NCBI RefSeq assembly: GCF_054482595.1
Contig: NZ_CM137008.1
Length of the DNA: 64,000 nt
Reading direction: 5' to 3' (one strand)
Shown here in pieces: positions 1 to 64,000 of the stretch. The notes under the pieces were generated by a model. That model ran no database searches, had not been told where the DNA came from, and saw only the letters and a program-made list of their open reading frames with translations. Both the position numbers and the translations under genes were made by a program. How positions within the stretch are numbered: position 1 is the first letter of the stretch; the number at the start of each line of letters is the position of its first letter.

Positions 1-778
1 GCATATGGCGCAAACTCTCTGCCAGTTGCCCCATCTCATTAGAGCCATCCACCTCAATCGGTTTCACCAGATCGCCGCCTGCAATATGACGGATGCTGTC
101 AATCAGGCGATTCATTGGCGCTACCAGCGAGGCTTTAATACCGAACCAGACGGCGAAGATGACCGCCAGTACGACGATCATCACGCCCACCAGAATCCAC
201 ATCGCCTGGCTGTAGGAGGCATTGTTATCGCTGACGGCGATATCATAGAGCCGATCGTTTTGCTCCATGTAAGCCACATACTGCTTCTCGAAACCGTCTT
301 GATATCCCTGGGTCGGCTGATCAAAGAACTCGTTGATTTTGCCTGCACCTAACAGTTGGATCAGCTCCGCCAGCGCATTGTGATAAATATCGTAATTACG
401 TTTGATCTCTGCCGCTGCGGCGGTGCTCTGACGCGGGTCACGCGGCAACGCTTCGTAATCCGCCCAGTTTTTTTCCGCCTGTTTCAGCGAAATACTGGCA
501 CTCTGCATCAGCTCAGCAACGGTTGAACCGCTACCAATATTATTCTGATCCATCATGTAGCGGATACCCGCGCGGTTGAGGGTGTTACGCGTCTGCAACA
601 ACGCGACCCAGCTGCCATTCAGCGTGGATTGCTGCTGGCGAATGGTTTGTAAAACAGTGAAATTTTCTTTGTCATTCTTTAAGGCATTAAAGAACAGACC
701 GCCTGATGTCAGTTGTAAAAGGCCAAAAACGGCCAAAACCAGCAGTAAGCTGGTCACGATCTTGATACGTTTTAACAT
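1..778 (-). CDS. tsr: Serine chemoreceptor Tsr (methyl-accepting chemotaxis protein I), N-terminal ~259 codons; 3' part lies beyond the window start
   Basis: Minus-strand frame is open from the ATG (complement of 776-778) to the window edge. Translation [27 protein letters not shown] ... [19 protein letters not shown] matches the Tsr sensor/TM/HAMP region. Not in the supplied ORF track because no stop falls inside the window. Confidence 0.85.
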
Positions 779-1005
779 GGTTTCTCTTTCCTGTGGACCG
801 ATGCAAGATTTTCGGCCTGAAATGAGAAAACTTTATAGGTAGCGACTTGAAACTGGTTAATTTTACCTCACTTTTTTAATTTTTGTTCAAAAATACAATA
901 ACCACTTATTGATACATTTTCTTTTCTTATTTTTTTCACACGAATTGTATCTATTTTGAACGAAATATTTTATAGAGTGTGGAATTTTAAGAAAGGACAT
1001 CTGAA

Positions 1006-1395
1006 ATGTTAAACCGTGACTTCGATCATCTCTCAACGCTATTACATCTCTTTTTTGAACGTGAGGATATTTGCCAAAAGCTTAATATTATTGACCAAAA
1101 CAATATCACCGGTTGGGAAGTGTGGTTCCAGGTAGAGTTTGCTAATATGCTCTGCTCAACAGACCATGAATGGTGGCGTGAACAAGCACTTTCCTGTGAT
1201 ATGCGCAAAAAACCTGAGCGCCCGACACTACGCACAGATTTCTTACTACGTAAAAAAGGCTGGGCACAAGATAGCTATATCACGCTTGAAATAAAACAAA
1301 ACAGAGACGCGACCAGTTGTGTTAAAAATATGATCGCAGACTTAGAAAAAAGCGCAAAAATAAAACGTTCCGAACTCGATTTACGCAGTTTCTGA
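1006..1395 (+). CDS. Hypothetical protein (129 aa), AT-rich orphan ORF between tsr and btsT
   Basis: ORF-track ORF with a purine-rich SD-like element (aaagga) about 9 nt upstream of the ATG. Composition is AT-rich unlike the flanking core genes. No family recognised. Confidence 0.3.
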   Translation: MLNRDFDHLSTLLHLFFEREDICQKLNIIDQNNITGWEVWFQVEFANMLCSTDHEWWREQALSCDMRKKPERPTLRTDFLLRKKGWAQDSYITLEIKQNRDATSCVKNMIADLEKSAKIKRSELDLRSF

Positions 1396-1656
1396 ACCTT
1401 GGGTATCACCCCTATGATAGACAGGGAAAGGCTGGACTCTCTCATCGATTGCTATTTAGATGAGAAATTTTATCTTACTAAATCTCGTAAAAAACACGTT
1501 TTACTTAAAGAAATAAATAACACACCATATTGCTATATTGTTATTTAATATTTATAGCATGAATATAATTTTTAAATGAGTTACACAACCGAGGGCTAAA
1601 AATCGCTTCGGTTGTGATCATCATCACATAAATAACCTTCATAAACCTTGCTCAAA

Positions 1657-1705
1657 ACCGCTCAACCGCAAAACTGACCGCTTACGTCCCTAAAATAACC
1701 ACTCA
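1657..1705 (+). promoter_or_regulatory. Three direct repeats of ACC(G/A)CT(C/T)A (ACCGCTCA 1657-1664, ACCGCTTA 1677-1684, ACCACTCA 1698-1705), putative BtsR/YehT binding site in the btsT promoter
   Basis: Repeats read directly, with 12-nt and 13-nt spacers, about 140-180 bp upstream of btsT. The motif matches the published YehT direct-repeat consensus as I recall it. Confidence 0.55.
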
Positions 1706-1840
1706 GTTATTTACCTTACTTTACGCGCGCGTAACTCTGGCAGCATCACTGCAGGATAGCGGTCAATTTACCTCCTCAAACGCAACGCAAACCTAGAACG
1801 GCTTCGGCCAACTATTAATCAATACATGCCAGGTTTTACT

Positions 1841-3991
1841 ATGGATACGAAAAAACTATTCAAGCACATACCCTGGGTGATTCTCGGAATCATCGGTGCA
1901 TTCTGCCTCGCGGTAGTTGCATTACGTCGGGGGGAGCACGTCAGTGCCCTGTGGATCGTGGTCGCCTCTGTGTCGGTGTATCTGGTGGCGTATCGCTACT
2001 ACAGTCTGTACATCGCCCAGAAGGTGATGAAACTCGACCCTACGCGCGCGACGCCTGCGGTTATTAACAACGACGGTCTGAACTACGTTCCGACCAACCG
2101 TTACGTGTTGTTTGGTCACCACTTCGCCGCTATCGCCGGTGCCGGTCCGCTGGTCGGTCCGGTTCTCGCCGCACAGATGGGCTACCTGCCTGGCACGCTG
2201 TGGCTGCTGGCGGGGGTAGTACTGGCCGGTGCGGTTCAGGACTTTATGGTGCTGTTTATCTCCTCTCGCCGTAACGGCGCATCTCTCGGTGAGATGATCA
2301 AAGAAGAGATGGGACCAGTACCGGGGACTATCGCGCTGTTTGGCTGTTTCTTAATCATGATCATCATCCTCGCCGTTCTGGCGCTGATTGTGGTTAAAGC
2401 CCTGGCCGAAAGTCCGTGGGGTGTCTTCACCGTTTGCTCAACCGTACCGATTGCGCTGTTTATGGGTATCTACATGCGCTTTATCCGTCCGGGGCGTGTG
2501 GGTGAAGTCTCTGTTATTGGTATCGTGCTGCTGGTTGCCTCTATCTACTTCGGTGGCGTGATTGCTCACGATCCGTACTGGGGTCCGGCACTGACCTTTA
2601 AAGACACCACCATTACCTTCGCGCTGATTGGCTATGCGTTTGTTTCCGCACTGCTGCCGGTGTGGCTGATCCTCGCACCGCGCGACTATCTGGCAACCTT
2701 CCTGAAAATCGGCGTTATCGTCGGCCTGGCGCTGGGTATCGTGGTGCTGAACCCGGAACTGAAAATGCCAGCGATGACCCAGTACATTGACGGTACTGGC
2801 CCGCTGTGGAAAGGCGCTCTGTTCCCGTTCCTGTTCATCACCATCGCCTGTGGTGCGGTATCTGGCTTCCACGCGCTGATCTCTTCCGGTACGACGCCGA
2901 AACTGCTGGCTAACGAAACCGACGCGCGTTTCATTGGCTACGGCGCAATGCTGATGGAGTCCTTCGTGGCGATTATGGCGCTGGTTGCTGCGTCCATCAT
3001 CGAACCGGGTCTTTACTTCGCGATGAACACCCCACCTGCTGGCCTTGGCATCACCATGCCTAACCTGCATGAAATGGGTGGCGAGAATGCGCCGATCATC
3101 ATGGCGCAGCTGAAAGACGTTACCGCACACGCGGCGGCGACCGTCAGCTCCTGGGGCTTCGTGATTTCGCCAGAGCAGATCCTGCAAACCGCGAAAGACA
3201 TTGGAGAGCCTTCTGTCCTGAACCGTGCAGGTGGTGCGCCGACGCTGGCGGTAGGTATCGCTCATGTGTTCCACAAAGTGCTGCCGATGGCTGACATGGG
3301 CTTCTGGTATCACTTCGGTATTCTGTTCGAAGCCCTGTTCATCCTGACCGCGCTGGATGCTGGTACCCGTTCTGGCCGCTTTATGCTGCAAGACCTGCTG
3401 GGTAACTTCATCCCGTTCCTGAAAAAAACCGACTCTCTGGTTGCCGGTATCATCGGTACTGCGGGCTGTGTGGGTCTGTGGGGCTACCTGCTGTATCAGG
3501 GCGTGGTCGATCCGCTGGGCGGCGTTAAGAGCTTGTGGCCGCTGTTCGGTATCTCCAACCAGATGCTGGCAGCCGTGGCGCTGGTACTGGGCACCGTTGT
3601 GCTGATTAAGATGAAGCGCACCCAATACATCTGGGTAACTGTTGTTCCGGCCGTATGGCTGCTTATCTGCACCACCTGGGCGCTGGGCCTGAAACTGTTC
3701 AGCACCAACCCGCAGATGGAAGGCTTCTTCTACATGGCAAGCCAGTACAAAGAGAAGATTGCTAACGGTACTGACCTGACGGCGCAGCAGATTGCCAACA
3801 TGAACCACATCGTTGTGAACAACTACACCAACGCGGGCCTGAGTATTCTGTTCCTGATTGTGGTGTACAGCATCATCTTCTACGGTTTCAAAACCTGGCT
3901 TGCGGTGCGTAACAGCGACAAACGTACTGACAAAGAAACACCGTACGTTCCAATCCCGGAAGGCGGCGTGAAGATCTCTTCGCACCACTAA
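1841..3991 (+). CDS. btsT: Pyruvate/H+ symporter BtsT (CstA family; formerly YjiY), 716 aa
   Basis: ORF-track ORF 1826-3991 gives a CstA-family polytopic membrane protein. The start is taken at the ATG at 1841 (MDTKKLFKHIPWVILG...), which matches K-12 length; the ATG at 1826 lacks an SD. Confidence 0.9.
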   Translation: MDTKKLFKHIPWVILGIIGAFCLAVVALRRGEHVSALWIVVASVSVYLVAYRYYSLYIAQKVMKLDPTRATPAVINNDGLNYVPTNRYVLFGHHFAAIAGAGPLVGPVLAAQMGYLPGTLWLLAGVVLAGAVQDFMVLFISSRRNGASLGEMIKEEMGPVPGTIALFGCFLIMIIILAVLALIVVKALAESPWGVFTVCSTVPIALFMGIYMRFIRPGRVGEVSVIGIVLLVASIYFGGVIAHDPYWGPALTFKDTTITFALIGYAFVSALLPVWLILAPRDYLATFLKIGVIVGLALGIVVLNPELKMPAMTQYIDGTGPLWKGALFPFLFITIACGAVSGFHALISSGTTPKLLANETDARFIGYGAMLMESFVAIMALVAASIIEPGLYFAMNTPPAGLGITMPNLHEMGGENAPIIMAQLKDVTAHAAATVSSWGFVISPEQILQTAKDIGEPSVLNRAGGAPTLAVGIAHVFHKVLPMADMGFWYHFGILFEALFILTALDAGTRSGRFMLQDLLGNFIPFLKKTDSLVAGIIGTAGCVGLWGYLLYQGVVDPLGGVKSLWPLFGISNQMLAAVALVLGTVVLIKMKRTQYIWVTVVPAVWLLICTTWALGLKLFSTNPQMEGFFYMASQYKEKIANGTDLTAQQIANMNHIVVNNYTNAGLSILFLIVVYSIIFYGFKTWLAVRNSDKRTDKETPYVPIPEGGVKISSHH

Positions 3992-4000
3992 CCGTGTTTA

Positions 4001-4027
4001 GCCCCGCTTCGGCGGGGCTTTGTTCTT
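4001..4027 (+). terminator. GC-rich hairpin (gccccgc-ttcg-gcggggc) followed by a T-run, between btsT and yjiX
   Basis: Perfect 7-bp stem with a 4-nt loop followed by tttgttctt, read directly. Confidence 0.6.
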
Positions 4028-4040
4028 ATCAGAGTGAACT

Positions 4041-4244
4041 ATGTTTGGTAACTTAGGACAGGCAAAAAAATATCTCGGCCAGGCGGCGAAGATGTTGATT
4101 GGCATTCCAGACTACGACAACTACGTCGAGCATATGAAGACCAACCATCCCGACAAGCCGTACATGAGCTATGAAGAATTCTTCCGCGAACGCCAGAACG
4201 CGCGCTACGGCGGCGATGGTAAAGGCGGTATGCGCTGTTGTTAA
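4041..4244 (+). CDS. yjiX: YbdD/YjiX-family small protein (DUF466), 67 aa
   Basis: ORF-track ORF immediately downstream of btsT, the conserved CstA-family partner arrangement. Confidence 0.85.
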
Positions 4245-4254
4245 TGGAGAGAGC

Positions 4255-5211
4255 ATGAACCCGATTGCAGTTACCCTACTCACCGGTTTTTTAGGCGCGG
4301 GCAAAACCACCCTGCTGCGCCATATTCTTAATGAACAACACGGCTACAAGATTGCCGTGATTGAAAACGAATTCGGCGAAGTCTCCGTTGATGATCAACT
4401 GATTGGCGACCGCGCCACGCAGATCAAAACGCTGACCAACGGCTGCATCTGCTGTTCGCGCTCCAACGAGCTGGAAGACGCACTACTCGACCTGCTGGAT
4501 AATCTCGACAAGGGCAATATTCAGTTCGACCGTCTGGTCATTGAATGCACCGGCATGGCCGATCCCGGCCCGATTATTCAGACCTTTTTCTCCCATGAGA
4601 TTTTATGCCAGCGTTACCTGCTGGACGGCGTGATTGCGCTGGTGGATGCGGTACATGCCGATGAGCAGATGAACCAGTTCACCATCGCCCAGTCCCAGGT
4701 TGGCTACGCCGACCGTATTCTGCTGACTAAAACCGACGTCGCAGGCGAAGCAGAAAAACTGCGCGAACGCCTGGCGCGCATCAACGCCCGTGCACCGGTC
4801 TACACCGTTACCCACGGCGACATCGACCTGGGCCTGCTGTTCAACACCAACGGTTTTATGCTGGAAGAAAACGTCGTCAGCACCAAACCGCGTTTCCACT
4901 TTATCGCGGATAAACAAAACGATATTTCGTCGATTGTGGTAGAACTGGATTACCCGGTAGATATCAGCGAAGTTTCCCGGGTGATGGAAAACCTGCTGCT
5001 GGAATCGGCGGATAAACTACTGCGTTACAAAGGGATGCTATGGATTGACGGCGAACCTAACCGCCTGCTGTTCCAGGGCGTCCAGCGCCTCTACAGCGCC
5101 GACTGGGACCGCCCGTGGGGCGATGAAAAACCGCATAGCACGATGGTGTTTATCGGGATTCAGCTGCCGGAGGAAGAGATTCGGGCGGCGTTTGCGGGGT
5201 TGAGGAAGTAA
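4255..5211 (+). CDS. yjiA: CobW/COG0523-family P-loop GTPase YjiA, 318 aa
   Basis: ORF 4171-5211 contains a GxxGxGKT P-loop (LLTGFLGAGKTTLL) and a CxCC motif (GCICCS). Start is taken at the ATG at 4255, which is preceded by GGAG and sits just after the yjiX stop. Confidence 0.9.
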   Translation: MNPIAVTLLTGFLGAGKTTLLRHILNEQHGYKIAVIENEFGEVSVDDQLIGDRATQIKTLTNGCICCSRSNELEDALLDLLDNLDKGNIQFDRLVIECTGMADPGPIIQTFFSHEILCQRYLLDGVIALVDAVHADEQMNQFTIAQSQVGYADRILLTKTDVAGEAEKLRERLARINARAPVYTVTHGDIDLGLLFNTNGFMLEENVVSTKPRFHFIADKQNDISSIVVELDYPVDISEVSRVMENLLLESADKLLRYKGMLWIDGEPNRLLFQGVQRLYSADWDRPWGDEKPHSTMVFIGIQLPEEEIRAAFAGLRK

Positions 5212-5534
5212 TCACCTTAACCTACTCATACGAAGCGGACGAGGATAAAATCCTTTCATTTTCCGTTCGCTTCATTATTTTATTTTCTTTCCAATGCCCA
5301 TTCAAATTAAAAATATAATTCTGCCATAATTTCCTGAACACAGATGTAATTACATTGCCACCTCTCATACTTCCATATGACTAGTCGTCCTATTGGGGCG
5401 TGATAGATGTATTAATTTCCAAATATGCAAACATTCTGATACAGTCCCAAAAAGAAAATTATTACCAACCCAGACAATCAGCAAATAAATTAATAACAAT
5501 TGAATTATAATCAACACGAATACAAGAGATTAAC

Positions 5535-7385
5535 ATGGCAACAATAATCCCAACAATCAGTAGCTGCAACGATAAAATTACTGCCGGAGAGAAAAGGCTG
5601 GCAAGAATTCTGGAAAGAGGACTAGGCGAAGAGTGCTGCTGTTGGTATGACATTCCCACGGGTGATAAGCATCTTCACCCAGATTTTATGATACTTTCGC
5701 CAGAAAAAGGCATTATTTTTCTCGAGGTAAAAGATTGGTTTATTACAAAAATAAAAAAAGCCAACAAGTCTAATGTTTTGTATGAGACACAAAATGGCAT
5801 TCAATCTTTAAAGAATCCGATAGAACAAGTTAGGCGATATGCTTTCGAAGCTGTAAACCAGTTAAAAAAAGACCCCCTATTGTGCCAACAGGAAGATCGT
5901 TACAATGGCAATCTTCTTTTCCCCTATGGATATGGCGTCTACTTTAGTAATATTACACGAGAAGCATTAAATAATAAATTTACTCAAGAAGAGCTGCTCG
6001 GGATCTTCCCATCAGATCTTATCATCTGCAAAGACGAACTAAATGAATTCATGTCAAAAGGGGATGTTTCATCCAAAATACATTCGTTGATTAAATATGA
6101 CTTCAAATGTCATGCTACACAAGAACAGTTGAACAGGATTAGATGGCACTTATACCCCGATGTCAGAATAGAAAGGGAAAAGAGAAGTAAAAACTGTGAT
6201 GAATTTAGTGTCGATGCACCAACCATCATTTCTATCCTGGATACTCAACAGGAACAACTTGCCAGAAGTATGAGAGACGGCCACCGAATAATTCATGGTG
6301 TTGCAGGTTCAGGTAAGACATTGATCCTCTATCATCGCTGTCAGGAATTAGCGAAAAAAAATGACAGCGAAAAGCCAATACTTGTCATTTGCTACAATAT
6401 TACTTTAGCCAAAAAACTTCGGTCGATGTTCATCAATCATCCCTTTGAAGAGAAAATAAAGGTTAATAATTTTCATGCTTGGTGTTTCCAACAAATTAAA
6501 AAAAACAAGATCACCATTCCAGAAGGGGATAATATTTTTGAAAATATGGAGCAAGCGTTGACTGATGGTTTCAACACAGGAAAAATAAAACCAGAACAAT
6601 ACAGCGCTGTATTAATTGATGAAGGACATGATTTTAAGCCCGAATGGTTAAAAATCCTGGCAAAAATGACTGACTCTCAGGACGAGAATTTGCTATTTCT
6701 TTATGATGATGCTCAGTCAATTTATCAAAAAAAGAAAGCATTAGACTTTACACTGTCCAGCGTGGATATTAAAGCGACAGGACGCACAACTATTCTTAAT
6801 ATAAATTATAGAAACACACAACAAATTCTACACTTTGCCAGTTGCATTGCATTTAATTATCTTAATAGCCATATCGATAGTTCTTTAACCTATCATAAAC
6901 CTGCTGCGGGAGGAATGAATGGCGATTATCCCAAGCTTGAACATTTCGACACACAGGACGAAGAAATAGCAAGAGCAGTCAAATGGATTACAGAGCAAAA
7001 TGAACAAGGGATTCCGTGGTCTGAAATTGCTATACTTAGTCCTTCAACTCACATCCTTTCTAACTCTCTAAGTTCTGTACTTGAATCGAAAAATATCCCC
7101 TTTAATCTTATTGTAAGCTCTGCAGATAAAAAGTCCTGGACGCCAGAACAAGAGCGTATTTCTGTTATGCCATTACCCAGCAGCAAAGGACTTGAGTTTC
7201 ACTCAGTTGTCATTATTGATGCAGCGAGAACACGGGATAATAGTGATGATTTGAGTGAGGATATAAAGAGACTCTATGTAGGTTTTACCCGAGCACGTTG
7301 CAATCTCTTGGTAACCTTGCACGGTGAAGGTGCGTTAAATGAGCATCTACTAAGAACCTATAAGCAAAGCCCACAATATATGTAA
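5535..7385 (+). CDS. NERD-domain / SF1 (UvrD-like) helicase fusion protein, 616 aa; candidate single-gene nuclease-helicase defence protein
   Basis: N-terminal NERD-like motif (GEKRLARILERGL ... HPDFMILSPEKGIIFLEVKDW). Helicase motifs: Walker A HGVAGSGKT, motif II VLIDEGHDF, KGLEFHSVVI, and C-terminal LYVGFTRAR. The gene is strongly AT-rich. Confidence 0.7.
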   Translation: MATIIPTISSCNDKITAGEKRLARILERGLGEECCCWYDIPTGDKHLHPDFMILSPEKGIIFLEVKDWFITKIKKANKSNVLYETQNGIQSLKNPIEQVRRYAFEAVNQLKKDPLLCQQEDRYNGNLLFPYGYGVYFSNITREALNNKFTQEELLGIFPSDLIICKDELNEFMSKGDVSSKIHSLIKYDFKCHATQEQLNRIRWHLYPDVRIEREKRSKNCDEFSVDAPTIISILDTQQEQLARSMRDGHRIIHGVAGSGKTLILYHRCQELAKKNDSEKPILVICYNITLAKKLRSMFINHPFEEKIKVNNFHAWCFQQIKKNKITIPEGDNIFENMEQALTDGFNTGKIKPEQYSAVLIDEGHDFKPEWLKILAKMTDSQDENLLFLYDDAQSIYQKKKALDFTLSSVDIKATGRTTILNINYRNTQQILHFASCIAFNYLNSHIDSSLTYHKPAAGGMNGDYPKLEHFDTQDEEIARAVKWITEQNEQGIPWSEIAILSPSTHILSNSLSSVLESKNIPFNLIVSSADKKSWTPEQERISVMPLPSSKGLEFHSVVIIDAARTRDNSDDLSEDIKRLYVGFTRARCNLLVTLHGEGALNEHLLRTYKQSPQYM

Positions 7386-7403
7386 AAATGATAAATTATC
7401 TCC

Positions 7404-7437
7404 ATAACGCCCGGTAACGCTGTACCGGGCGTTATGA
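7404..7437 (+). terminator. Perfect 14-bp inverted repeat hairpin downstream of the NERD-helicase gene
   Basis: cataacgcccggta-acgctg-taccgggcgttatg read directly; no strong T-run follows. Confidence 0.4.
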
Positions 7438-7626
7438 ATGCATATCTAAGATATTAGTCACGCATGATAGCCGCCACCAAAAACACCATCATCTCCCTCG
7501 CCTCTTTGCGGTGATAAAAGCGTACCATTTTGCTGTTAAATTCCAGCGTTTTAGCCGCTGGAATTAACAAGATCAAACTTCCGGCAACGAAGATTCAGTT
7601 ATTACAAATAATTACTGGAAAAAGAG

Positions 7627-7824
7627 ATGAAAAGCGTGGTTGACAACACATCGAAATATCCTGACTGGAGTAAACGCGATGATATTAAAGCGAAACTGAA
7701 AGTTGAACTTATTCTGCTTCTACACAAGCATAAGTTCCCGCCAGTAGCGAATGATGATGTTTATATGGGTGTGCTGGCACAGGTAGAGAATTTTAAAGAA
7801 CATCATATGAGTGCTTTAAATTAA
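7627..7824 (+). pseudogene. 65-aa ORF, possible C-terminal remnant of a displaced restriction-system gene (hypothesis only)
   Basis: Short ORF upstream of symE in the position occupied by hsd genes in K-12. The motif KRDDIKAKLKVELILLLHKHKFPPV resembles my recollection of type I HsdR C-terminal tails. Unverified. Confidence 0.25.
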
Positions 7825-7943
7825 TCATGAAGGCTGGATACACTTTGTTATCCGGCCATTGTGAATTAATGTTAATTTTTCTTCCAAATCTTTCCAATAA
7901 CGCTTTTATTATTTTCTATTTTTAGCTGGACTTTCCCTGTATT

Positions 7944-7963
7944 TACTGATGATATATCCAGAT
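7944..7963 (+). promoter_or_regulatory. LexA (SOS) box-like CTG-N10-CAG element upstream of symE
   Basis: TACTGATGATATATCCAGAT read directly about 78 bp upstream of the symE ATG; symE is a known SOS-induced gene. Confidence 0.5.
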
Positions 7964-7984
7964 ATTTAGCGCGGTGCGGATGTG

Positions 7985-8065
7985 CGCCAACACACCCGCA
8001 CCGCTCATCACAATCACTATTTTCAAGGAATAGCAGTTATGACTGACACGCATTCTATTGCACAA
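7985..8065 (-). ncRNA. symR: Expected position of SymR antisense sRNA (type I antitoxin) overlapping the symE 5' end; approximate coordinates
   Basis: Placed from the known symE/SymR arrangement, not from detected promoter or terminator signals. A 9-bp inverted repeat GCGGTGCGG/CCGCACCGC lies at 7971-8004. Confidence 0.3.
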
Positions 8066-8380
8066 CCGTTCGAAGCAGAAGTCTCCCCGGCAAATAACCG
8101 TCAATTAACCGTGAGTTATGCGAGCCGCTACCCGGATTGCAGCCGTATTCCCGCCATCACCCTGAAAGGTCAGTGGCTGGAAGCCGCCGGTTTTGCCACC
8201 GGCACAGCGGTAGATGTCAAAGTGATGGAAGGCTGTATTGTCCTCACAGCCCAACCACCCGCCGCCGAAGAGAGCGAACTGATGCAGTCGCTGCGCCAGG
8301 TGTGCAAGCTGTCGGCGCGTAAACAAAAGCAGATACAGGAATTTATTGGGGTGATTGCGGGTAAACAAAAAGTTGCCTGA
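8039..8380 (+). CDS. symE: SOS-induced toxin SymE (type I toxin-antitoxin), 113 aa
   Basis: Internal ATG at 8039 of ORF 7982-8380 gives [33 protein letters not shown]..., matching SymE. Confidence 0.85.
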
Positions 8381-8388
8381 TACATTGA

Positions 8389-8419
8389 CCCGGTAGCACC
8401 AGTGCTACCGGGTATTATT
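8389..8419 (+). terminator. Hairpin plus T-rich tail between convergent symE and the GmrSD-like gene
   Basis: cccggtagca-ccag-tgctaccggg followed by tattatt, read directly. Confidence 0.5.
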
Positions 8420-8426
8420 CGCCGCG

Positions 8427-10520
8427 TTATACCAACGCGCTCTCCATCTGTTTTTCAAATGCCTGACGAATTAATCCCATAATGTAAGGAAGTTGTGCGA
8501 GGTCGCTGAAACAAATTTCCACATCACCATTGCCCCATCGCCCAACATTTGTCACATCTTTGGCAATACCTTTCGGATCGACCAGTTCATGAAACTGCAT
8601 ATTAAGCGACAATCGCAGTCGGCTTTTTTGCGGCACAACATCAACAAAATTCGTTTCAGCTTTAAACGCAATATATAGCTTCAATACTTCCTGCGTGATC
8701 CCTGCGTCCAGGCGCATAACTTCATCGCGAAGATGATCGAATAACACCCGGCTATGCGAACCATCAGCAAGAAAAGGATAATCACTCAGGCTGTAACTGG
8801 TTTTGTTTTCAGGCTGCCCCCGATAAACAGCTAAAACCTCTTCAGAAAGAGAAGGCGCTTGCCAGACCTGAATCGCGAGATCGGCCAGACGATCGGCTCG
8901 GGCGTGAATGGCGGCTTCATCCCATTTTTCGCACTGTCCAAGACCGATATTCAAATAGAGCGGGCTATGCTTAAAGCCGTCTTCAATATCGCGTTTTTCC
9001 GCGAAAGGTCTGTCACTGTAGCGGGAGTTATAGCGCGTTAATGTGAGATTCCCCAACGTATGCAACAGTTCTTTATGAATGCGTTGCCAGTCACTTCCCA
9101 GCTCTTCACGCCATTTAGCCGACAAATTTTCGTTCTGCGGCATAATATGCTCAATCGTAAACTCTTCCACGCGCTCTCTGCGTTTATCGTTTTCCAGTCG
9201 TCGTAACCAGTAGCTGCGACTACGGAAGTTATAGAGATCGCGAACTTTTAATTCCCGTTTAAATTCATCATCGTTGGGGAAACGACGATATGAAGGTAGA
9301 TTCAAAAAATGTACCTGAATACTTTCCAGATAATTTTCTTTATTAATAACTTTATAAAAAGTGGCAAATGTCTTGTTCAAAGAATTTGTCGGAATTGCAC
9401 ATACTGCACGGCGGAAAACATAAGATTCAATTAAACGAATTATGCTCAGAAAATCTTCGTGAGACAAAACGCCATTTTTATAGTCATGATAAAGCGCCAG
9501 TAAGAAAGGATACGCCACATCGACCTTTAACTCGCGCAAATCCTGAAAAGCCGTAGCAAGCGATTTGTCACTTTCTTTTCCCAATGCCATTGCACAGTAA
9601 TACTCCGCGTAGATATGAATATCTTCAACCAGCCGATCTACGCCTTTTTCAGCAACACTCTGGCTGCGGGCATGGAGTTTAAATGCCTCATAGACTTCAT
9701 CTGTCCGAGGGATCTCCCCCGTTTTTACCGTCAGATAATGACGCATAAAACTGTCAAAATATTCGCTGTAACCTTGCTGACCAAAGGCGACTTCCATTGG
9801 ACGCCAGTGATCTTCATACAATCGGGTTTGATGCTCTGGTTCGAGGCCCATCAGAATAAAATTGCGCACCAGATCGGCCTGACTTAACGCCTTACCGGTG
9901 GAGTTCATACTTTCAAAAATCAGTTGCGGATTATCCTGACCACGATTAAGCGCCACATCGACAATTAATAACTTTGCTAACCCACGACATAAGGGGATCA
10001 AGTCATCACCGAGTTTGGCAATTTGTTCATCAAAGAAAGTAAAGTTTTCCATTATTCGATGGGAATAGTTTTCTGGCATTGGTCTTTGTTTTATTAACGC
10101 CAGTAAACTGTCTTTATCAGTCTCGGTCAGCAGTAATTTAAAACCTTTCTCGCCGGACTCATAAGGATTGAGCAAATAATAATTACGCAATTTCATTGCC
10201 GAAAAGCCATCAAAAACTTCGTCTTCGCCAAGATGGCGCGATAAAGCCTCAATCAGCAACATTGCGGTCGTCAGCCGCTGCTGACCATCAATGACCAGCA
10301 ACGGAGAAATACCAGAAACCTGATACAATCCCTGCTCTATATAAACAACCGAACCGATAAAATGCGCTGATATATCGTCACGCTTTCCTGCACGAATGAT
10401 GTCGTCCCAAAGTTGCCGACATTGTTGTTCTGTCCATGAATAAGTCCGTTGATAAATGGGAATAACAAACTGCTGCGAACGTTTTAAAAAATCGAGTAAG
10501 CGAGCTTCTGTAGCTTTCAT
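8427..10520 (-). CDS. DUF262 + DUF1524 (GmrSD-family) putative Type IV modification-dependent restriction endonuclease, 697 aa
   Basis: N-terminal DUF262/ParB-like motifs IPIYQRTYSW and VIDGQQRLTT. C-terminal His-Me finger/DUF1524-like motifs FTIEHIMPQ, GNLTL and YNS. Confidence 0.7.
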   Translation of the reverse strand: MKATEARLLDFLKRSQQFVIPIYQRTYSWTEQQCRQLWDDIIRAGKRDDISAHFIGSVVYIEQGLYQVSGISPLLVIDGQQRLTTAMLLIEALSRHLGEDEVFDGFSAMKLRNYYLLNPYESGEKGFKLLLTETDKDSLLALIKQRPMPENYSHRIMENFTFFDEQIAKLGDDLIPLCRGLAKLLIVDVALNRGQDNPQLIFESMNSTGKALSQADLVRNFILMGLEPEHQTRLYEDHWRPMEVAFGQQGYSEYFDSFMRHYLTVKTGEIPRTDEVYEAFKLHARSQSVAEKGVDRLVEDIHIYAEYYCAMALGKESDKSLATAFQDLRELKVDVAYPFLLALYHDYKNGVLSHEDFLSIIRLIESYVFRRAVCAIPTNSLNKTFATFYKVINKENYLESIQVHFLNLPSYRRFPNDDEFKRELKVRDLYNFRSRSYWLRRLENDKRRERVEEFTIEHIMPQNENLSAKWREELGSDWQRIHKELLHTLGNLTLTRYNSRYSDRPFAEKRDIEDGFKHSPLYLNIGLGQCEKWDEAAIHARADRLADLAIQVWQAPSLSEEVLAVYRGQPENKTSYSLSDYPFLADGSHSRVLFDHLRDEVMRLDAGITQEVLKLYIAFKAETNFVDVVPQKSRLRLSLNMQFHELVDPKGIAKDVTNVGRWGNGDVEICFSDLAQLPYIMGLIRQAFEKQMESALV

Positions 10521-10616
10521 TCTGACGTCTTTCCGTGAAACGATGATTTCGCAATAATAACCACTTCCTTGTGGAGGTTATAGAGAAATCCTGTTTATCC
10601 GCGACGAACATACCCC

Positions 10617-10781
10617 TCACTCCACATCCTCCCTGCGTAACCCAATATCCCTCAACCGCTCATCACTCATCTGCTGTAACACTCGTCGGGTCTGCATTTG
10701 CCGCCGCCAACGCCTCACCGCCTGCCAGAGTTGCACAAGTCTGATAAACGGCGTTTTGGCTTTGTTTTCGTGAAATTCCAT
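10617..10781 (-). CDS. yjiS: DUF1127 small protein YjiS (54 aa), missed by the ORF track (below size cutoff)
   Basis: Minus-strand translation MEFHENKAKTPFIRLVQLWQAVRRWRRQMQTRRVLQQMSDERLRDIGLRREDVE, with GAGGAGG SD 5 nt upstream of the ATG at 10781. Confidence 0.7.
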   Translation of the reverse strand: MEFHENKAKTPFIRLVQLWQAVRRWRRQMQTRRVLQQMSDERLRDIGLRREDVE

Positions 10782-10957
10782 CTGCTGCCTCCTCATCTTT
10801 CAGAGGCTTCATCATCCGTCTTCTGGCAGTTCACAATACAGATGCAAATATTAGTTTTATTTAACATACAGACAGGTTAAAACAGCATCTGCATCCGGTT
10901 TTTTAGCCTCATCTGTACCGGTTTTTCTTTCTGTATGGTCCAAATAAGGAATACAGC

Positions 10958-12370
10958 ATGACGCGTTATCAACATCTGGCAACTCTGCTTGCCGAGCGGA
11001 TTGAGCAAGGGCTGTATCGTCACGGGGAGAAATTGCCGTCGGTGCGCAGCTTAAGTCAGGAGCACGGCGTCAGCATCAGCACCGTGCAGCAGGCGTATCA
11101 GACGCTGGAGACGATGAAGCTCATCACTCCGCAGCCGCGTTCGGGGTATTTTGTCGCACAACGTAAAGCCCAGCCGCCAGTGCCGCCGATGACGCGTCCG
11201 GTGCAGCGCCCGGTGGAAATTACCCAGTGGGATCAGGTACTGGATATGCTGGAGGCGCATAGCGACAGTTCCATTGTTCCGTTAAGCAAAAGCACGCCGG
11301 ATGTCGAAACGCCCAGCCTGAAACCGCTGTGGCGTGAGCTAAGCCGGGTGGTGCAGCATAATCTGCAAACCGTTCTCGGTTATGACTTGTTAGCCGGTCA
11401 GCGGGTATTGCGAGAGCAGATTGCCCGCCTGATGCTCGACAGCGGCTCGGTGGTCACCGCCGATGACATCATCATCACCAGCGGCTGCCATAACTCGATG
11501 TCGCTGGCGTTAATGGCGGTGTGTAAACCGGGCGATATTGTCGCGGTCGAATCTCCCTGTTATTACGGTTCGATGCAGATGCTGCGCGGCATGGGCGTGA
11601 AAGTGATTGAAATCCCAACCGATCCAGAAACTGGCATCAGCGTTGAAGCGCTGGAACTGGCGCTGGAACAGTGGCCGATTAAAGGCATCATTCTGGTGCC
11701 AAACTGTAATAATCCGCTGGGATTTATTATGCCGGACGCGCGCAAACGGGCCGTTCTCTCTCTCGCTCAGCGTCATGATATTGTGATTTTTGAAGATGAT
11801 GTCTACGGCGAACTGGCAACGGAGTATCCGCGCCCGCGGACCATTCATTCCTGGGATATCGACGGGCGAGTGCTGTTGTGCAGCTCGTTCAGTAAAAGTA
11901 TTGCTCCAGGCCTGCGCGTGGGTTGGGTCGCACCGGGGCGTTATCACGATAAACTGCTGCATATGAAATACGCCATCAGCAGCTTTAATGTGCCGTCCAC
12001 GCAAATGGCGGCGGCAACGTTTGTGCTGGAAGGTCACTATCATCGCCATATCCGGCGGATGCGGCAGATCTATCAGCGCAATTTGGCGCTTTATACCTGC
12101 TGGATACGGGAATATTTTCCCTGCGAAATCTGTATTACGCGCCCGAAAGGCGGATTTTTACTGTGGATAGAATTGCCTGAACAGGTCGATATGGTCTGCG
12201 TCGCGCGGCAGCTGTACCGCATGAAAATCCAGGTGGCGGCAGGCTCGATTTTCTCGGCTTCCGGCAAATACCGTAATTGTCTGCGCATCAACTGCGCTTT
12301 GCCGCTCAGCGAAACCTATCGCGAAGCACTGAAGCAAATTGGCGAGGCCGTGTATCGGGCAATAGAATAA
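10958..12370 (+). CDS. yjiR: MocR/GntR-family transcriptional regulator with PLP-dependent aminotransferase-like domain, 470 aa
   Basis: N-terminal GntR-type winged HTH (LPSVRSLSQEHGVSISTVQQAYQTLE) followed by an aminotransferase class I/II-like domain. Confidence 0.85.
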   Translation: MTRYQHLATLLAERIEQGLYRHGEKLPSVRSLSQEHGVSISTVQQAYQTLETMKLITPQPRSGYFVAQRKAQPPVPPMTRPVQRPVEITQWDQVLDMLEAHSDSSIVPLSKSTPDVETPSLKPLWRELSRVVQHNLQTVLGYDLLAGQRVLREQIARLMLDSGSVVTADDIIITSGCHNSMSLALMAVCKPGDIVAVESPCYYGSMQMLRGMGVKVIEIPTDPETGISVEALELALEQWPIKGIILVPNCNNPLGFIMPDARKRAVLSLAQRHDIVIFEDDVYGELATEYPRPRTIHSWDIDGRVLLCSSFSKSIAPGLRVGWVAPGRYHDKLLHMKYAISSFNVPSTQMAAATFVLEGHYHRHIRRMRQIYQRNLALYTCWIREYFPCEICITRPKGGFLLWIELPEQVDMVCVARQLYRMKIQVAAGSIFSASGKYRNCLRINCALPLSETYREALKQIGEAVYRAIE

Positions 12371-12487
12371 TTTCGAATTAGTGGCGAGGCCCCTGATTTC
12401 CTCTCACGAATCGCCTGTGACTCGTTTTATCTTTGCAGGGGCATCGCCACGTTCCAGCATGGCTTAGGCAAAGTGTGCTTTGTTCAT

Positions 12488-12518
12488 ACCGGATGCGGCG
12501 TGAACGCCTTATCCGGCT
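12488..12518. repeat. REP element (ccggatgcggcgtgaacgccttatccgg)
   Basis: Imperfect palindrome of the canonical E. coli REP type; a near-identical copy is at 36431-36465. Confidence 0.6.
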
Positions 12519-12554
12519 TACAAATCGCGCAAATTCAATAGATTGCAGAGGTAA

Positions 12555-12585
12555 TGTAGGTCTGATAAGCGTAGCACATCAGGCA
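12555..12585. repeat. REP element (tgtaggtctgataagcgtagcacatcaggca), second member of a BIME-like pair
   Basis: REP-type palindrome adjacent to the previous one between convergent yjiR and rpnD. Confidence 0.5.
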
Positions 12586-12611
12586 GCTTTGCGTTTGTCA
12601 TCAGTCTCTGA

Positions 12612-13556
12612 TTAGTACTCGATCCATGGATCGCGCTTGCTTTCAGGCAAGGGTTGCTCTAATGCCTGCATTTGCTCTGCCGAAAGTCCAGTATATCGTT
12701 GTATCCATTCAGGATCCGCACCGTTCTGCAAAAGCAATCTAAGGAGGCGTTGTTCCCCTTCTTCTTTCCCCTTTTCCATCCCTAACAGCCATCCATCATT
12801 ATGAATTCGCTCTGCAATCGTCATTATTCGCTCCCTGTGTTGTGGCATTCGACGGGTAAGTTCACTGATAAACTCATTAAAACGCGCTTCATCGCCAGTC
12901 AGTAAAATGTAATTTAACAGCGCGGTTATCTGGCTGTCATTAGCGCACCCTGTAACCAGTAATATTACCAGTTGATCAATAAGCCCCATTAGATCGCGCT
13001 GGCGAATATGCTTTTGGATCAACTCCAACAGGGCGACTCTGCGGTGCTGCACAATCTCGTCGTCTGGCACGACAGTGACATCCACCAGCGGGAACGCTGC
13101 AGTATAAACTTTCCGTGCAGTAGTCGGGTCGGCAAATTCGTCCAGCCAGCACAGGGACCAGGGATAAGGACTACGGCTACCGTGATAAAACAGCATCGGG
13201 ATGACCAGCGGTAGCAACCGGCGTTTATCATGCTCTATATGGCGCTGCATCACTGCCATGGTATAGCGCATCAGGCGAAAGGCCATATGAATATCCTCAC
13301 GGCTCTGATGTTCAATCACCACATAGATATAGCCATCGCCTTCCCGGGTCTTTACCGACCACAGAATATCGGAGTGTAGCGCCCGCAATTTTTCATCGAC
13401 AAAGCTGGCGGATTCCAGTTTTAAGCTGTCGAGATCGCACAGTTCACGTAAATCTTTGGGTAAGTGGATCTCCATAAAATCCCGCGCGGTGTCAGGGTGC
13501 ATGAGAAAAGATTTAAATAATGCGTCATGCGGCGTGCTGGTCGTGAAGTTTGTCAT
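12612..13556 (-). CDS. rpnD: Rpn-family recombination-promoting nuclease (YhgA-like PD-(D/E)XK), 314 aa, apparently intact
   Basis: [36 protein letters not shown]... is typical of the Rpn/YhgA family; single uninterrupted ORF. Confidence 0.75.
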
Positions 13557-14022
13557 GGCGATCCGTCACCTGTTGATAAGATGGCCCGACTTTAGCGACT
13601 AACAAAACCATTCTCACCCGGCAATTTCCCGTTCCCCGAGGCGCTTTCCAGGCTATTTTTGTTCGTCTGCAAACGATACATTTTTCCGGAAACAGGCTCG
13701 CGTTTTACATTTCCTGTACCCGGCAGATATTCCCCTTTCCACCGCGCTCTTTTGATTAACCGCAAATTTTAATTACACTTAAGGTGTATATTTTCTATGC
13801 AACCCATCAATTCAAGAGGTGTAATGTACTGATGACTATTTGTAATCGTTATACATTCTGACCCGAAGTCAGAAGGTATTTCTCTGTCTGTGTGTTCACA
13901 GGCAGTGTGGTTGATTACATGAAATTCAGTACATTTGTCCTTCTCGCCTGCCTTTCGTCATTACCGACGGTATTGAATTTCGTTTTCCCCGTTGGGGTTC
14001 TCCGGACAAGGAGTTGTTTGTT

Positions 14023-15255
14023 ATGCCACGTTTTTTTGCCCGCCATGCCGCCACGCTGTTTTTCCCGATGGCGTTGATTTTGTATGACTTTGCCGCCTAT
14101 CTTTCGACGGACCTGATCCAGCCAGGGATCATTAATGTGGTCCGTGATTTTAATGCCGATGTCAGTCTGGCCCCGGCTGCCGTCAGTCTCTATCTCGCTG
14201 GAGGCATGGCATTGCAGTGGCTGCTGGGGCCGCTTTCCGACAGGATTGGCCGCAGGCCAGTGCTGATTACCGGGGCGCTCATTTTTACCCTTGCCTGCGC
14301 CGCGACAATGTTCACAACGTCTATGACACAGTTTCTTATCGCGCGTGCAATTCAGGGCACCAGTATCTGTTTTATTGCTACCGTTGGTTATGTCACGGTG
14401 CAGGAGGCGTTCGGACAGACAAAAGGGATCAAGTTGATGGCGATTATCACCTCCATCGTACTGATTGCGCCGATTATTGGCCCGCTTTCCGGCGCAGCTC
14501 TGATGCACTTTGTGCACTGGAAAGTCCTTTTTGCCATCATTGCGGTTATGGGTTTTATCTCATTTGTTGGCTTACTGCTGGCGATGCCAGAGACGGTGAA
14601 GCGCGGCGCGGTTCCATTTAGCGCCAAAAGCGTCTTGCGCGATTTTCGTAATGTCTTTTGCAATCGGCTGTTCCTCTTTGGCGCAGCAACCATCTCTTTA
14701 AGCTATATCCCAATGATGAGTTGGGTGGCTGTCTCGCCGGTGATCCTGATTGACGCAGGCGGCTTAACGACCTCGCAGTTCGCCTGGACACAGGTTCCGG
14801 TGTTCGGCGCGGTGATTGTCGCGAATGCCATCGTGGCGCGTTTCGTTAAAGATCCGACCGAACCGCGCTTTATCTGGCGTGCCGTACCCATTCAACTGGT
14901 TGGCCTCGCGCTGTTGATTATCGGCAATCTGCTGTCACCGCACGTCTGGCTGTGGTCGGTGCTGGGCACCAGTTTGTATGCTTTCGGGATTGGTTTGATC
15001 TTCCCGACCTTATTCCGCTTTACGCTTTTTTCCAATAACTTACCGAAAGGGACCGTCTCCGCATCGCTGAATATGGTGATCCTGATGGTGATGTCTGTCT
15101 CGGTCGAAATCGGCCGCTGGCTGTGGTTTAACGGCGGTCGCTTGCCGTTTCATCTGTTAGCCGTCGTGGCGGGCGTTATCGTCGTTTTCACCCTGGCAGG
15201 ATTGCTCAATCGCGTGCGCCAACATCAGGCTGCCGAGCTGGCGGAGGAGCGGTGA
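14023..15255 (+). CDS. mdtM: MFS multidrug efflux transporter MdtM, 410 aa
   Basis: 12-TM MFS-like protein. Start is taken at the ATG at 14023, preceded by GGAG; the ORF track used an upstream TTG. Confidence 0.9.
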
Positions 15256-15295
15256 TTTTTGCGCGATCTTGCCGTCAGGCTCTATTCTTAACGTT

Positions 15296-16576
15296 ATGAA
15301 TAAACTCATTGAACTCAGACGCGCCAAAATGTTGGCGCTCTCTTTACTGCTTATCGCCGCTGCTACCTTTGTCGTTACGCTGTTTTTGCCGCCCAATTTT
15401 TGGGTGAGCGGTGTGAAGGCGATTGCCGAAGCAGCGATGGTCGGCGCGCTGGCGGACTGGTTTGCGGTGGTGGCGCTGTTTCGCCGCGTGCCGATTCCGA
15501 TCATTTCTCGTCATACAGCGATTATCCCGCGTAATAAAGACCGGATTGGCGAAAATCTCGGCCAGTTCGTGCAGGAAAAATTTCTTGATACTCAATCCCT
15601 GGTGGCATTGATTCGACGCCACGAACCGGCGTTGTTGATTGGCAACTGGTTTAGTCAGCCAGAAAACGCCCGCCGCGTTGGTCAGCATCTGTTGCAGATC
15701 ATGAGCGGTTTTCTCGAATTAACTGATGATGCGCGTATTCAGCGCCTGCTTAAGCGCGCGGTCCATCGGGCGATTGATAAGGTCGATCTTTCCGGCACCA
15801 GTGCGTTGATGCTGGAGAGTATGACCAAAAACGATCGTCATCAGGTGCTGCTGGATACGCTGATCGCACAGTTGATCGCCCTTCTCCAGCGCGATAAATC
15901 GCGCAAGTTTATCGCCCAGCAAATTGTTCGCTGGCTGGAGAGTGAGCATCCACTGAAAGCCAAAATTCTCCCCACCGAATGGCTGGGCGAACATAGCGCG
16001 GAGTTGGTTTCTGACGCGGTGAATTCTTTGCTTGATGATATCAGCCGCGATCGTGCGCATCAGATCCGCCATGCGTTTGATCGCGCCACTTTTGCCCTGA
16101 TCGACAAGCTGAAAAACGATCCGGAAATGGCAGCGCGAGCCGATGCCGTAAAAAGTTATCTGAAAGAAGATGAAGCTTTTAACCGCTATCTCAGTGAATT
16201 GTGGGGGGATTTACGGGAATGGCTGAAAGCGGATATCGACAGTGAAGATTCTCGTGTGAAAGAACGTATCGCGCGGGCGGGTCAATGGTTTGGCGAAACG
16301 TTAATTGCCGATGATGCCTTGCGGGCGTCGTTAAATGGTCATCTGGAACAAGCCGCGCACCGCGTCGCGCCTGAGTTTTCCGCATTCCTGACGCGCCACA
16401 TCAGCGATACGGTAAAAAGCTGGGATGCCCGGGATATGTCGCGGCAAATAGAGTTAAATATCGGCAAAGATCTGCAGTTTATTCGTGTCAACGGTACGCT
16501 GGTTGGCGGTTGTATTGGGCTAATTTTATATTTGCTGTCGCAGCTCCCGGCCTTGTTCCCCCTCGGCAATTTTTAG
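15296..16576 (+). CDS. yjiN: DUF445 inner membrane protein YjiN, 426 aa
   Basis: ORF 15269-16576; start taken at the internal ATG giving [22 protein letters not shown]... Confidence 0.8.
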
Positions 16577-16691
16577 AAATCCATGAAAAACTAAGTGGCT
16601 AACCGCGAGAGAGATCAAATAAACCATACTAAAAGAATGGTAATAATGTGGCCTCTTTTCATTATCTCCCGTGGTACGGGGAAGGAAAATC

Positions 16692-18616
<1,925 letters not shown>

Positions 18617-18620
<4 letters not shown>

Positions 18621-18883
18621 AAGAGTTTTTATTTTTATTTCACTCCACGGTCGGCGTCATACAAACCCGCAAGGCATTGCAGGCAGCGGGCATGACTTTT
18701 CGCGTCAGCGATATTCCCCGTGATTTACGCGGCGGCTGCGGGTTATGCATTTGGCTGACCTGTCCCCCCGGCGAGGAAATACAATGGGTGATCCCTGGGC
18801 AAACCGAAGCGATATATTGCCAGCAGGGCAGCGACTGGCAGTGCGTGGTGCATTACGATGCAGAAGCGTCAACCAGGCAATAG
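18617..18883 (+). CDS. Small conserved hypothetical protein (88 aa), translationally coupled to yjiL
   Basis: ATG overlaps the yjiL stop (ATGA), suggesting an operon. The DUF3343-like assignment is tentative. Confidence 0.5.
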
Positions 18884-19195
18884 GATCTTTAAATATACCA
18901 ACCGGATAATTGGCTGCGCATAATCCTGCATGAAGGAAGTTGTATTAAATATCTCACCTGCCATGAAATATTTCCCATCCACAAAATGAGCGATTTTTGA
19001 TAGCACCTTACTATTTTACGTCTAAAATACAAAATACATTTTATTATACTTAAACCCATAATTATGCATAGAGAAATAAAATGATTACCGGGTGAGATAA
19101 TGATAAAAGATAAGTTTCTGTGCGAAGCTTATCTTTACCCATCCCCCTGATTATTTTAGATTTAGAAGAACATTTCACAATTCAAGGATAGAAAT

Positions 19196-30288: not shown

Positions 30289-30972
30289 ATGACACAACAA
30301 GGGGATGCTGTAGCCGGGGAGCTGGCGACAGAAAAAGTGGGCATTAAAGGGTATCTGGCTTTTTTTCTCACCATAATCTTTTTTTCCGGTGTTTTTTCCG
30401 GAACAGACAGCTGGTGGCGCGTTTTTGATTTTTCCGTTCTGAACGGATCGTTTGGGCAACTGCCTGGTGCGAACGGAGCCACCACCTCATTTCGCGGCGC
30501 GGGTGGTGCGGGGGCTAAAGATGGCTTTCTCTTTGCGCTGGAGCTGGCACCGTCAGTCATTCTCTCTCTGGGGATTATTTCAATTACCGATGGTCTTGGT
30601 GGATTACGCGCCGCGCAGCAGTTAATGACACCTGTGCTAAAACCGTTGTTGGGTATTCCAGGGATCTGTTCGCTGGCGCTGATCGCTAACTTGCAAAACA
30701 CTGATGCCGCCGCCGGTATGACCAAAGAGCTGGCGCAGGAAGGTGAAATTACCGAACGCGATAAAGTGATTTTCGCCGCATATCAAACCAGCGGTAGCGC
30801 CATCATCACCAACTACTTCTCTTCCGGCGTCGCGGTGTTCGCCTTTCTGGGTACGTCCGTAATCGTACCTTTAGCCGTCATCCTGGTGTTTAAATTTGTC
30901 GGAGCCAACATTTTGCGCGTCTGGCTTAACTTCGAAGAACGTCGCAACCCAACGCAAGGAGCGCAAGCATGA
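30289..30972 (+). CDS. yjiH: Inner membrane protein YjiH (nucleoside-recognition-domain family), ~227 aa
   Basis: ORF 30277-30972; start probably at the ATG at 30289 (MTQQGDAV...), preceded by GGGGA. Confidence 0.8.
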   Translation: MTQQGDAVAGELATEKVGIKGYLAFFLTIIFFSGVFSGTDSWWRVFDFSVLNGSFGQLPGANGATTSFRGAGGAGAKDGFLFALELAPSVILSLGIISITDGLGGLRAAQQLMTPVLKPLLGIPGICSLALIANLQNTDAAAGMTKELAQEGEITERDKVIFAAYQTSGSAIITNYFSSGVAVFAFLGTSVIVPLAVILVFKFVGANILRVWLNFEERRNPTQGAQA

Positions 30973-31430
30973 CAACTCAGGTCCGCAAAAACGTCATGGA
31001 TATGTTTATCGATGGCGCGCGCCGTGGCTTTACTATCGCCACGACCAACCTGCTGCCAAACGTGGTGATGGCGTTTGTCATCATTCAGGCGCTGAAAATA
31101 ACCGGCCTGCTCGACTGGGTGGGGCATATCTGTGAACCCGTAATGGCGCTGTGGGGATTACCCGGTGAAGCGGCAACCGTCCTTTTAGCCGCATTAATGA
31201 GTATGGGCGGCGCAGTCGGTGTTGCCGCCAGTCTGGCAACCGCTGGCGCATTAACCGGTCACGATGTCACCGTTTTACTGCCCGCGATGTATTTAATGGG
31301 CAACCCGGTGCAAAATGTCGGTCGCTGCCTGGGGACAGCCGAAGTGAATGCCAAATATTACCCGCATATCATTACGGTCTGCGTGATTAACGCATTGCTG
31401 TCGATCTGGGTTATGCAGCTTATTGTTTAA
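30969..31430 (+). CDS. yjiG: Inner membrane protein YjiG (SpmB-like), 153 aa
   Basis: Overlaps the yjiH stop by 4 bp (ATGA), indicating translational coupling. Confidence 0.8.
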   Translation: MTTQVRKNVMDMFIDGARRGFTIATTNLLPNVVMAFVIIQALKITGLLDWVGHICEPVMALWGLPGEAATVLLAALMSMGGAVGVAASLATAGALTGHDVTVLLPAMYLMGNPVQNVGRCLGTAEVNAKYYPHIITVCVINALLSIWVMQLIV

Positions 31431-31442
31431 CAAGGAGTTACC

Positions 31443-32615
31443 ATGATTGATTATACCGCAGCCGGTTTTACCCTGCTGCAGGGAGCGCATTTGTATGCGC
31501 CGGAAGATCGGGGAATTTGCGATGTCCTCGTCGCTAACGGCAAAATTATCGCCGTTGCCAGCAATATCCCTTCTGACATTGTACCGGACTGCACGGTTGT
31601 CGATCTCAGCGGGCAGATCCTCTGCCCAGGTTTTATTGATCAACACGTCCATTTGATTGGCGGTGGCGGCGAAGCAGGTCCCACGACGCGCACGCCGGAA
31701 GTGGCGCTAAGTCGCCTGACGGAAGCGGGCGTCACGTCAGTGGTTGGTCTGCTGGGCACCGACTCTATCTCTCGCCACCCGGAATCCCTGCTCGCCAAGA
31801 CCCGTGCGCTCAATGAAGAAGGCATCAGCGCCTGGATGCTGACCGGCGCTTATCATGTCCCTTCCCGCACTATTACGGGTTCCGTGGAAAAAGACGTGGC
31901 GATTATCGATCGTGTGATTGGTGTGAAATGCGCCATCTCTGATCACCGTTCTGCCGCACCGGACGTTTATCACCTGGCTAATATGGCGGCAGAATCCCGC
32001 GTTGGCGGTTTGCTCGGCAGTAAACCTGGCGTCACCGTGTTCCACATGGGCGACAGTAAAAAGGCGTTACAGCCTATCTATGACCTGCTGGAAAACTGCG
32101 ATGTGCCGATCAGCAAGCTGCTGCCGACCCACGTTAACCGCAACGTACCGTTGTTTGAGCAGGCGCTGGAGTTCGCGCGCAAAGGCGGCACCATCGATAT
32201 CACCAGCAGCATTGACGAACCGGTCGCCCCTGCCGAAGGTATTGCCCGCGCCGTTCAGGCGGGTATTCCGCTGGCACGCGTCACCCTCAGCTCCGACGGC
32301 AACGGTAGCCAGCCGTTCTTCGATGATGAAGGGAATTTAACCCATATCGGCGTTGCAGGTTTTGAAACGTTGCTGGAAACCGTGCAGGTGCTGGTTAAAG
32401 ACTATGATTTCAGTATCAGCGATGCCCTGCGCCCGCTCACCAGTAGCGTAGCCGGTTTCCTTAACCTGAGCGGGAAAGGCGAAATTCTGCCAGGCAATGA
32501 CGCAGACTTACTGGTCATGACGCCAGAATTGCGCATTGAGCAGGTATACGCTCGCGGCAAACTGATGGTCAAAGACGGCAAAGCCTGCGTGAAAGGAACG
32601 TTTGAAACGGCATAA
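31443..32615 (+). CDS. iadA: Isoaspartyl dipeptidase IadA, 390 aa
   Basis: Amidohydrolase-superfamily metal-binding HxH motif (FIDQHVHLIGGGGEAG); sequence recognised as IadA. Confidence 0.9.
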   Translation: MIDYTAAGFTLLQGAHLYAPEDRGICDVLVANGKIIAVASNIPSDIVPDCTVVDLSGQILCPGFIDQHVHLIGGGGEAGPTTRTPEVALSRLTEAGVTSVVGLLGTDSISRHPESLLAKTRALNEEGISAWMLTGAYHVPSRTITGSVEKDVAIIDRVIGVKCAISDHRSAAPDVYHLANMAAESRVGGLLGSKPGVTVFHMGDSKKALQPIYDLLENCDVPISKLLPTHVNRNVPLFEQALEFARKGGTIDITSSIDEPVAPAEGIARAVQAGIPLARVTLSSDGNGSQPFFDDEGNLTHIGVAGFETLLETVQVLVKDYDFSISDALRPLTSSVAGFLNLSGKGEILPGNDADLLVMTPELRIEQVYARGKLMVKDGKACVKGTFETA

Positions 32616-32620
32616 ACGGT

Positions 32621-32667
32621 TGTCAGCCGCCCTAATGGACGTAGAATGCCCGCAAGGGCGGCTGACA
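32621..32667. other. 13-bp perfect inverted repeat (tgtcagccgccct ... agggcggctgaca) between iadA and hypT; possible terminator
   Basis: Read directly; the 21-nt loop is larger than in a typical intrinsic terminator. Confidence 0.4.
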
Positions 32668-32679
32668 GAGTAAAACGTA

Positions 32680-33591
32680 ATGGATGACTGTGGTGCGGTT
32701 TTGCATAATATTGAAACTAAATGGCTTTATGATTTTCTGACCCTGGAAAAATGCCGCAATTTTTCCCAGGCGGCAGTTAGTCGCAACGTCTCGCAACCGG
32801 CATTCAGCCGCCGCATCCGTGCACTGGAACAGGCGATTGGCGTTGAATTGTTTAACCGCCAGGTGACGCCGCTGCAACTCTCAGAACAAGGGAAAATCTT
32901 CCATTCGCAGATCCGCCATCTGTTGCAACAGTTAGAAAGTAACCTTGCAGAGCTGCGTGGCGGCAGCGATTACGCGCAACGTAAAATCAAGATAGCCGCT
33001 GCACACTCTCTTTCCCTCGGTCTGTTACCGTCCATTATCAGCCAGATGCCGCCGCTCTTTACCTGGGCGATTGAAGCTATTGATGTCGATGAAGCAGTCG
33101 ATAAACTGCGCGAAGGGCAAAGTGACTGTATTTTTTCCTTTCACGACGAAGATTTGCTGGAAGCGCCGTTTGACCACATTCGCTTATTTGAATCTCAATT
33201 GTTCCCCGTTTGCGCCAGTGACGAACACGGAGAAGCACTTTTTAACCTCGCGCAGCCACACTTTCCGTTACTGAATTACAGCCGCAACTCCTACATGGGG
33301 CGATTGATTAATCGCACCCTGACGCGCCACAGTGAGTTAAGTTTCAGCACCTTTTTTGTCTCTTCGATGAGCGAGCTTTTAAAGCAGGTTGCCCTCGACG
33401 GCTGTGGGATTGCCTGGCTGCCGGAATACGCCATCCAACAAGAAATTCGCAGCGGGCAGCTCGTTGTACTGAATCGGGACGAACTGGTGATCCCGATTCA
33501 GGCCTATGCATACCGGATGAATACCCGCATGAATCCCGTTGCCGAACGCTTCTGGCGTGAACTGCGCGAGCTGGAGATTGTGCTTAGCTGA
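32680..33591 (+). CDS. hypT: LysR-family transcriptional regulator HypT (YjiE), 303 aa
   Basis: N-terminal LysR-type HTH ([29 protein letters not shown]); sequence recognised. Confidence 0.85.
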
Positions 33592-33976
33592 CATTCTCAA
33601 GCGTCGCACTGCGCCAACCGCCATTATCCCAGACCAGATCAAACGTTAGCGGTTCATCGTCGTGGTACAGCATTATCTCAAGGCTGATCGCCAGCGTGTG
33701 GCAGTACGCTTCTTTCAAATTAACCTGCAACGCCGCAATCCGTGGCTCATGAAATAACAGTGCAGAACGCAGCTGACGGCAATACCAGCTCTGGAGATGT
33801 TTGTCGCTCTGGTTATGCAGTTGCCACTCGGGCATGCCTGAAACAAGTAATGACGGTAATGCCGAATGAGGAGAATTAAAAAGTGTGAGGAGATCGCTGC
33901 ATACCGATTTACGCAGCGATGACGTTTTATTGCCTGAAATTTCAGGTAAAACAGCCTGAAGTGATTGGCGCATCAT
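33584..33976 (-). CDS. iraD: Anti-adaptor protein IraD (RssB inhibitor), 130 aa
   Basis: Translation from the internal ATG: [23 protein letters not shown]...; its 3' end overlaps the hypT 3' end by 8 bp (convergent). Confidence 0.8.
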
Positions 33977-34648
33977 TTTGCGCACTCCTGACGTTTAGCA
34001 ACATATGCGGCTTGCCCTGAACACCGGGCACCACTGTATTGATGCTCATTTTCCATAGCCATTCCCTTTTGTTCATTACATCCATGTCAGTCTGAGACAG
34101 GCCTGAATCCTGTCAGCAAAGTATAAAACCTTACTTGCCTATGAATATCTACTGACTTTTCAGGAAAAAAGTCATGATTTGATAAAAATCATCAAACTCA
34201 AAAAAAAACCGCTAGTATATTCTGAATATTCCGAATAGTTACGTAGATGAAAATACTTGTCACCGCTGCTACTTAATTCCGGTGGGAAATTATTTATTTC
34301 CGCATAATCATCTATGTATTATTTGAAACAATTAGTTTGTAAATAATATAAATTAATAACATATCAAATACATCAAAAATACCATTCACAGGCATTATTA
34401 ATATAGACCTCAACATAGCAACATCAAATTCCAATTAGTAATAAGATATGCTTTTAAATTGCATGCAAATAATTTTAAATGAGCGTTTTTTGATACTTTA
34501 GAGTGTTTCCCACCCTTTAATATCACTGTGTAGAGTTGATATCACTACAACAGAAACATGCATGTCATTTGTTTACTTCTCTTTTTACTACAGAAAAATT
34601 TATCTATTTTTCTAAACATCAGTGAAATACTCATAAAAGGTAACTATT

Positions 34649-35479
34649 ATGTCTATGCCATTAAGCAATACCCTTCAGAGTCAAATTATTACAGATAATC
34701 ACTTCCTTCATCACCCAAAAGTCGACAATGAGTTAACACGTCGATATGAATATGCACGCCTGGATACGGAAAATATCTATCTTCTGCCTCTTGCTCGTGG
34801 CAATAACCATAATTACGATGGAAAAAGCGTTGTCGAAATTAGAAAACTTAATATTGGCAAACAGTCCTGGCCATTTAATTATGTGACAGATACATGCAGA
34901 GAATTCAATGGTATTACAACAACAGGACGTATGCTCTATCGAAACTTGAAAATCACCTCAGCTTTAGACGAAATATATGGTGGTATATGTAAAAAGGCGC
35001 ATGCTGCTACAGAGTTAGCAGAAGGTTTACGGCTAAATTTATTTATGAAGAGCCCTTTCGATCCTGTTGAGGACTATACAGTTCATGAAATAACATTAGG
35101 CCCTGGTTGCAATGTTCCTGGTTACGCCGGAACCACGATAGGATATATTTCAACCCTTCCAGTTTCTCAGGCAAAAAGATGGACCAATGAGCAGCCAAGA
35201 ATTGATATCTATATTGATCAGATAATAACTGTCTCAGGGGTAGCAAATTCTTCCGGATTCGCCCTTGCCGCATTACTTAATGCTAATATTGAGATGGGAA
35301 ATGACCCAATCATTGGTATAGAAGCCTATCCTGGTACCGCGGAGATCCATGCAAAAATGGGATATAAAGTTATCCCCGGTGATGAAGATGCGCCACTCAA
35401 ACGCATGACTCTGCAACCGTCATCTCTTCCAGAACTGTTTGAATTAAAAAATGGTGAATGGAATTATATTGGTAAATAG
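34649..35479 (+). CDS. yjiC: Uncharacterised protein YjiC, 276 aa
   Basis: ORF-track ORF downstream of a ~660-bp AT-rich intergenic region. Confidence 0.65.
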   Translation: MSMPLSNTLQSQIITDNHFLHHPKVDNELTRRYEYARLDTENIYLLPLARGNNHNYDGKSVVEIRKLNIGKQSWPFNYVTDTCREFNGITTTGRMLYRNLKITSALDEIYGGICKKAHAATELAEGLRLNLFMKSPFDPVEDYTVHEITLGPGCNVPGYAGTTIGYISTLPVSQAKRWTNEQPRIDIYIDQIITVSGVANSSGFALAALLNANIEMGNDPIIGIEAYPGTAEIHAKMGYKVIPGDEDAPLKRMTLQPSSLPELFELKNGEWNYIGK

Positions 35480-35580
35480 CCACTGAGAAGAATGAGTACT
35501 AATATTCAGGTTATATAGATATTTAAACAATACCCTGCAATTTACAAAGTAATACTCATTGCGACTTCTTAATTTAAGAA

Positions 35581-35607
35581 AGCGCAAGGAACGTTTACCC
35601 TTGCGCT
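35581..35607. terminator. Hairpin (agcgcaagg-aacgtttac-ccttgcgct) between convergent yjiC and uxuR
   Basis: Read directly. Confidence 0.5.
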
Positions 35608-35619
35608 TATTATAATAAG

Positions 35620-36393
35620 TCAGGCGTCGACTTTATCCAGCGGCCATGAATCAAACAGATAGCCGTCAAAATAAATATCGTCAACGTTCGAGAATTCCAG
35701 CAGACGTTGCTTAACGTTTTCCAGATGCTGCCACATTGCCAGCTTCGCCGCTCGGGCATCTTTTTTGATTAACGCGGCGAGGATCTGTTTGTGATCGCCC
35801 AACCACTCTTTGCGATACAGGCTGTCATCCAGATGGCTGTGCAACTGGATCCACATTGGATTGTTTTCCCGCCACTGCCAGGACTGACGGAATAACTCCA
35901 CCAGCATGCTGTTATGCGTTGCTTCGGCAATGGCGAGATGGAACTGCATATCACCGCTTTCGCTGCTACCCGGCGCGCTGGAAGCCAGTTCACGCTCTTC
36001 CAGTTGCAATGCCTGACGCATTTTGACGATATCTTCGCGGGTAGCCTGCAGGGCGGCAAACTCGGCGATGTTACTTTCCAGTAACTGACGCGCCTGTAAC
36101 AGCTCAAAAGGACCCGCATCATTGCAGACGTTGGCATCCGGACTGTCTGTGTTGTGGCTGCCTGAGCTATCAAGAACATAGATACCGGCACCCCGGCGCA
36201 CTTCCACCAGCCCTTTGATCTCCAGCATGATCAGCGCTTCACGTACCACCGTCCGCGTGACATCAAGCATTTCTGCAATTTCACGCTCCGGCGGCAGCCG
36301 TTCGCCAGGATTGTACGGCGTCTTTATGATCAGATCGCGGATCATCGCCCCGACTTCCTGGTAAGGTCTTTGCGCAGAGGTGGCAGATTTCAT
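35620..36393 (-). CDS. uxuR: GntR/FadR-family repressor UxuR, 257 aa
   Basis: Sequence recognised; N-terminal winged-helix motif. Confidence 0.9.
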   Translation of the reverse strand: MKSATSAQRPYQEVGAMIRDLIIKTPYNPGERLPPEREIAEMLDVTRTVVREALIMLEIKGLVEVRRGAGIYVLDSSGSHNTDSPDANVCNDAGPFELLQARQLLESNIAEFAALQATREDIVKMRQALQLEERELASSAPGSSESGDMQFHLAIAEATHNSMLVELFRQSWQWRENNPMWIQLHSHLDDSLYRKEWLGDHKQILAALIKKDARAAKLAMWQHLENVKQRLLEFSNVDDIYFDGYLFDSWPLDKVDA

Positions 36394-36430
36394 GGTGTTG
36401 TGTCCGTTAGGTGCGGTTAATCAAATTTTT

Positions 36431-36465
36431 GCCGGATGCGGCGTGAACGCCTTATCCGGCCTACA
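36431..36465. repeat. REP element in the uxuB-uxuR intergenic region
   Basis: gccggatgcggcgtgaacgccttatccggcctaca, near-identical to the copy at 12488. Confidence 0.6.
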
Positions 36466-36607
36466 ACGGGCAATTTTACGGCCCCCATTAATCTCAAACT
36501 ATACCATTAGCACTGGAAGTTGGCACGTACAGGTGGGCAAAAAAACGAAAACTGGTCAACCAAATATCAGTTTGATTGACCAGTAAGTCTGTAGGGTAAT
36601 CAGTTAG

Positions 36608-38068
36608 TTACAGCGCAGCCACACACTCGCGCGCACCGCGTTCGCACAGCTGCTGATATGCCGCAGTCACCGCGCCAACAAAGTCGGCATTCTGCGGCAG
36701 ATCATCGGCAAAAATACCGCTCAGGCCCAGCAGCGCTTTCACGCGGTCTGCGCCCTGATACTGCGCGTTAATCTTCTGGAACTCGGCCAGCATCGGGTCG
36801 ACCACGTCAATGGCATTACCCTGCTCATCCACGCCCTGGGTGTAACGCATCCAGCCAGCCACGCCCAGCGCCAGGTGACGCCAGCTGCCGCCGTTTTGCA
36901 GGTGCAGACGCACCGGATCCAACAGACGCTGCGGTAACTTCTGGCTGCCGTCCATCGCAATCTGCCAGGTACGGTGACGCAGAGACGGGTTGCTGAAACG
37001 CTCGATCAGCAGCGTCGCATAGGCGTTCAGGTCCGTACCTTCCGGCATCGACAGCGTTGGCGCTTGTTCCTGCATCATCAGGGCAAAGGCCGCTTTGCGA
37101 TAATCCGGGTTAGTCATGGTGTCGGCAATAGTTTCATAGCCGCCGAGGTAACCGAGGTATGCCAGGAAAGAGTGGCTGCCGTTCAGCATACGCAGTTTCA
37201 TCATTTCGAACGGCACAACGTCTGCAACGAACTGTGCGCCCACTTTATCCCAGTCCGGACGACCATTAACGAAGTTATCTTCAATCACCCACTGACGGAA
37301 CGGTTCGCAGGCAATGGCGCACGGGTCGTAAACACCCAGCTGGTCAGCAATTTCCTGTAAGGTTTCTGGCGTCGCCGCCGGAACGATGCGGTCAACCATG
37401 GTGCACGGGAAGGTGACGTTCTCTTCAATCCATGCCGCCAGCTGCGGATCACGCGCCTGAGCCAGCCCCAGAACCGCGACCTTTGCCACATGACCGTTCT
37501 CACGCACGTTGTCGCAGGACATGACAGTAAACGCTTTCAGCCCTTTTTCACGACGCAGACGCAAGGCTTCGACGATGTAACCAATCGCGGACTTCGGCGC
37601 AGTCGGGTTTTCCAGATCGTGCTTGATCAGCGGGTTATTGAGATCCAGTTGACCGCTTGCCGCATCAGCGCAGTAGCCTTTTTCCGTGACCGTTAGAGAG
37701 ACAATCGCCGTTTGCGGACGCGCCATCGCGTTGAGAATACCTTCGCAGCCGTCGATTTCCGGATGCAGCGCTTCTTTCATCGAACCGATAATTTTCAGCT
37801 CGGTGCTTTCCGCGCCTTTTTCCGCCACGGTGTACAGCAGTTGCTGTTTTTTCAGGTTTTCGATCAGCACGCGGTCGTTGCCTGGCATCAGGTTAACTTC
37901 GCAGATGCCCCAGTCGCTGTCGGTGCTTTCCAGCAGATGATGGGTATACAGCGCCTGGTGCGCGCGGTGAAACGCCCCGCAACCGAGATGCACAATGCGT
38001 GATTCCAGACGAGAATGATCCCATGACGGGCGGGCAACCGGCAGATTGCTGTCAACAATAGTAGTCAT
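36608..38068 (-). CDS. uxuB: D-mannonate oxidoreductase UxuB, 486 aa
   Basis: Sequence recognised; Rossmann-type N-terminus (VHLGCGAFHRAHQ). Confidence 0.9.
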   Translation of the reverse strand: MTTIVDSNLPVARPSWDHSRLESRIVHLGCGAFHRAHQALYTHHLLESTDSDWGICEVNLMPGNDRVLIENLKKQQLLYTVAEKGAESTELKIIGSMKEALHPEIDGCEGILNAMARPQTAIVSLTVTEKGYCADAASGQLDLNNPLIKHDLENPTAPKSAIGYIVEALRLRREKGLKAFTVMSCDNVRENGHVAKVAVLGLAQARDPQLAAWIEENVTFPCTMVDRIVPAATPETLQEIADQLGVYDPCAIACEPFRQWVIEDNFVNGRPDWDKVGAQFVADVVPFEMMKLRMLNGSHSFLAYLGYLGGYETIADTMTNPDYRKAAFALMMQEQAPTLSMPEGTDLNAYATLLIERFSNPSLRHRTWQIAMDGSQKLPQRLLDPVRLHLQNGGSWRHLALGVAGWMRYTQGVDEQGNAIDVVDPMLAEFQKINAQYQGADRVKALLGLSGIFADDLPQNADFVGAVTAAYQQLCERGARECVAAL

Positions 38069-38148
38069 CGTAAACTCCAGAATCCGTCTTCAGAGAGTGA
38101 CGGCAAGGAAGAAGGAACCGGCACGGCGCGCAGCCATGCCGGTGGGTA

Positions 38149-39333
38149 TTAACGGCTAAAGAAAGCGCGCTGGATCGCCAGTTCGACACCGCGAACTTCG
38201 GCCAGGCCTTTCAGACGACCAATTGCGGAGTAACCAGGGTTGGTTTTCTTCTTCAGGTCGTCCAGCATCTGATGACCGTGGTCCGGACGCATCGGGATCA
38301 GGTCTTCTTTGCCTTCCGCTTTACGACGGTGTTCTTCTTCAACAATCGCTTTCACCACTTCGTACATATCAACGTCACCGTTCAGGTGCGCCGCTTCGTG
38401 GAAGGTTTTCGGGTTATCTTCACGCATGGTGGAGCGCAGATGGGTGAAATAAATACGCGGACCGAACTGCTTGATCATATCAACCAGATCGTTGTCAGCA
38501 CGCACGCCGTAGGAACCGGTGCACATGGTGAAACCGTTCGCCATGCTGTTTACGGTATCAACCATCCACTGCATATCTTCAATGGTGGAAACAATGCGCG
38601 GCAGGCCGAGGATCGGGCGCGGCGGATCGTCCGGGTGAACCGCCATACGCACGCCAACTTCTTCAGCAACTGGAATAATCGCTTTCAGGAAGACAGCAAA
38701 GTTTTCGCGCAGTTTGGCTTTGTCGATATCTTTGTACAGCTCCAGGTGCTTACGGAACTGGTCGAGGGTATACCCTTCTTCCGCGCCCGGCAGACCGGCA
38801 ATGATGTTACGCGTCAGACGCGCTTTGTCTTCGTCGCTCATAGTGGCGAAGCGTTCAGCTGCCTGAGCAATTTCTTCTTCGGTGTAATCCGCTTCCGCGC
38901 CTGGACGTTTCAGGATATGCATTTCGAATGCAGCGAATTCGATCTGGTCGAAGCGCAGAGCTTTGGAGCCGTCTGGCAGCACGTATTCGAGGTCAGTACG
39001 GGTCCAGTCGAGCACCGGCATGAAGTTGTAGCACACGGTGCGAATGCCGCACTGCGCCAGGTTGCGCAGAGTCTGCTGATAGTTAGCGATCCACTGCTCA
39101 TAGTTGCCAGTGTGGGTTTTGATATCTTCGTGAATTGGTACGCTTTCTACGACAGACCACACCAGGCCTGCGTCTTCAACGATCGCCTTGCGTTTGAGGA
39201 TCTCTTCTACGGACCATACTTCGCCGTTCGGGATATGGTGCAGCGCGGTAACCACGCCAGTTGCGCCCGCCTGACGGACATCAGCTAAAGAAACCGGATC
39301 GTTTGGGCCGTACCAGCGCCAGGTCTGTTCCAT
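38149..39333 (-). CDS. uxuA: Mannonate dehydratase UxuA, 394 aa
   Basis: Translation from the internal ATG ([23 protein letters not shown]...) with AGAGGA SD. The ORF-track extension to 39369 is rejected. Confidence 0.9.
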
Positions 39334-39495
39334 GATTTTTCCTCTTTCACATAGTGGGTTCCACAGCAAAGAGACGCGGAACCCTGGAGTTGTTTAGGTA
39401 TCCGGATGAACAACCAGACCGCAGCCGTGGCGTTGCATCGGATGAGATGGCGTATAAGTTCTACCTTTTGGTAAGACATGTCAACCCGAATTCTA

Positions 39496-39509
39496 AAATT
39501 GGTTAACCA
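39496..39509. promoter_or_regulatory. Palindromic TGGT-N-ACCA operator-like site (AAATTGGTTAACCA) in the uxuA-gntP divergent control region
   Basis: Matches the FadR-subfamily GntR operator pattern used by UxuR/ExuR; read directly. Confidence 0.45.
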
Positions 39510-39603
39510 CATCACAAGAATTTCACTCTCATGGTTGTTGCTGCAAATTGCAGCAAAGGGTAATCGATGGTTATTGATCAGAGGATGTGACATTCATCGC
39601 AAC

Positions 39604-39619
39604 AATGGTTGACCAATTT
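39604..39619. promoter_or_regulatory. Second operator-like palindrome (AATGGTTGACCAATTT) upstream of gntP
   Basis: Same half-site pattern; read directly. Confidence 0.45.
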
Positions 39620-39672
39620 ACATAACATGTCGCCCAAAATAACAACGGTTCAACCAGGTAAGGTAAAACGTT

Positions 39673-41016
39673 ATGCATGTGCTTAACATTCTCTGGGTGG
39701 TATTCGGCATTGGTCTGATGCTGGTACTGAATTTGAAGTTCAAAATCAATTCAATGGTGGCTTTGTTGGTGGCGGCGCTGTCCGTCGGGATGCTGGCGGG
39801 CATGGATTTGATGTCGCTGCTGCACACCATGAAAGCGGGCTTCGGCAACACGCTGGGGGAACTGGCTATCATCGTGGTGTTCGGTGCGGTCATCGGTAAA
39901 TTGATGGTCGACTCCGGCGCGGCTCACCAGATAGCGCATACGCTGCTGGCGCGTCTCGGTCTGCGCTATGTACAGCTGTCAGTGATTATCATCGGCCTGA
40001 TTTTTGGTCTGGCGATGTTCTATGAAGTGGCCTTTATCATGTTAGCGCCGCTGGTTATTGTCATTGCCGCCGAAGCTAAAATTCCGTTCCTGAAACTGGC
40101 GATCCCGGCAGTAGCAGCTGCCACTACCGCACATTCACTGTTCCCACCGCAGCCGGGTCCGGTGGCGCTGGTGAATGCTTATGGCGCAGATATGGGGATG
40201 GTTTATATCTATGGCGTACTGGTGACGATCCCAAGTGTAATCTGCGCAGGTCTGATCCTGCCGAAGTTCCTCGGCAATCTTGAGCGCCCAACGCCATCAT
40301 TCCTGAAAGCAGATCAACCGGTAGATATGAACAATCTGCCCTCTTTCGGCGTTTCGATTCTGGTGCCGCTGATCCCGGCGATCATTATGATCTCTACCAC
40401 CATCGCCAATATCTGGCTGGTAAAAGATACCCCTGCCTGGGAAGTGGTTAACTTTATTGGTTCCTCGCCGATTGCGATGTTTATTGCGATGGTGGTTGCA
40501 TTCGTACTCTTTGGCACCGCACGTGGTCATGACATGCAGTGGGTGATGAACGCTTTTGAAAGTGCGGTGAAAAGCATTGCAATGGTGATTCTGATCATCG
40601 GTGCGGGTGGCGTGCTGAAGCAAACTATCATCGACACCGGCATTGGCGACACCATCGGCATGTTGATGTCCCACGGCAATATCTCGCCCTACATTATGGC
40701 ATGGCTGATCACTGTGCTAATTCGTCTGGCGACGGGTCAGGGTGTCGTTTCGGCGATGACCGCCGCCGGGATTATCAGTGCTGCAATCCTTGATCCAGCA
40801 ACTGGTCAGCTGGTTGGCGTGAATCCGGCGTTGCTGGTGCTGGCGACGGCTGCGGGTTCCAACACCCTCACGCACATTAACGATGCATCTTTCTGGTTGT
40901 TCAAAGGTTACTTTGACCTGTCGGTAAAAGACACGTTGAAAACCTGGGGACTGCTGGAGCTGGTCAACTCCGTGGTTGGGCTGATTATTGTGTTGATTAT
41001 TAGCATGGTAGCGTAA
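39673..41016 (+). CDS. gntP: Fructuronate/gluconate transporter GntP, 447 aa
   Basis: Sequence recognised; GntP-family permease. Confidence 0.9.
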
Positions 41017-41025
41017 AAGAACACC

Positions 41026-41051
41026 AGAGCCTGCCAATGGCAGGCTCTGTT
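41026..41051. terminator. Bidirectional hairpin terminator between convergent gntP and fimH
   Basis: cagagcctgcc-aatg-ggcaggctctg read directly. Confidence 0.6.
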
Positions 41052-41079
41052 CGGATTGTCGGCAAAGTGCGCTTTGTTT

Positions 41080-41122
41080 ATGCCAGATGCGACGCTGACG
41101 CGTCTTATCTGGCCTACAAAGG
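41080..41122. repeat. REP-like palindrome (atgccagatgcgacgctgacgcgtcttatctggcctacaaagg)
   Basis: Read directly. Confidence 0.5.
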
Positions 41123-41190
41123 GCTAACGTGCAGGTTTTTAGCTTCAGGTAATATTTGCGTACCTGCATTAGCAATGCCCTGTGATTTCT

Positions 41191-42093
41191 TTATTGATAA
41201 ACAAAAGTCACGCCAATAATCGATTGCACATTCCCTGCAGTCACCTGCCCTCCGGTACGTGCGTAATTTGCCGTTAATCCCAGACTTACCGCCGAAGTTC
41301 CTACTGCTCCTAACGATACCGTGTTATTCGCTGGAATAATCGTACCGTTGCGCGTCAACTGTACGCCGACGCCCTGCGCTGGTGAAAACGACGCTGTATT
41401 GGTGAAAATCGAGTTGCCCGCATCTGCGGTTGTGCCGGAGAGGTAATACCCCAGGTTTTGGCTTTTCGCACAATAAACGGTAAGAGGAATTGGCACTGAA
41501 CCAGGGTAGTCCGGCAGAGTAACGGTGACATCACGGGCAGAAACATCGCAGCCGCCAGTAGGCACCACCACATCATTATTGGCGTAAATATTCCACACAA
41601 ACTGGAAATCATCGCTGTTATAGTTGTTGGTCTGTCGCAAAATAAGCACGGCAATTAATGAGCCAGCTTTAATCGCCACCCCGCCCGCACTGCTCACAGG
41701 CGTCAAATAAAGCGCCACCGGCCACGGCTTATCCGTTCTCGAATTATAAACAACCCGCGGCGTTTCGCTGGTGGTCGGAAATGGATAGCTACTGCCACTA
41801 TATTTTACGGTCCCGGAAAAATTAGATAACACGCCGCCATAAGCCGAGCCTCGTTGCAGTGTGACATAGTCTGTAATGGTTTCCGGATAATCGTTATGGC
41901 AAAAGATTTGCGTCGAAAGATCTACGACCAGGTTTTGCCCCACATTCACGGCAGGCGCAAGGTTTACATAAACATTAGCGCTGCCACCGCCAATAGGGAT
42001 AGCGGTACCATTGGCGGTTTTACAGGCGAATGACCAGGCATTTACCGACCAGCCCATCAGCAGTACAGCAAACAGGGTAATAACTCGTTTCAT
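41191..42093 (-). CDS. fimH: Type 1 fimbrial tip adhesin FimH (mannose-binding), 300 aa
   Basis: MKRVITLFAVLLMGWSVNAWSFACKTANGTAIPIGGGSANVYVNLAP... from the internal ATG. Confidence 0.9.
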   Translation of the reverse strand: MKRVITLFAVLLMGWSVNAWSFACKTANGTAIPIGGGSANVYVNLAPAVNVGQNLVVDLSTQIFCHNDYPETITDYVTLQRGSAYGGVLSNFSGTVKYSGSSYPFPTTSETPRVVYNSRTDKPWPVALYLTPVSSAGGVAIKAGSLIAVLILRQTNNYNSDDFQFVWNIYANNDVVVPTGGCDVSARDVTVTLPDYPGSVPIPLTVYCAKSQNLGYYLSGTTADAGNSIFTNTASFSPAQGVGVQLTRNGTIIPANNTVSLGAVGTSAVSLGLTANYARTGGQVTAGNVQSIIGVTFVYQ

Positions 42094-42112
42094 TACAATC
42101 ATCTCTTCGGGT

Positions 42113-42616
42113 TCAGCTGTAGGTATAGGTGATGCTAATCACTGCCTGAATGGTTCCCTGAGTGGCTCCGCCATTTACCGTCAATGCTCTGACCTGTAAC
42201 GGGAAGTGCGCTGATTGTGAGGAATCATCCACCTGAACTGTTTTGGTTGCGCCAGTATTCAATGTGTTGCCACTGTCATCCTGTAGCTCTAACTGGATGT
42301 TTTGCGCGGTCCCCTGGTTTTTATAATATCCGGTACTGTCGGCTGCCCCGCTGAAGCTGGCAGTGACCCTCGACGTTCCCACCGGACAATTAGTCAACTC
42401 AAGCGCAACATCATGCCAGGCCGATGCCGCCCCGGCAGACATCAGACTGAAAGAATAAAGATCGCCGAGATCAACCGTGGCATTGGTGGTGGAAACTGTG
42501 CACGGTTTGGCGACGACCTTACCGTTCACCGTGATGGTGACATCGGCTGCCTGTATCGTCGCACTTGCGAGCGCCAATATTGCCGCCAATAAATACCCAC
42601 GTTTGCGCCATTTCAT
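42113..42616 (-). CDS. fimG: Type 1 fimbrial minor subunit FimG
   Basis: Sequence recognised; internal ATG start. Confidence 0.9.
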   Translation of the reverse strand: MKWRKRGYLLAAILALASATIQAADVTITVNGKVVAKPCTVSTTNATVDLGDLYSFSLMSAGAASAWHDVALELTNCPVGTSRVTASFSGAADSTGYYKNQGTAQNIQLELQDDSGNTLNTGATKTVQVDDSSQSAHFPLQVRALTVNGGATQGTIQAVISITYTYS

Positions 42617-42628
42617 GAGCATCTCCAG

Positions 42629-43159
42629 TTACTGATATTCAAGAGTGAAGGTAGCCGTGGCATTGATATGCCCCGCAGTGACAGGCACCTGTGTCGCCAT
42701 TAGCCGGGCGTAAAAATTCAACGTATTTGGTTTACCCGGCGTCAGGGTCGTCCACGAAATCGCGGACGATGGAGCATTAAGGGGTATTTGATTTTGCTGC
42801 TCATTCAGAAGCTGTATTCCCAATCCCGAAGCCGCTGACACCGTATTTTCAAGTGCAAGCAGGTTGGTATTGTGGCTATCTGCAACGCCGGTAAACCCAA
42901 CCTTTACGGCAGAAACGGCGTTACCACAGGGTGACAGCAAAATACGAAATGGAACGACAGGAGTCGTCGCGCCAATGTTGTTAAATTGCTTCGCCGCGTT
43001 TTCCATCAAATCAACAGTAAAATTGGTTGATTCAGCGGCCACACTACAGCCGTTATCTCTGACATAGCCGCGGATAGTAATCGTGCTATCCGCAGCCAAA
43101 GCGTGACTCACCGCCAGCCACAAAAAAGCGCACAGAAGATAAAAAGGTTTGTTTCTCAT
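42629..43159 (-). CDS. fimF: Type 1 fimbrial minor subunit FimF
   Basis: Sequence recognised. Confidence 0.9.
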
Positions 43160-43168
43160 CACGCCCCC

Positions 43169-45805
43169 TTAACGACATTCAGCTGATAGCTGGGTTAATA
43201 ACTGCTGCTGACTCTCTGGTGGCAGTTGATAATTGGCGACACAGTGAGCATTTTCCTCTTCTCCCCATTTCACCTGAACTTTTCCCGCTAGAGGCATTCC
43301 GCTGAGGTAAACCTGACCATTATCCGCAACAATGCCGCTACTCTGGCTACTCTCTGATGTCACCATCGCCCCAAACGGCAGCGGCTTATTATTGTGGGTT
43401 AGCGTCATGAGCAGTTTTATCCCAACGCGCGCTTTAAACTCTGCTCGCACGATCGCCCCACGAGTGGGAACAACGTTAGCGACCGCGTTATCTAAATCGA
43501 CGTTATCAGCCAGGGTATTGGTATCCAGCGCCACTCTGTTTTCCCGATATTCAGTGGCATAAGGCAGCACGGCATAACCACGCCAGTCGGTACGCACCCC
43601 CGTCTGGTTTTCGACTTTTGCATCTTTTGCGCCAGGCGCTTTAACAAGCACCACCGTATCGTTTAACGGCTGCCCCAGCGTTACGCCATTGGCATGAGCC
43701 AGTACCCCACCGCTGACTCCGTAATAGAGCTGCTTAATATCATCGCTATGGCTGTAACCGATATTGGCATTGCCGTAACCACCGCGATAATTCAGCGTGG
43801 CGTAGCCTGTGCTTCCGCTATTACCATCGCCTCCCCCGGCATAGCCGGTTTGCACGCTATAACTGAGGTTGTTGTCTTCTAGCAACGTACCGTATACACC
43901 AGCCAGATTGGTCATCCGACCGTTGAGATCGTGTGACATGCTGTAGCTGGCACTGGCATGTCGCCACTGAGATTTACTGTCAGAACGCAGCCAGTGGCTG
44001 AAAGGAATATTGACGTTAAGCGCTAACATCTGATCCCGTCCTTTTTGCCAGGCGTTTTTCGTCAGGCTATAGCTGAGCGTCCAGTTGATATCTTCGAACG
44101 CAGTATTTAATCCAGCCTGGAATTGCTCATCGACATTACTCGTTCCCCAATAAGTTTGATGGCTACCACTCAAATACAGTGTTGATGTGCGCCCGAGTTG
44201 CTGAGTAACGGTGAGCTGTAATTTCCCGCGTTTGTTATAAGCGAGGTTGTAATAGTCGGTGAATTTCGGCTTAACCTGAATAACTCCATCCTGTGTTTCG
44301 ATGTTGTAGCCATTCATTCGACTGTATGTTGTATCAGCGAAATTAAAATATCCGCTGGTCGAATAACGGTAACCCACTAACTGAATATTCGTGCCTGACT
44401 CATTGAGCGATTTGTTATAGAGAAAACGCACCGATTGTCCGTCATGCTGACTGTCATCGGGAAGTGTGGAATTAGCCTGAGTCATATCCACAGACAGAGC
44501 GCCTAGTGCCCCCATATTTTTCCCGATACCAAAATTAAAAGCACGATAACGATCTGCCAGTTGCGTTCCACCATATATTGTCCAGCCAGCCGGAAGGCCG
44601 TGGAGTAATGTACTCTGGAAAAAGCGGGGTTTTTCCTGTTGCGCATTTCCACTACGGTATTCTCCTGCCGTAATGGAATAACGAGTATGCCCTTCACGTT
44701 GCAAAAGCGGGACTGACGAATAGGGTACGGTAAAAATCTGCGTGCTGCCGTCAGCCTCTTTAATCGTTACCTGCAAGTCACCACTATTACCTGCGGCATA
44801 GATATCGTTGATGGTAAAAGGCCCCGGTGGCACCGTACTATTATAAATGTCATACCCATTTTGTTTAATAGTGACCTGTGCAGTACCACGAGCAATACCG
44901 TGGATCACCGGGGCAAATCCTCTTTGGCTATCGGGTAACATATTGTCATCTGAGGCCAATTGTGCGCCGCGAAAGTTAATACCATCGAAAATATCGCCCT
45001 GAGTATAACCATCACCCAGCGTCAGCCGGGAACGTAACGGTATTATGTCTCGCTCAAGCCAGGTATTGATATGCTGCCATTTATTTTTGCTACCTGATGA
45101 ACTGTCGCTACTGTTATAACTCCAGGTGGTATTGTCGCGTAAACGCCACGCACCAATATTTAACCCACTCTGTAGGTTTAAATATGCATAATGGCTGTTA
45201 CCCCCAATCCGATTCTGTACACTATTTCCGCTGAAATTATAATTGAGCAATCCGGCATTAATACCGGGATCCCATAGCTCAGGAGGAATATAACCACGCG
45301 CGCGATTACTCATAAATGCCTGAGGGATCGTCAGGTTCAGTCGCTGCTGACCAACATCCAGATGCGCAGTAGCGTCATGGATCATTGAGGTTAATGGCAC
45401 GCAGGCATCATCTGCCAGCAGATTCATACCGGAGACAGAAGCCGCATTCAGCCCCATACTGGCAAGTTGCGCGCGTGTCAGGCAGGGAACAATCCCTTGT
45501 TCGCTGTCGCCCGTATTAAATGTGACATCACGCGTTGCCATATAACCATTATTCAAATAGATATCGACGCGATACGTCCCTGGCGGTAATTCTTGCCCAT
45601 TTTCAAAACGCGATAAATCGGCCACAGCCTGGGGATCATCCGCTAAAAAGCGCGGATTAAAATAGAGTTCGGCAGATGACAAAGGTGCCTGTGCGGCAAA
45701 AGCACAGGCGACAACGAGCCGGACAAAAAAACCAGCCAAACGATGCTTACGAATATGCAAGCATTGTGTGTTTCGCTGGTAAAGTCTTAAATTCAGATAT
45801 GACAT
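43169..45805 (-). CDS. fimD: Outer membrane usher FimD, 878 aa
   Basis: Sequence recognised. Confidence 0.9.
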   Translation of the reverse strand: MSYLNLRLYQRNTQCLHIRKHRLAGFFVRLVVACAFAAQAPLSSAELYFNPRFLADDPQAVADLSRFENGQELPPGTYRVDIYLNNGYMATRDVTFNTGDSEQGIVPCLTRAQLASMGLNAASVSGMNLLADDACVPLTSMIHDATAHLDVGQQRLNLTIPQAFMSNRARGYIPPELWDPGINAGLLNYNFSGNSVQNRIGGNSHYAYLNLQSGLNIGAWRLRDNTTWSYNSSDSSSGSKNKWQHINTWLERDIIPLRSRLTLGDGYTQGDIFDGINFRGAQLASDDNMLPDSQRGFAPVIHGIARGTAQVTIKQNGYDIYNSTVPPGPFTINDIYAAGNSGDLQVTIKEADGSTQIFTVPYSSVPLLQREGHTRYSITAGEYRSGNAQQEKPRFFQSTLLHGLPAGWTIYGGTQLADRYRAFNFGIGKNMGALGALSVDMTQANSTLPDDSQHDGQSVRFLYNKSLNESGTNIQLVGYRYSTSGYFNFADTTYSRMNGYNIETQDGVIQVKPKFTDYYNLAYNKRGKLQLTVTQQLGRTSTLYLSGSHQTYWGTSNVDEQFQAGLNTAFEDINWTLSYSLTKNAWQKGRDQMLALNVNIPFSHWLRSDSKSQWRHASASYSMSHDLNGRMTNLAGVYGTLLEDNNLSYSVQTGYAGGGDGNSGSTGYATLNYRGGYGNANIGYSHSDDIKQLYYGVSGGVLAHANGVTLGQPLNDTVVLVKAPGAKDAKVENQTGVRTDWRGYAVLPYATEYRENRVALDTNTLADNVDLDNAVANVVPTRGAIVRAEFKARVGIKLLMTLTHNNKPLPFGAMVTSESSQSSGIVADNGQVYLSGMPLAGKVQVKWGEEENAHCVANYQLPPESQQQLLTQLSAECR

Positions 45806-45871
45806 TATTCCTCCGGTTTAAAATCACCCGGCAGTCAATTCTTTTTATTCAGGCGAAAAATTCCCCCTGCG

Positions 45872-46597
45872 TTATTCCATTACGCCCGTCATTTTTGGGG
45901 TAAGTGCACCATAATCATTTATTGTTCGGTAAGTAATATTGCTTCCTGCATCAGAAGGCAATTTAACCGTGCTTTCGCCCATTGGAGGCACCAATGCATT
46001 TTCAAGAACCCGGGTTCCGGCATTCAACTCTGTTACCGTCAGGTAATAGGGTGTCGGGTTAATCAGCGTCAGAGAATTCGCGCTACGACGAAATCTTAAT
46101 TTTTCTGCGGCCTGATCGGGTGGCAACGCTAATTTAGCCGGACGATAGTACAGTTTAATGCGGCTGATAATTGCGAGCTGTAGCGTATTCTCAGTCAATT
46201 TTGATTTATCCATTGACGGAATCGCTTTAACGTTCATCCAGAATAAACTTTCCCGGTCCTGTGGCAAGTGGTTATTTGTTGCATCAAGAATACGTAAGGT
46301 ATTCTCTTTTTTTCCCTTCATCGCAAACAGAGGAGGCGTCACGATAAAACGACCATCCTTTACACCATCGGCATTTTCCACCCATGATTGAATTAAATAG
46401 GTACTATTTTCATCATTATTTGTCACGGCAAGTTGCACTTGTTTTTGCCCTGCCGGATAAATTACGCGAGTCGCACCTAAGGCCACTCCCGCTTCAGCGC
46501 GTCCGGCAACCATCATTGCCATGAACATCAGGATACCTGCCAGCAAGCAGAATGTTATTTCCTGCGATTTCCTTACATTGACGTTTTTATTACTCAC
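45872..46597 (-). CDS. fimC: Periplasmic chaperone FimC, 241 aa
   Basis: Sequence recognised. Confidence 0.9.
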   Translation of the reverse strand: MSNKNVNVRKSQEITFCLLAGILMFMAMMVAGRAEAGVALGATRVIYPAGQKQVQLAVTNNDENSTYLIQSWVENADGVKDGRFIVTPPLFAMKGKKENTLRILDATNNHLPQDRESLFWMNVKAIPSMDKSKLTENTLQLAIISRIKLYYRPAKLALPPDQAAEKLRFRRSANSLTLINPTPYYLTVTELNAGTRVLENALVPPMGESTVKLPSDAGSNITYRTINDYGALTPKMTGVME

Positions 46598-46633
46598 TGT
46601 CCTGTTCCTGTTATCACATTATCTGCTGAACAA

Positions 46634-47173
46634 TTACTGATAGGTTAAAGAGAACCAGGCCTGTGCATTGGCGATGCCGCCAGTAACCCGACGCCCGGTA
46701 GCACGATATTTGGCGATGAAATGTAGCGAAGTAGAGCCTGAGTAAAGCCGTTTCCAGTTTACTGGAGGACGATTAATCGGTACGAGGTTTCCTTCATCAT
46801 CAAACAACGCTACGCCAATATTGGTGGCTATCCCTGGCCCCTCTCCCACGGAAAGCACATCCGGATTTTTACCATCCGCGACACCGTGAAACGCCACACC
46901 TACACGTTCACTCACCACCGTGCTACATTCCCGTAAATGAATAACAAAAGGCACCGGTGCGCTATCTTCCCCTACCGCATGAAACCGGTTACTGCTGATT
47001 TGCCCCATATTGACCGTCATTTGTTTATCACCGGCTTCAATCCGGCAAGTTTCCGCAATAATGACGCCCTGAAATTGCATATTTCCGCCGGGCAACGTGG
47101 TATTCCATTTATTTCCGGCCAGAGCAAACATTGGCAGCAACGACGCTAATAGAAATAATCTCTTCCTTTTCAT
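46634..47173 (-). CDS. fimI: Fimbrin-like protein FimI, 179 aa from the ATG at 47173; start position uncertain
   Basis: [30 protein letters not shown]...; the ORF track's longer 5' extension overlaps fimA. Confidence 0.8.
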
Positions 47174-47237
47174 CGTTATTTTTATCGCACAAGGGTGGGC
47201 ATCCCTGCCCGTAATAACGTCCCTGAACCTGGGTAGG

Positions 47238-47786
47238 TTATTGATACTGAACCTTGAAGGTCGCATCCGCATTAGCTGCGCCAGGGGTTGCGACACCGGT
47301 TGCATAATAACGCGCCTGGAACGGAATGGTGTTAGTACCGTTATTCAGGGTTGTTTGCTCACTGAATGTCGCACCATCCAGCGTCAGCGCAGCACCCGTT
47401 CTGTCCAGGATCTGCACACCAACGTTTGTTGCGCTACCCGCAGCTGAACTCTGCAGAGCCAGAACGTTGGTATGACCCGCATCAATCGCCGTACCTAAAA
47501 AGGCAACAGCGGCTTTAGATGCAACATTGGTATCGCAATCATTCAGCTGAATGTTAAAACCGACAGCAGAACTGGTTGCTCCTTCCTGTGCCAGCGATGC
47601 GGTACGAACCTGTCCTAACTGAACGGTTTGATCAACAGAGCCTGCATCAACTGCGCAAGCGGCGTTAACAACTTCCCCTTTAAAGTGAACGGTCCCACCA
47701 TTAACCGTCGTGGCAGCGGCCAGAGCCGCTGTAGAACTGAGGGACAGAGCCGACAGAACAACGATTGCCAGAGTTTTAATTTTCAT
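47238..47786 (-). CDS. fimA: Major type 1 fimbrial subunit FimA, 182 aa
   Basis: Sequence recognised. Confidence 0.9.
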
Positions 47787-47905
47787 GCTGCTTTCCTTTC
47801 AAAAAACTATTTCTAAATCGACATGGGCAGTCGTTCTGTACACTTTGTTTTGTCAACGAGTTTGACTGCCAACACTGCACAGTTTTCCCCCAAAAGATGA
47901 AACAT

Positions 47906-48219
47906 TTGGGGCCATTTTGACTCATAGAGGAAAGCATCGCGCACAAACTTTTTCAGTTTATTTGTTGGCTTAATATTCTATTGTTATCTTTATTTATAGA
48001 TTTTTATATTGCATGAGGTGGTTTTTGGAGAGAAGAATGAGGACGATGCGTCGAGTCACAGAAACGTTAGCTTTACATATAGTGGAGGTGATGTGAAATT
48101 AATTTACAAGAGAAATAATTTACATATCAAACAGTTAGGTGCTTTTTGTCGTTTTTTAATATTTTTATGCTTGAGAAAAAATACGTAACTTATTTATGAT
48201 ATGGACAGTTTGGCCCCAA
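47906..48219. promoter_or_regulatory. fimS: fim switch (fimS): 314-bp invertible element bounded by 9-bp inverted repeats TTGGGGCCA (47906-47914) and TGGCCCCAA (48211-48219); appears phase-OFF
   Basis: Both inverted repeats read directly and the length is exactly 314 bp. The best promoter inside the element points away from fimA. Confidence 0.8.
48171..48201 (+). promoter_or_regulatory. Sigma70-like promoter inside fimS (TTGAGA-18 bp-TATGATA) reading rightward toward fimE, away from fimA
   Basis: Hexamers read directly on the + strand next to the fimE-proximal inverted repeat. Confidence 0.5.
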
Positions 48220-48266
48220 TTGTCTTGTATTTATTTATTTTTTAACTTTATTATCAATAAGTTAAA

Positions 48267-48863
48267 TCAAACCTCTTCTCTTTTTAATTTTTCGTTTATG
48301 AGATTATTTCTTTCCCATAATCCGGCAAAACGAGCAGCATTACTGGCGGTATAACGCACAGTATGGCGAATATTTCGATGCCCGAGATAATCCTGAATTA
48401 AACGGGTATCTGCACCACGCTCCGCCAGTTCATAACCGCAAGCATGCCTTAACATATGAGGATGAGTCTGCGTTACGGTTCCAGCTTCAATACCGGCATC
48501 GCGAATAATGCGATAGGCCTGCTGGCGAGAAAGCCGACTCCCGCGGCGAGAAATAAATATAGCGTCGGTCCGGTCAGCGCCTTTCCAGTTAGCACGTTCC
48601 TGGGTCCAGCGTTCCACAGCTTCACGCTCATCAAAACGTAACGGGTGAACGGTAGAAAATCCGTTCTTCAGTCGGCGAATATTTATTCGACCTTCATTAA
48701 GGTCAAGATCCTGATAATGCAGATCAAGCAGTTCACTAATACGCATCCCATGCCGATATGCCAACAGAATAAGACAATAATCTCTGGCTCCCGTTGCCCC
48801 GTAACAAACCGCCTGCATCATGGCCTGAACTTCTTTACCGGTAAGATAACGACGTTTACTCAC
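48267..48863 (-). CDS. fimE: Tyrosine recombinase FimE (ON-to-OFF switching), 198 aa
   Basis: Sequence recognised; C-terminal R..H..R..Y recombinase motifs (HPHMLRHACGYELA ... LGHRNIRHTVRYT). Confidence 0.9.
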   Translation of the reverse strand: MSKRRYLTGKEVQAMMQAVCYGATGARDYCLILLAYRHGMRISELLDLHYQDLDLNEGRINIRRLKNGFSTVHPLRFDEREAVERWTQERANWKGADRTDAIFISRRGSRLSRQQAYRIIRDAGIEAGTVTQTHPHMLRHACGYELAERGADTRLIQDYLGHRNIRHTVRYTASNAARFAGLWERNNLINEKLKREEV

Positions 48864-49340
48864 AATAGTACTACTCCTAACTGAGATATATTTGAATGAA
48901 TACCTATAGGAAACCTCAATCGGTCAAAATTAGCCCAATAGATAAAAAGATAACCACACACGAAGTGATGTGGCTATCAGTCAATTACATTAAATATCAT
49001 ACAAAAATAAAATATCACTGACGTGACAACATCTATTTTCATTGATTTGATTCAATATAACAATAGATTGCAGTGGATTAACTTCCAGTTGCTTAAAAAA
49101 TAAAGAAAAAAGTGCGAAAACAGGAGAATTTAAGTGATGTGTAAATTTATGAATGATTTTGTTTATTTATTTTGAAGAACATAAACCATTGTATTTTGTA
49201 TGGATATGGTTAACTTAATGTTTATTATAATAATTAAGAATTATACTTACAATAACATCAATTAATAAATGGTTAATCATTTTTGATATATCGTAAGAAT
49301 AATGTAGTTTTTAACACCATCCCTGGTATCTCAACTATCT

Positions 49341-49943
49341 CTATAAAACAGCGTGACGCTGTCGTCCTCTGGCTCTATCCCAGATGCCGTAAAAACGCCC
49401 TGCATTGCTGGCGGTATACCAGACAGTATGACGAATATTGCGATGCCCAAGATAATCCTGGATAAGTCGCGTATCTATTCCCATATTCGCCAAAGCAAAA
49501 CCACACGAATGGCGTAACATGTGCGGATGAATCTCCAGTGACAACCCAGCATTACCACCGGAAGTCGAGATAATATGGTAAAATTGTTGCCGAGAAAGCG
49601 GATTCCCCTTACGCGACAAAAATACCCACTCGCTCTCAGCATGCGGATAAGAAGTACGGATACTCAACCAGTTTTTTAAAGCCTGAACTTCTTTGTTCAA
49701 TAGCGGGTGCGTTGTTGAAAAGCCTTTTTTTAATCGATGGATATATATACACTTTGCCTTAAGATCAATATCCGAAATCCTCAATCGACAAATTTCACTC
49801 GCCCGGAAACCATGAATAAAACAAAGCAAAGTCAGACAATAATTACGTGCTGCATGAGGCCCGGTATTTGCTGCTTTAAGGAGTGATTCGATTTCACTAT
49901 GGGTCAGGAAGTTCCTTTTTTTGTTATCAGCCTTATTCTTCAT
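49341..49943 (-). CDS. fimB: Tyrosine recombinase FimB, 200 aa
   Basis: Translation from the internal ATG: MKNKADNKKRNFLTHSEIESLLKAANTGPHAARNY... Confidence 0.9.
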   Translation of the reverse strand: MKNKADNKKRNFLTHSEIESLLKAANTGPHAARNYCLTLLCFIHGFRASEICRLRISDIDLKAKCIYIHRLKKGFSTTHPLLNKEVQALKNWLSIRTSYPHAESEWVFLSRKGNPLSRQQFYHIISTSGGNAGLSLEIHPHMLRHSCGFALANMGIDTRLIQDYLGHRNIRHTVWYTASNAGRFYGIWDRARGRQRHAVL

Positions 49944-50632
49944 CGTTTTTCCCTTATAATTACAGACGCGCACTAGCTGTGCTGGGTTAGTAATAATCCA
50001 ACATTTTTATCCTGATTATGTTTATAAAAGCGAACGTTTGCTTAATAACTAACGTAAGTGGACCAGTTCTTCTAAGTGAACTTAAATGGAGTAGCAACAG
50101 TTAATTATAATAACGTTGCCATACAAACGCTATGCTCTTGCATGCTATGTACCTTTATATATTTATCAATCGGATACGAATCTAATAATAACCCTCATCA
50201 TTAATGCAACTAATCTTATCTATATATCATGTGATATGTTCTGTAACAAGTAAAATCAACATAAAAAATTCAGCAAAATTTAATATTCGTTCAACTAGCC
50301 GTCTCACATATGACATTATTAGTCAACTCCATTTGCCACAAAATGGCTATTTCATGGAGCGCAGTAATTTCTTAGTGGCTATTATCATGCTAATTCTTAG
50401 GTCCCTAGCGATTATTCCTGGCTGGTTCGTCAGCTTACGCCATGAGATTGTTACATTCCTTTTTATCCTGGAGATATGGGGGAACGCAGGAGATGATTTT
50501 TTCATCTACATTCGTTGGTAAATATAGCTTTGGTCACTACGTAGACTGGCCCCCTGAATCTCCAGACAACCAATATCACTTATTTAAGTGATAGTCTTAA
50601 TACTAGTTTTTAGACTAGTCATTGGAGAGCAG

Positions 50633-50998
50633 ATGATTGATGTCTTAGGACCGGAGAAACGCAGACGGCGTACTACACAGGAAAAGATCGCTATTGTTCA
50701 GCAGAGTTTTGAACCGGGAATGACAGTCTCCCTTGTTGCCCGGCAACACGGTGTGGCAGCCAGCCAGTTATTTCTCTGGCGCAAGCAATACCAGGAGGGA
50801 AGTCTTACTGCTGTGGCCGCAGGAGAACAGGTCGTTCCTGCCTCTGAACTTGCTGCCGCCATGAAGCAGATTAAAGAACTCCAGCGCCTGCTCGGCAAAA
50901 AAACGATGGAAAATGAACTCCTTAAAGAAGCCGTTGAATACGGGCGTGCAAAAAAGTGGATAGCGCACGCGCCCTTATTGCCCGGGGATGGGGAGTAA
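50633..50998 (+). CDS. insC: IS2 transposase OrfA (InsC), 121 aa
   Basis: [29 protein letters not shown]...; A-AAA-AAG slippery heptamer at 50950-50956 for programmed -1 frameshifting into orfB. Confidence 0.85.
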
Positions 50999-51861
50999 GC
51001 TTAGTCAGCCGTTGTCTCCGGGTGTCGCGTGCGCAGTTGCACGTCATTCTCAGACGAACCGATGACTGGAAAGATGGTCGCCGCAGCCGTCACTCAGATG
51101 ATACGGATGTGCTTCTCCGTATACACCATGTTATCGGAGAGCTGCCCACATATGGTTATCGTCGGGTATGGGCGCTGCTTCGCAGACAGGCCGAACTTGA
51201 TGGTATGCCTGCGATCAATGCCAAACGTATTTACCGGATCATGCGCCAGAATGCGCTGTTGCTTGAGCGAAAACCCGCTGTACCGCCATCGAAACGGGCA
51301 CATACCGGCAGAGTGGCTGTGAAAGAAAGTAATCAGCGATGGTGCTCTGACGGGTTCGAGTTCCGCTGTGATAACGGAGAAAAACTGCGAGTCACGTTCG
51401 CGCTGGACTGCTGTGACCGTGAGGCACTGCACTGGGCGGTCACTACGGGCGGCTTCAACAGTGAAACAGTACAGGACGTCATGCTGGGAGCGGTGGAACG
51501 CCGTTTCGGCAACGAGCTTCCGGCGTCTCCAGTAGAGTGGCTGACGGATAATGGTTCATGCTACCGGGCTAATGAAACACGGCAGTTTGCCCGGATGTTG
51601 GGGCTTGAACCGAAGAACACGGCGGTGCGGAGTCCGGAGAGTAACGGCATAGCAGAGAGCTTCGTGAAAACGATAAAGCGTGACTACATCAGTGTCATGC
51701 CCAAACCAGACGGGTTAACGGCAGCAAAGAACCTTGCAGAGGCATTCGAGCATTATAACGAATGGCATCCGCATAGTGCACTGGGTTATCGCTCGCCACG
51801 GGAATATCTACGGCAGCAAGCCAGTAATGGGTTAAGTGATAACAGGTGTCTGGAAATATAG
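50956..51861 (+). CDS. insD: IS2 transposase OrfB (InsD), DDE catalytic domain, 301 aa
   Basis: ORF-track ORF overlapping insC in the -1 frame; sequence recognised. Confidence 0.85.
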
Positions 51862-52294
51862 GGGCAAATCCACTACGACTTAAACCTTCCTCAATCACAG
51901 CCATTCGCCGGGCGATACGGCAAACAAACTAAGTGAAACATCATCCTGAAAACACCAACATCAACAAGCCTCTCCAGATCGACTTCAGAAGTGACCAGTT
52001 ACAAGCCACAAACCAGGAAACATATTTCATGATGAGAATTATGCTCAGCCTGATGGCGGGTAAACACTGATTTTCACCAAGCTCACTGAGTTAGCTTGCA
52101 AAGCTTCCCTTGTTTAGACTCTAAATAAATTATTTATAAAACAAATAGTTAAACAAAAATCTTTAGTTTTTGAAGACCACTGCAAGTGTTCGTCTGGCTT
52201 CACATGGCATCTTCCTCTTAGAAAAAGATCGACATATTTTGTGACACGAATTGCAAATCTGGTTTTGTTGTATGGATTGCGTGATTTTTGATCT

Positions 52295-52317
52295 GGTATA
52301 ACAGGTATAAAGGTGCA
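52295..52317. promoter_or_regulatory. NanR operator-like GGTATA repeats (GGTATAACAGGTATAAAGGTGCA) upstream of nanC
   Basis: Two perfect and one degenerate GGTATA hexamers read directly, about 420 bp upstream of the nanC start. Confidence 0.5.
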
Positions 52318-52734
52318 CCAAGATAGTCAATGAGACAGGGCATCTCGCAATCTATGGCAAACATCACTTCAGTTCTTTCTCATCGGGTGATGAAAACGCA
52401 CTTCAGTCTGAAAGGAATATGAAAATGAGATCAACAGACACTCTATTTTATGACTCTGGGTAAAATGGATTGAGTAAGTGATATAGCTTACGAAAATTCA
52501 AATCAATTAAACATCAGCAGAGATTTTATACTCAGGTATTTAATCTGGCTCTCTGTTTATTTAAATAATGTGAAAAGAGATTTTTCACAGGAGACCTTAT
52601 ACAAAAAATATAAAATACAGCTACCGGTTGCCAAAGACACTATAAGCCTGGCAAAAAAATATTACACAACATAAATGCTAATTGTTTATGCGGGCTTTGT
52701 ATTGCTTTCTGTATCCTACAAATGAGTGAAATTT

Positions 52735-53451
52735 ATGAAAAAGGCTAAAATACTTTCTGGCGTATTATTACTGTGCTTTTCGTCACCATTAATTTCTCAG
52801 GCTGCGACACTTGACGTGCGTGGTGGATATCGTAGTGGAAGCCACGCCTATGAGACTCGACTCAAAGTCAGTGAGGGATGGCAAAATGGATGGTGGGCAA
52901 GTATGGAAAGTAATACCTGGAATACCATTCATGATAATAAAAAGGAAAATGCCGCACTCAATGATGTTCAGGTTGAAGTTAATTACGCGATTAAACTTGA
53001 TGATCAATGGACGGTGCGCCCGGGAATGTTAACGCATTTTAGCAGCAACGGCACACGCTACGGACCCTACGTAAAACTGTCCTGGGACGCGACAAAAGAT
53101 CTTAATTTTGGCATTCGCTATCGTTACGACTGGAAAGCTTACCGACAACAAGACTTATCCGGTGATATGTCTCGTGATAACGTTCATCGTTGGGATGGAT
53201 ATGTCACTTACCATATTAATAGTGATTTCACCTTCGCATGGCAAACGACGCTATACAGCAAACAGAACGATTATCGCTATGCAAACCATAAGAAATGGGC
53301 TACGGAAAATGCATTTGTTCTACAATACCATATGACGCCCGATATTACGCCATACATAGAATATGACTACCTGGACCGTCAGGGTGTTTACAACGGCAGA
53401 GATAATTTATCGGAAAACAGTTATCGCATTGGTGTGTCATTTAAACTGTAG
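52735..53451 (+). CDS. nanC: N-acetylneuraminic acid outer membrane channel NanC (KdgM family), 238 aa
   Basis: MKKAKILSGVLLLCFSSPLISQAATLDVRGGYR...; beta-barrel porin pattern. Confidence 0.85.
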   Translation: MKKAKILSGVLLLCFSSPLISQAATLDVRGGYRSGSHAYETRLKVSEGWQNGWWASMESNTWNTIHDNKKENAALNDVQVEVNYAIKLDDQWTVRPGMLTHFSSNGTRYGPYVKLSWDATKDLNFGIRYRYDWKAYRQQDLSGDMSRDNVHRWDGYVTYHINSDFTFAWQTTLYSKQNDYRYANHKKWATENAFVLQYHMTPDITPYIEYDYLDRQGVYNGRDNLSENSYRIGVSFKL

Positions 53452-53470
53452 TAGACAGGAGACAGTCACA

Positions 53471-54577
53471 ATGAATAAAACAATAACGGCGCTTGCTATC
53501 ATGATGGCTTCATTTGCCGCAAACGCGTCTGTATTACCGGAAACTCCTGTGCCATTTAAAAGTGGTACCGGAGCAATTGATAACGACACTGTCTACATTG
53601 GTTTAGGTAGCGCAGGTACGGCATGGTACAAGCTGGATACACAGGCCAAAGATAAAAAATGGACAGCGTTAGCTGCATTCCCTGGTGGACCAAGAGATCA
53701 AGCAACCTCTGCATTTATTGATGGCAATCTGTATGTGTTTGGCGGCATTGGCAAAAACAGCGAGGGCTTGACTCAGGTATTTAATGACGTACACAAATAC
53801 AACCCCAAAACCAATAGCTGGGTTAAATTGATGTCGCACGCGCCGATGGGCATGGCGGGCCATGTGACTTTTGTACACAACGGCAAGGCTTATGTTACTG
53901 GCGGTGTTAACCAGAATATCTTCAATGGCTATTTTGAAGATCTCAACGAAACTGGAAAAGATTCAACCGCTATAGATAAAATCAATGCCTACTATTTTGA
54001 CAAAAAAGCAGAAGATTATTTCTTCAATAAGTTTCTGTTGTCTTTTGATCCCTCAACACAGCAATGGAGTTACGCTGGCGAATCGCCCTGGTACGGAACG
54101 GCTGGTGCGGCGGTTGTGAATAAAGGTGATAAAACCTGGCTTATTAATGGCGAAGCCAAACCCGGATTGCGAACGGATGCCGTATTTGAACTTGATTTCA
54201 CCGGTAATAATTTAAAATGGAATAAGCTTGCTCCCGTCTCATCACCAGATGGCGTCGCTGGCGGTTTTGCGGGGATAAGCAATGATTCTCTTATATTTGC
54301 CGGAGGGGCCGGATTCAAAGGTTCACGAGAAAATTACCAGAACGGTAAGAACTATGCGCATGAAGGCCTGAAAAAATCATATAGCACTGATATTCATCTT
54401 TGGCATAACGGGAAATGGGATAAATCTGGTGAATTATCGCAAGGTCGGGCCTACGGAGTATCATTGCCCTGGAATAATAGTCTATTGATTATTGGCGGTG
54501 AATCTGCAGGCGGCAAAGCGGTGACGGATTCAGTTTTGATCTCTGTGAAGGATAATAAAGTTACAGTACAAAACTAA
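53471..54577 (+). CDS. nanM: N-acetylneuraminate mutarotase NanM (Kelch-repeat beta-propeller), 368 aa
   Basis: Translation from the internal ATG at 53471 (AGGAGA SD): MNKTITALAIMMASFAANASV... Confidence 0.85.
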   Translation: MNKTITALAIMMASFAANASVLPETPVPFKSGTGAIDNDTVYIGLGSAGTAWYKLDTQAKDKKWTALAAFPGGPRDQATSAFIDGNLYVFGGIGKNSEGLTQVFNDVHKYNPKTNSWVKLMSHAPMGMAGHVTFVHNGKAYVTGGVNQNIFNGYFEDLNETGKDSTAIDKINAYYFDKKAEDYFFNKFLLSFDPSTQQWSYAGESPWYGTAGAAVVNKGDKTWLINGEAKPGLRTDAVFELDFTGNNLKWNKLAPVSSPDGVAGGFAGISNDSLIFAGGAGFKGSRENYQNGKNYAHEGLKKSYSTDIHLWHNGKWDKSGELSQGRAYGVSLPWNNSLLIIGGESAGGKAVTDSVLISVKDNKVTVQN

Positions 54578-54640
54578 CGCTTCAGGGCCCCAGTAAAGGG
54601 CCCTGCTATCAATTTATCATTTCAATTACGCGAAAATTAT

Positions 54641-55621
54641 ATGGACGCAATAATATCGCCCGATTATTACTATGTTCTTACCGTTGCTGGTCAGTCTAAT
54701 GCCATGGCGTATGGCGAAGGACTGCCATTACCGGACAGGGAAGATGCGCCTCATCCCAGAATTAAACAATTAGCGAGATTTGCGCATACGCATCCCGGAG
54801 GCCCGTCATGTCACTTTAACGACATTATTCCACTGACTCACTGCCCACACGATGTTCAGGATATGCAGGGTTATCACCATCCTCTGGCAACGAATCATCA
54901 AACACAGTACGGCACCATTGGCCAGGCACTGCATATTGCACGGAAATTACTGCCCTTTATTCCTGATAACGCAGGGGTTCTCATCGTTCCATGTTGCCGT
55001 GGCGGATCGGCTTTTACCGCGGGCAGCGAGGGGACATATTCAGAACGGCACGGAGCCAGCCATGATGCTTGTCGTTGGGGAACGGATACTCCGCTATACC
55101 AGGATTTAGTCAGCAGAACGCGAGCCGCATTGGCAAAAAATCCGCAGAACAAATTCCTCGGCGTATGCTGGATGCAAGGCGAATTTGACTTAATGACCAG
55201 TGACTACGCGTCACACCCTCAACACTTTAATCATATGGTTGAAGCCTTTCGTAGGGATCTAAAACAATACCATTCTCAGCTTAATAATATTACTGATGCG
55301 CCCTGGTTCTGCGGCGATACCACCTGGTACTGGAAAGAAAATTTCCCTCATGCGTATGAAGCTATTTATGGCAATTATCAAAATAATATTTTAGCTAATA
55401 TTATTTTCGTCGACTTCCAGCAACAAGGTGCAAGAGGACTGACGAACGCGCCTGATGAAGATCCGGACGATTTAAGCACGGGATATTACGGTTCAGCGTA
55501 CCGGTCACCGGAGAACTGGACGACGGCACTGCGAAGCAGTCATTTCAGCGCGGCAGCCCGTCGGGGGATTATTTCTGACAAGTTTGTAGAAGCAATTTTG
55601 CAGTTTTGGCGCGAAAGGTGA
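54641..55621 (+). CDS. nanS: 9-O-acetyl-N-acetylneuraminate esterase NanS, 326 aa
   Basis: Sequence recognised (YjhS/NanS). Confidence 0.8.
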   Translation: MDAIISPDYYYVLTVAGQSNAMAYGEGLPLPDREDAPHPRIKQLARFAHTHPGGPSCHFNDIIPLTHCPHDVQDMQGYHHPLATNHQTQYGTIGQALHIARKLLPFIPDNAGVLIVPCCRGGSAFTAGSEGTYSERHGASHDACRWGTDTPLYQDLVSRTRAALAKNPQNKFLGVCWMQGEFDLMTSDYASHPQHFNHMVEAFRRDLKQYHSQLNNITDAPWFCGDTTWYWKENFPHAYEAIYGNYQNNILANIIFVDFQQQGARGLTNAPDEDPDDLSTGYYGSAYRSPENWTTALRSSHFSAAARRGIISDKFVEAILQFWRER

Positions 55622-55775
55622 GCGTTCATTAATTTGATTTATTCGCATCCATCAGCGCTTTTAACTCCTCCGGCGTAAACGGTGGTTTGCGTAGGTGCAA
55701 CATCGCATGGCAATTAGGGCACACAGGCAGCAAAAAAACAAATGAGATCAAAGTAATATATCTTCACTTGCAGGC

Positions 55776-56705
55776 TTGAACAGCAGAAAATTTGCGAGCA
55801 TGATCGCAATTATTTCACTGCCAGGGATATCAATGGCTTCCAGTAAATCGCTACAGCAGGCAATTGCCAATATAAAAATCTGGCATAAGGGTGAACAGCG
55901 CGCACCGCATAAACCATTGTTATTGCTATACGTATTAGCGGGATACCTGAATGGACATCCACGCCTTTTCGATTATGGATCGGAAATCTACGAACCTCTG
56001 CACAGTTTACTGGAACGTTTTGGGCCACAGCGTTCACAGTACCGACCTGATATGCCGTTCTGGCGATTACAAGGCGACGGATTCTGGCAATTACACAATG
56101 CCGAGCTTTGCTCAACAGCAGGGAGCAGCCGACAACCGCCAGTGAAGGAACTGAACGAATACCACGTTGCAGGCGGTTTCGATGAACAGCACTACGCCTT
56201 GGTAACCGGCAATAAAAAACTCATCAATACTCTGGCGCAACAGATACTCGAAGCGCACTTCACCGAGAGTATTCAGGAAGAAATTGCTGACGAGCTGGGT
56301 TTTGATCTCCAGCAAATCCGTAAACAGTGCGACCCGTTATTTCGCAAAAATGTATTACGCGCTTATAAATACCAGTGCGCGATATGTGGCTTTAATATGC
56401 GCCACGACGACACCACCGTCGCGCTGGAAGCGGCGCATATAAAATGGAAACAGCACGGCGGTCCTTGTGAAATTCCTAATGGCCTGGCGCTTTGCGCAAT
56501 TCACCATAAAGCCTTTGATAAAGGATCGATTGGCCTGGACGAAAATATGCGGGTACTGGTATCAGATGCGGTAAACGGCGGAGGGATCGTTGAGAGATTA
56601 TTCTGGGATTTTGACGGGAAAACTATTGCGTTGCCGCAGGTGCGTAAAAATTACCCTTATGAGGTGTTTGTAGAGTGGCATCGGAAAGAGGTTTTTAGGG
56701 GGTGA
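55776..56705 (+). CDS. HNH endonuclease with an N-terminal putative modified-DNA reader domain; candidate Type IV restriction enzyme, 309 aa
   Basis: C-terminal HNH motif CAICGF ... LEAAHIKWKQHGGPCEIPNGLALCAIHHKAFDKG. The N-terminal domain (APHKPLLLLYVL ... MPFWRLQGDGFWQL) has no catalytic motif recognised. An alternative start is the ATG at 55833. Confidence 0.6.
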   Translation: MNSRKFASMIAIISLPGISMASSKSLQQAIANIKIWHKGEQRAPHKPLLLLYVLAGYLNGHPRLFDYGSEIYEPLHSLLERFGPQRSQYRPDMPFWRLQGDGFWQLHNAELCSTAGSSRQPPVKELNEYHVAGGFDEQHYALVTGNKKLINTLAQQILEAHFTESIQEEIADELGFDLQQIRKQCDPLFRKNVLRAYKYQCAICGFNMRHDDTTVALEAAHIKWKQHGGPCEIPNGLALCAIHHKAFDKGSIGLDENMRVLVSDAVNGGGIVERLFWDFDGKTIALPQVRKNYPYEVFVEWHRKEVFRG

Positions 56706-57017
56706 GGTAGCCATTATATATCTTTCACCTAGGATTTTAAATGTAATAGATAAAGTATTTTCTGACACCGAAAGTAGTATTTATGAGTACATAGCCACAA
56801 ATCAATTTTAAAATCTCAATATAAAATACGTTTACAAATATTCTAGTCAGAGTAAATATATATTCATTATAAGAGAATCCAATTATTAACCAATCGAAAT
56901 TACAAATTAAAAAACAATTGGCATGTTGAATTGTACACTAATTTATATACATAGTAAATTTACATCTATTCATGATATAATTATCGTGATATCAATTCAT
57001 TAATCAGGAAAATCATA

Positions 57018-57320
57018 ATGGAATTGTTAAATACTTATGATGATAAAGAAACAGCTGAAATATTTTTTGAAAAAATAGACGGAGAGAAAAGATTAGCAAG
57101 TGAGAGAGATGCTACAGAAACAGTCTATAACCTCTTCGGGCAACCAACATGGAAAAACTTTTATCTTCTTGATATGTTTAACCTAAAAGAGTTACAAGGG
57201 ATTATAGAGTGTAGAAAAAATGGACAGCCGTTCGACCAGGAACGACACAGGGAAATAATAAAAATGCTTGAATATGCAGCAAAATCGTTTGACCTAATTA
57301 TTCCTGCACATTGGCGATAA
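57018..57320 (+). CDS. Hypothetical protein, 100 aa, AT-rich, convergent with the Res-like gene
   Basis: ORF-track ORF preceded by aggaaaatcata; no family recognised. Confidence 0.35.
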   Translation: MELLNTYDDKETAEIFFEKIDGEKRLASERDATETVYNLFGQPTWKNFYLLDMFNLKELQGIIECRKNGQPFDQERHREIIKMLEYAAKSFDLIIPAHWR

Positions 57321-57322
57321 TA

Positions 57323-57355
57323 TCTGTTCCATATCTCACAGAGATATGGAACAGA
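57323..57355. terminator. Bidirectional hairpin between the 100-aa ORF and the Res-like gene
   Basis: tctgttccatatctc-acag-agatatggaacaga read directly. Confidence 0.55.
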
Positions 57356-57366
57356 ATCATAATTAT

Positions 57367-60300
57367 TTACTCGCTAACCATCTTACTGAATAACTTCTCC
57401 AGATAAACGGGGCCTGTATCCTCAATAAAAAGCACATTTCTGGCTTCCAGATTTTCTTTTGAGTCAGGTACGTTTACTAAGTCAACATAACAAGTTTCAG
57501 AAACAATAAATGCACTTAATGATAAGTTATCATCCGATAATTTATGTTCAAGATTCTTAATTTCTTTATATAATCCGAACTTCGGATCATCAAGATTAAG
57601 ATTGCGAATGCCTTTTGGATCAATAAGACTTAGCCATTGTTTACCACTTTTATCATCGACTAACCACAATAAGAAATCCGGATAAAAATTACCCGCAGTA
57701 GCAAAGCCCAGGCCTTTATTTTTAGAATCCGCATTTCTTAGCAGATATAAACTTTTATCACCAATAATTTTCTGCCCTTTTGTCGAATCAACAAAAGACT
57801 GAAGATCCTGAACAAAAGTAATCTCGCTTGGCGCACCAAGTGCTGCCGGTCGCATTTTTAGCGGTATATTGGCATTTTTTTCAATCGAAAGAAGCGGGTA
57901 ATAGAGATGTTTATCAAAGGTAATAGCAACCATCCCGGATGCACTCCAGGATTTTGCTTTACCGATTTCGCCGTCGATGACCAATTGTTGTAATTGTTCC
58001 AGCCGACTGGCATAAGCCAACCCATCATCAGTTTCTTCGATCTCGAAATGGTACATTTTGATCATACCAGGATCATCTTCTTTCACCTGCGTGACTTCAT
58101 AAAACTGACCTTCATAAGCATTTTTCAAGGTGTTGTAAAAGCGATCAGTATAATCAGTCAGCAGACGAAGCATAATATCTTCCTGCTTAGCAATATCTGC
58201 ATATTGCTTAATCTCAAGCTCTGAAGCTGGAATCAAAAGGGTATACCAACTATTTCCGATCTTTGTCTTACCGGTACAAAAGTCGATCAAACGTTGTTTA
58301 TCCACACGTAAATTTGACCAGCCGCGTTGTAGTTTATAATTCTGAATGGCGAGATAAAGCCGATCAAAATCAAATGCACTAATGATTTTATAATCTAACT
58401 TCGCTTCATTGCGCACGTTAACCGGAGTATTGTCCCCTTTTCTGCTGGTATCAATCGACTCAAGTTTCGGGTATAAGTCCAGCTTAATATGCGGCTGCTT
58501 AATTTTCCCCTGAAAATCAGCAGGAACTTCATACAATTCAGGAAAATAGACACGTTTAAAGCCGAGTCTTTGATTATCTTTATAACCATCTTTAAGCTTA
58601 AGTGTTTTAAGCCTGGTTGCTGGCATATTTGGCCGAGTTTCAAAATTCAGCTCAAGGATCTCGTCACTTGGCGTAATCCCTTCATCTTCCAGGTATTGTT
58701 TAAAGGTTGCCATGTAATCGGCACGTACACCGAATACATTCAGTGTCTCTAATTTTTCCAGATGCAACCCTTTCGGACGCTCACCGGGTGTACTGCGTTT
58801 CAAAGAATAATTGCGACCTTTAAGGCGTACGCCACGACCAAATAACTGAATGATCTGTGAACCTTCTCCACGGCCCATATTGAGCAATCCCATCGTTGAG
58901 ACGCGCCAACTGCTCCAGCCTTCAGTAAATTTTCGCGAGCCGATCAAAATATGTAGTCGCGAGTCTTTGTCATTTAACGTATGAAAGAGTGACTTTGCAA
59001 AATCATCTCTCTGATAATCAAATGTCGTATCCTCTTCACACATTTTGTAAAGAGACGGTGCATCACCAATATTGATAAGGCCAAACGGTTCGGCCTCACC
59101 AACCTGTAATGCCAGTTCACCTTTACTGCCTATTAAATTCAGAACTCGCAGTCGCTGACCAGAGTGAGTGGTGTTAAACAAGCGAGAAAGAATATCTGCG
59201 TAGATATCTTCCGGAGCGTTCATTAGTGCAGTAAAGCGATTTTCAAAAATGTTACGCTCTTTGGTATCGAGGATTCGCGCTTTATTTTTAATGAGATCGT
59301 TAATCCACGCTTTTGCCTGCGTTTCGTGGTTTAAAAACCATGCTAAAAAACGCAATACTGCGTGAATGTCTGAATCTTCACCACTTACCGTATTACCGAC
59401 AAAAACCCACAGCGGTTTTTCGATATTAAATTCACTTAATTTTTCTTTATTCTTATTGAATAAATATTGTTGCTGATAAAAGCTGAGCAAACACGCGGTA
59501 AAATACTCATACCGACGCTCATCTTTTTTATCCTCTTCAGGATTAAGGTTAAGAATCAGTGATTCTTTACCATAACCATCCTCATAGAAGAATTTATAGG
59601 AGTAATCGAACAGAATCGATTTTCCATAGACCTCTCGCGTCGCCTGAATACGCGCATCTCGTTTTTCTTCGCTGGTTAATGCTATTTGCGCTAACTCTTC
59701 TTCGTTCAGTTTACCTAAGGCCGTTGTTTCAAAAAGCAGCTTTGCTTTTTTCTTCTGAATTTCTGTTTCAACTGCCTCAACATTATTGCCACCGGCTACT
59801 GCCTGGCCAAAAGTTGCTGAATATTCAAACGCAAATCCGTCACGTGTTAATTTGTCACGACGGCGCATCCAGGCACCAGCAGCACTTCCGGTGCCTTTAT
59901 GCCCTTCATCAATCAGAACCAGATTGTTGCCTTCAAATGCCTCAACGGCAACAGTTTTGTCACCCATTTCATCGGCAAGTTTATTGATATCAATAACTTC
60001 AATCGTGCCTTTGAAGGGCGCAGATTTACTCTTATCGAATAACTGGTATTGGGTAAATCCTGAGTTTTCCAGCTCATCTAAATGTTGCTTCGACAGGCGT
60101 TCATCCGGAGTAAGCAGGATGATTTTGTCGGGGTAATGGTGGGTATTACCGTTCTGGAAATAATGTAAGTATTGCAAAATATTGACATGCAATAGCAGTG
60201 TCTTACCAGAACCAGTAGCATTCCAGTATGCCAGTTTATTCAAATCATCCAGAATATATGATTTGAACTGATTAGCCCGGTCTTTTGCTGTTTTATCATT

Positions 60301-60747
60301 TTCAGCATTGTATGCTGCCAGCTCGTTATTTAGCCCATCGAGTAATTGCTGTTTACGATTGAAGTACCAGTCCAGGTAGATCTCGGTAAACAAAAGCGAC
60401 AAGTACTGAAAATATTTCATGTTCAGCACAGTGTCTTCTTTGCGATTACGGTGCTCAGTTATCTGCTGCCAGTGCTGCACGATATTGAGATCGTAACGAC
60501 GCAGTTCATCGAGATCGATAAGATCGACCTCGAATAAATAGTTACTCAGCTCATGGAAGAACAAACTTTGGCCATCCTCATGGATGCCTTCAAAGCGATC
60601 TTCACCTAACCGATTCTTCAGACCTTGCAATGTGCCATCTTTAAAAAAATGGAACATAAAGCGGTTCAAAACCAGTTGCTTATGAAAGCTCAGTTTGCTG
60701 TTTGTCTCTTTTTTAACAGCTTTACCGGTGGTCGGTTTTTTAGCCAT
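57367..60747 (-). CDS. Type III restriction Res-like subunit: SF2 helicase core with C-terminal PD-(D/E)XK nuclease motif, 1126 aa
   Basis: Motif I WNATGSGKT, motif II VLIDEGHKG, motif III SATFG, motif VI QLFGRGVRL; C-terminal YPDFLLWLVDD ... LIDPKG (PD ... DxK). Strong GGAGGAGG SD; start lies 2 nt after the Mod-like stop. Confidence 0.75.
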   Translation of the reverse strand: MAKKPTTGKAVKKETNSKLSFHKQLVLNRFMFHFFKDGTLQGLKNRLGEDRFEGIHEDGQSLFFHELSNYLFEVDLIDLDELRRYDLNIVQHWQQITEHRNRKEDTVLNMKYFQYLSLLFTEIYLDWYFNRKQQLLDGLNNELAAYNAENDKTAKDRANQFKSYILDDLNKLAYWNATGSGKTLLLHVNILQYLHYFQNGNTHHYPDKIILLTPDERLSKQHLDELENSGFTQYQLFDKSKSAPFKGTIEVIDINKLADEMGDKTVAVEAFEGNNLVLIDEGHKGTGSAAGAWMRRRDKLTRDGFAFEYSATFGQAVAGGNNVEAVETEIQKKKAKLLFETTALGKLNEEELAQIALTSEEKRDARIQATREVYGKSILFDYSYKFFYEDGYGKESLILNLNPEEDKKDERRYEYFTACLLSFYQQQYLFNKNKEKLSEFNIEKPLWVFVGNTVSGEDSDIHAVLRFLAWFLNHETQAKAWINDLIKNKARILDTKERNIFENRFTALMNAPEDIYADILSRLFNTTHSGQRLRVLNLIGSKGELALQVGEAEPFGLINIGDAPSLYKMCEEDTTFDYQRDDFAKSLFHTLNDKDSRLHILIGSRKFTEGWSSWRVSTMGLLNMGRGEGSQIIQLFGRGVRLKGRNYSLKRSTPGERPKGLHLEKLETLNVFGVRADYMATFKQYLEDEGITPSDEILELNFETRPNMPATRLKTLKLKDGYKDNQRLGFKRVYFPELYEVPADFQGKIKQPHIKLDLYPKLESIDTSRKGDNTPVNVRNEAKLDYKIISAFDFDRLYLAIQNYKLQRGWSNLRVDKQRLIDFCTGKTKIGNSWYTLLIPASELEIKQYADIAKQEDIMLRLLTDYTDRFYNTLKNAYEGQFYEVTQVKEDDPGMIKMYHFEIEETDDGLAYASRLEQLQQLVIDGEIGKAKSWSASGMVAITFDKHLYYPLLSIEKNANIPLKMRPAALGAPSEITFVQDLQSFVDSTKGQKIIGDKSLYLLRNADSKNKGLGFATAGNFYPDFLLWLVDDKSGKQWLSLIDPKGIRNLNLDDPKFGLYKEIKNLEHKLSDDNLSLSAFIVSETCYVDLVNVPDSKENLEARNVLFIEDTGPVYLEKLFSKMVSE

Positions 60748-60749
60748 TC

Positions 60750-63700
60750 TTAAACCTCCTCCGCAAACATCAGGTTCAAGAATTCAGGTTCGATCTGGCG
60801 GATTTTCAGGCTACGAACAATCTCGCCGTCTTCTTCATCAACGGTAAAGGCGGTAGGCAAGTTATGATCGCCATTGATATAGATAACGTCATACGTGTTT
60901 TCTTTTGCATACAAATCAAATCGGTTAGCATATTTATTCAATTCTTCATAACCGATCTTGTCGCAATCGCGCCACAGAATAAGGGTACGCTCGCCTGTTG
61001 GCAGCGTACCTTCAACACGCACATAGCCACGTTCGATATTGGATTCGATGGATTTCACATGTAATCCAATGAGATAGTTGAAAGTTTCAACTAAATCGAT
61101 GTTTTTACGCTCAGTGGCACCGGCGGAATCCGTCGCAATATCCATTTCGTAGTTAAATGGTTTTTTGAAATTATCGATTCCGAGAAAAGAATCTTTACTC
61201 TCATTTTTAATGAGATAATTTAATAGATAATCATTCCTCACATCTGAAGGCAATGTTTCGAAAAGATCTATGGGAGATTTTTTCAGTACTATATTATTTA
61301 AGCAATCTTCATAGCTTTCTAGTTTAATTGTTTTAAGAATATGTGATATACCGTTTTTATCCTGTGGATAACCTTTATTCCACTTATCGCTATAAACGGC
61401 TTTTACAATTCTAGCTTTTATAACTGAATCAGAATGTTCTCCCATTTCAACTAATATATATTTATGATCTTCAGATTTTTCTCTATTTCTATTAATAACA
61501 GCATGTGCGGTGGTTCCACTGCCGCCAAAAAGATCGACTATGGTTTCATTATTAGCACTATGCCATACTGAATCAATAACGCGTTCCATAGTACCTAAGG
61601 ATTTTGGATAAGAAAACAAACCTGCAGAGCCAAACATGGACGTTAATAAATTTGTGCCACCTATGGTAGCATTATATTGTGATCCTTGCCAAATACTAGG
61701 AAGCAGTAACCTTCTTGCGCTATCATGATATAATCTGTTTATGACAAATTTGTTTGAACTTACCAATTCACCTACTTCAATTGCTTTTTTAGCCCCTTCA
61801 TAAGAAAGCGACCAAACTCTTTCTTCCCCATTCTCACCAATGGGATAGACTCTTTTTAAACCTTCTTTGGTTTCACCTACCGGATAATTACCTTTTTCTA
61901 AAGGAACAGGTGGTGGTTCGACTCCTTTAACTTCAAATGTATCAGGGTCAACCAAAACTGCAAAAAAGCTTTCTGGACGACCAGGATTACCAATCCTAAA
62001 ATTATTATCTCCGGTACCAGCTCTTCTAAAACCTCTAGTTCGAATTCCATCCTCCACACTATCCCCTTTGAGAATATCCATTCCTTCTGGTATAGAAAAC
62101 AGACAATATTCATGTGTTCTCGAAACATTTGTTCTACCTGTCCCAGACCCAGGATAGTGCTCAACGATACATTGTAAAACCTCTCTTTCTGGATTGATAC
62201 TTTTTTCCAATTCTTTTAAAAGAGACATTTCTGTATCATCAATAGCATAACAAAAAACACCGTTATTATTTAATAGTTTTTTAGATAAAATGATTCTATC
62301 AGCCATTAATGTAGCCCATGAAGAATCCTTATATCCATTTTTATATAAGATAGGAGTTGCATCAGTATTATATGGTGGATCAAGATATATTATGCTTGTA
62401 CTTTTATCAAACTTAGTCTCAAGGATTTTTAGGGCTTGATAATTTTCAGAGTTGACCAATAGCCCATTAATCTCATTATCAATATTATCAATTGATCGAA
62501 TCAGTTCACATTTAAATTTAGAATCAAAAAAAGTAGTATCAACCATCAGATATGGTGAACTCTTGAGAAATTTCATATCCCGAGAGTTATGCTGTTGAAA
62601 TAGACCTAGCGTACTCCAATGTTTAAATTGTTTATCATTTACTAATATAGTTTGATAAAGAGCATCTGGAATTCTATCTAAAGTAATACAGTATTCCGTA
62701 GAAACAACAAACTTCTTCTTAGTCCAAAGTTTTTTCTGGAAATTCTCAATTTGTGCCAAAAATGTAATGAGTTCCAGTGCAACAGTACGCAAACATTGAA
62801 TCATGCGCAATTGTTTCTCAATATTGGCAAACACTTCTGCATTTTGCACATTATCGAGATTCATTACTTCATTTTTAATATAAAAATCCAGTTCGTTCGT
62901 TAAAAAACCACCGAGATCTTTATGGATAAAGTAGTCTGCTGTATTACGCTGGGTATAAGTTGTAAGGTGACGCTCCAACTCTGTACGTGACGGATTTTTT
63001 TCTGTTGGCGCACGTTTAGCAAGATCAACCCAATGCTGTTGAACTGTTTTATCTGCCAGAATTGTTGAAATAGCGGACTGTACTAAAGCATCCTGCTTAG
63101 TGCCCTTTTTCATTGCCTTATATTCGAAGTGAATAACTAACTCTTCTGTTTCAACGAGTTTACCGTCCACCACAGATGAGTTTTTCACCACTTCTACTGG
63201 CTTATATTCTTGTTCATACTCATCACCTTCTTCATCAATTTTGGTACGAACATGTGGCTCAATAAGTACAAAGCAGCGATCTAATTCATTATCCTTACGG
63301 TTATCTTTTGCTGTGTCCGCTGCGAGCAATTTAAAGCTAACTTTACGACCATCATCTAATTTAAATGAATAATTAGCAAAGTTTTCGCCACTTTTAATGT
63401 AGTACTGGTCCTTATTTGCCCAGTGCAACATCACTTCTTCGCCAGAATAAGGGATGGCGTAGGTATTACCTTTATAACGGCGTTTGCTGATAAAATCGCC
63501 GTTGTCATAATAACGAGAAAAGAAAGTGAGCAGATGGGAAAATACTGCATTTTCATGCTCATTTGCTCCGGATGCCATAGCCGCCAGTTGCTTTTTAAGC
63601 TCCTGTACTTTCGGGCTATCAGCAGGGTCCACACCCGCATCAGTTGCCGCTTTTATTGTCAGTTGCAACTGATGTTCTAATTCTGATTTATTGGCATTTC

Positions 63701-64000: not shown

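Follow-up and report, generated by a model that had tools for sequence, protein, structure and literature searches.

The gene at positions 8427-10520 of the window, by which is meant the whole stretch of 64,000 nucleotides that was analyzed, raises the question of what kind of defense enzyme it encodes and what its product does with a long extension beyond the nuclease domain. A first-pass annotation, made from the letters of the DNA, had described it as a putative type IV restriction enzyme of the GmrSD (DUF262/DUF1524) family, with about 150 additional C-terminal residues that could determine modification specificity. [quoted passage not shown]

The nuclease core and its locus

The gene and the parts of its product are arranged as follows:

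8427..10520, minus strand: complete GmrSD-family gene, 697 amino acids, ATG at 10518-10520 and stop codon at 8427-8429 (open reading frame list and translation)
9855..10496, minus strand: GmrSD_N (DUF262), a ParB-like NTPase domain, residues 9-222 (Pfam PF03235, E 9.4e-35; confident AF2 model)
10275..10289, minus strand: DGQQR nucleotide-hydrolysis motif, residues 78-82 (translation)
9279..9854, minus strand: all-helical linker domain, residues 223-414 (AF2 secondary structure)
8880..9278, minus strand: GmrSD_C (DUF1524), a His-Me finger nuclease domain, residues 415-547 (Pfam PF07510, E 2.3e-26)
9138..9152, minus strand: EHIMP catalytic motif with Glu457 and His458, residues 457-461 (translation)
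9039..9053, minus strand: GNLTL segment with the His-Me finger asparagine, Asn491 (translation)
8430..8855, minus strand: C-terminal module, residues 556-697 (142 amino acids), a flexible linker at about 566-578 followed by DUF5655
8451..8750, minus strand: DUF5655 (PF18899), residues 591-690 (Pfam E 1.2e-12, model positions 13-108 of 109)

The Pfam E-values of GmrSD_N, GmrSD_C, and DUF5655 are far beyond chance, and the features that define the GmrSD family, a DUF262 domain with DGQQR, a DUF1524 domain with (D/E)HxxP and a downstream Asn, and a large helical linker, are all present, in agreement with the original assignment and with its report of both motifs. Across 44 homologues, Gly79, Arg82, and Asn491 are invariant and Asp78, Gln80, Gln81, Glu457, and His458 are at least 90% conserved; Asn498 is also present downstream of EHIMP. 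A search for inactivating lesions in catalytic residues found none. In the AF2 model, residues 228-450 form helices only (mean pLDDT 87.6), and a helical linker is the usual architecture among GmrSD homologues. The roles of the conserved residues are indicated by mutational studies of relatives. In HEC-06, an experimentally validated phage-defense protein, the preprint of Payne et al. (2024, bioRxiv 10.1101/2024.01.29.577857) reports that Q79A and R80A, at equivalent positions in DGQQR, abolish defense and that E471A/H472A, equivalent to the EHIMP residues, kills activity. Mutation of the EHIMP-equivalent residues also inactivates BrxU and Eco94GmrSD (D507A/H508A), and the N522A mutant of Eco94GmrSD, equivalent to Asn491, is inactive. 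A search of the protein against NCBIfam gave no match, and a scan of positions 7900-11000 for promoter and terminator consensus sequences gave sites no commoner than in shuffled sequence.

The gene lies on the E. coli chromosome in the ICR, between yjiS and symE, and its neighbors are these two genes, an hsdR remnant, to which the adjoining type I system has been cut down, and a NERD-UvrD gene. In K-12, the same slot is occupied by yjiT-yjiV-mcrCB, and a remnant of the gene, which was sought there, was not found, with only the symE and yjiS flanks aligning. The gene is present in 1360 of 5426 complete E. coli genomes (∼25%). The gene itself is already known: gmrSD homologues of the ICR have been listed previously (He et al. 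2015; 2025 EcoSal review), the literature describes the replacement of mcrBC by gmrSD homologues in such strains, and GmrSD has been found in 12% of ICRs (2025 EcoSal review). The published homologues occupy the same slot, beside symE and type I hsd genes and in place of mcrBC, with no essential difference from the present locus; this appears to be the same gene, and we infer that the old locus tags used for them map to it. The papers that list them describe no activity and are silent on the C-terminal domain.

The surroundings of the family elsewhere were examined at seven sampled homologue loci, the neighbors being annotated with Pfam. All seven lie in a defense context; five are next to or within an hsdMSR operon, with stop and start codons that overlap in some of them, and of the remaining two, one is preceded by BrxL and the other has Mks/HipA as a neighbor. 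From these contexts and from the location in the ICR defense island, the gene is not that of a housekeeping ParB protein, and an assignment to a non-defense ParB-like family does not apply.

Relation to characterized nucleases and the probable target

The solved structures nearest to the protein by sequence and fold are those of DndI (PDB 9JFL; phmmer E 6.8e-13, Foldseek E 5.9e-16, TM ∼0.5) and SspE (6JIV/7DRS; phmmer E 3e-6, Foldseek E 4.8e-14), ahead of that of the type IV enzyme BrxU, which is much farther away (Foldseek E 1.8e-5). DndI and SspE are nickases that sense phosphorothioate and attack unmodified DNA, and they have the same two catalytic domains, but the likeness is only at the family level, with ∼18% identity. 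They act with dnd or ssp phosphorothioation genes, phosphorothioate (PT) being the self mark, whereas the present protein is without such genes; none is annotated in a 31.6-kb region of a strain with identical DNA. In addition, neither DndI (596 residues) nor SspE gives a match to the DUF5655 region. Among the PADLOC models, the best is "Orf5" (PDLC02693, E 2e-223). DndI was first called Orf5, in the dpt cluster of Salmonella, and the label, judging by the name, presumably refers to that protein. The HEC-06 models PDLC04155, PDLC04157, and PDLC04154 match residues 2-555 with E-values from 1.5e-67 to 7.6e-62, and mREase_IV matches with E 4e-28.

By HMM comparison, the closest relative that has been tested is HEC-06, which has in common with the present protein the DUF262-linker-DUF1524 core, DGQQR, and EHxxP. 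It is without a DUF5655 module, as can be seen from its HMMs, which end at residue 555 of the present protein, where that module starts. HEC-06 was found inside Hma (helicase-methylase-ATPase) systems rather than in ICR or type I loci, and there is no Hma system around the present gene. Eco94GmrSD, EcoCT596GmrSD, and BrxU belong to the same family and have the same domain order and (D/E)HxxP...N active site, but they are distant relatives, and the prototypes are prophage- or plasmid-borne and devoid of DUF5655; APECO1_2080 is reported to be 24% identical to Eco94GmrSD. As with the present family, BrxU is found within systems directed against unmodified DNA.

By analogy with Eco94GmrSD, BrxU, HEC-06, DndI, and SspE, the N-terminal domain would bind and hydrolyze NTP and thereby control a conformational switch, and this switch would permit nicking or cutting of invading DNA by the C-terminal His-Me nuclease. 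The most likely target would be DNA with non-host, phage-type base modifications, as suggested by the context: the gene occupies the mcrBC slot, its relatives have type I restriction-modification and BREX neighborhoods, and no cognate methyltransferase or other modification gene is found alongside it. With such a target, the protein would supplement type I restriction as a type IV enzyme. The first-pass designation of a putative type IV enzyme stands with respect to the GmrSD family, but the modification dependence that it implies is an extrapolation, DndI and SspE being nearer than BrxU. Although these two are the nearest structures, no dnd or ssp genes lie alongside, and modification-dependent action is accordingly rated as likely and no more.

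The proximity to DndI and SspE also bears on a different account of the target, in which the protein is not modification-dependent but is an effector like DndI, SspE, or HEC-06 that attacks unmodified invading DNA, the host being spared by an infection signal or by a self mark such as phosphorothioate or the methylation of an adjacent type I system. The sequence and fold matches, the Orf5 name of the best PADLOC model, and the frequent embedding of the family in hsdM-hsdS-hsdR operons, sometimes with translational coupling, are in its favor. However, dnd and ssp genes are missing from the window region and from all seven sampled homologue loci, and the ICR contains no PT systems according to the 2025 EcoSal review. 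Proteins of ∼70% identity occur with HsdS subunits that are unrelated or, as in the present locus, without any type I system, and this makes a common sequence-specific self mark improbable. Furthermore, DndI is toxic in the absence of its modification genes, whereas the present gene travels alone: many genomes carry it intact without visible companion genes, and it is therefore not toxic to unmodified self DNA. For these reasons, this account is considered unlikely, although it has the best standing among the alternatives to a type IV-like enzyme.

The C-terminal module

The extra C-terminal region claimed by the first-pass annotation is real, and the domain search that was proposed for it shows that it is a catalogued domain of unknown function, DUF5655, as opposed to unassigned sequence. 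In the AF2 model, DUF5655 is attached to the nuclease core by a flexible tether. The domain itself is predicted with high confidence (pLDDT 94.8) to have a YdhG/YjbR/frataxin-like "double-wing" α/β fold. This fold is common to YdhG-like proteins (DUF1801), MmcQ/YjbR (DUF419), and the C-terminal domain of T4 MotA, but a sequence relationship is not detectable: neither MmcQ/YjbR (PF04237) nor YdhG-like (PF08818) gives a Pfam match to the 697-residue protein even at E ≤ 10, and a profile of the module, searched against PDB sequences, gave nothing significant (best E 0.45). DUF5655 has conserved motifs of its own, YIAFK, TNFVD, DP, and RWGNGD, together with a long conserved loop.

When the module was the query of a word-indexed homology search, most of the matches were fragments from its own family and revealed little of other architectures, for which an exhaustive search of representative sequences was more useful. 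In the latter, 1454 representative proteins match the module (E ≤ 1e-3). The GmrSD_N-GmrSD_C-DUF5655 architecture is kept from Proteobacteria to Firmicutes, Helicobacter, and archaea, and DUF5655 occurs almost exclusively with restriction-type proteins. Elsewhere, it is fused to HsdS target-recognition domains, forms part of PDC-S18 candidates, and occurs in tandem arrays. The N-terminal part of the PDC-S18 proteins gives non-significant hints of a PD-(D/E)xK nuclease (HSDR_N_2, E 0.19; NucS_C, E 0.32). The HsdS fusions are found on single metagenomic contigs, in shufflon-like loci with an integrase and inverted hsdS copies, and could be products of recombination.

The suggestion that the C-terminal region could determine modification specificity is less well supported than the family assignment, given the fold and acidity of DUF5655 and the fact that HEC-06 works without it. 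Since HEC-06 lacks the domain, the core chemistry does not require DUF5655, and in the type IV-like enzyme envisaged here the module would most likely be an accessory domain that contacts DNA or has a regulatory role. It should be noted that YjbR/MotA double-wing relatives have been proposed, or shown, to bind DNA, but the best structural match of DUF5655 is a frataxin-like YdhG protein, which is not a proven DNA binder.

DUF5655 might instead be a protein-interaction or sensor domain and not a DNA reader, regulating the nuclease by docking on type I restriction-modification complexes or by binding a phage protein or small molecule. Such a role would be compatible with the acidic character of the module (15 Lys and Arg versus 20 Asp and Glu, pI 5.2), the frataxin/YdhG-like fold, the inclusion of type III chaperone-like folds among the weaker structural matches, the flexible tether, and the association with HsdS target-recognition domains, PDC-S18 candidates, and tandem arrays. 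It is nevertheless rather improbable, in view of the possible recombinational origin of the HsdS fusions, the retention of the domain in loci that have no type I system, and the known or predicted DNA binding of the fold relatives YjbR and MotA. A broader proposal, that proteins with the GmrSD core and DUF5655 are not classical type IV enzymes but constitute a distinct and very widespread class of DndI/SspE-related defense nucleases in which DUF5655 is a previously unrecognized sensor, appears doubtful. If it were true, the sensor would read modified DNA as a novel kind of reader or would couple the nuclease to type I restriction-modification complexes or to phage anti-restriction proteins, and would account for the frequent place of the clade in hsdMSR operons.

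Integrity of the gene, its annotation, and significance

The 697-residue reading frame runs without interruption on the minus strand from the ATG at 10520 down to the stop at 8427. The DNA of the gene is identical in E. coli XH990 and other strains, and the exact protein is encoded on 499 public contigs. In the NCBI RefSeq annotation of identical DNA, however, a pseudogene fragment and a 387-residue reading frame are given instead of one intact gene. A broken gene, as this division implies, was considered and rejected; the DNA is that of the intact reading frame, and the division is thus not due to any lesion. It parallels the two products of the O157:H7 copy, which is frameshifted (98.1% identical DNA), and has apparently been propagated from that copy. 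The copy in THO-010 is disrupted by an IS insertion, whereas the ATCC 8739 ortholog is intact, with differences at 5 of the 697 positions. All four regions of the protein are under strong purifying selection (pN 0.07-0.26), with synonymous sites saturated. Although the RefSeq pseudogene call, the O157:H7 and THO-010 copies, and the deletion of the neighboring type I system might suggest a decaying relic without current function in the present strain, this is highly improbable in view of the uninterrupted reading frame with every catalytic residue in place, the RefSeq division without a lesion, the purifying selection, and the intact ATCC 8739 copy.

The importance of these findings is modest. 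The gene is among the commonest restriction-type genes of E. coli, and its carriers include ATCC 8739, a strain of laboratories and industry. Its systematic annotation in RefSeq as a fragment and a truncated reading frame, when it is intact, hides it from surveys of gene content. The nature of its substrate bears on phage-therapy host range, on the transformability of wild E. coli, and on the GmrSD-like nucleases that reside in type I restriction-modification operons, and assigning a role to DUF5655, for which there are over 1400 representative sequences, would be a small yet genuine step forward.

An intact GmrSD-family gene in the immigration control region

The gene under study is a single open reading frame whose ends coincide exactly with those proposed in the first-pass annotation. 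The window derives from an Escherichia coli chromosome, and the 3.6 kb around the gene are 100% identical to several complete genomes. The gene and the features near it are as follows.

8427-10520, minus strand: GmrSD-family gene, 697 aa (ATG at 10520, stop at 8427)
5535-7385, plus strand: NERD+UvrD-type helicase gene, 616 aa, in a low-GC stretch (GC about 0.37), labeled '3'-5' exonuclease' by RefSeq
7615-7824, plus strand: hsdR remnant (annotation: type I restriction enzyme endonuclease domain, N terminus missing)
7968-8044, minus strand: SymR antitoxin sRNA (Rfam RF01809, 91.7 bits), overlapping the symE 5' end
8039-8380, plus strand: symE, convergent with the GmrSD-like gene, 46 bp between stop codons
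12612-13556, minus strand: intact Rpn-family recombination-promoting nuclease gene, 314 aa
19196-21523, plus strand: 775-aa ORF, a pentapeptide-repeat protein in the annotation of strain XH990

The annotated neighborhood, opgB-lgo-tsr-btsT-yjiX-yjiA ... yjiS-yjiR-rpn-mdtM-yjiN, is the immigration control region (ICR), a classical hotspot for restriction genes. The yjiS-symE interval of K-12 contains yjiT, yjiV, and mcrCB, with no trace of the GmrSD-like gene. The hsdR remnant indicates that a type I restriction-modification system has been deleted from the ICR of the window; the mrr/hsdRMS place adjoining yjiA is filled by the 616-residue NERD+UvrD gene, which is probably a further defense gene, its product matching the PADLOC model C3a187 'NERD+UvrD' (E 4.7e-141) and, more weakly, GajB- and Nhi-like helicases. 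Elsewhere, the Rpn gene is a pseudogene in K-12 (rpnD) and frameshifted in O157:H7. The 775-residue ORF has no PADLOC match and falls within an island of very low GC (0.31-0.38), with the yjiL/DUF3343 genes on one side and yjiK on the other; the identity of the window to XH990 ends inside this ORF, at 19599.

The first-pass annotation had called the product a GmrSD-family (DUF262/DUF1524) protein carrying DGQQR and His-Me finger motifs, followed by an extra C-terminal region of unknown function. The family assignment and both motifs are borne out by the protein features:

residues 9-222: GmrSD_N/DUF262 (Pfam, E 9.4e-35)
residues 78-82: DGQQR motif
residues 415-547: GmrSD_C/DUF1524 (Pfam, E 2.3e-26)
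residues 457-461: His-Me finger signature EHIMP, followed by GNLTL (N491) and N498
residues 591-690: DUF5655 (Pfam, E 1.2e-12)

The extra region (residues 556-697) is real, but this supposedly unknown tail already has a Pfam entry, DUF5655, a domain conserved across many phyla. In an alignment of 44 homologues (42-84% identity), G79, R82, and N491 are invariant, and conservation reaches 90% or more at D78, Q80, Q81, E457, H458, and N498; the motif residues are intact, with no inactivating catalytic lesion. Because the ORF, the Pfam domains, and the conserved motifs are all in place, the original observation is confirmed: the defense island encodes a conserved GmrSD-family protein that is intact and has both the NTPase and the His-Me nuclease motifs. 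According to a 2025 EcoSal Plus review, 12% of 8424 enterobacterial ICRs contain GmrSD homologues, so the existence, location, and family of the gene are already published, and it is an ordinary, known feature, including its place in the ICR.

Relatives, genomic contexts, and the probable target

The full-length PADLOC matches are to an 'Orf5' model (E 2e-223, residues 10-553), HEC-06 models (E 1.5e-67), mREase_IV (E 4e-28), and SspE (E 4e-21). 'ORF5' is what the DUF262/DUF1524 gene of the Salmonella dpt/dnd cluster was called before it became DndI, and we infer that the PADLOC label refers to it. The nearest solved structure by sequence is DndI (9JFL, E 6.8e-13), followed by SspE, and the confident full-length AlphaFold model (pLDDT 87.6) gives fold matches in the same order (DndI, 5.9e-16; SspE, 4.8e-14; BrxU, 1.8e-5). 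DndI and SspE, the nearest solved relatives by sequence and fold, are not modification-dependent cutters: they recognize host DNA by its phosphorothioate, a self mark, and nick phage DNA that is unmodified. The nearest relative with experimental validation is HEC-06 (Payne et al. 2024, bioRxiv 10.1101/2024.01.29.577857), which shields E. coli from phages and is inactive in the Q79A, R80A, E471A, and H472A mutants. The main alternative, that the GmrSD-like protein behaves as DndI, SspE, or HEC-06 and is not modification-dependent, draws on these likenesses but is rather unlikely to be correct.

Homologues in Citrobacter, Oceanimonas, Psychrobacter, Halomonas, Salinivibrio, and Kiritimatiella have the three-domain architecture, with about 70% identity across 700 residues. 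Proteins of about 690-700 residues that Foldseek matched in Helicobacter, Eubacterium, Bacteroides, Chloroflexi relatives, and Methanobrevibacter have DUF262 or DUF1524 labels in AFDB, and their predicted structures suggest that they share this architecture. The seven homologue loci examined were:

L005, Kiritimatiella: hsdM-hsdS-[gene]-hsdR, stop and start codons overlapping
L006, Psychrobacter: hsdM-hsdS-hsdR-ygjP-[gene]
L007, Oceanimonas: brxR-hsdM-hsdS-bro-hsdR-[gene]-PDDEXK
L009, Nitrincola: gene adjoining Mks-like genes and hipA
L010 and L011, two enterobacterial ICRs: gene divergent from, or convergent with, hsdMSR
L012, metagenomic contig: gene immediately after brxL

All seven are defense contexts, type I restriction-modification is involved in five, and dnd or ssp genes occur in none. 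The GmrSD-like gene sits in the K-12 McrBC position, travels with systems attacking unmodified DNA, has no modification partner, and is tolerated alone, a combination suggesting, by analogy with type IV enzymes, that its target is probably DNA bearing foreign modifications.

The C-terminal DUF5655 module

The extra domains in GmrSD proteins described by Machnicka et al. 2015 are DUF4268, DUF4357, and DNA_binding_1, DUF5655 not being among them, and in the literature searched a single paper names DUF5655, in passing. A model of residues 556-697 built with 50 diverse homologous segments is very confident (pLDDT 94.8, pTM 0.83) and comprises a short helix, a long helix, a four-stranded sheet, a long conserved loop (DP, RWGNGD), a fifth strand, and a long C-terminal helix. 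The modeling shows a predicted YdhG/YjbR-like fold, tethered in the full-length model by a low-confidence segment (pLDDT <50 at residues 569-573); Pfam and PDB profile searches gave no sequence-level link to YdhG/YjbR-type families. Published work treats YjbR-type domains as DNA-binding motifs of the 'double-wing' kind, and predicted modification-dependent restriction proteins carry them in fusions with nucleases and EVE domains.

An exhaustive search found the module in 1454 representative proteins, in settings that include GmrSD fusions, many fragments, tandem copies, the PADLOC candidate PDC-S18, and HsdS target-recognition-domain fusions; one protein pairs it with a radical-SAM fragment and another with a SLOG domain. 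Two metagenomic HsdS fusions lie in settings resembling phase-variable hsdS shufflons:

L013, 5055-6239: HsdS target-recognition domain-DUF5655 fusion adjoining a tyrosine recombinase
L014, 953-2035: HsdS target-recognition domain-DUF5655 fusion adjoining an inverted hsdS copy

It is plausible that the module sets the putative modification specificity. The module is acidic (pI 5.2), which is not expected of a general DNA binder, although its invariant polar residues (K620, N624, D627, N640, D648, N664, and Q686) suggest that it recognizes a particular ligand or partner. The role of DUF5655 is a question separate from that of modification dependence; that the module senses a protein or ligand and is not a DNA-contact module appears improbable.

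Alleles, annotation, and function in E. coli

Of 5426 complete E. coli genomes, 1360 carry the GmrSD-like gene (at least 80% coverage), nearly always as a single chromosomal copy. In a spread sample of 26 full-length copies, eight are one base short, and six of these score identically to the frameshifted O157:H7 copy (several are labeled O157:H7, and one was aligned); one further sampled copy (strain THO-010) contains an ISKpn26 insertion. The gene therefore decays in some lineages. A second, 699-residue allele with DUF5655 (L003, from another genome, 8001-10100; about 77% amino-acid and 73.6% nucleotide identity) occurs elsewhere in the ICR, next to yjiA, with a type I system, a Fic gene, and brnA as neighbors. 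This second position can house other DUF262-type genes. In ATCC 8739 (L015, 26583-28235) a separate 550-residue DUF262 protein adjoins IS3.

On DNA identical base for base to the intact ORF, RefSeq annotates a 'DUF262 pseudogene, missing C-terminus' and a 387-residue 'GmrSD restriction endonuclease domain-containing protein' starting at internal Met311. This split is seen at window 8427-10520, in L001 (another genome, 15028-17121), and in L015 (32714-34807), and it recurs in nearly all full-length copies among those listed. In the O157:H7 copy (L002 6001-8093, strain 2-6-2), the loss of a G has shortened a G5 run at nucleotide 801 of the gene, yielding two real ORFs of 293 and 387 residues (WP_001304007 and WP_001304006). 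The split mirrors these products and apparently arises from the frameshifted allele, the pipeline seeming to propagate the 387-residue product onto intact genes; ATCC 8739, with an intact ORF differing at 5 residues, receives it too. The 697-residue protein is present in the submitters' GenBank annotation and in UniRef, its exact sequence on 499 contigs and its 90%-identity cluster numbering 3852 members. That the gene is a dead relic, despite such decay, is very improbable: purifying selection is strong across all segments (0.07-0.26 nonsynonymous differences per site, synonymous sites saturated), the C-terminal module being only slightly more variable than the rest.

The putative type IV label, argued from context, is best regarded as plausible. 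NTP binding and hydrolysis in the N-domain would, as in relatives, gate the C-terminal nuclease, which would damage incoming DNA, and the context suggests type IV-like action on DNA with foreign modifications. The type I association of the homologues agrees with a published remark that type I, Hma, and BREX systems frequently contain embedded GmrSD-like genes, which may complement defense against modified DNA.

Follow-up and report, generated by a model that had tools for sequence, protein, structure and literature searches.

An intact Escherichia coli yjiS gene, encoding a small arginine-rich DUF1127 protein, next to the divergent regulator gene yjiR

E. coli has a single DUF1127 protein, YjiS (Remme et al. 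2025, PMC12501420). In an E. coli yjiS mutant the pstS transcript is raised and phosphate uptake is faster, and an interaction of YjiS with the sensor kinase PhoR was detected by bacterial two-hybrid assay and far-Western blot, with a two-hybrid signal in one fusion orientation only (PMC12501420). The same domain occurs in SDP1-3 of Agrobacterium tumefaciens, where several DUF1127 paralogues are present in contrast to the single one of E. coli; on each side, the proteins bind the PhoR of their own organism. The homology between the Agrobacterium SDPs and E. coli YjiS is given as 24% (PMC12501420), and the MEFHEN N-terminus of YjiS is peculiar to the enterobacterial copies in the present alignment. 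E. coli YjiS nevertheless complements a triple DUF1127 mutant of Agrobacterium in its pstS phenotype (PMC12501420).

Venturini et al. 2025 (PMC11707872) used ribosome profiling and western blots to show that Salmonella translates a YjiS protein of 54 aa. On fractionation, this protein is found with the inner membrane, and SsrA/B co-purify with it (PMC11707872); its function survives single Arg or DIGL substitutions, the DIGL motif being described in the same study as a conserved feature of DUF1127 (PMC11707872). Salmonella yjiS is induced under SPI-2 conditions, possibly via SsrB, and affects escape from macrophages, a role that is not directly transferable to E. coli because this species lacks SPI-2 as well as SsrA/B. 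CcaF1 of Rhodobacter sphaeroides, likewise an arginine-rich DUF1127 protein, differs by its length of 71 aa, its co-transcription with an sRNA cluster and its documented RNA binding, none of which applies to the locus described here. A concept shared beyond the family, namely the adjustment of histidine-kinase output by a bound protein of less than 70 aa, is represented by MgrB and SafA, which act on PhoQ. Both, however, are inserted in the membrane and target the periplasmic domain, whereas YjiS has no transmembrane segment or significant amphipathic helix, and neither shows a sequence relationship to YjiS.

In the window, i.e., the whole stretch of 64,000 nucleotides that was analysed, a first-pass annotation had proposed a 54-codon gene of DUF1127 type on the minus strand, with a GAGGAGG Shine-Dalgarno (SD) sequence and the name yjiS. 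The following features make up the gene and its immediate upstream region:

10617..10781, minus strand: yjiS coding sequence, ATG, 54 codons and TGA; DUF1127 protein (Pfam match, RefSeq CDS, purifying selection)
10788..10794, minus strand: Shine-Dalgarno sequence GAGGAGG of yjiS, with a 6-nt spacer (CAGCAG) before the ATG
10794..10796, minus strand: upstream in-frame ATG that gives a 59-aa ORF; probably not the start codon
10782..10957, no strand assigned: spacer of 176 bp between yjiR and yjiS, with six half-sites and the proposed yjiS promoter
10958..12370, plus strand: yjiR, MocR-type, with a GntR helix-turn-helix and a class I/II aminotransferase-like domain (Pfam GntR and Aminotran_1_2)

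Each element of the proposal was recovered. The minus-strand sequence reads ...AAAGATGAGGAGGCAGCAGATGGAATTTCAC..., and an uninterrupted frame occupies 10617..10781, with the start ATG at 10781-10779, the stop TGA at 10619-10617, and 54 sense codons between them. The SD sequence lies at 10794-10788, 6 nt ahead of the ATG, and a GGAGG or GGGGG core is kept at an equal distance from the ATG in all Escherichia and Citrobacter copies. The translation is MEFHENKAKTPFIRLVQLWQAVRRWRRQMQTRRVLQQMSDERLRDIGLRREDVE, a small and basic protein of 6.8 kDa with 11 Arg among its 54 residues (20%) and a calculated pI of 11.4. Assignment to the DUF1127 type is borne out by a match to Pfam PF06568 with 50.1 bits (E = 2.3e-13), well above the gathering cutoff of 23.3, which spans residues 18-54 of YjiS and positions 1-37 of the 37 in the model. 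The C-terminal motif of DIGL type is SDERLRDIGLRR (residues 39-50), with DIGL itself at 45-48, and D45, G47, L48, R49, and R50 are invariant among the 19 orthologues aligned. A scan of YjiS against NCBIfam yielded no family at E <= 0.01; the name in RefSeq derives from the Pfam domain only.

The name yjiS, too, agrees with the RefSeq and K-12 annotations, in both of which the gene is divergent from yjiR. When positions 10500-10960 were compared with the complete E. coli genomes by megablast, the locus of E. coli XH990 proved 100% identical, and its RefSeq record lists yjiS at the same coordinates as the frame described above, as a CDS for a DUF1127 domain-containing protein (WP_000394276.1). 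Window and XH990 are identical at every base up to position 19598; the first difference is a (GATAAA)n repeat in a pentapeptide-repeat gene (approximately 19575-19605), which has one unit more in the window. The K-12 protein (b4341, NP_418761.1) also has 54 aa, shares the SD sequence, start and locus, and is identical in 50 of 54 residues (93% over the full length), the substitutions from K-12 to the window being R7K, A10T, G14R, and K44R. At codon 14 (10740-10742) the window encodes Arg, in contrast to the Gly found in each of the 18 other aligned orthologues from Escherichia and Citrobacter. Within E. coli the window allele is common, with 830 genomes at least 99% identical to it in DNA. Thus, the 54-codon frame is a known, annotated and experimentally studied small-protein gene of E. 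coli, and its observation in the sequence is correct but ordinary; there is no novelty at the level of the gene, which has recently been characterised.

The first-pass annotation had staked its proposal on conservation of the reading frame in related genomes, and 54 codons, the ATG and the stop are indeed present in 20 of 20 copies, with dN/dS well below 1. These copies comprise the K-12 gene and 19 loci from a scan of one genome per species, which together with the window make 21 sequences; all 19 loci are labelled Escherichia or Citrobacter, except two mislabelled contigs from metagenome-assembled genomes (MAGs). These two, labelled Collinsella sp. (L003) and Bacillota bacterium (L004), encode a YjiS 100% identical to that of the window and also carry the GmrSD-like gene of the window with approximately 98% identity; they almost certainly represent E. 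coli contigs that were mis-binned. No Salmonella yjiS locus was recovered by the one-genome-per-species scan.

Variable columns are distributed over codon positions 1, 2 and 3 as 24, 16, and 47, and the frame is free of stops and indels in all 21 sequences. Of the other five frames at yjiS, four are interrupted by stops in all copies, and the fifth is interrupted in 20 of 21. Measured against the window by the Nei-Gojobori method, dN/dS ranges from 0.09 to 0.17 for the Citrobacter pairs with estimable dS, the remaining pairs being saturated, and from 0.2 to 0.4 (maximum 0.41) within Escherichia. Judged by these alignments, the YjiS protein is under clear purifying selection. The genomic context is stable on one side, as yjiR is the divergent neighbour in 16 of 16 complete Escherichia and Citrobacter loci. 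In summary of the observed state, the window carries an intact gene with a strong ribosome-binding site, under purifying selection and always paired with divergent yjiR.

Within E. coli, the 165-nt coding sequence was found in 4159 of 5426 complete genomes, in 3736 of them at full length. It is absent or truncated in approximately 30% of the complete genomes and therefore dispensable; approximately 1270 of them are without any yjiS, and approximately 420 retain only the 3' half. A single locus of this kind was inspected, that of strain S1-SRB-02-B (L022:4001-4093), where nucleotides 73-163 of yjiS remain with about 86% identity and are annotated as a hypothetical protein of 26 aa. There, mdtM and yjiR have been deleted along with the 5' half of yjiS, and a gene for an Rpn recombination-promoting nuclease adjoins the remnant.

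On the downstream side, homology to K-12 ends 5 nt past the yjiS stop codon (10612-10617). The variable segment between yjiS and yjiA has been described as the immigration control region (ICR; PMC3874165), and yjiS marks its exact edge. Beyond this edge the DNA of the two strains is unrelated, with a GmrSD-like gene in the window and yjiT, yjiV and mcrBC in K-12, whereas the yjiR-side flank is collinear and the order of yjiR, 176 bp and yjiS is common to both. The ICR of the window strain is only approximately 5.4 kb long (about 5212-10616), lacks hsdRMS, mcrBC, and mrr, and contains a 3'-5' exonuclease gene, an hsdR remnant, symE/symR, and the GmrSD-like gene. Two of its features are located as follows:

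8427-10520, minus strand: GmrSD-like ORF of 697 aa, intact, with GmrSD_N, GmrSD_C and DUF5655 domains
7968-8044, minus strand: symR antitoxin sRNA, antisense to symE at its 5' end (Rfam RF01809: 91.7 bits, gathering score 61)

In the RefSeq record of XH990 the identical 697-aa sequence is split into a DUF262 pseudogene and a separate CDS of 387 aa in spite of the absence of any stop or frameshift, a split that looks like an annotation artefact. The gap of 96 nt between yjiS and the GmrSD-like gene, folded as RNA, gave z = -0.30 and no terminator-like structure. In an Rfam scan of positions 7000-14500, the only match at yjiS was a snoRNA match of chance level (18.5 bits against a cutoff of 54). 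In the same part of the window, the stretch 12482-12563 between yjiR and the rpn gene gave sub-threshold Rfam matches to the REP-derived families naRNA4 and ES036 and is probably a REP element.

Taken together, the joint best explanation, to which we assign a probability of roughly 0.9, is that the frame is E. coli yjiS, a real and translated gene for an arginine-rich DUF1127 protein that modulates sensor kinases and is probably controlled by YjiR from the spacer. According to the mechanism proposed for the K-12 and Salmonella orthologues, YjiS would act by direct protein-protein contact with sensor kinases of the inner membrane. It would touch their cytoplasmic face and dampen their output, the kinase in E. 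coli being PhoR. Binding of PhoR by YjiS would restrain the Pho regulon in E. coli, as judged by the raised pstS expression and faster phosphate uptake of the yjiS mutant. The allele in the window may be expected to have the same activity as K-12 YjiS, since only 4 of 54 residues differ; PhoR binding and pst repression by this protein are assumed from the 93% identity to its K-12 counterpart, for which both were demonstrated (PMC12501420).

Structure prediction adds little detail to this picture. AlphaFold2, run on a shallow alignment of 19 orthologues, predicted, with moderate confidence, one long helix comprising residues 10-45 (pLDDT 72.5, pTM 0.36), and a sequence search of the PDB for a solved DUF1127 structure returned matches of chance level only (E >= 0.25). 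When YjiS was scanned for an amphipathic helix that could bind membranes, the highest-scoring segment reached a hydrophobic moment of 0.45, a value also attained by 1354 of 2000 shuffles. Since the hydrophobic moment does not exceed that of shuffled sequences, membrane association of YjiS finds no independent support in its sequence.

The kinase reading is weakened by the RNA binding of CcaF1, another DUF1127 protein. YjiS might correspondingly be mainly a small RNA-binding protein like Rhodobacter CcaF1 that affects RNA maturation or stability, and not sensor-kinase signalling. Both proteins share the Pfam domain, YjiS is very basic as judged by its arginine content and pI, and CcaF1 binds RNA yet complements the Agrobacterium phosphate phenotype, such that both activities may coexist (PMC8034643; PMC12501420). 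However, no evidence that YjiS binds RNA is reported in either the Salmonella or the E. coli work, and the partners described are mainly inner-membrane proteins. The YjiS proteins of enterobacteria furthermore form a clade separate from the alphaproteobacterial DUF1127 proteins. Unlike ccaF1, yjiS is not followed by an sRNA cluster, the only Rfam hit being symR at a distance of 2.6 kb. We regard a primary role in RNA binding as unlikely.

Far less credit is due to the idea that the frame is open by chance, or is what remains of a decaying gene at the margin of a variable island, and has no functional product. The gene is short, it sits exactly at the border of the hypervariable ICR, and it is reduced to its 3' half or missing altogether in the approximately 420 and 1270 genomes mentioned above, as might be expected from such a remnant. 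Against this stand a frame, length, start and stop that are kept even where synonymous divergence is saturating (dN/dS near 0.1), a Pfam domain match above the cutoff, and orthologues with published phenotypes and a detected protein. The DUF1127 match together with purifying selection contradicts the chance-ORF reading, to which we attach a practically negligible probability. As for the length of the product, a form of 59 residues could start at the upstream ATG at 10796, as this in-frame codon (10796-10794) is present in all Escherichia copies. It overlaps the SD sequence, however, and is without a ribosome-binding site of its own, and at the corresponding position 11 of 13 Citrobacter sequences have GGC, GGT, GAC, or GAG, the other two having an out-of-frame ATG nearby. 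The downstream ATG, its SD sequence and the MEFHEN N-terminus are, in contrast, invariant in the copies aligned, and 54 aa is the length annotated by RefSeq and in K-12 and likewise that of Salmonella YjiS. Because the upstream ATG overlaps the SD sequence and lacks an in-frame counterpart in Citrobacter, the 54-aa start is preferred and the longer form appears very improbable. The window YjiS, read as a kinase modulator of 54 residues, resembles Salmonella Typhimurium YjiS in its length, its 11 Arg, its DUF1127 domain and its DIGL motif.

Control of this small protein gene leads back to the 176-bp spacer, in which yjiS transcription presumably starts. Its elements are:

10951-10957, 10930-10936, 10912-10918, 10888-10894, 10866-10872 and 10836-10842: six half-sites resembling CTGTAT/ATACAG, from the spacer alignment
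10875-10880 (TTAACC) and 10854-10859 (TAAAAC): proposed yjiS promoter, based on a SELEX peak in the literature and two weak hexamers

In an alignment of the spacer from 12 Escherichia and Citrobacter genomes the six half-sites are invariant, while the intervening sequence drifts. The exact heptamer TCTGTAT occurs nine times in the 64-kb window, three of these within the 176 bp of the spacer. Regulators of the MocR type typically bind repeated half-sites in the spacer beside their own gene. YjiR is for this reason the obvious candidate for the half-site array, and it probably controls yjiS through these conserved CTGTAT elements, as far as the sequence lets us infer. The archetype of the MocR regulators is GabR (PMC6550539), and YjiR itself is catalogued among the transcription factors of unknown function (PMC9308461); a link between YjiR and yjiS was not found in the literature searched.

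With respect to the promoter, genomic SELEX placed a site of the RpoD holoenzyme in the K-12 spacer, and TTAACC-15-TAAAAG was proposed as the yjiS promoter (PMC3946193). The predicted -10 hexamer is TAAAAC in the window and TAAAAG in K-12, and one of the half-sites (10866-10872) falls between the two hexamers. A scan of positions 10300-11100 on both strands for consensus promoters and terminators revealed no strong sigma-70 site and no terminator; the promoter assignment consequently rests on the SELEX peak and the weak hexamers. We tentatively suggest, at somewhat less than even odds, that the half-site array is the YjiR operator and that an unknown metabolite, sensed by the aminotransferase-like domain, sets the level of YjiS and thereby the output of PhoR. 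If this were true, phosphate signalling would be tied to an amino-compound signal. The array is the one mildly new lead of this study and gives a concrete, inexpensive way to probe the role of the orphan regulator YjiR.

The main value of the yjiS case, aside from the small lead to YjiR, is a methodological point on size cut-offs in ORF listings. The program-made ORF list used a default minimum of 60 aa and a longest-ORF rule, by which the most upstream start is taken. In such a listing the yjiS frame extends over 10617..10796, from the in-frame ATG five codons upstream, and the resulting 59 aa stay below the threshold of 60 aa. The omission of yjiS by reason of its size, as supposed in the first-pass annotation, is thereby explained. 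The gene was missed by one residue, and this margin depends on the longest-ORF rule. At the same place the default list does contain an antisense ORF:

10698..10880, plus strand: antisense ORF of 60 aa with a TTG start, overlapping yjiS and its leader; present in the default list

This ORF is spurious, as the antisense frames have stops in most orthologues and are not conserved; a further antisense ORF at 10571..10744 was dismissed on the same grounds of conservation. A cut-off of 60 aa thus hides a real, conserved and functionally studied gene by a single residue, yet lists a meaningless antisense ORF at the same position.

The need to seek genes of less than 60 aa separately, also put forward at the outset, extends to other parts of the window, for which RefSeq lists four more such CDSs; a copy of ytiE adds to these:

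33973-34056, 34172-34315, 34312-34416 and 55540-55629, all on the minus strand: idlP, ytiD and two hypothetical CDSs (27, 47, 34, and 29 aa), from the matching RefSeq record
13826-13861, plus strand: copy of K-12 ytiE (11 aa), upstream of mdtM, in which the GTG start of K-12 is replaced by GTA

Follow-up and report, generated by a model that had tools for sequence, protein, structure and literature searches.

REPs are non-autonomous elements that are recognized and cut by TnpA_REP/RAYT (yafM), a Y1 transposase (PMC3333891, PMC2817692). The enzyme needs both a GTAG tetranucleotide and a mismatch in the stem, and mutation of GTAG abolished its binding in vitro (PMC3333891). In BIME-1 composites, the L linker is reported to have an IHF site in many cases (PMC3333891). 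Genome-wide, about 60% of REPs are at convergent junctions, 40% at tandem ones and 1% at divergent ones; 207 of 704 convergent spacers are REP-positive, and a general effect of REPs on the half-life of mRNAs was not seen (bioRxiv 10.64898/2026.03.23.713779).

The DNA under study (64 kb, referred to below as the window) is a segment of the E. coli chromosome (tsr...yjiR...uxu...fim) that is 99.98% identical to strain XH990, from whose annotation the gene names were taken over. We scanned it with the Y and Z2 consensus sequences from Table 1 of Nunvar 2010 (PMC2817692) and, as the Z1 reference, with the copy in the K-12 pitA/uspB BIME-1. The naming of z1 and z2 follows the same table and Ton-Hoang 2012 (PMC2817692, PMC3333891), with the long form being Z2 and the short form Z1. 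The window contains four REP loci with five units (two Y, two Z1 and one Z2). The yjiR/rpnD junction houses a Y unit at 12487-12521 (minus strand, 2 mismatches to the published consensus) and a Z1 unit at 12556-12585 (plus strand, 2 mismatches to the reference). A second Z1 unit, also with 2 mismatches, is located at 29402-29431 (minus strand) between iatD and kptA. The remaining two, a Y unit at 36430-36464 (uxuB/uxuR) and a Z2 unit at 41081-41117 (gntP/fimH), both on the minus strand, match their published consensus sequences with 0 mismatches. An earlier sequence-only reading of this DNA had reported REP-like palindromes at exactly these junctions, two at yjiR/rpnD and one at each of the others; all five were present where it had placed them, and its junction names were right (its "adhesin" is iatD). 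The search against REP consensus families that it proposed, carried out with the Y, Z1 and Z2 patterns, revealed no sequence mismatch beyond 2 positions.

In 100 shuffled sequences, each of the three patterns gave 0.00 matches. An nhmmer profile of the five copies retrieved those five from the 64 kb and no further match below E = 1, a search that is partly circular, since the profile was made from the copies it recovered. No junction was matched in an Rfam search of the window, the sole match being symR, and no ERIC/IRU or boxC-like elements were found when sought within the window. An extra element in K-12 is presumably "boxC"; a literature search for this name gave only noise.

The five units are 30-37 nt long, and all of them fold as a hairpin with an internal mismatch, four clearly outperforming shuffled sequences on at least one strand. 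For the Y and Z2 units, predicted energies range from -18 to -22 kcal/mol on either strand (z = -3.8 to -6.3). The GTAG tetranucleotide is present in three units (at 12556, 36464 and 41117), and the other two carry single-base variants, GTAA at 12521 and ATAG at 29431. Since GTAG is missing from the latter two copies, and its mutation abolishes TnpA_REP binding in vitro, they are probably inert to the transposase.

A 100-nt sequence of the yjiR/rpnD element has a median of at least 33 matching places per E. coli genome and is present in 5425 of 5426 genomes. The many copies per genome, seen for this element and for the 32-mer of its flank motif described below, contradict the possibility that the sequences are non-repeated and thus outside the REP family; no evidence to the contrary emerged. 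One could instead regard the palindromes as intrinsic terminators specific to the adjoining genes, or as chance inverted repeats that belong to no repeat family; they are, after all, GC-rich hairpins located in intergenic regions 3' of genes. We give this reading practically no credence. Over 30-37 nt, the palindromes differ from the family consensus sequences at 0-2 positions, none of the five has a T tract, there are tens of copies per genome, and the positions where terminators would be expected are filled by unrelated stem-loops. It is thus refuted by the recurrence per genome and by the consensus matches. We are highly confident that the palindromes are ordinary E. coli REP units, five at four loci, with two BIME-1 composites among them, one intact and one decayed. 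The repeat family is already known, and the density and placement seen here (four loci and five units in 64 kb) are typical and agree with published genome-wide figures. The earlier description of the palindromes as ordinary for E. coli is right.

Judged by its sequence, the yjiR/rpnD pair is a single BIME-1 mosaic (12467-12602) made up of a flank motif, Y, an L linker with an IHF-like site, Z1 and a second flank motif. The "two copies" reported at this junction are thus indeed two units, but both are parts of one composite. The element aligns end to end with an independent BIME-1 located between pitA and uspB of K-12, which is a convergent junction too. On the plus strand, it begins with the left flank motif GGCAAAGTGTGCTTTGTTCAT (12467-12487), which is conserved at both pitA/uspB and yjiR/rpnD of K-12 and which we take to be, possibly, the "A" motif of BIME nomenclature. 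A 20-mer of this motif, GCAAAGTGYGCTTTGTTYAT, recurs at 41062-41081 beside the Z2 REP (2 matches in the window versus 0.06 expected), and for a 32-mer containing the motif, the median number of matching places in an E. coli genome is 8. In the predicted fold, the motif pairs with bases just past CTAC, lengthening the REP stem. The Y unit that follows, in which GTAA replaces GTAG, has a predicted hairpin energy of -18 to -19 kcal/mol (z = -3.8 to -4.5). It lies in inverse orientation to Z1, with Y on the minus strand and Z1 on the plus strand, the two being separated by the 34-nt L linker (12522-12555, plus strand). At 12533-12545, the linker carries ATTCAATAGATTG, an IHF-consensus-like site with 1 mismatch to WATCAANNNNTTR, and its 22-nt core, GCAAATTCAATAGATTGCAGAG, is identical to that of the pitA/uspB BIME-1. 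The Z1 unit has decayed, with GGTCTG in place of GGCCTG and GCACAT in place of GCGCAT, and the hairpin predicted for it is weak, falling short of significance (-9.5 and -7.1 kcal/mol, z about -1.6). The right flank motif GCTTTGCGTTTGTCATC (12586-12602, plus strand) has been conserved both in the BIME-1 at pitA/uspB and in the kptA/iatD element. In K-12, yjiR/rpnD carries a more degenerate copy, between genes about 96% identical to those of the window. A link between rpnD, which encodes an Rpn nuclease, and the adjoining BIME-1 was considered and set aside; pitA/uspB has such a BIME-1 and no rpn gene nearby.

Alignment with two BIME-1 copies shows that the single REP between iatD and kptA belongs to a second BIME-1, a decayed one (29385-29487, minus strand), of which it forms the Z1 half. 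Directly 3' of the iatD stop codon, inspection of the sequence reveals a stem-loop with a 12-bp stem (29349-29378), which is also seen in folds. It is terminator-like, with T tracts that are short both ways, and a terminator scan left it unflagged because the T-run rule was unmet. The right flank motif of the BIME-1, ATGTAGCGTTTGTTATC, follows at 29385-29401. Next comes the Z1 unit, with ATAG for GTAG and a hairpin of -13 to -17 kcal/mol, weaker than those of Y and Z2. The L linker (29432-29465) contains an IHF-like site, ATTCAATATATTG, at 29442-29454 as well as the kptA stop codon (29455-29457); between its 22-nt core and that of the pitA/uspB copy, there are 2 differences. The BIME-1 alignments place a remnant of Y (GCCGA/CTGGGGTAC), from which about 20 nt were lost internally, and a remnant of the left flank motif, TCGTTTAT, at 29466-29487. 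Strain G6/7 has the identical deletion in Y, together with a flank that is nearer to the consensus, CCGTTCATGCCGG. As can be seen, the Z1 unit itself is intergenic, but the decayed composite to which it belongs overlaps the kptA frame, and so the palindrome reported at this junction is not strictly extragenic. Each BIME-1 locus of the window has one Y-L-Z1 set, with no tandem amplification.

Translation shows that the last 10 residues of KptA are encoded by 29466-29487 and the initial codons of the L linker next to it. K-12 KptA lacks these residues and ends right after ...EFLEW; in K-12, the neighbour of kptA here is yjiJ. The iatD/kptA element is present in 639 of 5426 genomes. In the complete E. 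coli genomes with iatD, roughly 12%, a decayed BIME-1 encodes the 10-residue tail of KptA. Here, repeat DNA has become part of a reading frame where an accessory segment begins or ends. Since homology to K-12 begins exactly at the edge of the decayed BIME-1, position 29487 of the window, the element may mark a recombination breakpoint of the strain-variable iatD segment. A REP/BIME-mediated rearrangement would then have brought in the iatD inverse-autotransporter block, or removed it in other strains, and would also have rewritten the 3' end of kptA. We put this forward as a conjecture with a low chance of being correct.

At uxuB/uxuR, the sequence-only reading saw a convergent junction; the two genes are in fact co-directional, both being on the minus strand. 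The Y REP here is solitary and lies 142 nt 3' of the uxuB stop codon and 36 nt 5' of the uxuR ATG. Its predicted hairpin has an energy of -21 kcal/mol. The unit is identical in K-12, and the 231-nt alignment of the junction contains one differing position. A terminator-like hairpin 3' of uxuB (36541-36584, minus strand) was detected by the terminator scan; its 14-bp stem is followed by TTTTCGTTTTT. The literature treats uxuAB as an operon distinct from uxuR (PMC5934670). A consensus scan retrieved a σ70 promoter-like site on the minus strand (36498-36526; GTGCCA, a 17-nt spacer, TATAGT and an extended TG), one of 14 such sites against 11.8 expected from shuffles, i.e., with no excess. This site is a candidate uxuR promoter, which would place the REP in the uxuR 5' leader. 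Since the REP is downstream of both the terminator-like hairpin of uxuB and the promoter-like site, it probably lies in the uxuR leader and not at a 3' end. The literature searched for a uxuR promoter contained none that had been mapped by experiment. A perfect Y REP in this probable leader position could affect uxuR expression.

The gntP and fimH genes are convergent. An 11-bp stem-loop with 8 GC pairs (41025-41049), found as an inverted repeat and present in the fold, lies 8 nt 3' of the gntP stop codon; it is terminator-like both ways, and the terminator scan flags the minus strand only. The left flank motif occurs here as GGCAAAGTGCGCTTTGTTTAT (41061-41081, plus strand) and adjoins the Z2 REP. 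The latter is solitary and identical in K-12, with a predicted hairpin of -21 to -22 kcal/mol (z = -5.5 to -6.3).

REPs were found at three of the eight convergent junctions of the window, at one of the 37 tandem junctions and at none of the eight divergent ones. In a one-sided Fisher test, the convergent enrichment gives p = 0.009, or p = 0.015 if the count is restricted to gaps of at least 40 bp, and the bias matches the published genome-wide figures. The five intact units are all intergenic, and only the deleted Y remnant overlaps kptA. Concentration at convergent junctions therefore holds, except that the uxuB/uxuR locus is a tandem one. The suggestion that the palindromes help delimit transcription units can be retained only loosely: iatD and gntP have their own stem-loop between the stop codon and the REP, and the REP in front of uxuR marks no end.

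As to how such units came to lie where they do, REPs persist where their insertion is tolerated, downstream of genes, and they are nearly missing from divergent promoter regions. No RAYT gene was found among the genes of the window. Transcripts of REPs form stable RNA hairpins that can impede 3'-to-5' exonucleolytic decay or give partial termination or read-through control, and between convergent genes these effects on mRNA stability and termination could act in both directions. Since a separate stem-loop stands between the stop codon and the REP at iatD and gntP, the contribution of the REP on that strand may be small. On DNA, the BIME-1 L linker would be a putative binding site for IHF. This claim rests on homology of the linker, since the motif match itself is non-specific in the window (95 matches to the IHF consensus versus 82 expected).

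How much function should be granted to the REP units at the four loci is less certain than their identity. They could be purely selfish or neutral relics, harmless at 3' ends and convergent junctions and with no regulatory role. The decay seen in the copies agrees with this: two tetranucleotides have changed to GTAA and ATAG, the Z1 hairpin at 12556-12585 is weak, Y at iatD/kptA has a 20-nt deletion, and at yjiR/rpnD degeneration has gone further still in K-12, between flanking genes of about 96% identity. The elements are also polymorphic for presence or absence, iatD and gntP already have stem-loops of their own at their 3' ends, and a genome-wide effect on half-life was not seen (bioRxiv 10.64898/2026.03.23.713779). 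However, Y at uxuB/uxuR and Z2 at gntP/fimH are perfect consensus copies that are identical in K-12, and REP-flanked convergent gene pairs are reported to be expressed higher, with expression in tandem pairs biased towards the upstream gene (bioRxiv 10.64898/2026.03.23.713779). This explanation differs from the best one solely in the amount of function allowed; we consider it possible, at somewhat worse than even odds.

Rather unlikely, in our view, is a main role on DNA, whereby the L linkers of the two BIME-1 elements would bind IHF, and possibly other nucleoid proteins, to set local topology at the ends of convergent units. The conserved L core and an IHF-like site have been kept in both elements despite the decay of one Y, which favours such a role. 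Yet no more than two of the four loci could be covered by it, each IHF-like site is 1 mismatch off the consensus and matches of this quality occur at chance frequency in the window, and no measurable compaction of the nucleoid by REP325 was found (bioRxiv 10.64898/2026.03.23.713779).

Recognition of the palindromes as ordinary REP units has little import beyond annotation, where the REPs and the BIME-1 composites can be entered as repeats. The repeats at these spacers will be met in short-read assembly, primer design and recombineering.

Compared with the REPtron/RAYT system (TnpA_REP, yafM), the REPs of the window are of the type that serves as its substrate, with GTAG and a stem mismatch, but the window is without a RAYT gene. 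The neighbouring rpnD is annotated as an Rpn-family nuclease and is, to our knowledge, unrelated to RAYT. With BIME-2 and atypical BIMEs, i.e., tandem Y-Z2 arrays that are gyrase targets, such as REP325, the window has the Y and Z2 sequence types in common. In contrast to these arrays, Y at 36430-36464 and Z2 at 41081-41117 are solitary, located at separate loci and neither paired nor tandem, and no BIME-2 (tandem Y/Z2 pairs with S linkers) was found in the window. The units resemble E. coli REPs in being imperfect palindromes of 30-37 nt with an internal mismatch, in copy number and in their intergenic position at 3' ends. The GTAG foot is shared by three of the five copies, the other two being mutated (GTAA and ATAG), and one further Y is unlike them in that it has an internal deletion and falls within the reading frame of kptA. 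As to BIME-1 (RIP/RIB), the element at 29385-29487 departs from it in having lost the Y core and in overlapping the 3' end of kptA, and the one at 12467-12602 shares with it the inverse Y/Z1 arrangement, the 34-nt L linker with its conserved core, the putative IHF site, the single copy and the flank motifs.

Palindromes are directly visible in the sequence at all four gene junctions (yjiR/rpnD, iatD/kptA, uxuB/uxuR and gntP/fimH) where the sequence-only reading had placed REPs. The whole window was scanned with Y and Z2 patterns corresponding to the consensus of Nunvar et al. 2010, Table 1 (PMC2817692), and with a Z1 pattern, for which a reference unit was taken from an independent K-12 BIME-1 (pitA/uspB). 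This pattern search, which that reading had named as its check, returned exactly five matches with 0-2 mismatches, and 0 of 100 shuffles matched each of the Y, Z1 and Z2 patterns. The outer limits that had been read, 12488 and 41122, correspond to the first Y unit and to a point just beyond the Z2 unit. An nhmmer profile built on the five copies regained all of them (E = 1e-11 to 6e-7) and, in a test that is partly circular, found no further REP copy with E < 1 in the 64 kb. On either strand, Y and Z2 are predicted to fold into hairpins of -18 to -22 kcal/mol with the characteristic internal mismatch; predicted Z1 hairpins are weaker, that of the copy at 12556-12585 being no different from shuffles.

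Gene names and strands follow the RefSeq annotation of strain XH990 (NZ_CP019359.1), which is 99.98% identical to the window across 47 kb. The gene order is tsr, yjiR, mdtM, iatD, kptA, uxuRBA, gntP, the fim operon and beyond on the E. coli chromosome. K-12 MG1655 matches most of the window, in reverse orientation, and differs from it in several strain-specific respects. At 5535-10520, the K-12 hsd/mcr/mrr "immigration control" region is swapped for a gene for a 3'-5' exonuclease, a fragment of hsdR, symE together with the antitoxin RNA SymR (7968-8044; Rfam, 91.7 bits) and a GmrSD/DUF262-type ORF of 697 codons (8427-10520), shown split in the XH990 annotation. Downstream of the nan genes, at 53800-64000, lies what is by annotation a defence-type cluster, with genes for a phosphorothioated-DNA-binding restriction endonuclease, a DEAD/DEAH helicase, a DNA methyltransferase and an SNF2-related protein.

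The 241-bp spacer between convergent yjiR (+) and rpnD (-) contains a 21-nt flank motif (12467-12487), a Y REP (12487-12521, minus strand; two mismatches to the consensus, GTAA replacing GTAG), a 34-nt linker, L (12522-12555), an inversely oriented Z1 REP (12556-12585, plus strand; two mismatches to the Z1 reference) and a right flank motif (12586-12602). The "two copies" noted here, Y and Z1, are both present, but they form a single mosaic; 12467-12602 aligns end to end with the element between pitA and uspB, likewise convergent, of a K-12 strain; the 22-nt linker core GCAAATTCAATAGATTGCAGAG is identical in both. BIME-1 consists of z1 and y in single copy with a long, well-conserved L linker and a frequent IHF site (Ton-Hoang et al. 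2012, PMC3333891), and judged by its sequence the yjiR/rpnD element is a BIME-1. An IHF-like site, ATTCAATAGATTG at 12533-12545, has one mismatch to WATCAANNNNTTR; since IHF-consensus-like matches occur in the window at chance level (95 vs 82 expected), the attribution to IHF rests on linker homology. Of 5426 complete E. coli genomes, 5425 contain matches to the 100-nt element, at a median of at least 33 places per genome; the K-12 copy at this junction is more degenerate. Upstream, the 3' region of yjiR contains a long-range inverted repeat, GTGGCGAGGCCCCTG ... CAGGGGCATCGCCAC (12383-12451), which is imperfect and probably no conserved structure, since its pairing is not kept in K-12. The gene rpnD (12612-13556), for a recombination-promoting nuclease of the Rpn family, is an intact ORF of 314 codons and is a pseudogene in K-12 MG1655.

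In the 123-bp spacer between convergent iatD (+) and kptA (-), a Z1 REP is indeed present (29402-29431, minus strand; two mismatches to the Z1 reference, ATAG replacing GTAG), but by alignment it is only part of a larger element. On the minus strand, Z1 is preceded by the same L linker as at yjiR/rpnD (29432-29465), with an IHF-like site (29442-29454), ahead of which lies a Y remnant (29466-29479) consisting of the outer arms GCCGA/CTGGGGTAC, the central ~20 nt being gone; the left flank motif, also as a remnant, continues up to 29487, and the right flank motif follows Z1 (29385-29401). Strain G6/7 has a Y unit with the identical deletion and a flank nearer to the consensus. This arrangement, together with the common deletion, identifies a second, decayed BIME-1. 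A 12-bp stem-loop (29349-29378) separates it from the iatD stop.

Translation showed that the kptA frame enters the decayed BIME-1 and ends at a stop codon within the linker. The element thus encodes a 10-residue C-terminal tail (29455-29487); K-12 KptA ends right after ...EFLEW, without the tail, and the annotated gene has 585 nt in the window vs 555 nt in K-12, whose homology starts exactly at 29487. Of 5426 complete genomes, 639 have the iatD-BIME-kptA junction; most others match only the kptA body, from 29487 onward, and in both K-12 and strain 13E0780 yjiJ directly abuts kptA. Relative to K-12, 18827-29487 is a block variable between strains, in which a pentapeptide-repeat gene (19196-21523) and iatD (24091-29331) lack K-12 counterparts and yjiK-yjiJ between them is ~81% identical to K-12 (flanks, 96-98%). 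That a decayed BIME-1 provides the last 10 kptA codons and meets the edge of the iatD block is the only mildly unusual detail found. Since BIMEs are reportedly a major source of intergenic polymorphism (thus the title of Bachellier et al. 1997), it is new as an instance only.

The uxuB/uxuR junction had been counted as convergent and is tandem, both genes being on the minus strand. Along the direction of transcription, the uxuB stop (36608) comes first, then a hairpin that resembles an intrinsic terminator and has a T tract (36584-36541), a promoter-like site whose -10 is extended (36526-36498), a solitary Y REP with no mismatches to the consensus (36464-36430) and the uxuR ATG (36393). Given these signals, and since uxuAB has been described as an operon of its own (PMC5934670), the Y REP most likely lies within the 5' leader of uxuR or within read-through transcripts of uxuAB, and not at a unit end; we infer the promoter from a consensus scan whose promoter-like sites were not above shuffles. 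The Y REP is identical in K-12, with one differing position in the surrounding junction. A perfect IHF consensus match, AATCAAATTTTTG (36419-36431), abuts it and may be due to chance, given five such matches in the window.

Between convergent gntP (+) and fimH (-) (spacer, 174 bp), a strong, terminator-like 11-bp stem-loop after gntP (41025-41049; both strands) is followed by a flank motif (41061-41081) adjoining a perfect Z2 unit (41081-41117, minus strand). The motif is the same as at yjiR/rpnD (2 matches vs 0.06 expected), and in predicted folds it pairs with bases just beyond CTAC, extending the REP stem. A 32-mer containing it has matches at a median of 8 sites per genome, so the motif belongs to the repeat and not to local sequence. 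Beside the REP, K-12 has ~70 extra bases (window 41047-41062 vs 3839-3923 of the extracted K-12 segment), including a GC-rich ~56-nt palindromic element, CCCCTCGCCCCTCCGGGGAGAGGGTTAGGGTGAGGGG, recurrent elsewhere in E. coli genomes, which is probably a "boxC" repeat. Of 5426 genomes, 2826 carry this long form, unlike the window, whose form is the short one.

Of the 53 annotated gene junctions in the window, 8 are convergent, 37 tandem and 8 divergent, and REPs are present at 3, 1 and 0 of these, respectively (one-sided Fisher p = 0.009; p = 0.015 with only gaps of at least 40 bp). The suggested concentration at convergent junctions is therefore real, with uxuB/uxuR as the tandem exception. Genome-wide, ~60% of E. 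coli REPs are convergent, ~40% tandem and ~1% divergent, and 207 of 704 convergent spacers are REP-positive (2026 preprint, bioRxiv 10.64898/2026.03.23.713779); the window's 3/8 is indistinguishable from the latter, and the placement is a known pattern. K-12 has 584 REPs in total (PMC3333891) and annotated REP loci number 355, giving ~8 units or 5 loci, respectively, expected per 64 kb; with 5 units and one remnant at 4 loci, the density is typical. Placement and density both bear out the earlier description of these REPs as ordinary for E. coli.

TnpA_REP, the REP-associated transposase, binds and cuts REPs at the GTAG-flanked hairpin, BIMEs have been proposed to be non-autonomous mobile elements, and BIME-1 linkers bind IHF (PMC3333891; PMC2817692). 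Judging from GTAG-mutant results (PMC3333891; a different mutation there), the transposase probably no longer acts on the GTAA and ATAG variants or on the deleted Y. REPs act, depending on context, as local partial terminators and blocks to 3' decay, and between convergent genes they may do so both ways (bioRxiv 10.64898/2026.03.23.713779). In the minus-strand fimH, kptA and rpnD transcripts, the REP hairpin would be the first or main stable structure past the stop codon; gntP and iatD transcripts would meet a separate stem-loop before the REP, and the uxuR transcript would carry the REP within its leader. REPs lie 22-142 nt from stop codons and none within 15 nt, which makes the translation-coupled mechanism mentioned in PMC12306157 unlikely in the window. 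The analysis shows that the elements belong to the REP family, have the potential to form hairpins on either strand, are repeated, are biased towards gene 3' ends, and have undergone decay and become polymorphic. There is no BIME-2 in the window, and everything in it matches the described REP/BIME-1 system; as a kind, its REP/BIME elements are already known.

Follow-up and report, generated by a model that had tools for sequence, protein, structure and literature searches.

An intact orthologue of Escherichia coli rpnD with a conserved internal start and a four-unit repeat tract

The minus-strand open reading frame (ORF) at 12612..13556 of a 64,000-nucleotide stretch of DNA (contig NZ_CM137008.1 of RefSeq assembly GCF_054482595.1; this whole stretch is called the window below) is an intact orthologue of Escherichia coli rpnD (yjiP/yjiQ) at its usual site. 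Intactness is the majority state of this gene in E. coli, and K-12 is one of several exceptions. Taken as a whole, the best explanation, which we consider probable, is that the window gene is a working nuclease/antitoxin pair of the rpnD type, with two products and a specificity set by repeats. Intact rpnD, the nonsense lesion of K-12, the antitoxin encoded within the gene and the repeat variation have all been published already, and the exact window protein, which already has a RefSeq accession, is of little importance on its own. Coordinates of the features discussed here are collected in Table 1.

Results

The reading frame opens with ATG and runs for 314 codons with zero internal stops (ORF listing of the window), in exact agreement in coordinates and length with a preliminary description of this DNA that had noted an uninterrupted 314-aa ORF here and had left its strand, minus, unstated. 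The Rpn-family label given there is borne out by two profiles that score above their curated cutoffs: PF04754 (Transposase_31/YhgA-like; E=1.6e-86, 289.6 bits vs a cutoff of 21) matches residues 8-210, with profile positions 1-202 of 203 covered by the window protein, and TIGR01784 ('Rpn family recombination-promoting nuclease/putative transposase') scores 171.3 bits vs a cutoff of 52.1. The gene DNA is 100% identical in E. coli XH990, a strain isolated from urine in China that matches the window at 99.97% identity across 28.8 kb (blastn) and in which RefSeq annotates an intact CDS, WP_021557499.1. Because of the two profile matches and this intact CDS, the ORF is no chance ORF.

The window carries, in order, yjiS, yjiR (10958-12370, +), the rpn gene, mdtM (about 14014-15255, +) and yjiN, and the order yjiS-yjiR-rpn-mdtM-yjiN is common to the window, XH990, K-12 MG1655 and MC4100. 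Since its neighbours match those of K-12 rpnD, the window gene is assigned as the rpnD orthologue; a published gene table (PMC9504249) treats yjiP, yjiQ and rpnD as names of one gene, for which it lists two fragment entries in UniProt. Neither a second rpn gene nor a free-standing RpnS copy was found within the window by tblastn. RpnA (YhgA) of K-12 shares 56% amino acid identity with the window protein end to end (E=4e-129) but is a paralogue encoded at another locus, beside feoABC and bioH. Because the window protein scores 387.9 bits against the NCBIfam RpnA equivalog NF007361, below the cutoff of 583, it is a paralogue of RpnA and not RpnA itself.

Table 1. Coordinates of the rpnD-type gene, its internal features and neighbouring elements in the window
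Feature	Position	Strand	Basis
rpnD-type Rpn gene, full-length product RpnL (314 aa), intact	12612..13556	-	ORF list, Pfam, TIGR01784, synteny
N-terminal nuclease (Transposase_31 / PD-(D/E)XK-type) domain, residues 8-210	12927..13535	-	Pfam limits
Asp63 codon (catalytic in RpnA)	13368..13370	-	residue check, conservation
Glu82-His83-Gln84 codons, ExQ variant of (D/E)xK motif	13305..13313	-	residue check, conservation
Codon 104, CAG here / TAG in K-12, site of K-12 lesion	13245..13247	-	pairwise alignment, codon read
Sigma-70-like hexamers ATGACA-18-TAAATT with TG, candidate internal promoter	12911..12940	-	consensus scan
Shine-Dalgarno-like AGGGAG, 6 nt upstream of internal ATG	12831..12836	-	sequence read
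RpnS ORF, 70 aa, Met245 to shared stop; predicted antitoxin/oligomerisation domain	12612..12824	-	RpnA alignment
Four-residue repeat tract, residues 255-270, 4 Gxxx units	12747..12794	-	allele comparison
REP/BIME-like repeats, convergent yjiR/rpn 3' intergenic region	12433..12610	.	repeated-match count
NERD+UvrD helicase, 616 aa	5535-7385	+	PADLOC PDLC01087, E=4.7e-141
SymE toxin	7982-8380	+	defence-type neighbour
GmrSD_N+GmrSD_C+DUF5655 protein, 697 aa	8427-10520	-	PADLOC Orf5, E=2e-223

Catalytic and regulatory residues stand at the same numbering in the window protein and RpnA, with D11, D63, E82, Q84, R94 and D165 all present. Each of these six matters in RpnA, where mutagenesis has shown that D11A, D63A, E82A and Q84K lose all phenotypes, that D165A is hyperactive, and that RpnA-D63A is dead both in vivo and in vitro (PMC5350276). 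A search of 1.84 billion cluster representatives returned 8,744 relatives at E<=1e-3, from which 65 full-length relatives with 28-61% identity were aligned to score conservation. D63 is conserved in 63/65, E82 in 62/65, H83 in 61/65 and Q84 in 57/65 of these homologues; the set D63, E82, Q84, D11 and R94 spans 57-63 of the 65, and D11, D63, E82, H83, Met245 and Gly255 are all at least 90% conserved. The PDDE motif is present as VVPDDEI with D165, the D being found in 57/65 homologues. An AF2 model (pLDDT 90.8) predicts an alpha/beta core (helix 21-31, strands 40-47, 63-70 and 73-84, helix 91-109 and strand 117-126, pLDDT >90), one 40-residue helix that spans the repeats, and a pair of short helices. 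Across 16 E. coli alleles, variable columns number 9/100 and 13/110 in the nuclease domain and 31/70 in the C-terminal tail. By extrapolation from RpnA, RpnB, RpnC, RpnP2 and repaired K-12 RpnD, the window allele is predicted to have nuclease activity, and its RpnL (314 aa) would be a DNA endonuclease of the PD-(D/E)XK type that needs divalent cations, cuts with low sequence specificity and is toxic when unchecked. RpnA and repaired K-12 RpnD show the traits of a Mg2+-dependent, Ca2+-stimulated DNA endonuclease, together with toxicity and SOS induction (PMC5350276, PMC4498929).

Within the gene, an internal ATG (Met245) at 12824-12822, spaced 6 nt from an AGGGAG, opens a 70-aa RpnS ORF in the frame of the long protein and with the same stop. 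The internal start is present in 16/16 E. coli alleles and AGGGAG in 15/16, with AGAGAG in the O157-type allele. Met245 aligns with RpnA Met244 and is Met in 61/65 diverse homologues; RpnA Met244 is the experimentally proven start of RpnA-S (PMC10400941). The C-terminal segments of window RpnS and RpnA-S (PDB 7th0) are homologous: BLASTP aligns the RpnS segment with that of RpnA-S at E=2e-8, the sole large gap lying in the repeat tract, and a database-wide search gives a weak match to the RpnA-S crystal chain 7th0 (E=0.3). Neither the 70-aa segment nor the 62-aa K-12 segment matched DUF4351 (PF14261), the domain of free-standing RpnS genes, even at E<=10. The model places helices at 238-277 (which holds Met245 and the repeats), 282-289 and 293-300 with pLDDT of about 90-96, and these predicted C-terminal helices agree with the published three-helix RpnS.

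A promoter-like site at 12940-12911 is a weak match to the consensus (9/12 positions, with an extended TG) and lies ~87 nt upstream of the internal start, in a region whose count of such sites is not above that of shuffles. It is identical in all 16 alleles, but it is inside coding sequence. Internal transcription start sites have been detected for all K-12 rpn genes by dRNA-seq (PMC10400941). The consensus scan found no promoter-like site on the minus strand upstream of rpnD.

By analogy with the characterised paralogues, two proteins, RpnL and RpnS, would most likely be made from one reading frame, RpnS being translated from the internal Shine-Dalgarno sequence and Met245 and probably produced in excess from an internal transcript and start. 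RpnS would share the C-terminal helical domain of RpnL, bind RpnL there and block the nuclease, and the pair may have a part in defence against phage or may, by breaking DNA, favour illegitimate recombination. We infer RpnS translation, antitoxin action and an anti-phage or recombination-promoting role from RpnA, RpnB, RpnC, RpnP2 and repaired K-12 RpnD. Plasmid RpnP2 L/S (Zhong et al., 2023), likened here by description, belongs to the same family and has the same gene-within-gene logic, but differs in being plasmid-borne and in being the only Rpn shown to protect against phage (PMC10400941).

The repeat tract defines an allelic series with 2 units (306 aa, including K-12), 3 units (O157-type), 4 units (314 aa) and 5 units (318 aa). 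Variation in four-residue repeats is found in all E. coli Rpn proteins, with the repeats starting 8-20 residues after the RpnS Met (PMC10400941); those of the window start at RpnS residue 11. In 53/65 homologues the spacing from Met to TGLS takes one of the values that run from 36 to 60 in steps of 4; it is 44 in the window. Tandem Repeats Finder detected no DNA-level tandem array in the tract. RpnA differs from the window protein in missing 12 residues exactly at this tract. The number of repeats in the long helix (four here) may set which RpnS pairs with which RpnL.

The K-12 counterpart had been given in the preliminary description as the pseudogene fragments yjiP and yjiQ, which holds: MG1655 rpnD (b4584), formerly named yjiP and yjiQ, is annotated as a pseudogene, and the MC4100 copy is flagged 'internal stop' by PGAP. 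The alignment with K-12 yjiP/yjiQ proposed in that description places the lesion at Gln104->amber, with codon 104 reading CAG (Gln) in the window vs an in-frame TAG in K-12, and the K-12 copy is accordingly not intact. No other stop was found in K-12 rpnD in this pairwise alignment, and a frameshift as the K-12 lesion is ruled out by it, the lesion being one in-frame nonsense codon. The further suggestion that this strain may retain a functional nuclease is plausible, given the mutagenesis-defined RpnA residues kept in the sequence and the activity of the repaired K-12 allele.

K-12 rpnD lies at the same position between yjiR and mdtM and shares 92.6% nucleotide identity with the window across the gene, with 96.3% amino acid identity in residues 1-244 and the same internal Shine-Dalgarno sequence and ATG, but its C-terminal 70 residues are only 77% identical to those of the window, and it has 2 Gxxx units and 306 codons vs 4 units and 314 in the window. 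Nucleotide identity is 83% in nt 733-945 vs 93-97% upstream, and the two alleles differ in length by an in-frame 24-bp gap that falls in the repeat tract, towards the 3' end. Downstream of its amber codon, the K-12 pseudogene still has the Shine-Dalgarno sequence and ATG of the internal start, followed by an open RpnS frame of 62 aa (extracted locus 8999-9919). Judged from the sequence, the Gln104->amber lesion removes RpnL and leaves the RpnS ORF open; since the ORF is open past the amber codon, K-12 may still be able to produce just the antitoxin half. An internal initiation site is stated for each of the five K-12 rpn genes, and tagged small proteins are reported for rpnA, B, C and E only (PMC10400941).

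According to Kingston et al. (2015), most E. coli encode a complete YjiP with K-12 having a premature stop, and the same authors synthesised a repaired gene, yjiPc (PMC4498929). The over-expressed repaired YjiP is toxic and SOS-inducing and raises RecA-independent recombination (PMC4498929, PMC5350276). In Kingston 2017, MG1655 DNA was the PCR template, yet 'WT RpnD' was active despite the amber codon (PMC5350276). A search for suppressor genotypes that could explain this activity found none, and the likely explanation is the synthesised repaired yjiPc of the 2015 paper.

The TAG allele was counted with a 41-mer in which every megablast seed was forced to include the T of TAG, and was found in 338/5,426 complete E. 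coli genomes; every one among the matches listed is K-12-like, being a K-12 substrain, a laboratory derivative or a genome of K-12 size. The corresponding CAG-allele 41-mer, which recovered 603 genomes only, gives no census, local SNPs breaking its 28-base seeds, and loci were therefore sampled evenly down a ranking instead. The rpnD 3' segment is present in 4,228/5,426 genomes (about 78%), rpnD is absent from roughly a fifth to a quarter, and the whole yjiR-rpn-mdtM-yjiN block is found in 3,495. Many genomes lack both yjiR and rpn, and a further group has rpn adjoining yjiN without mdtM. In 21 genomes with rpn, drawn at regular intervals from the ranking of window-segment matches, the gene is annotated intact in 15/21 and disrupted in 6/21, with five different lesions across the six disrupted genomes. 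Among individual locus variants, strains 5132 and L1PEag1 carry an intact 306-aa rpn gene directly beside yjiN with mdtM missing, and KMi006 has yjiA, BrnT/BrnA, an IS1 remnant and mdtM in that order and lacks rpn, yjiR and the entire variable region (extracted locus 2475-3946).

In strain 9000 a 25-nt stretch of the gene, the internal-start segment (ATGACGATTGCAGAGCGAATTCATA), is duplicated in tandem at gene nt 733-782. The duplication throws the long product out of frame after 260 aa, and an ATG in the second copy starts a 66-aa RpnS ORF that is intact and has 3 repeat units. The junction of this duplication occurs in 279 genomes including O157:H7 EDL933, and the duplication appears fixed in the O157:H7 lineage. 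An identical 125-bp MITE, with terminal inverted repeats TTCAAGTTGCA, sits at a TA site at rpnD nt 450 in FG92-1 and MB52; it resembles ERIC/IRU elements, and no copy occurs within the window. In BL21 (BL21-Gold), an IS1A copy directly follows codon 255 of rpnD (…HNDG), where the repeat tract begins (extracted locus 747-2266), and the rest of rpnD, yjiR and more are removed. GPEC1352 rpnD has a 1-nt deletion, which may be an assembly error. The toxin-killing lesions in K-12 and O157:H7 keep the RpnS ORF open, and among the sampled lesions the BL21 IS1A junction is the only one to destroy the RpnS ORF as well. As the internal start has 77% of the gene upstream of it, this sparing of RpnS is statistically indistinguishable from chance with five independent lesions.

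At the sequence level, rpnD alleles have a mosaic structure. Identity between strain 9000 and the window is 100% in nt 1-250 vs 78% in nt 733-945, and that between GPEC1352 and the window is 100% in nt 733-945 vs 94-97% upstream. The same MITE is found with different C-terminal alleles (4 vs 2 units in FG92-1 and MB52, respectively), which implies that recombination within the gene followed the insertion. The RpnS-coding 213 nt of the window is found at >=99% identity in only 238 genomes.

[quoted passage not shown] In the window, the variable slot of this region (5535-10520) holds three defence-type genes (Table 1) instead of the K-12 hsd/mcr/mrr set (hsdRMS/mcrBC/mrr). The GmrSD ORF is unbroken in the window, and PGAP splits the XH990 copy into a CDS and a DUF262 pseudogene. 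PADLOC returned no Rpn match, PADLOC-DB v2.0.0 being without an Rpn model. The segment 12433-12610 has a median of 17 matching places per E. coli genome, and Rfam matches to REP-derived sRNA models in the same stretch are below threshold (ES036/CssrF at 12521-12563, +, 33.4 bits vs a GA of 37.6; naRNA4 at 12482-12518, -).

Discussion

The ORF could be intact but silent or inactive, a neutral remnant decaying like the inactive paralogue RpnE. The locus is dispensable, as the variety of lesions in the six disrupted genomes and its outright absence in many strains attest; the window allele carries three private residues (T99, L114 and V150) seen in none of the 15 other alleles, and the lack of a detected minus-strand promoter-like site upstream fits a silent gene as well. 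These three residues, however, are conservative and at positions that are also variable between paralogues, and all mutationally defined RpnA residues are kept. Variable columns amount to ~10% in the nuclease domain vs 44% in the C-terminal tail, and this low variation suggests that the domain is under constraint. K-12 RpnD in its repaired form, 96% identical to the window protein in the nuclease domain, is among the most toxic paralogues (PMC5350276), and a silent or decaying gene seems to us decidedly unlikely. A mobile-element transposase, the reading invited by the Pfam name 'Transposase_31' and by a match to NF007418 ('ISNCY family transposase', 395.6 bits), is extremely improbable and was rejected: the NF007418 score is below the curated cutoff of 583, the gene is single-copy in the window and fixed in position between yjiR and mdtM across thousands of genomes, and rpn genes are described as being without terminal inverted repeats, target-site duplications or defined ends (PMC10400941).

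A main role in RecA-independent recombination and horizontal exchange at the ICR border, rather than in toxin-antitoxin function or phage defence, is the reading that follows Kingston and Raleigh. It accords with the place of rpnD as a 'framework' gene on the proximal border (PMC4498929), with the mosaic alleles and the sharing of one MITE between different C-terminal alleles, and with a rise of about 5-fold in RecA-independent recombination on overexpression of the repaired YjiP (PMC4498929, PMC5350276). That rise could be a by-product of DNA breaks, though, and induction of YjiPc left the distribution of ICR-specific replacements unchanged (PMC4498929); nor does recombination alone explain a gene-within-gene antitoxin with repeat-matched specificity (PMC10400941). 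As the main role we hold recombination to be on the unlikely side, although the two readings are not mutually exclusive, and the nuclease/antitoxin pair of the rpnD type is preferred here.

Building on that pair, one may speculate that E. coli keeps rpnD in at least four 'specificity classes' defined by repeat number (2, 3, 4 or 5 Gxxx units), which recombine in modular fashion at a fixed site bordering the restriction/defence island, that several lineages have specifically lost the toxin and kept an expressible antitoxin, and that the 4-unit allele of the window is one active class; we put this forward as an unlikely proposal. If it is true, an orphan RpnS could neutralise an incoming matching RpnL or serve another role.

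K-12 is an atypical genome at the rpnD locus, and so is O157:H7. Wild strains like the source strain probably carry a working RpnD toxin/antitoxin pair beside the restriction island, and tests of repeat-number specificity could draw on the rpnD locus as a natural allelic series.

Follow-up and report, generated by a model that had tools for sequence, protein, structure and literature searches.

The uxuAB and gntP genes matter for the colonization of the gut by Escherichia coli, and several regulators have been reported to act on the DNA between them. The consensus binding sequence of UxuR is the 18-bp AAATTGGTATACCAATTT (PMC8092373). Genomic SELEX with purified UxuR yielded a single genomic peak, which lay in the gntP/uxuA spacer of K-12, and the addition of glucuronate lowered UxuR binding; a figure legend in the same study mentions two UxuR binding sites within the operon (PMC5934670). 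Deletion of uxuR de-represses both uxuAB and gntP (PMC9369180, PMC10016265). The gntP-uxuAB pair has also been listed among the divergent gene pairs that carry multiple CRP sites (Shimada et al. 2011). According to two papers that cite Zheng et al. (2001), an OxyR site lies in the uxuAB/gntP promoter region and uxuA expression is higher without OxyR.

We analyzed a stretch of 64,000 nucleotides (hereafter, the window) in which 339 bp, from 39334 to 39672, part two divergent open reading frames. The flanking features are as follows.

39331-39333, minus strand: start codon of uxuA (mannonate dehydratase), with its ATG at 39333; from the open reading frame list and the RefSeq annotation of strain XH990, which is 100% identical.
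39673-39675, plus strand: start codon of gntP (fructuronate/gluconate transporter); from the open reading frame list and the RefSeq annotation.

The gene neighborhood is yjiC, uxuR, uxuB, uxuA, gntP, fimH, fimF and fimD, and the interval is the uxuA/gntP intergenic region of E. coli. A 601-bp query spanning it was 100% identical to the sequence of E. coli strain XH990 and matched 5404 of 5426 complete E. coli genomes. K-12 MG1655 differs from the window at two nucleotides of the intergenic region (39495 A>G and 39629 G>A), both of which fall outside the operator boxes, CRP sites and palindrome described below. Since the region is nearly identical to that of K-12, the published K-12 results apply here; a K-12 position is obtained as 4,590,969 minus the window position. 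The interval is therefore the bidirectional control region, already known and well studied, that serves the hexuronate genes uxuAB and gntP, and our findings mainly confirm the textbook regulation of hexuronate catabolism and fructuronate uptake by UxuR/ExuR and CRP and, as reported, OxyR. With a probability of roughly 0.7, we read the region as two conserved promoter-operator modules joined by a freely evolving spacer, in which a perfect 19-bp palindrome is present but is not a third operator.

A preliminary description of this DNA had proposed two operator-like palindromes of the type TGGT-N-ACCA between the divergent uxuA and gntP starts, at 39496-39509 and 39604-39619, where the letters are AAATTGGTTAACCA and AATGGTTGACCAATTT, respectively. 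Both palindromes are in the sequence; two bases rather than one lie at the center (TGGT-NN-ACCA). The full operators, and a related box elsewhere in the window, are as follows.

39496-39513, unstranded: UxuR/ExuR operator box 1, AAATTGGTTAACCACATC; 13/18 to the consensus, TGGTnnACCA core perfect, conservation and published SELEX.
39602-39619, unstranded: UxuR/ExuR operator box 2, ACAATGGTTGACCAATTT; 14/18 to the consensus, with a perfect core, conservation and published SELEX.
36549-36566, unstranded: third UxuR-type box, AAACTGGTCAACCAAATA, between uxuB and uxuR; from the motif scan.

The core of box 1, TGGTTAACCA at 39500-39509, is a perfect 10-bp palindrome, and that of box 2 is TGGTTGACCA at 39606-39615. 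Four copies of the motif TGGTNNACCA were found across the 64 kb, where 0.75 would be expected; none of 100 shuffled sequences reached four, and three of the four copies lie in the uxu locus. The third of these, at 36553-36562 upstream of uxuR, is outside the studied interval yet belongs to the same regulon. Both intergenic boxes combine a match to the consensus with a promoter location and conservation, and binding is documented in the literature. Boxes 1 and 2 are the known UxuR/ExuR operators. The preliminary description was correct in suggesting that the divergent promoters of uxuAB and gntP share control by UxuR/ExuR, which is already established; this agrees with the consensus matches, with the SELEX peak in the spacer and with the presence of the boxes in every locus examined.

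To define the anatomy of the region, one genome per species with GntP was scanned for a divergent uxuA/gntP arrangement, which was found in three Escherichia lineages, 11 Citrobacter, Klebsiella spallanzanii and one Enterobacteriaceae metagenome-assembled genome. Alignment of these 16 loci revealed two conserved modules, and boxes 1 and 2 were present in 16/16. The left module reads ATGGCGyATAAgTTC..CCTTTTGGTA..ACATGTCAACC, followed by a variable 9 bp, box 1 and then ATCAC, and the right module consists of TGTGAcattcaTCGCA, box 2 and then TAACAT. Within the modules, box 1 always stands 22 bp from a TTGACA hexamer and box 2 always stands 17 bp from the center of CRP site 1 (16 loci in both cases). 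Metagenomes were scanned with a box 1 pattern built to exclude the common E. coli allele, which brought in contigs resembling E. albertii and another four to five Escherichia lineages; for one allele, E69, taken from the GTDB genomes, identity to the complete E. coli genomes in RefSeq does not exceed 92.6%. Among eight Escherichia lineages, 11-12% of the columns in the operators and CRP site 1 were variable. Between the modules lies a segment of a different character.

39517-39585, unstranded: variable spacer between the modules, 69 bp; fast sequence change, fixed length.

Across the same eight lineages, 31 of the 50 columns flanking the palindrome (62%) were variable, and no indel was present in the 145-bp stretch that runs from box 1 to the -10 hexamer of gntP. 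The segment equivalent to 39528-39577 measures 48-50 bp in Escherichia and in 10 Citrobacter loci, although its sequence is unalignable between the two genera. Boxes 1 and 2 stand 104-106 bp apart in every Escherichia locus and in 10 Citrobacter loci; three loci carry insertions, and there the distance is 159, 219 and 239 bp. The strict conservation of its length suggests that the spacer is not free of function.

The promoters of the two genes were placed from the conservation pattern of the 16 loci, and their geometry is to be read as a prediction.

39334-39448, minus strand: putative 5' leader of uxuA, about 115 nt; start predicted from conservation.
39456-39484, minus strand: putative uxuA core promoter; conservation in 16 loci.
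39623-39628, plus strand: putative gntP -10 hexamer TAACAT; conserved in 16 loci.

On the uxuA strand, GGTTGACATG is invariant in the 16 loci and supplies a perfect -35 hexamer, TTGACA, at 39484-39479; a 17-bp spacer separates it from a weak -10 candidate, GAACTT, at 39461-39456, and transcription would start near an invariant CAT at 39449-39447. GAACTT is a poor match to a -10 hexamer. A uxuAB reporter fragment whose primers map to 39417-39613 was active and hexuronate-induced (PMC3578941), which is consistent with the TTGACA promoter. The putative leader includes an approximately 78-nt Escherichia-specific insertion relative to Citrobacter, and its predicted RNA fold comprises two hairpins (-38.1 kcal/mol, z = -3.1). 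A scan also returned a sigma-70 match (TTGTGA, 16 bp, TAGAAT; 39517-39490) that would put box 1 in the promoter spacer. It was set aside: its -10 hexamer is CAGAAT in K-12, and the segment is not conserved in Citrobacter, which lacks a -10 hexamer there, whereas box 1 and TTGACA are fixed. We therefore prefer the conserved TTGACA promoter, and the alternative match may serve as a minor promoter in Escherichia. For gntP, a start near 39635 is predicted, and box 2 would cover the -35 and spacer region of this promoter. The center of box 1 would lie at about -56.5 from the uxuA start.

Two CRP sites, one of them putative, were identified in the region.

39586-39601, unstranded: CRP site 1, TGTGACATTCATCGCA; 9/10 to the consensus, ChIP-seq, conservation.
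39501-39516, unstranded: second CRP-like site (putative), GGTTAACCACATCACA; 8/10 to the consensus, from sequence.

A scan of the window for TGTGA-N6-TCACA gave 39586-39601 as the sole 9/10 site, in addition to one 10/10 site elsewhere in the window, and CRP site 1 is highly conserved in all 16 loci. A CRP ChIP-seq peak has been mapped between gntP and uxuA in ETEC H10407, with TGCGATGAATGTCACA as the predicted site (PMC4287617); this sequence is the reverse complement of 39586-39601, so that the site combines a consensus match with occupancy in vivo. CRP site 1 would be centered at -41.5 from the predicted gntP start, an arrangement that would be compatible with class II activation by CRP. The second CRP-like site overlaps box 1, with its center at about -60.5 from the predicted uxuA start, and the TCAC(A/G) half-site that adjoins box 1 is kept in both Escherichia and Citrobacter. 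We assign it as a putative second CRP site. The preliminary description mentioned neither the site with ChIP-seq occupancy nor the CRP-like site over box 1 nor the reported OxyR input.

The same uxuAB reporter (39417-39613) showed OxyR-dependent repression under H2O2 and osmotic stress (PMC3578941). A further paper that appeared to concern OxyR and gntP (PMC4444293) proved to hold a mere list of strain deletions. We scanned for the OxyR tetramer consensus, ATAGnTnnnAnCTAT-N7-ATAGnTnnnAnCTAT, which comprises four ATAG-type elements at 10-bp spacing, and obtained the following best match.

39454-39490, unstranded: best match to the OxyR consensus; 13/20 specified positions.

A score of at least 13 was reached at only 19 of the approximately 64,000 positions of the window. 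The match overlaps both the -35 and -10 hexamers predicted for uxuA, a location that fits repression, and OxyR probably binds there, over the uxuA core promoter. CRP and, as reported, OxyR are thus additional factors that act in the region, at positions other than the palindrome.

These observations would fit the following scheme. When neither fructuronate nor glucuronate is present, the GntR-family repressors UxuR and ExuR would occupy both boxes; inducer would free UxuR/ExuR from the DNA, and cAMP-CRP could then activate the uxuA and gntP promoters. At gntP, box 2 lies directly downstream of the presumed class II CRP site (-41.5), and bound repressor would occlude RNA polymerase. At uxuA, box 1 at -56.5 overlaps the class I CRP-like site at about -60.5, and the repressor would most probably block CRP-dependent activation in the main. 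OxyR bound over the uxuA core promoter at 39454-39490 would repress uxuAB.

The remaining element is the inverted repeat in the spacer.

39538-39556, unstranded: perfect 19-bp palindrome, TTGCTGCAA-a-TTGCAGCAA; from an inverted-repeat search, function probably none.

The preliminary description had noted this repeat at about 39537-39555; it exists as described, and only its coordinates were off by one. Its center, 39547, is 42.5 bp from the center of box 1 and 46.5 bp from that of CRP site 1, and it would stand at -88 and -99 from the two predicted start sites, upstream of both. As DNA it can fold into a stem of 8 bp closed by a loop of 3 nt (DNA parameters: -8.3 kcal/mol, z = -4.3). When the 339-bp region was simulated with a first-order Markov model, about 1% of the simulated sequences held a perfect repeat whose arms were 9 bp or longer and whose loop did not exceed 5 nt. 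The whole window contained 10 such repeats, at about six distinct places, against 1.8 expected, which indicates that repeats of this kind are not rare in real sequence. One of them, just past the gntP stop codon, is probably a terminator stem. The palindrome itself is real and not a chance match.

The 35-mer around the palindrome is exact in 4088 of 5401 E. coli genomes. Four genomes were inspected among the non-exact, lower-ranked matches, and none of their differences fell within the palindrome; it was intact in every E. coli sequence read. The 35-bp query was found at one place per E. coli genome, with no second copy detected. Across the eight Escherichia lineages, however, only E. coli and one sister lineage (MOD1) have the palindrome in perfect form: the paired positions, out of nine, number 9 in E. 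coli, 9 in MOD1, then 7, 7, 7, 6 and 5, and 8 in E. albertii. Symmetry is lost in five of the eight lineages, which keep the same genes and both operators, and no compensatory change was seen among the eight. The spacers of Citrobacter, Klebsiella and the metagenome-assembled genome contained no significant inverted repeat. An early comparison of four lineages had given 3/19 variable columns in the palindrome versus 21/50 in the flanks; with the metagenome lineages added, this island of conservation weakened to 6/19 (32%) versus 31/50 (Fisher p = 0.03), and the symmetry was seen to decay. The TGCAAAT core is invariant in all Escherichia lineages, so that a constraint on it, at most a weak one, is possible.

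Several identities were considered for the palindrome. As a CRP site (6/10) or an OxyR site (10/20) it is unremarkable. A UidR/GusR operator was considered, since E. coli characteristically carries the gus operon, which would fit the lineage distribution of the palindrome; no 9-mer within one mismatch of either arm occurs in the K-12 uidR-uidA region, and the palindromes found there, CTGTGTGCAACACAG and CGAACGTTCG, are unrelated. A CytR-type site, suggested by the TGCAA/TTGCA pentamers, seems unlikely, because the spacing goes against the octamer-repeat rule and CytR is found in Citrobacter too. A repeat family or mobile element was likewise discarded in view of the single place per genome. 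A viral collection yielded one match to the palindrome, inside an open reading frame of an unrelated low-GC phage, which is uninformative.

We consider the palindrome most likely to be a neutral quasi-palindrome perfected by mutation. Hairpin-templated (template-switch) mutation produces clustered changes that create complementarity, and Ripley, as well as Lovett and colleagues, reportedly described quasi-palindromes perfected by template-switch mutation in E. coli. E. albertii offers a candidate example. Of the seven bases on the left side of its palindrome, six differ from those of E. coli, and the five closest to the palindrome match the reverse complement of the right flank exactly; its arms measure 14 bp with one mismatch. 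This extension probably arose independently, by a hairpin-templated (template-switch) mutation.

The preliminary description had instead invoked an additional factor at the perfect inverted repeat. Under that reading, the palindrome would be an operator at which a further dimeric transcription factor, possibly specific to Escherichia, provides a third input to uxuAB and/or gntP. The perfect 9+1+9 symmetry, with its chance of about 1% in an intergenic region of this size, the position between two promoters, the intactness in E. coli and the lower variability relative to the flanks would all suit an operator, as would the fact that E. albertii lengthened the palindrome rather than losing it. A dimeric operator should, however, keep its two-fold symmetry in orthologous regions, and here the symmetry decays without compensation, even where both UxuR/ExuR operators persist; Citrobacter and Klebsiella have the same gene arrangement without the palindrome. 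Nor did a cognate regulator emerge: the sole adjacent regulator gene is uxuR, the palindrome has no further sites in E. coli, it fits none of the CRP, OxyR, UxuR and UidR sequences checked, and its sequence did not occur in the literature searched. A third operator is unlikely because the palindrome is restricted to E. coli and its sister clade, decays in a non-compensatory manner and exists as a single copy, and the proposal of an additional factor at this position is not supported.

Slightly less probable still is a structural role, in which the palindrome would act as a flexible or cruciform-prone hinge, or as a site for a nucleoid protein such as Fis, linking the operators or the CRP-bound promoters. 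The two operators are 106 bp apart, or about 10 helical turns, and the distances in the loci with insertions (159, 219 and 239 bp) correspond to 15.1, 20.9 and 22.8 turns; such near-integer phasing, however, comes from just three independent insertions and has a chance probability of about 0.1. The absence of spacer indels in Escherichia, despite the 62% of variable flanking columns, would also suit a structural element, but Citrobacter keeps the spacing without the palindrome, which argues that the palindrome is unneeded for whatever the spacing serves. The 15-bp core, GCTGCAAATTGCAGC, with G/C at -7/+7 and an AAATT center, resembles the outline of a Fis site, although positions 3 and 4 on either side of the center misfit the Fis consensus. 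It is similarly doubtful that the palindrome is a recent E. coli-specific operator or structural switch for a dimeric protein, coupling both promoters through the fixed-length spacer; such a switch would add a lineage-specific third input to the textbook regulon. An RNA hairpin (a terminator, attenuator or small-RNA stem) is highly improbable despite the predicted stem-loop, since the palindrome lies upstream of both predicted starts and hence outside both main transcripts, no T-run follows it on either strand, a terminator scan found nothing, an Rfam search over it returned no match at E-values up to 1, and the pairing is not kept across lineages.

The invariant TGCAAAT, the lower variability and the fixed spacer length are compatible with a weak role in structure or spacing. 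The comparison adds two modest new observations. First, the modules keep a constant separation (104-106 bp, without indels in Escherichia) while the intervening sequence is replaced almost freely, which hints at a spacing or phasing requirement. Second, the perfect palindrome most likely derives, in particular lineages, from a quasi-palindrome; it serves as a caution that not every perfect inverted repeat in a promoter region is an operator.

Template-switched quasi-palindromes show the same pattern as the one described here, in that a cluster of changes in one flank (that of E. albertii) complements the other flank and the lineages differ by isolated, non-compensatory changes; the present case differs in that the mutational event is proposed from a comparison in which the ancestral states are unpolarized and the spacer is unalignable outside Escherichia. 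Compared with OxyR-repressed promoters, uxuAB is alike in having a reported site and reported repression, and the candidate site covers the predicted -35 and -10 hexamers; the 19-bp palindrome is unlike OxyR-type sites. The operators of the E. coli hexuronate regulon (uxuAB, gntP, uxuR, uxaCA, exuT and uidA) have in common a TGGTnnACCA core within an 18-mer of this consensus type and a location in the promoters of hexuronate genes, and the boxes at this locus are those known sites, with no difference. Among CRP-dependent divergent pairs such as idnDOTR/idnK and glpTQ/glpABC (Shimada et al. 2011), uxuA/gntP likewise carries multiple CRP sites in the common spacer, in the form of one ChIP-seq-supported site and a weaker CRP-like site, together with a local repressor operator for each promoter. 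In contrast to the other pairs, the second CRP-like site of uxuA/gntP overlaps a repressor operator, and this overlap with box 1 suggests that UxuR/ExuR may act at uxuA by anti-activation rather than by simple occlusion.

The 145-bp stretch at 39496-39640, which carries both UxuR/ExuR operators (box 1, 39496-39513; box 2, 39602-39619), contained no indels among eight Escherichia lineages (counterparts L001-L003 and L094-L101 were compared), and 62% of the columns in the spacer beside the 19-bp palindrome were variable among the same lineages. The distance between box 1 and box 2 was 104-106 bp, or approximately 10 helical turns, in Escherichia and in 10 Citrobacter loci; in three insertion-bearing loci, the separation was 159, 219, and 239 bp. 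This pattern may stem from a requirement for phasing or looping between the two operators.

Two metagenome lineages, L100 (2900-3420) and L101, encode a uxuA that is 98% identical to that of E. coli and retain CRP site 1, box 2, and a TAACGT -10 element. The gntP and fim genes were absent in both lineages, and their place was taken by a GGTATA-repeat region and a 368-aa ORF resembling nanM. Their intergenic region resembles that of K-12 in its left part and is diverged in its right part, a pattern suggestive of a junction formed by recombination or deletion near position 39520. The intergenic region of E. coli strain E69 (L001, CP089930.1, 2662-3000) showed at most 92.6% identity to any of the RefSeq complete E. 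coli genomes (n = 5404). The UxuA and GntP proteins of this strain were 100% identical to those encoded in the window; at the nucleotide level, the identity of uxuA (97.6%) was higher than that of gntP and fimH (94-95%).

The 5' leader of uxuA carries approximately 78 nt in Escherichia that are inserted relative to most Citrobacter (39363-39440, minus strand). Folding of the inferred leader RNA (39448 to 39331) gave two stable hairpins, with a free energy of -38.1 kcal/mol and a z-score of -3.1. In Klebsiella spallanzanii (L011), an additional UxuR-type box, TTTTGGTCAACCATTG, was located within the uxuA leader at approximately 60-75 from the uxuA start (intergenic positions), and this box had no counterpart in Escherichia or Citrobacter.

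A genomic SELEX study reported a binding peak (level 5.0) of RNA polymerase-RpoH (sigma-32) holoenzyme in the K-12 gntP/uxuA spacer (PMC5493296). Two further elements were mapped outside the intergenic region:

41026-41050, perfect inverted repeat (each arm 9 bp or longer), starting approximately 10 bp past the gntP stop codon (41016)
36549-36566, third UxuR-type box, AAACTGGTCAACCAAATA, between uxuB and uxuR

The inverted repeat is probably the stem of the gntP terminator, and the third box is presumably the autoregulatory operator of uxuR. Another sequence, AAAAGGGTATACCAACTA (58235-58252), matched the UxuR consensus at 14 of 18 positions and lacked the TGGT..ACCA core; this match is probably unrelated and may instead be part of a GGTATA-type (NanR-like) site region.

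Follow-up and report, generated by a model that had tools for sequence, protein, structure and literature searches.

Which way does the fim switch point in the sequenced molecule, and could it still be turned round? Promoter inversion at this locus has been textbook knowledge since 1985, and in the established mechanism the tyrosine recombinases FimB and FimE flip a 314-bp promoter-bearing segment, fimS, by recombination between 9-bp inverted repeats. In the window, referring to the whole 64-kb stretch of DNA that was analysed, positions 47906-48219 are almost certainly the canonical E. coli fimS, present in phase OFF and functional rather than locked. The orientation, the capacity to switch and the regulatory surroundings of fimB are taken up in turn below.

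Identity and anatomy of the element

The landmarks of the element are as follows.

47906-48219, no strand assigned: the invertible element fimS in phase OFF; its 314 bp take in the two 9-bp repeats
47906-47914, no strand assigned: IRR, the fimA-proximal 9-bp inverted repeat TTGGGGCCA, which occurs once in the 64-kb window
47938-47941, no strand assigned: CGCG, a unique BstUI site on which the Dorman laboratory's orientation assay relies
47948-47983, minus strand: Fis site overlapping LRP-2, matched via the wild-type flanks of the mutagenic oligonucleotide FBSFOR2
48171-48200, plus strand: fimA promoter candidate, TTGAGA-18 nt-TATGAT, pointing to fimE and away from fimA
48182-48187, no strand assigned: SnaBI site TACGTA inside the promoter spacer, used in an orientation assay
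48211-48219, no strand assigned: IRL, the fimE-proximal 9-bp inverted repeat TGGCCCCAA, which likewise occurs once in the 64-kb window

The sequence TGGCCCCAA is the exact reverse complement of TTGGGGCCA, and the outer ends of the two repeats delimit exactly 314 bp. A perfect 9-bp inverted repeat is not rare in such an AT-rich stretch, since a second perfect pair of this length was present in the same 750 bp. The gene order is fimB, fimE, fimS, fimA with every gene on the minus strand, and in that order fimS follows the 3' end of fimE and precedes the 5' end of fimA. Reverse-complement alignment to E. coli K-12 MG1655 (NC_000913.3) showed identity at 307 of 314 bases (97.8%), with seven substitutions and no indels, and the collinearity runs through fimE, fimS and fimA. 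On sequence grounds, the identification of fimS is thus secure from homology and gene context, not from repeat or promoter motifs. The sequence-only reading of this DNA had described the 314-bp element as intact, which is borne out by the absence of any indel relative to MG1655 and by the two perfect repeats; in particular, the alignment to MG1655 disclosed no 16-bp deletion of the O157:H7 fimS type in 47906-48219.

A consensus scan of 47600-48500 returned four sigma-70-like matches against 2.1 ± 1.4 in shuffled sequences, which is not a clear enrichment in this AT-rich region. The best of the four, with a score of 10/12, combines TTGAGA at 48171-48176 and TATGAT at 48195-48200 over a spacer of 18 nt; it stops 10 nt short of the fimE-proximal repeat at 48211 and occupies the end of the element opposite to the Fis/LRP-2 site. 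These hexamers we take to be those of the experimentally mapped fimA promoter (Olsen and Klemm 1994), and TTGAGA/TATGAT is probably the active fimA promoter. Once fimS is in the ON state, 139 nt would separate TATGAT from the fimA ATG downstream. A search of the open-access literature for the mapped hexamers or the start site of the fimA promoter found no source printing either, and the promoter end of fimS was fixed instead through the published position of the Fis site (PMC9993118) together with restriction assays. The sequence-only reading had placed this promoter at 48171-48201, next to the fimE-proximal repeat; the choice of motif and its location stand, with the range running one base past the hexamer. 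Its further claim that the promoter reads toward fimE and not toward fimA agrees with a plus-strand candidate set against fimE (48267-48863) and fimA (47238-47786) on the minus strand.

Orientation in the sequenced molecule

Orientation was tested without promoter prediction, using three published landmarks that are tied to phenotype, namely the BstUI site, the SnaBI site and the Fis site. In the BstUI assay, primers OL4 and OL20 yield a 726-bp product with a unique site, which is cut into 539 and 187 bp in phase OFF and into 433 and 293 bp in phase ON (PMC9993118). Each primer has an exact match in the window, and in silico digestion gave fragments of 188 and 539 bp, the OFF pattern, while inversion of 47906-48219 in silico changed these to 434 and 293 bp, the ON pattern. 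The SnaBI assay with the primer pair Inv-1/Inv-2 distinguishes 440 and 161 bp in phase OFF from 403 and 198 bp in phase ON (PMC4374849). Here the window gave 442 and 161 bp, again the OFF pattern, and the inverted element gave 198 and 405 bp, the ON pattern.

The third landmark is the Fis site known from footprinting. It overlaps LRP-2 and in phase OFF is found some 50 bp away from the right-hand repeat, at the promoter-distal end (PMC9993118). In the window, the flanks of the Fis/LRP-2 site are conserved at 47948-47983, and the site adjoins the fimA-proximal repeat at a distance of 34-69 bp, as published for OFF. The BstUI and SnaBI digests, applied in silico to MG1655 as deposited (NC_000913.3), both gave OFF patterns too. 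fimS carries no RefSeq annotation in MG1655, and a literature search for an explicit statement that the MG1655 reference is OFF found none.

The fimS of the sequenced molecule is in phase OFF, and no evidence contradicts this. The same orientation had been proposed from the promoter motif in the sequence-only reading and is now supported by the two digests and by the position of the Fis site. The check named there, alignment to a reference in which the promoter might prove to lie at the other end of fimS, was carried out and showed the window to be collinear with MG1655, leaving the claim unrefuted.

The classical HinfI phase assay requires a different reading in this strain. A G-to-A substitution relative to K-12 at 48053-48057 makes a second HinfI site inside fimS, so the assay would show three bands here and not two. 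In the primer pair used for this digest, one primer has three mismatches that stem from an engineered site, and the result counts as supporting evidence only. With these primers, in silico digestion of the window gave 198, 134 and 227 bp (198 bp and a 361-bp remainder) and that of MG1655 gave 201 and 359 bp, the published OFF fragments being 202 and 357 bp (PMC6765310). The result for the window agrees with OFF; the inverted element, with the same primers in silico, would give 347, 134 and 78 bp.

Capacity to switch and the state of the population

The genes on which switching and fimbriation depend are listed below.

41194-47173, minus strand: fimI, fimC, fimD, fimF, fimG and fimH, full length; tblastn with the K-12 proteins gave end-to-end, gapless matches at 98.8-99.7% identity
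47238-47786, minus strand: fimA, the major fimbrial subunit, 182 aa, 97.8% identical to K-12, cut off from its promoter here
48267-48863, minus strand: fimE, intact, a tyrosine recombinase acting from ON to OFF, 198 aa, 100% identical to K-12 FimE
49341-49943, minus strand: fimB, intact, a bidirectional tyrosine recombinase, 200 aa, 100% identical to K-12 FimB

Taken together, all seven structural proteins (FimA, FimI, FimC, FimD, FimF, FimG and FimH) match K-12 without gaps from end to end at 97.8-99.7% identity. A search of the 64-kb window for further FimB-like recombinases (FimX, HbiF, IpuA) found only fimB and fimE.

In the phase-OFF arrangement, the promoter would adjoin the fimE-proximal repeat and fire toward fimE, leaving fimAICDFGH without a promoter and the cell without type 1 fimbriae, and inversion between the 9-bp repeats by FimB or FimE rejoins the promoter to fimA. 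Transcripts started in the OFF state would probably read through the repeat nearest fimE and enter the 3' end of that gene in the antisense direction, the fimE stop codon being at 48267-48269. A Rho-dependent terminator inside fimS acts on fimE mRNA in an orientation-dependent manner (PMC9993118). FimB inverts the element both ways and FimE strongly prefers ON to OFF, with a strong OFF bias when both are present (PMC9993118, PMC2636892). Owing to this bias of FimE, OFF is the state to be expected in the consensus assembly of a normal culture: intact FimE would outpace the OFF-to-ON inversion by FimB, most cells of an ordinary culture would be OFF, and the assembly would report the majority.

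Evidence for actual inversion of this allele came from other genomes. The 901-bp sequence around fimS, when inverted in silico, is identical at 100% and in a single piece to E. coli DETEC-C31, and in 16 genomes the allele is present, 100% identical, in the OFF orientation of the window. As the same allele is seen both OFF and ON in nature, this fimS allele inverts, and the switch in the window is, by all sequence indications, functional and not locked.

Just outside the fimE-proximal repeat, the fimE-fimS spacer at 48233-48243 differs from K-12 by the loss of 1 bp from an A-run and by a C-to-T substitution. The IHF site I described in the literature adjoins this repeat. The spacer changes do not block inversion, because the identical flank is found in the ON-oriented DETEC-C31.

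The prevalence of either state was estimated by counting genomes collinear with the 901 bp of the window as OFF and those matching its inverted version as ON, at a coverage of at least 80%. The locus was present in 4,725 complete E. coli genomes. Of these, 4,454 (~94%) were OFF, a share somewhat inflated by the inclusion of locked-OFF lineages such as O157:H7 (PMC6765310), 250 were ON, and 21 matched neither orientation. OFF in the window is therefore the default state of deposited genomes, a correct but ordinary observation that was already known; it says nothing unusual about the strain, and its value is mainly that of correct annotation. Moreover, what an assembly shows is the orientation held by most members of a switching population; it is not a fixed property of a strain and should not be taken for a fixed genotype. 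The sequenced culture was probably mixed, with OFF cells in the majority. The strain has a complete, switchable type 1 fimbrial system, and should become fimbriate under inducing conditions.

Three other explanations of the observed state were weighed. If the switch were really ON, the fimA promoter would belong to the opposite end of fimS, with the TTGAGA/TATGAT motif a chance match, for which the frequency of promoter-like motifs in AT-rich DNA (four against 2.1 expected) and the existence of a weaker minus-strand match, TTGATA-18-TAAATT at 48130-48101, could be adduced. The two phenotype-calibrated digests and the footprinted Fis site nevertheless give OFF with no promoter prediction involved, and MG1655, collinear with the window, shows the same OFF patterns; the ON reading was rejected on the in silico BstUI and SnaBI patterns and keeps a negligible probability. 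A switch locked OFF by a defective element or by defective recombinases, as in E. coli O157:H7 or Shigella, has real precedents in the 16-bp deletion of O157:H7 (PMC6765310) and the nonsense mutations of fimB in Shigella (PMC4374849), and the fimS of the window does carry seven substitutions relative to K-12. Against it stand the absence of any indel, the two perfect repeats, the identity of FimB and FimE to the active K-12 proteins, the identical 901-bp allele inverted in DETEC-C31 and the 16 genomes with this allele in OFF at 100% identity. Locking was rejected on the intact repeats, the K-12-identical recombinases and the ON copy in DETEC-C31, and is highly improbable.

The orientation might also be an assembly artefact, with OFF imposed by the assembler or by a reference-guided step whatever the reads contained, since many pipelines settle short invertible segments by following the majority or a reference, and K-12, as a reference, is itself OFF. 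The seven fimS differences from K-12 and the nearby strain-specific IS2 argue for de novo sequence, however, and the 250 deposited ON genomes indicate that assemblers report ON when it is dominant, which makes such an artefact very unlikely. The preferred reading is accordingly a functional fimS captured in phase OFF.

IS2 upstream of fimB and relation to known systems

The only feature that could set the switching of this strain apart from the norm lies upstream of fimB and is not part of fimS.

50542-51872, plus strand: complete IS2 of 1331 bp with typical IS2 termini, inserted relative to MG1655 into the nanC-fimB intergenic region

The element matches sequences annotated as 'IS3-like element IS2 family transposase', is flanked by 5-bp target duplications CTACG at 50537-50541 and 51873-51877, and lies 594 bp upstream of the fimB ATG. 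Its place among the regulatory sites of fimB was determined with the SlyA operator O_SA1 (TTAGCATGATAA), which occupies -179 to -168 relative to the start site of fimB (PMC3173223) and maps to 50393-50382 on the minus strand. On the scale anchored on O_SA1, the fimB start site falls at about 50214 and IS2 at about -327. The NanR and NagC operators are situated upstream of the fimB promoter, at a distance of about 470-760 bp (PMC3173223), and IS2 therefore lies between the SlyA sites and these operators, parting fimB from the NanR/NagC activator sites.

The exact IS2/fimB junction of the window was sought in 5,426 complete genomes and occurred in none of them. About 12 genomes carry an IS2-family element at some other point between nanC and fimB. 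Two such elements lie nearer nanC, at 3295-4523 of locus L003 (NZ_CM176497.1) and at 3348-4576 of locus L004 (NZ_CP062203.1). Unrelated E. coli, including a canine isolate and a porcine ETEC, are among the strains with IS2-family insertions in this region. IS2 insertion into the nanC-fimB region appears to recur.

OFF-to-ON switching is limited by low fimB expression (PMC3173223), from which it is predicted that IS2 may lower fimB expression and thereby cut both the OFF-to-ON rate and the response to sialic acid and GlcNAc. Carried further, this would mean that IS2 at about -327 uncouples fimB from the distal NanR/NagC activators, so that less FimB is made and the OFF state of a functional switch is strongly reinforced. 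Such a reading could draw on the complete IS2 with its target duplication at 50542-51872, on its position, with the SlyA sites on one side and the NanR/NagC operators (-470 to -760) on the other, on the limiting role of fimB expression (PMC3173223 for both) and on a junction seen in no complete E. coli genome searched. On the other hand, with 94% of genomes OFF anyway the insertion is not needed for the observation, the fimB promoter and the SlyA sites remain attached to fimB, and the IS end could provide outward transcription with the opposite effect. An OFF state reinforced by IS2 is thus a possibility of the less likely kind. Somewhat more doubtful still is the proposal that IS2, by pushing the NanR/NagC/IHF module 1.3 kb farther from fimB, has made the strain a natural cis-regulatory mutant with reduced OFF-to-ON switching and an abnormal sialic acid/GlcNAc response; if true, the OFF state would be unusually stable in this lineage.

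Among the closest known systems is the switch of K-12 MG1655 (NC_000913.3, 4542682-4542995). Like it, the window has a fimS of 314 bp with the same 9-bp repeats, set between fimE and fimA and deposited OFF, and its FimB and FimE proteins are 100% identical to those of K-12. It differs from K-12 in the seven fimS substitutions, one of which (G to A, in the 48053 region) adds the HinfI site, in the 1-bp deletion and single substitution of the fimE-fimS spacer outside the element, in four residues of FimA, and in the IS2 upstream of fimB, which K-12 lacks. In DETEC-C31 (NZ_CP116197.1; 3501-4401 of locus L006), the stretch of 901 bp from the 5' end of fimA through fimS to the 3' end of fimE shows 100% identity to the window after in silico inversion of the latter's fimS, and fimB and fimE are annotated as intact, like those of the window; however, this genome was deposited ON and has no IS between fimB and nanC. 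The fim loci of O157:H7, with its 16-bp deletion, and of Shigella have the same element and were likewise deposited OFF (PMC6765310, PMC4374849). They are fixed in that state by the fimS deletion or by mutations in the recombinases or the operon, in contrast to the window, in which fimS has no indel and both the recombinases and the operon are intact.

Follow-up and report, generated by a model that had tools for sequence, protein, structure and literature searches.

An IS2 insertion separates the fimB promoter from its distal NanR and NagC operators in Escherichia coli, within a spacer that IS2 has entered repeatedly

Analysis of a 64,000-nucleotide stretch of DNA from Escherichia coli (contig NZ_CM137008.1 of assembly GCF_054482595.1, analysed over its full length and referred to below as the window) found a complete IS2 element lying between the promoter of fimB and the distal operators through which NanR and NagC activate this gene. 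The insertion is recent, and we consider weakened or lost activation of fimB by NanR and NagC to be the main explanation of its effect, with a probability of roughly 55%. FimB sets the frequency at which type 1 fimbriae are turned on in E. coli, and the consequence expected from this explanation would be a lower frequency of that switch.

Between 47238 and 55621 the window carries fimA, fimE and fimB on the minus strand and nanC, nanM and nanS on the plus strand, which is the arrangement of E. coli K-12 in reverse complement. The IS2 element occupies positions 50542-51872 on the plus strand, between fimB (ATG at 49943) and nanC (ATG at 52735), and is 1331 bp long. Using IS2A of E. coli K-12 MG1655 (NC_000913.3, 381260-382590) as the reference, we obtained an alignment free of gaps from end to end, with 59 mismatches and 95.6% identity. 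The parts of the element are the following:

50542-50583, plus strand: IRL, the left terminal inverted repeat of about 41-42 bp, found by inverted-repeat detection, its terminal 41 bp the same as in K-12 IS2A
50633-50998, plus strand: orfA (InsC, the IS2 TnpA repressor), 121 aa, recognized by model NF006928
50950-50956, plus strand: AAAAAAG (A6G), the programmed -1 frameshift motif that joins orfA to orfB, conserved with K-12
50956-51861, plus strand: orfB (InsD, the catalytic part of the IS2 transposase), 301 aa, recognized by model NF006918
51832-51872, plus strand: IRR, the right terminal inverted repeat of about 41 bp, with one mismatch to K-12 IS2A

The imperfect terminal repeats of about 41 bp end in the tips specific to IS2 (5'-TAGACTGG ... 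AAATCCA-3'), and the two reading frames overlap at the A6G slippery site, with orfB in the -1 frame. At the protein level OrfA is identical to K-12 InsC1, the 19 changes in orfA being synonymous, while OrfB differs from its K-12 counterpart at 10 amino acids; both proteins were matched over the full length of the NCBIfam models for IS2 TnpA (NF006928, 276 bits against a cut-off of 229) and IS2 TnpB (NF006918, 710 bits against a cut-off of 597). In all structural features examined the element thus belongs to IS2 (IS3 family, IS2 group). It shares with K-12 IS2A its length, near-identical terminal repeats, the orfA/orfB organization with its -1 frameshift at A6G and the duplication of 5 bp of target, and it departs from IS2A as an isoform with 59 substitutions and ten changes in OrfB. 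The PGAP label for this isoform reads only 'IS3 family transposase'. IRL lies toward fimB, whereas IRR and the reading direction of the transposase point toward nanC.

The element is flanked by two short direct repeats:

50537-50541: left copy of the 5-bp target-site duplication, CTACG, present as a single CTACG in the empty allele
51873-51877: right copy of the target-site duplication, CTACG, read from the sequence

When IS2 and one CTACG are removed, the remaining 1456-bp sequence has full-length matches of 100% identity in 13 complete E. coli genomes, among them XH990 and O157:H16 Santai. In XH990 the site is empty, CTACG occurs there once, and the sequence is shorter than the window by exactly 1,336 bp; positions 26500-50541 together with 51873-64000 show no mismatch to XH990 over 36.2 kb, and two SNPs and one 6-bp indel are the sole differences over positions 1-27000. 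Given this empty site with its single CTACG and the near-identity across the window, the insertion is a recent, strain-specific transposition. A search of 5,426 complete E. coli genomes returned the left IS2 junction of this site in none. At least 40 records hold copies 100% identical to the IS2 isoform of the window; among them are sister strains that have the empty site and carry the element elsewhere (TUM18780, TUM18530, APEC37, AHM21C2872I and DETEC-C31), and across the sister strains these copies occupy many different sites. From these matches, and from the full-length match of OrfB to the TnpB model, the isoform seems to be active and common in the E. coli lineage of the window.

An earlier note, made from the window alone, had described a complete IS2 with intact orfA and orfB, a frameshift site and a 5-bp CTACG duplication, and had proposed a comparison with IS-free alleles; the description holds down to the exact coordinates, and the IS-free alleles are those of the near-identical sister strains. 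Two ways in which this reading could have failed were ruled out. The IS2 copy is not part of the common reference allele, since none of the complete genomes carries it at this site and the K-12 spacer is uninterrupted at 1455 bp, and the direct repeats are not coincidental, in view of the single CTACG of the empty allele and the exact difference in length from XH990. An assembly artefact, or a chance pair of repeats, can be dismissed almost with certainty: we found no point in its favour, the element has exactly 1331 bp with perfect IS2 ends, the difference from XH990 has precisely the size of one element plus one duplication (1,336 bp), and perfect 5-bp duplications were also present at 14 of 14 other IS2 copies examined in the spacer.

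The regulatory region into which IS2 inserted has been described for K-12, where fimB is activated from a distance by NanR and NagC and where the inducers of these regulators lower fimB expression (PMC3173223). In the same study the SlyA sites are placed at -167 to -194 relative to the fimB start, the operators O_NR, O_NC1 and O_NC2 further out at about -760 to -470, and H-NS protection is reported from about -500 to +150 (PMC3173223); the NanR operator is built of GGTATA repeats, as described in PMC8012715. The corresponding features of the window are listed here in order:

49341-49943, minus strand: fimB, intact, encoding the FimB recombinase, identical to fimB of XH990
50214-50249, minus strand: inferred fimB promoter, with -35 TTGTTA at 50249-50244, -10 TATATA at 50226-50221 and the start near 50214
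50382-50393, minus strand: SlyA operator O_SA1, an exact match to the sequence in PMC3173223
50397-50408, minus strand: SlyA operator O_SA2, an exact match to the sequence in PMC3173223
52021-52043, minus strand: NagC operator O_NC2, an exact match to the 'fimB2' site in Table 1 of PMC3098098
52233-52255, minus strand: NagC operator O_NC1, an exact match to the 'fimB1' site in Table 1 of PMC3098098
52295-52309, plus strand: core of the NanR operator O_NR, GGTATA-N3-GGTATA, read from the sequence
52735-53451, plus strand: nanC, intact

The fimB transcription start was back-calculated from the published positions of the SlyA operators (-167 to -194, PMC3173223) as matched in the window, and the promoter hexamers, read from the sequence, are separated by a 17-bp spacer. 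With IS2 taken out, the operator coordinates fit the positions given in PMC3173223, and the operator set is of the K-12 type throughout, with the GGTATA repeats of O_NR, with O_NC1 and O_NC2, and with the expected spacing of 212 bp between the latter two. The insertion site itself falls at about -327, inside the H-NS zone and between O_SA1/O_SA2 and O_NC2, and damages no known operator. On the fimB side, O_SA1 and O_SA2, which overlap H-NS2 and H-NS3, remain promoter-proximal, 134 bp separating O_SA2 from IS2; on the nanC side, 148 bp lie between the right end of IS2 and O_NC2. The three distal operators have moved as a block: without IS2 they would lie at about -470 to -760, and with it they lie at about -1,806 to -2,096, so that O_NC2 is now approximately 1.8 kb from the fimB transcription start and the operator distance is no longer that of K-12. 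The exact operator matches and the 1,336 bp added bear out the earlier note in placing IS2 so that it parts the fimB promoter from the distal NanR/NagC operators. The distances in the note hold as well: the fimB ATG is 598 bp away (given as about 600 bp), and the first GGTATA repeat of the NanR operator is 418 bp away (given as about 420 bp). An Rfam search of positions 47000-53500 returned no RNA family.

In the explanation that we favour, an apparently active IS2 isoform transposed into the fimB-nanC spacer and generated the CTACG duplication. The fimB promoter and SlyA operators kept their places to one side of the element, and the long-range activation module, consisting of O_NC2, the IHF region, O_NC1 and O_NR, came to lie on the far side, 1,336 bp further off. 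NanR- and NagC-dependent activation of fimB would thereby be weakened or lost, basal fimB expression would be lower, type 1 fimbriae would switch from OFF to ON less often, and sialic acid and GlcNAc would elicit a blunted response. Control of fimB by SlyA and H-NS should persist, as should the control of nanC by NanR and NagC, and no effect on nanC is expected, because the nanC operators and promoter region all sit on the nanC side of IS2. We favour a weaker NanR/NagC input because of a reported dependence on distance: Sohanpal et al. are said to have found in 2007, in Mol Microbiol 63:1223, that activation becomes stronger when the NanR, IHF and NagC sites are brought nearer to the promoter. 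To our knowledge, there is no laboratory construct in which the distance between operators and promoter was increased by this much. Two considerations speak against the explanation, namely that activation already spans more than 470 bp, such that another 1.3 kb might be tolerated, and that an element with 52.7% GC could break H-NS silencing and thus raise fimB expression.

If the first consideration carries, the insertion would be real and without meaningful effect on fimB or nanC, the activators tolerating the added distance, an outcome that we regard as possible but less probable. Every known operator and the promoter are intact, and the element sits within DNA that can reportedly be deleted without loss of regulation, the 270 bp below O_NC2 being reported as dispensable in the 2007 study by Sohanpal et al. 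The activators normally work from 470-760 bp (PMC3173223), and the insertion will not yet have been exposed to selection, since it is confined to a single strain and very recent. Against neutrality stands the stronger activation from nearer operators reported in that study, which implies that distance matters, together with the extent of the change, as the distance grows roughly three- to fourfold (about fourfold for O_NC2).

The second consideration leads to the opposite prediction, in which the GC-rich IS2 interrupts an AT-rich H-NS tract and fimB expression and fimbriation rise, in the way that IS elements upstream of flhDC or bgl raise expression. The position at -327 falls in the H-NS-protected zone from -500 to +150 (PMC3173223), the contrast in composition is considerable (52.7% GC in IS2 vs 35.9% in the spacer), the spacer is a recurrent target of IS2, and IS elements in the flhD regulatory region, of which PMC4444293 provides an example, affect motility. 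As at flhDC and bgl, recurrent insertion within an H-NS-bound, AT-rich upstream region is indeed found here. However, H-NS2 and H-NS3, the sites relevant for fimB, are untouched and still promoter-proximal, and the loss of activator input would push expression the other way, for which reasons we hold derepression of fimB to be unlikely.

The right end of IS2 was also considered as a source of transcription. IRR carries the -35 element of the minicircle junction promoter, and Jaurin and Normark are said to have described in 1983 a hybrid ampC promoter created by IS2. The earlier note had suggested a comparable outward or hybrid promoter driving or deregulating nanC, and the orientation is appropriate, as IRR and the transposase reading direction point at this gene. 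This part of the note was not borne out. The flanking hexamers 16-18 bp beyond the TGGAAA of IRR read CTACGA, TACGAC and ACGACT, none of which has the conserved A2/T6, and a promoter scan found no promoter-like site on the plus strand near 51850-51900, at the IRR junction. Furthermore, the nanC start is 858 bp away, with O_NC2, O_NC1, the NanR operator and nanC's own promoter region in between. The resemblance to the ampC case consists of the same element with IRR facing the downstream gene, but in the window the flank supplies no correctly spaced -10 and nanC is remote, and we consider an outward -35/-10 hybrid promoter at IRR very improbable.

The insertion in the window is not the only one in this spacer. 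Four composite junction queries, representing both IS2 orientations on both sides of the site, identified IS2 in the fimB-nanC spacer of 33 other assemblies (13 + 9 + 11 + 0), the query for a copy in minus orientation on the fimB side being the one with 0 copies. Fourteen loci were mapped and a perfect 5-bp duplication was present at every one; for groups of several genomes, one or two representatives were mapped and the other members were assigned by an identical match span. The targets are given below with the orientation of IS2, in spacer coordinates counted from the base adjoining the fimB ATG in the empty spacer:

288-292, plus orientation: GTGAT, nine genomes (YJ6 group)
575-579, plus orientation: GTAAA, two genomes, 19 bp from the window site
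594-598, plus orientation: CTACG, the window
1148-1152, plus orientation: GAGAT, Eco_23-2667
1201-1205, plus orientation: GATAT, eight genomes
1202-1206, plus orientation: ATATA, TOK-001
about 1327-1331, plus orientation: AAAAA, PK8568
1148-1152, minus orientation: GAGAT, WS4437A-1
1202-1206, minus orientation: ATATA, GPEC1176
1335-1339, minus orientation: AATAC, c1-17
1358-1362, minus orientation: GACAC, five genomes with two different IS2 isoforms
1368-1372, minus orientation: CCTGG, 40EC
1370-1374, minus orientation: TGGCA, ECONIH5

The IS2 copies in the spacer represent isoforms separated by as many as 59 mismatches, and counting by site, orientation and isoform yields at least 13 independent events besides that of the window, or at least 14 including it. 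Ten of the 13 fall within 227 bp in the nanC leader, and three 5-bp targets were each used twice independently, mostly in this leader. The 33 assemblies compare with about 5 expected from the density of IS2, a rough figure that ignores shared ancestry and was obtained by applying 19,811 chromosomal IS2 matches in 5,426 genomes of approximately 5 Mb to 5,109 spacers of 1.46 kb. Overall there was no orientation bias (seven events in plus and seven in minus orientation), and no target consensus was evident among the 12 distinct 5-bp targets in the spacer, the CTACG of the window included. All three fimB-proximal sites are in plus orientation, although three are too few for this to be meaningful.

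With regard to what might attract IS2 to the fimB-proximal cluster, one motif in the resident DNA was found:

50468-50482, plus strand: IRR-like motif CTGGAGATATGGGGG, matching 13 of 15 bases of the IS2 IRR core

It lies 59 bp to the left of the insertion in the window and 40 bp from the insertion in HCP8S3_I1, and it is the only match of 13/15 to the IRR core in the 64-kb window, where 0.08 would be expected. The motif may help to recruit transposase to the fimB-proximal cluster and is offered as a candidate targeting cue, a lead only. As a general rule, targeting by sequences resembling the inverted repeats is unsupported: 25-nt IRL and IRR scans of the spacer scored no better than shuffles (84 of 300 and 147 of 300 reached the best score), leaving the 15-nt core near the window site as the one feature that stands out, and the hot zone in the nanC leader contains no IRR-like core motif.

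It is conceivable, though we judge it doubtful, that the spacer is a selected landing zone in which IS2 provides heritable alternative settings of the circuit linking sialic acid to fimbriation. If this were true, the events would form three classes: insertions that uncouple fimB from NanR and NagC (the window, HCP8S3_I1 and MSB1_1D), insertions that kill the fimB promoter (the nine genomes of the YJ6 group), and insertions that cut nanCMS off from its promoter (at least ten events in the nanC leader). The spacer would then be comparable to IS switching at flhDC.

The event itself is a routine IS insertion polymorphism, a new site of a familiar kind. Its main value lies in providing a natural distance experiment on fimB activation, together with one case from a region that IS2 has targeted repeatedly. 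The strain and XH990 constitute a natural pair for testing the distance dependence of fimB activation, because the operators are shifted by 1.3 kb while nothing else has changed in the 36.2 kb around IS2. Sialic acid and GlcNAc dampen fimB, which is believed to adjust adhesion to the state of host inflammation. Moreover, the repeated remodelling of this spacer by IS2 in wild strains calls for caution when fimbrial or nanC phenotypes are deduced from gene presence alone. No earlier report of IS2 in the fimB-nanC spacer was found in the literature searched; an IS2 'nanC' insertion from a long-term stationary-phase evolution study was rejected as a precedent, being located inside the coding sequence (nt 502-506) and not in the leader.

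Compared with the long-range activation of fimB in K-12 (Sohanpal et al. 2004, 2007; McVicker et al. 2011, PMC3173223), the window shares the operators, their 212-bp spacing, the promoter and the SlyA sites, and differs in a distance between operators and promoter that is greater by 1,336 bp. Among regulatory regions remodelled by mobile elements, the spacer resembles flhDC and bgl in that recurrent, independent events fall in an AT-rich, H-NS-bound upstream region. Insertions of IS1 and IS5 upstream of flhDC and at bgl rewire these regulatory regions; unlike there, most events in the spacer lie in the nanC leader rather than upstream of fimB. Type 1 fimbriation also varies through disruption of the recombinase genes themselves, as fimE is interrupted by IS1 in some K-12 stocks and Nissle 1917 is a natural fimB-null. 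In E. coli B, it is fimB that carries IS1 (PMC5379014). Like these disruptions, the allele of the window shows IS elements generating natural variation in how the phase switching of type 1 fimbriae is controlled, yet whereas they cut a coding sequence, here fimB is intact and only the cis-regulatory geometry is altered.

The nanC leader is a hot zone for IS2, which has inserted independently at least 10 times in a stretch of 227 bp (equivalent to window 52427-52653), and three identical 5-bp targets in this leader were each re-used independently, either with IS2 in both orientations or by two different isoforms of the element. Insertions in the nanC leader should separate nanCMS from its NanR-controlled promoter.

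Target sites re-used by IS2 in the nanC leader
GAGAT: IS2 in both orientations, in Eco_23-2667 (L002) and WS4437A-1 (L013)
ATATA: IS2 in both orientations, in TOK-001 (L005) and GPEC1176 (L014)
GACAC: two different IS2 isoforms, at spacer loci L015 and L016

At the fimB end of the intergenic region, a K-12-type IS2 flanked by a GTGAT duplication is present in nine complete genomes at the position equivalent to window 50231-50235, where it splits the 17-bp spacer separating the inferred -35 and -10 hexamers of fimB. Among the members of this group are YJ6, ETEC6, 2 HS-C, EcPNK006, M23917 and two O9:H10 isolates from pigs, the junctions having been checked in YJ6 and ETEC6 only. These nine genomes are probably natural knock-outs of the fimB promoter.

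IS2 copies in the inferred fimB promoter with checked junctions
YJ6 (L010), 1470-2800: IS2 with GTGAT duplication
ETEC6 (L011), 1470-2800: IS2 with GTGAT duplication

Comparison of the whole window with XH990, a near-identical strain carrying an empty site, showed that besides IS2 the two differ only at 19560-19565, 21750 and 23630. XH990 was obtained from human urine in Zhejiang.

Differences between the window and XH990 besides IS2
19560-19565: 6-bp indel (ATAAAG), within a pentapeptide-repeat protein gene having internal repeats
21750 and 23630: two SNPs

The fim invertible switch was located by its 9-bp inverted repeats (TTGGGGCCA) at window 47906-47914 and 48211-48219; its orientation is collinear with the MG1655 reference, and the alignment contained no inversion break.

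Resident DNA near the insertion carries the motif CTGGAGATATGGGGG (window 50468-50482), which matches the core of the IS2 IRR at 13 of 15 bases and is the sole occurrence of such a match in the 64-kb window (expected 0.08). It lies 59 bp from the IS2 of the window and 40 bp from the independent insertion in the genome HCP8S3_I1. The motif may act as a cue recruiting the transposase, or it may be a coincidence.

In other genomes, copies 100% identical to the IS2 isoform of the window were often found in or adjoining fimbrial genes, or in one same defence-system gene. Examples among the listed identical copies include three at ydeR (H190, H191 and H215), four at fimbrial genes (H196, H198, H207 and H211) and four at a gene annotated 'TOTE conflict system' (H185, H188, H192 and H199). 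This placement suggests that AT-rich or horizontally acquired loci are preferred regionally, or that the copies were inherited at shared sites.

A defence or restriction island occupies window positions of about 55800-64000 (27700-38946 in the XH990 locus L019), downstream of nanS and adjoining tRNA-Leu. Its genes code for a restriction endonuclease that binds phosphorothioated DNA, a DEAD/DEAH helicase, a DNA methyltransferase and a protein related to SNF2. Upstream, around window 5500-10500, GmrSD and 3'-5' exonuclease genes replace the hsd/mcr genes of K-12.

JMF1, whose spacer is 99.7% identical to that of the window, harbours the IS5-like ISKpn26 in the fimB-nanC spacer, ~650 bp upstream of fimB (L007, about 2158-3348), and an IS1 adjoining fimB. 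TOK-001, WS4437A-1 and ECONIH5 (L018) combine a near-nanC IS2 with IS1-associated deletions or disruptions through which fimB, fimE and fimA, as well as portions of the fim operon, are lost or truncated. In several lineages this region is IS-eroded.

During 1,200 days of stationary-phase evolution, K-12 underwent a burst of IS2 transposition in which one insertion fell inside nanC, at nt 502-506 of 717 (PMC7858067, supplement file 2). That insertion lies in the coding sequence, whereas the hot spots of natural strains are in the leader.
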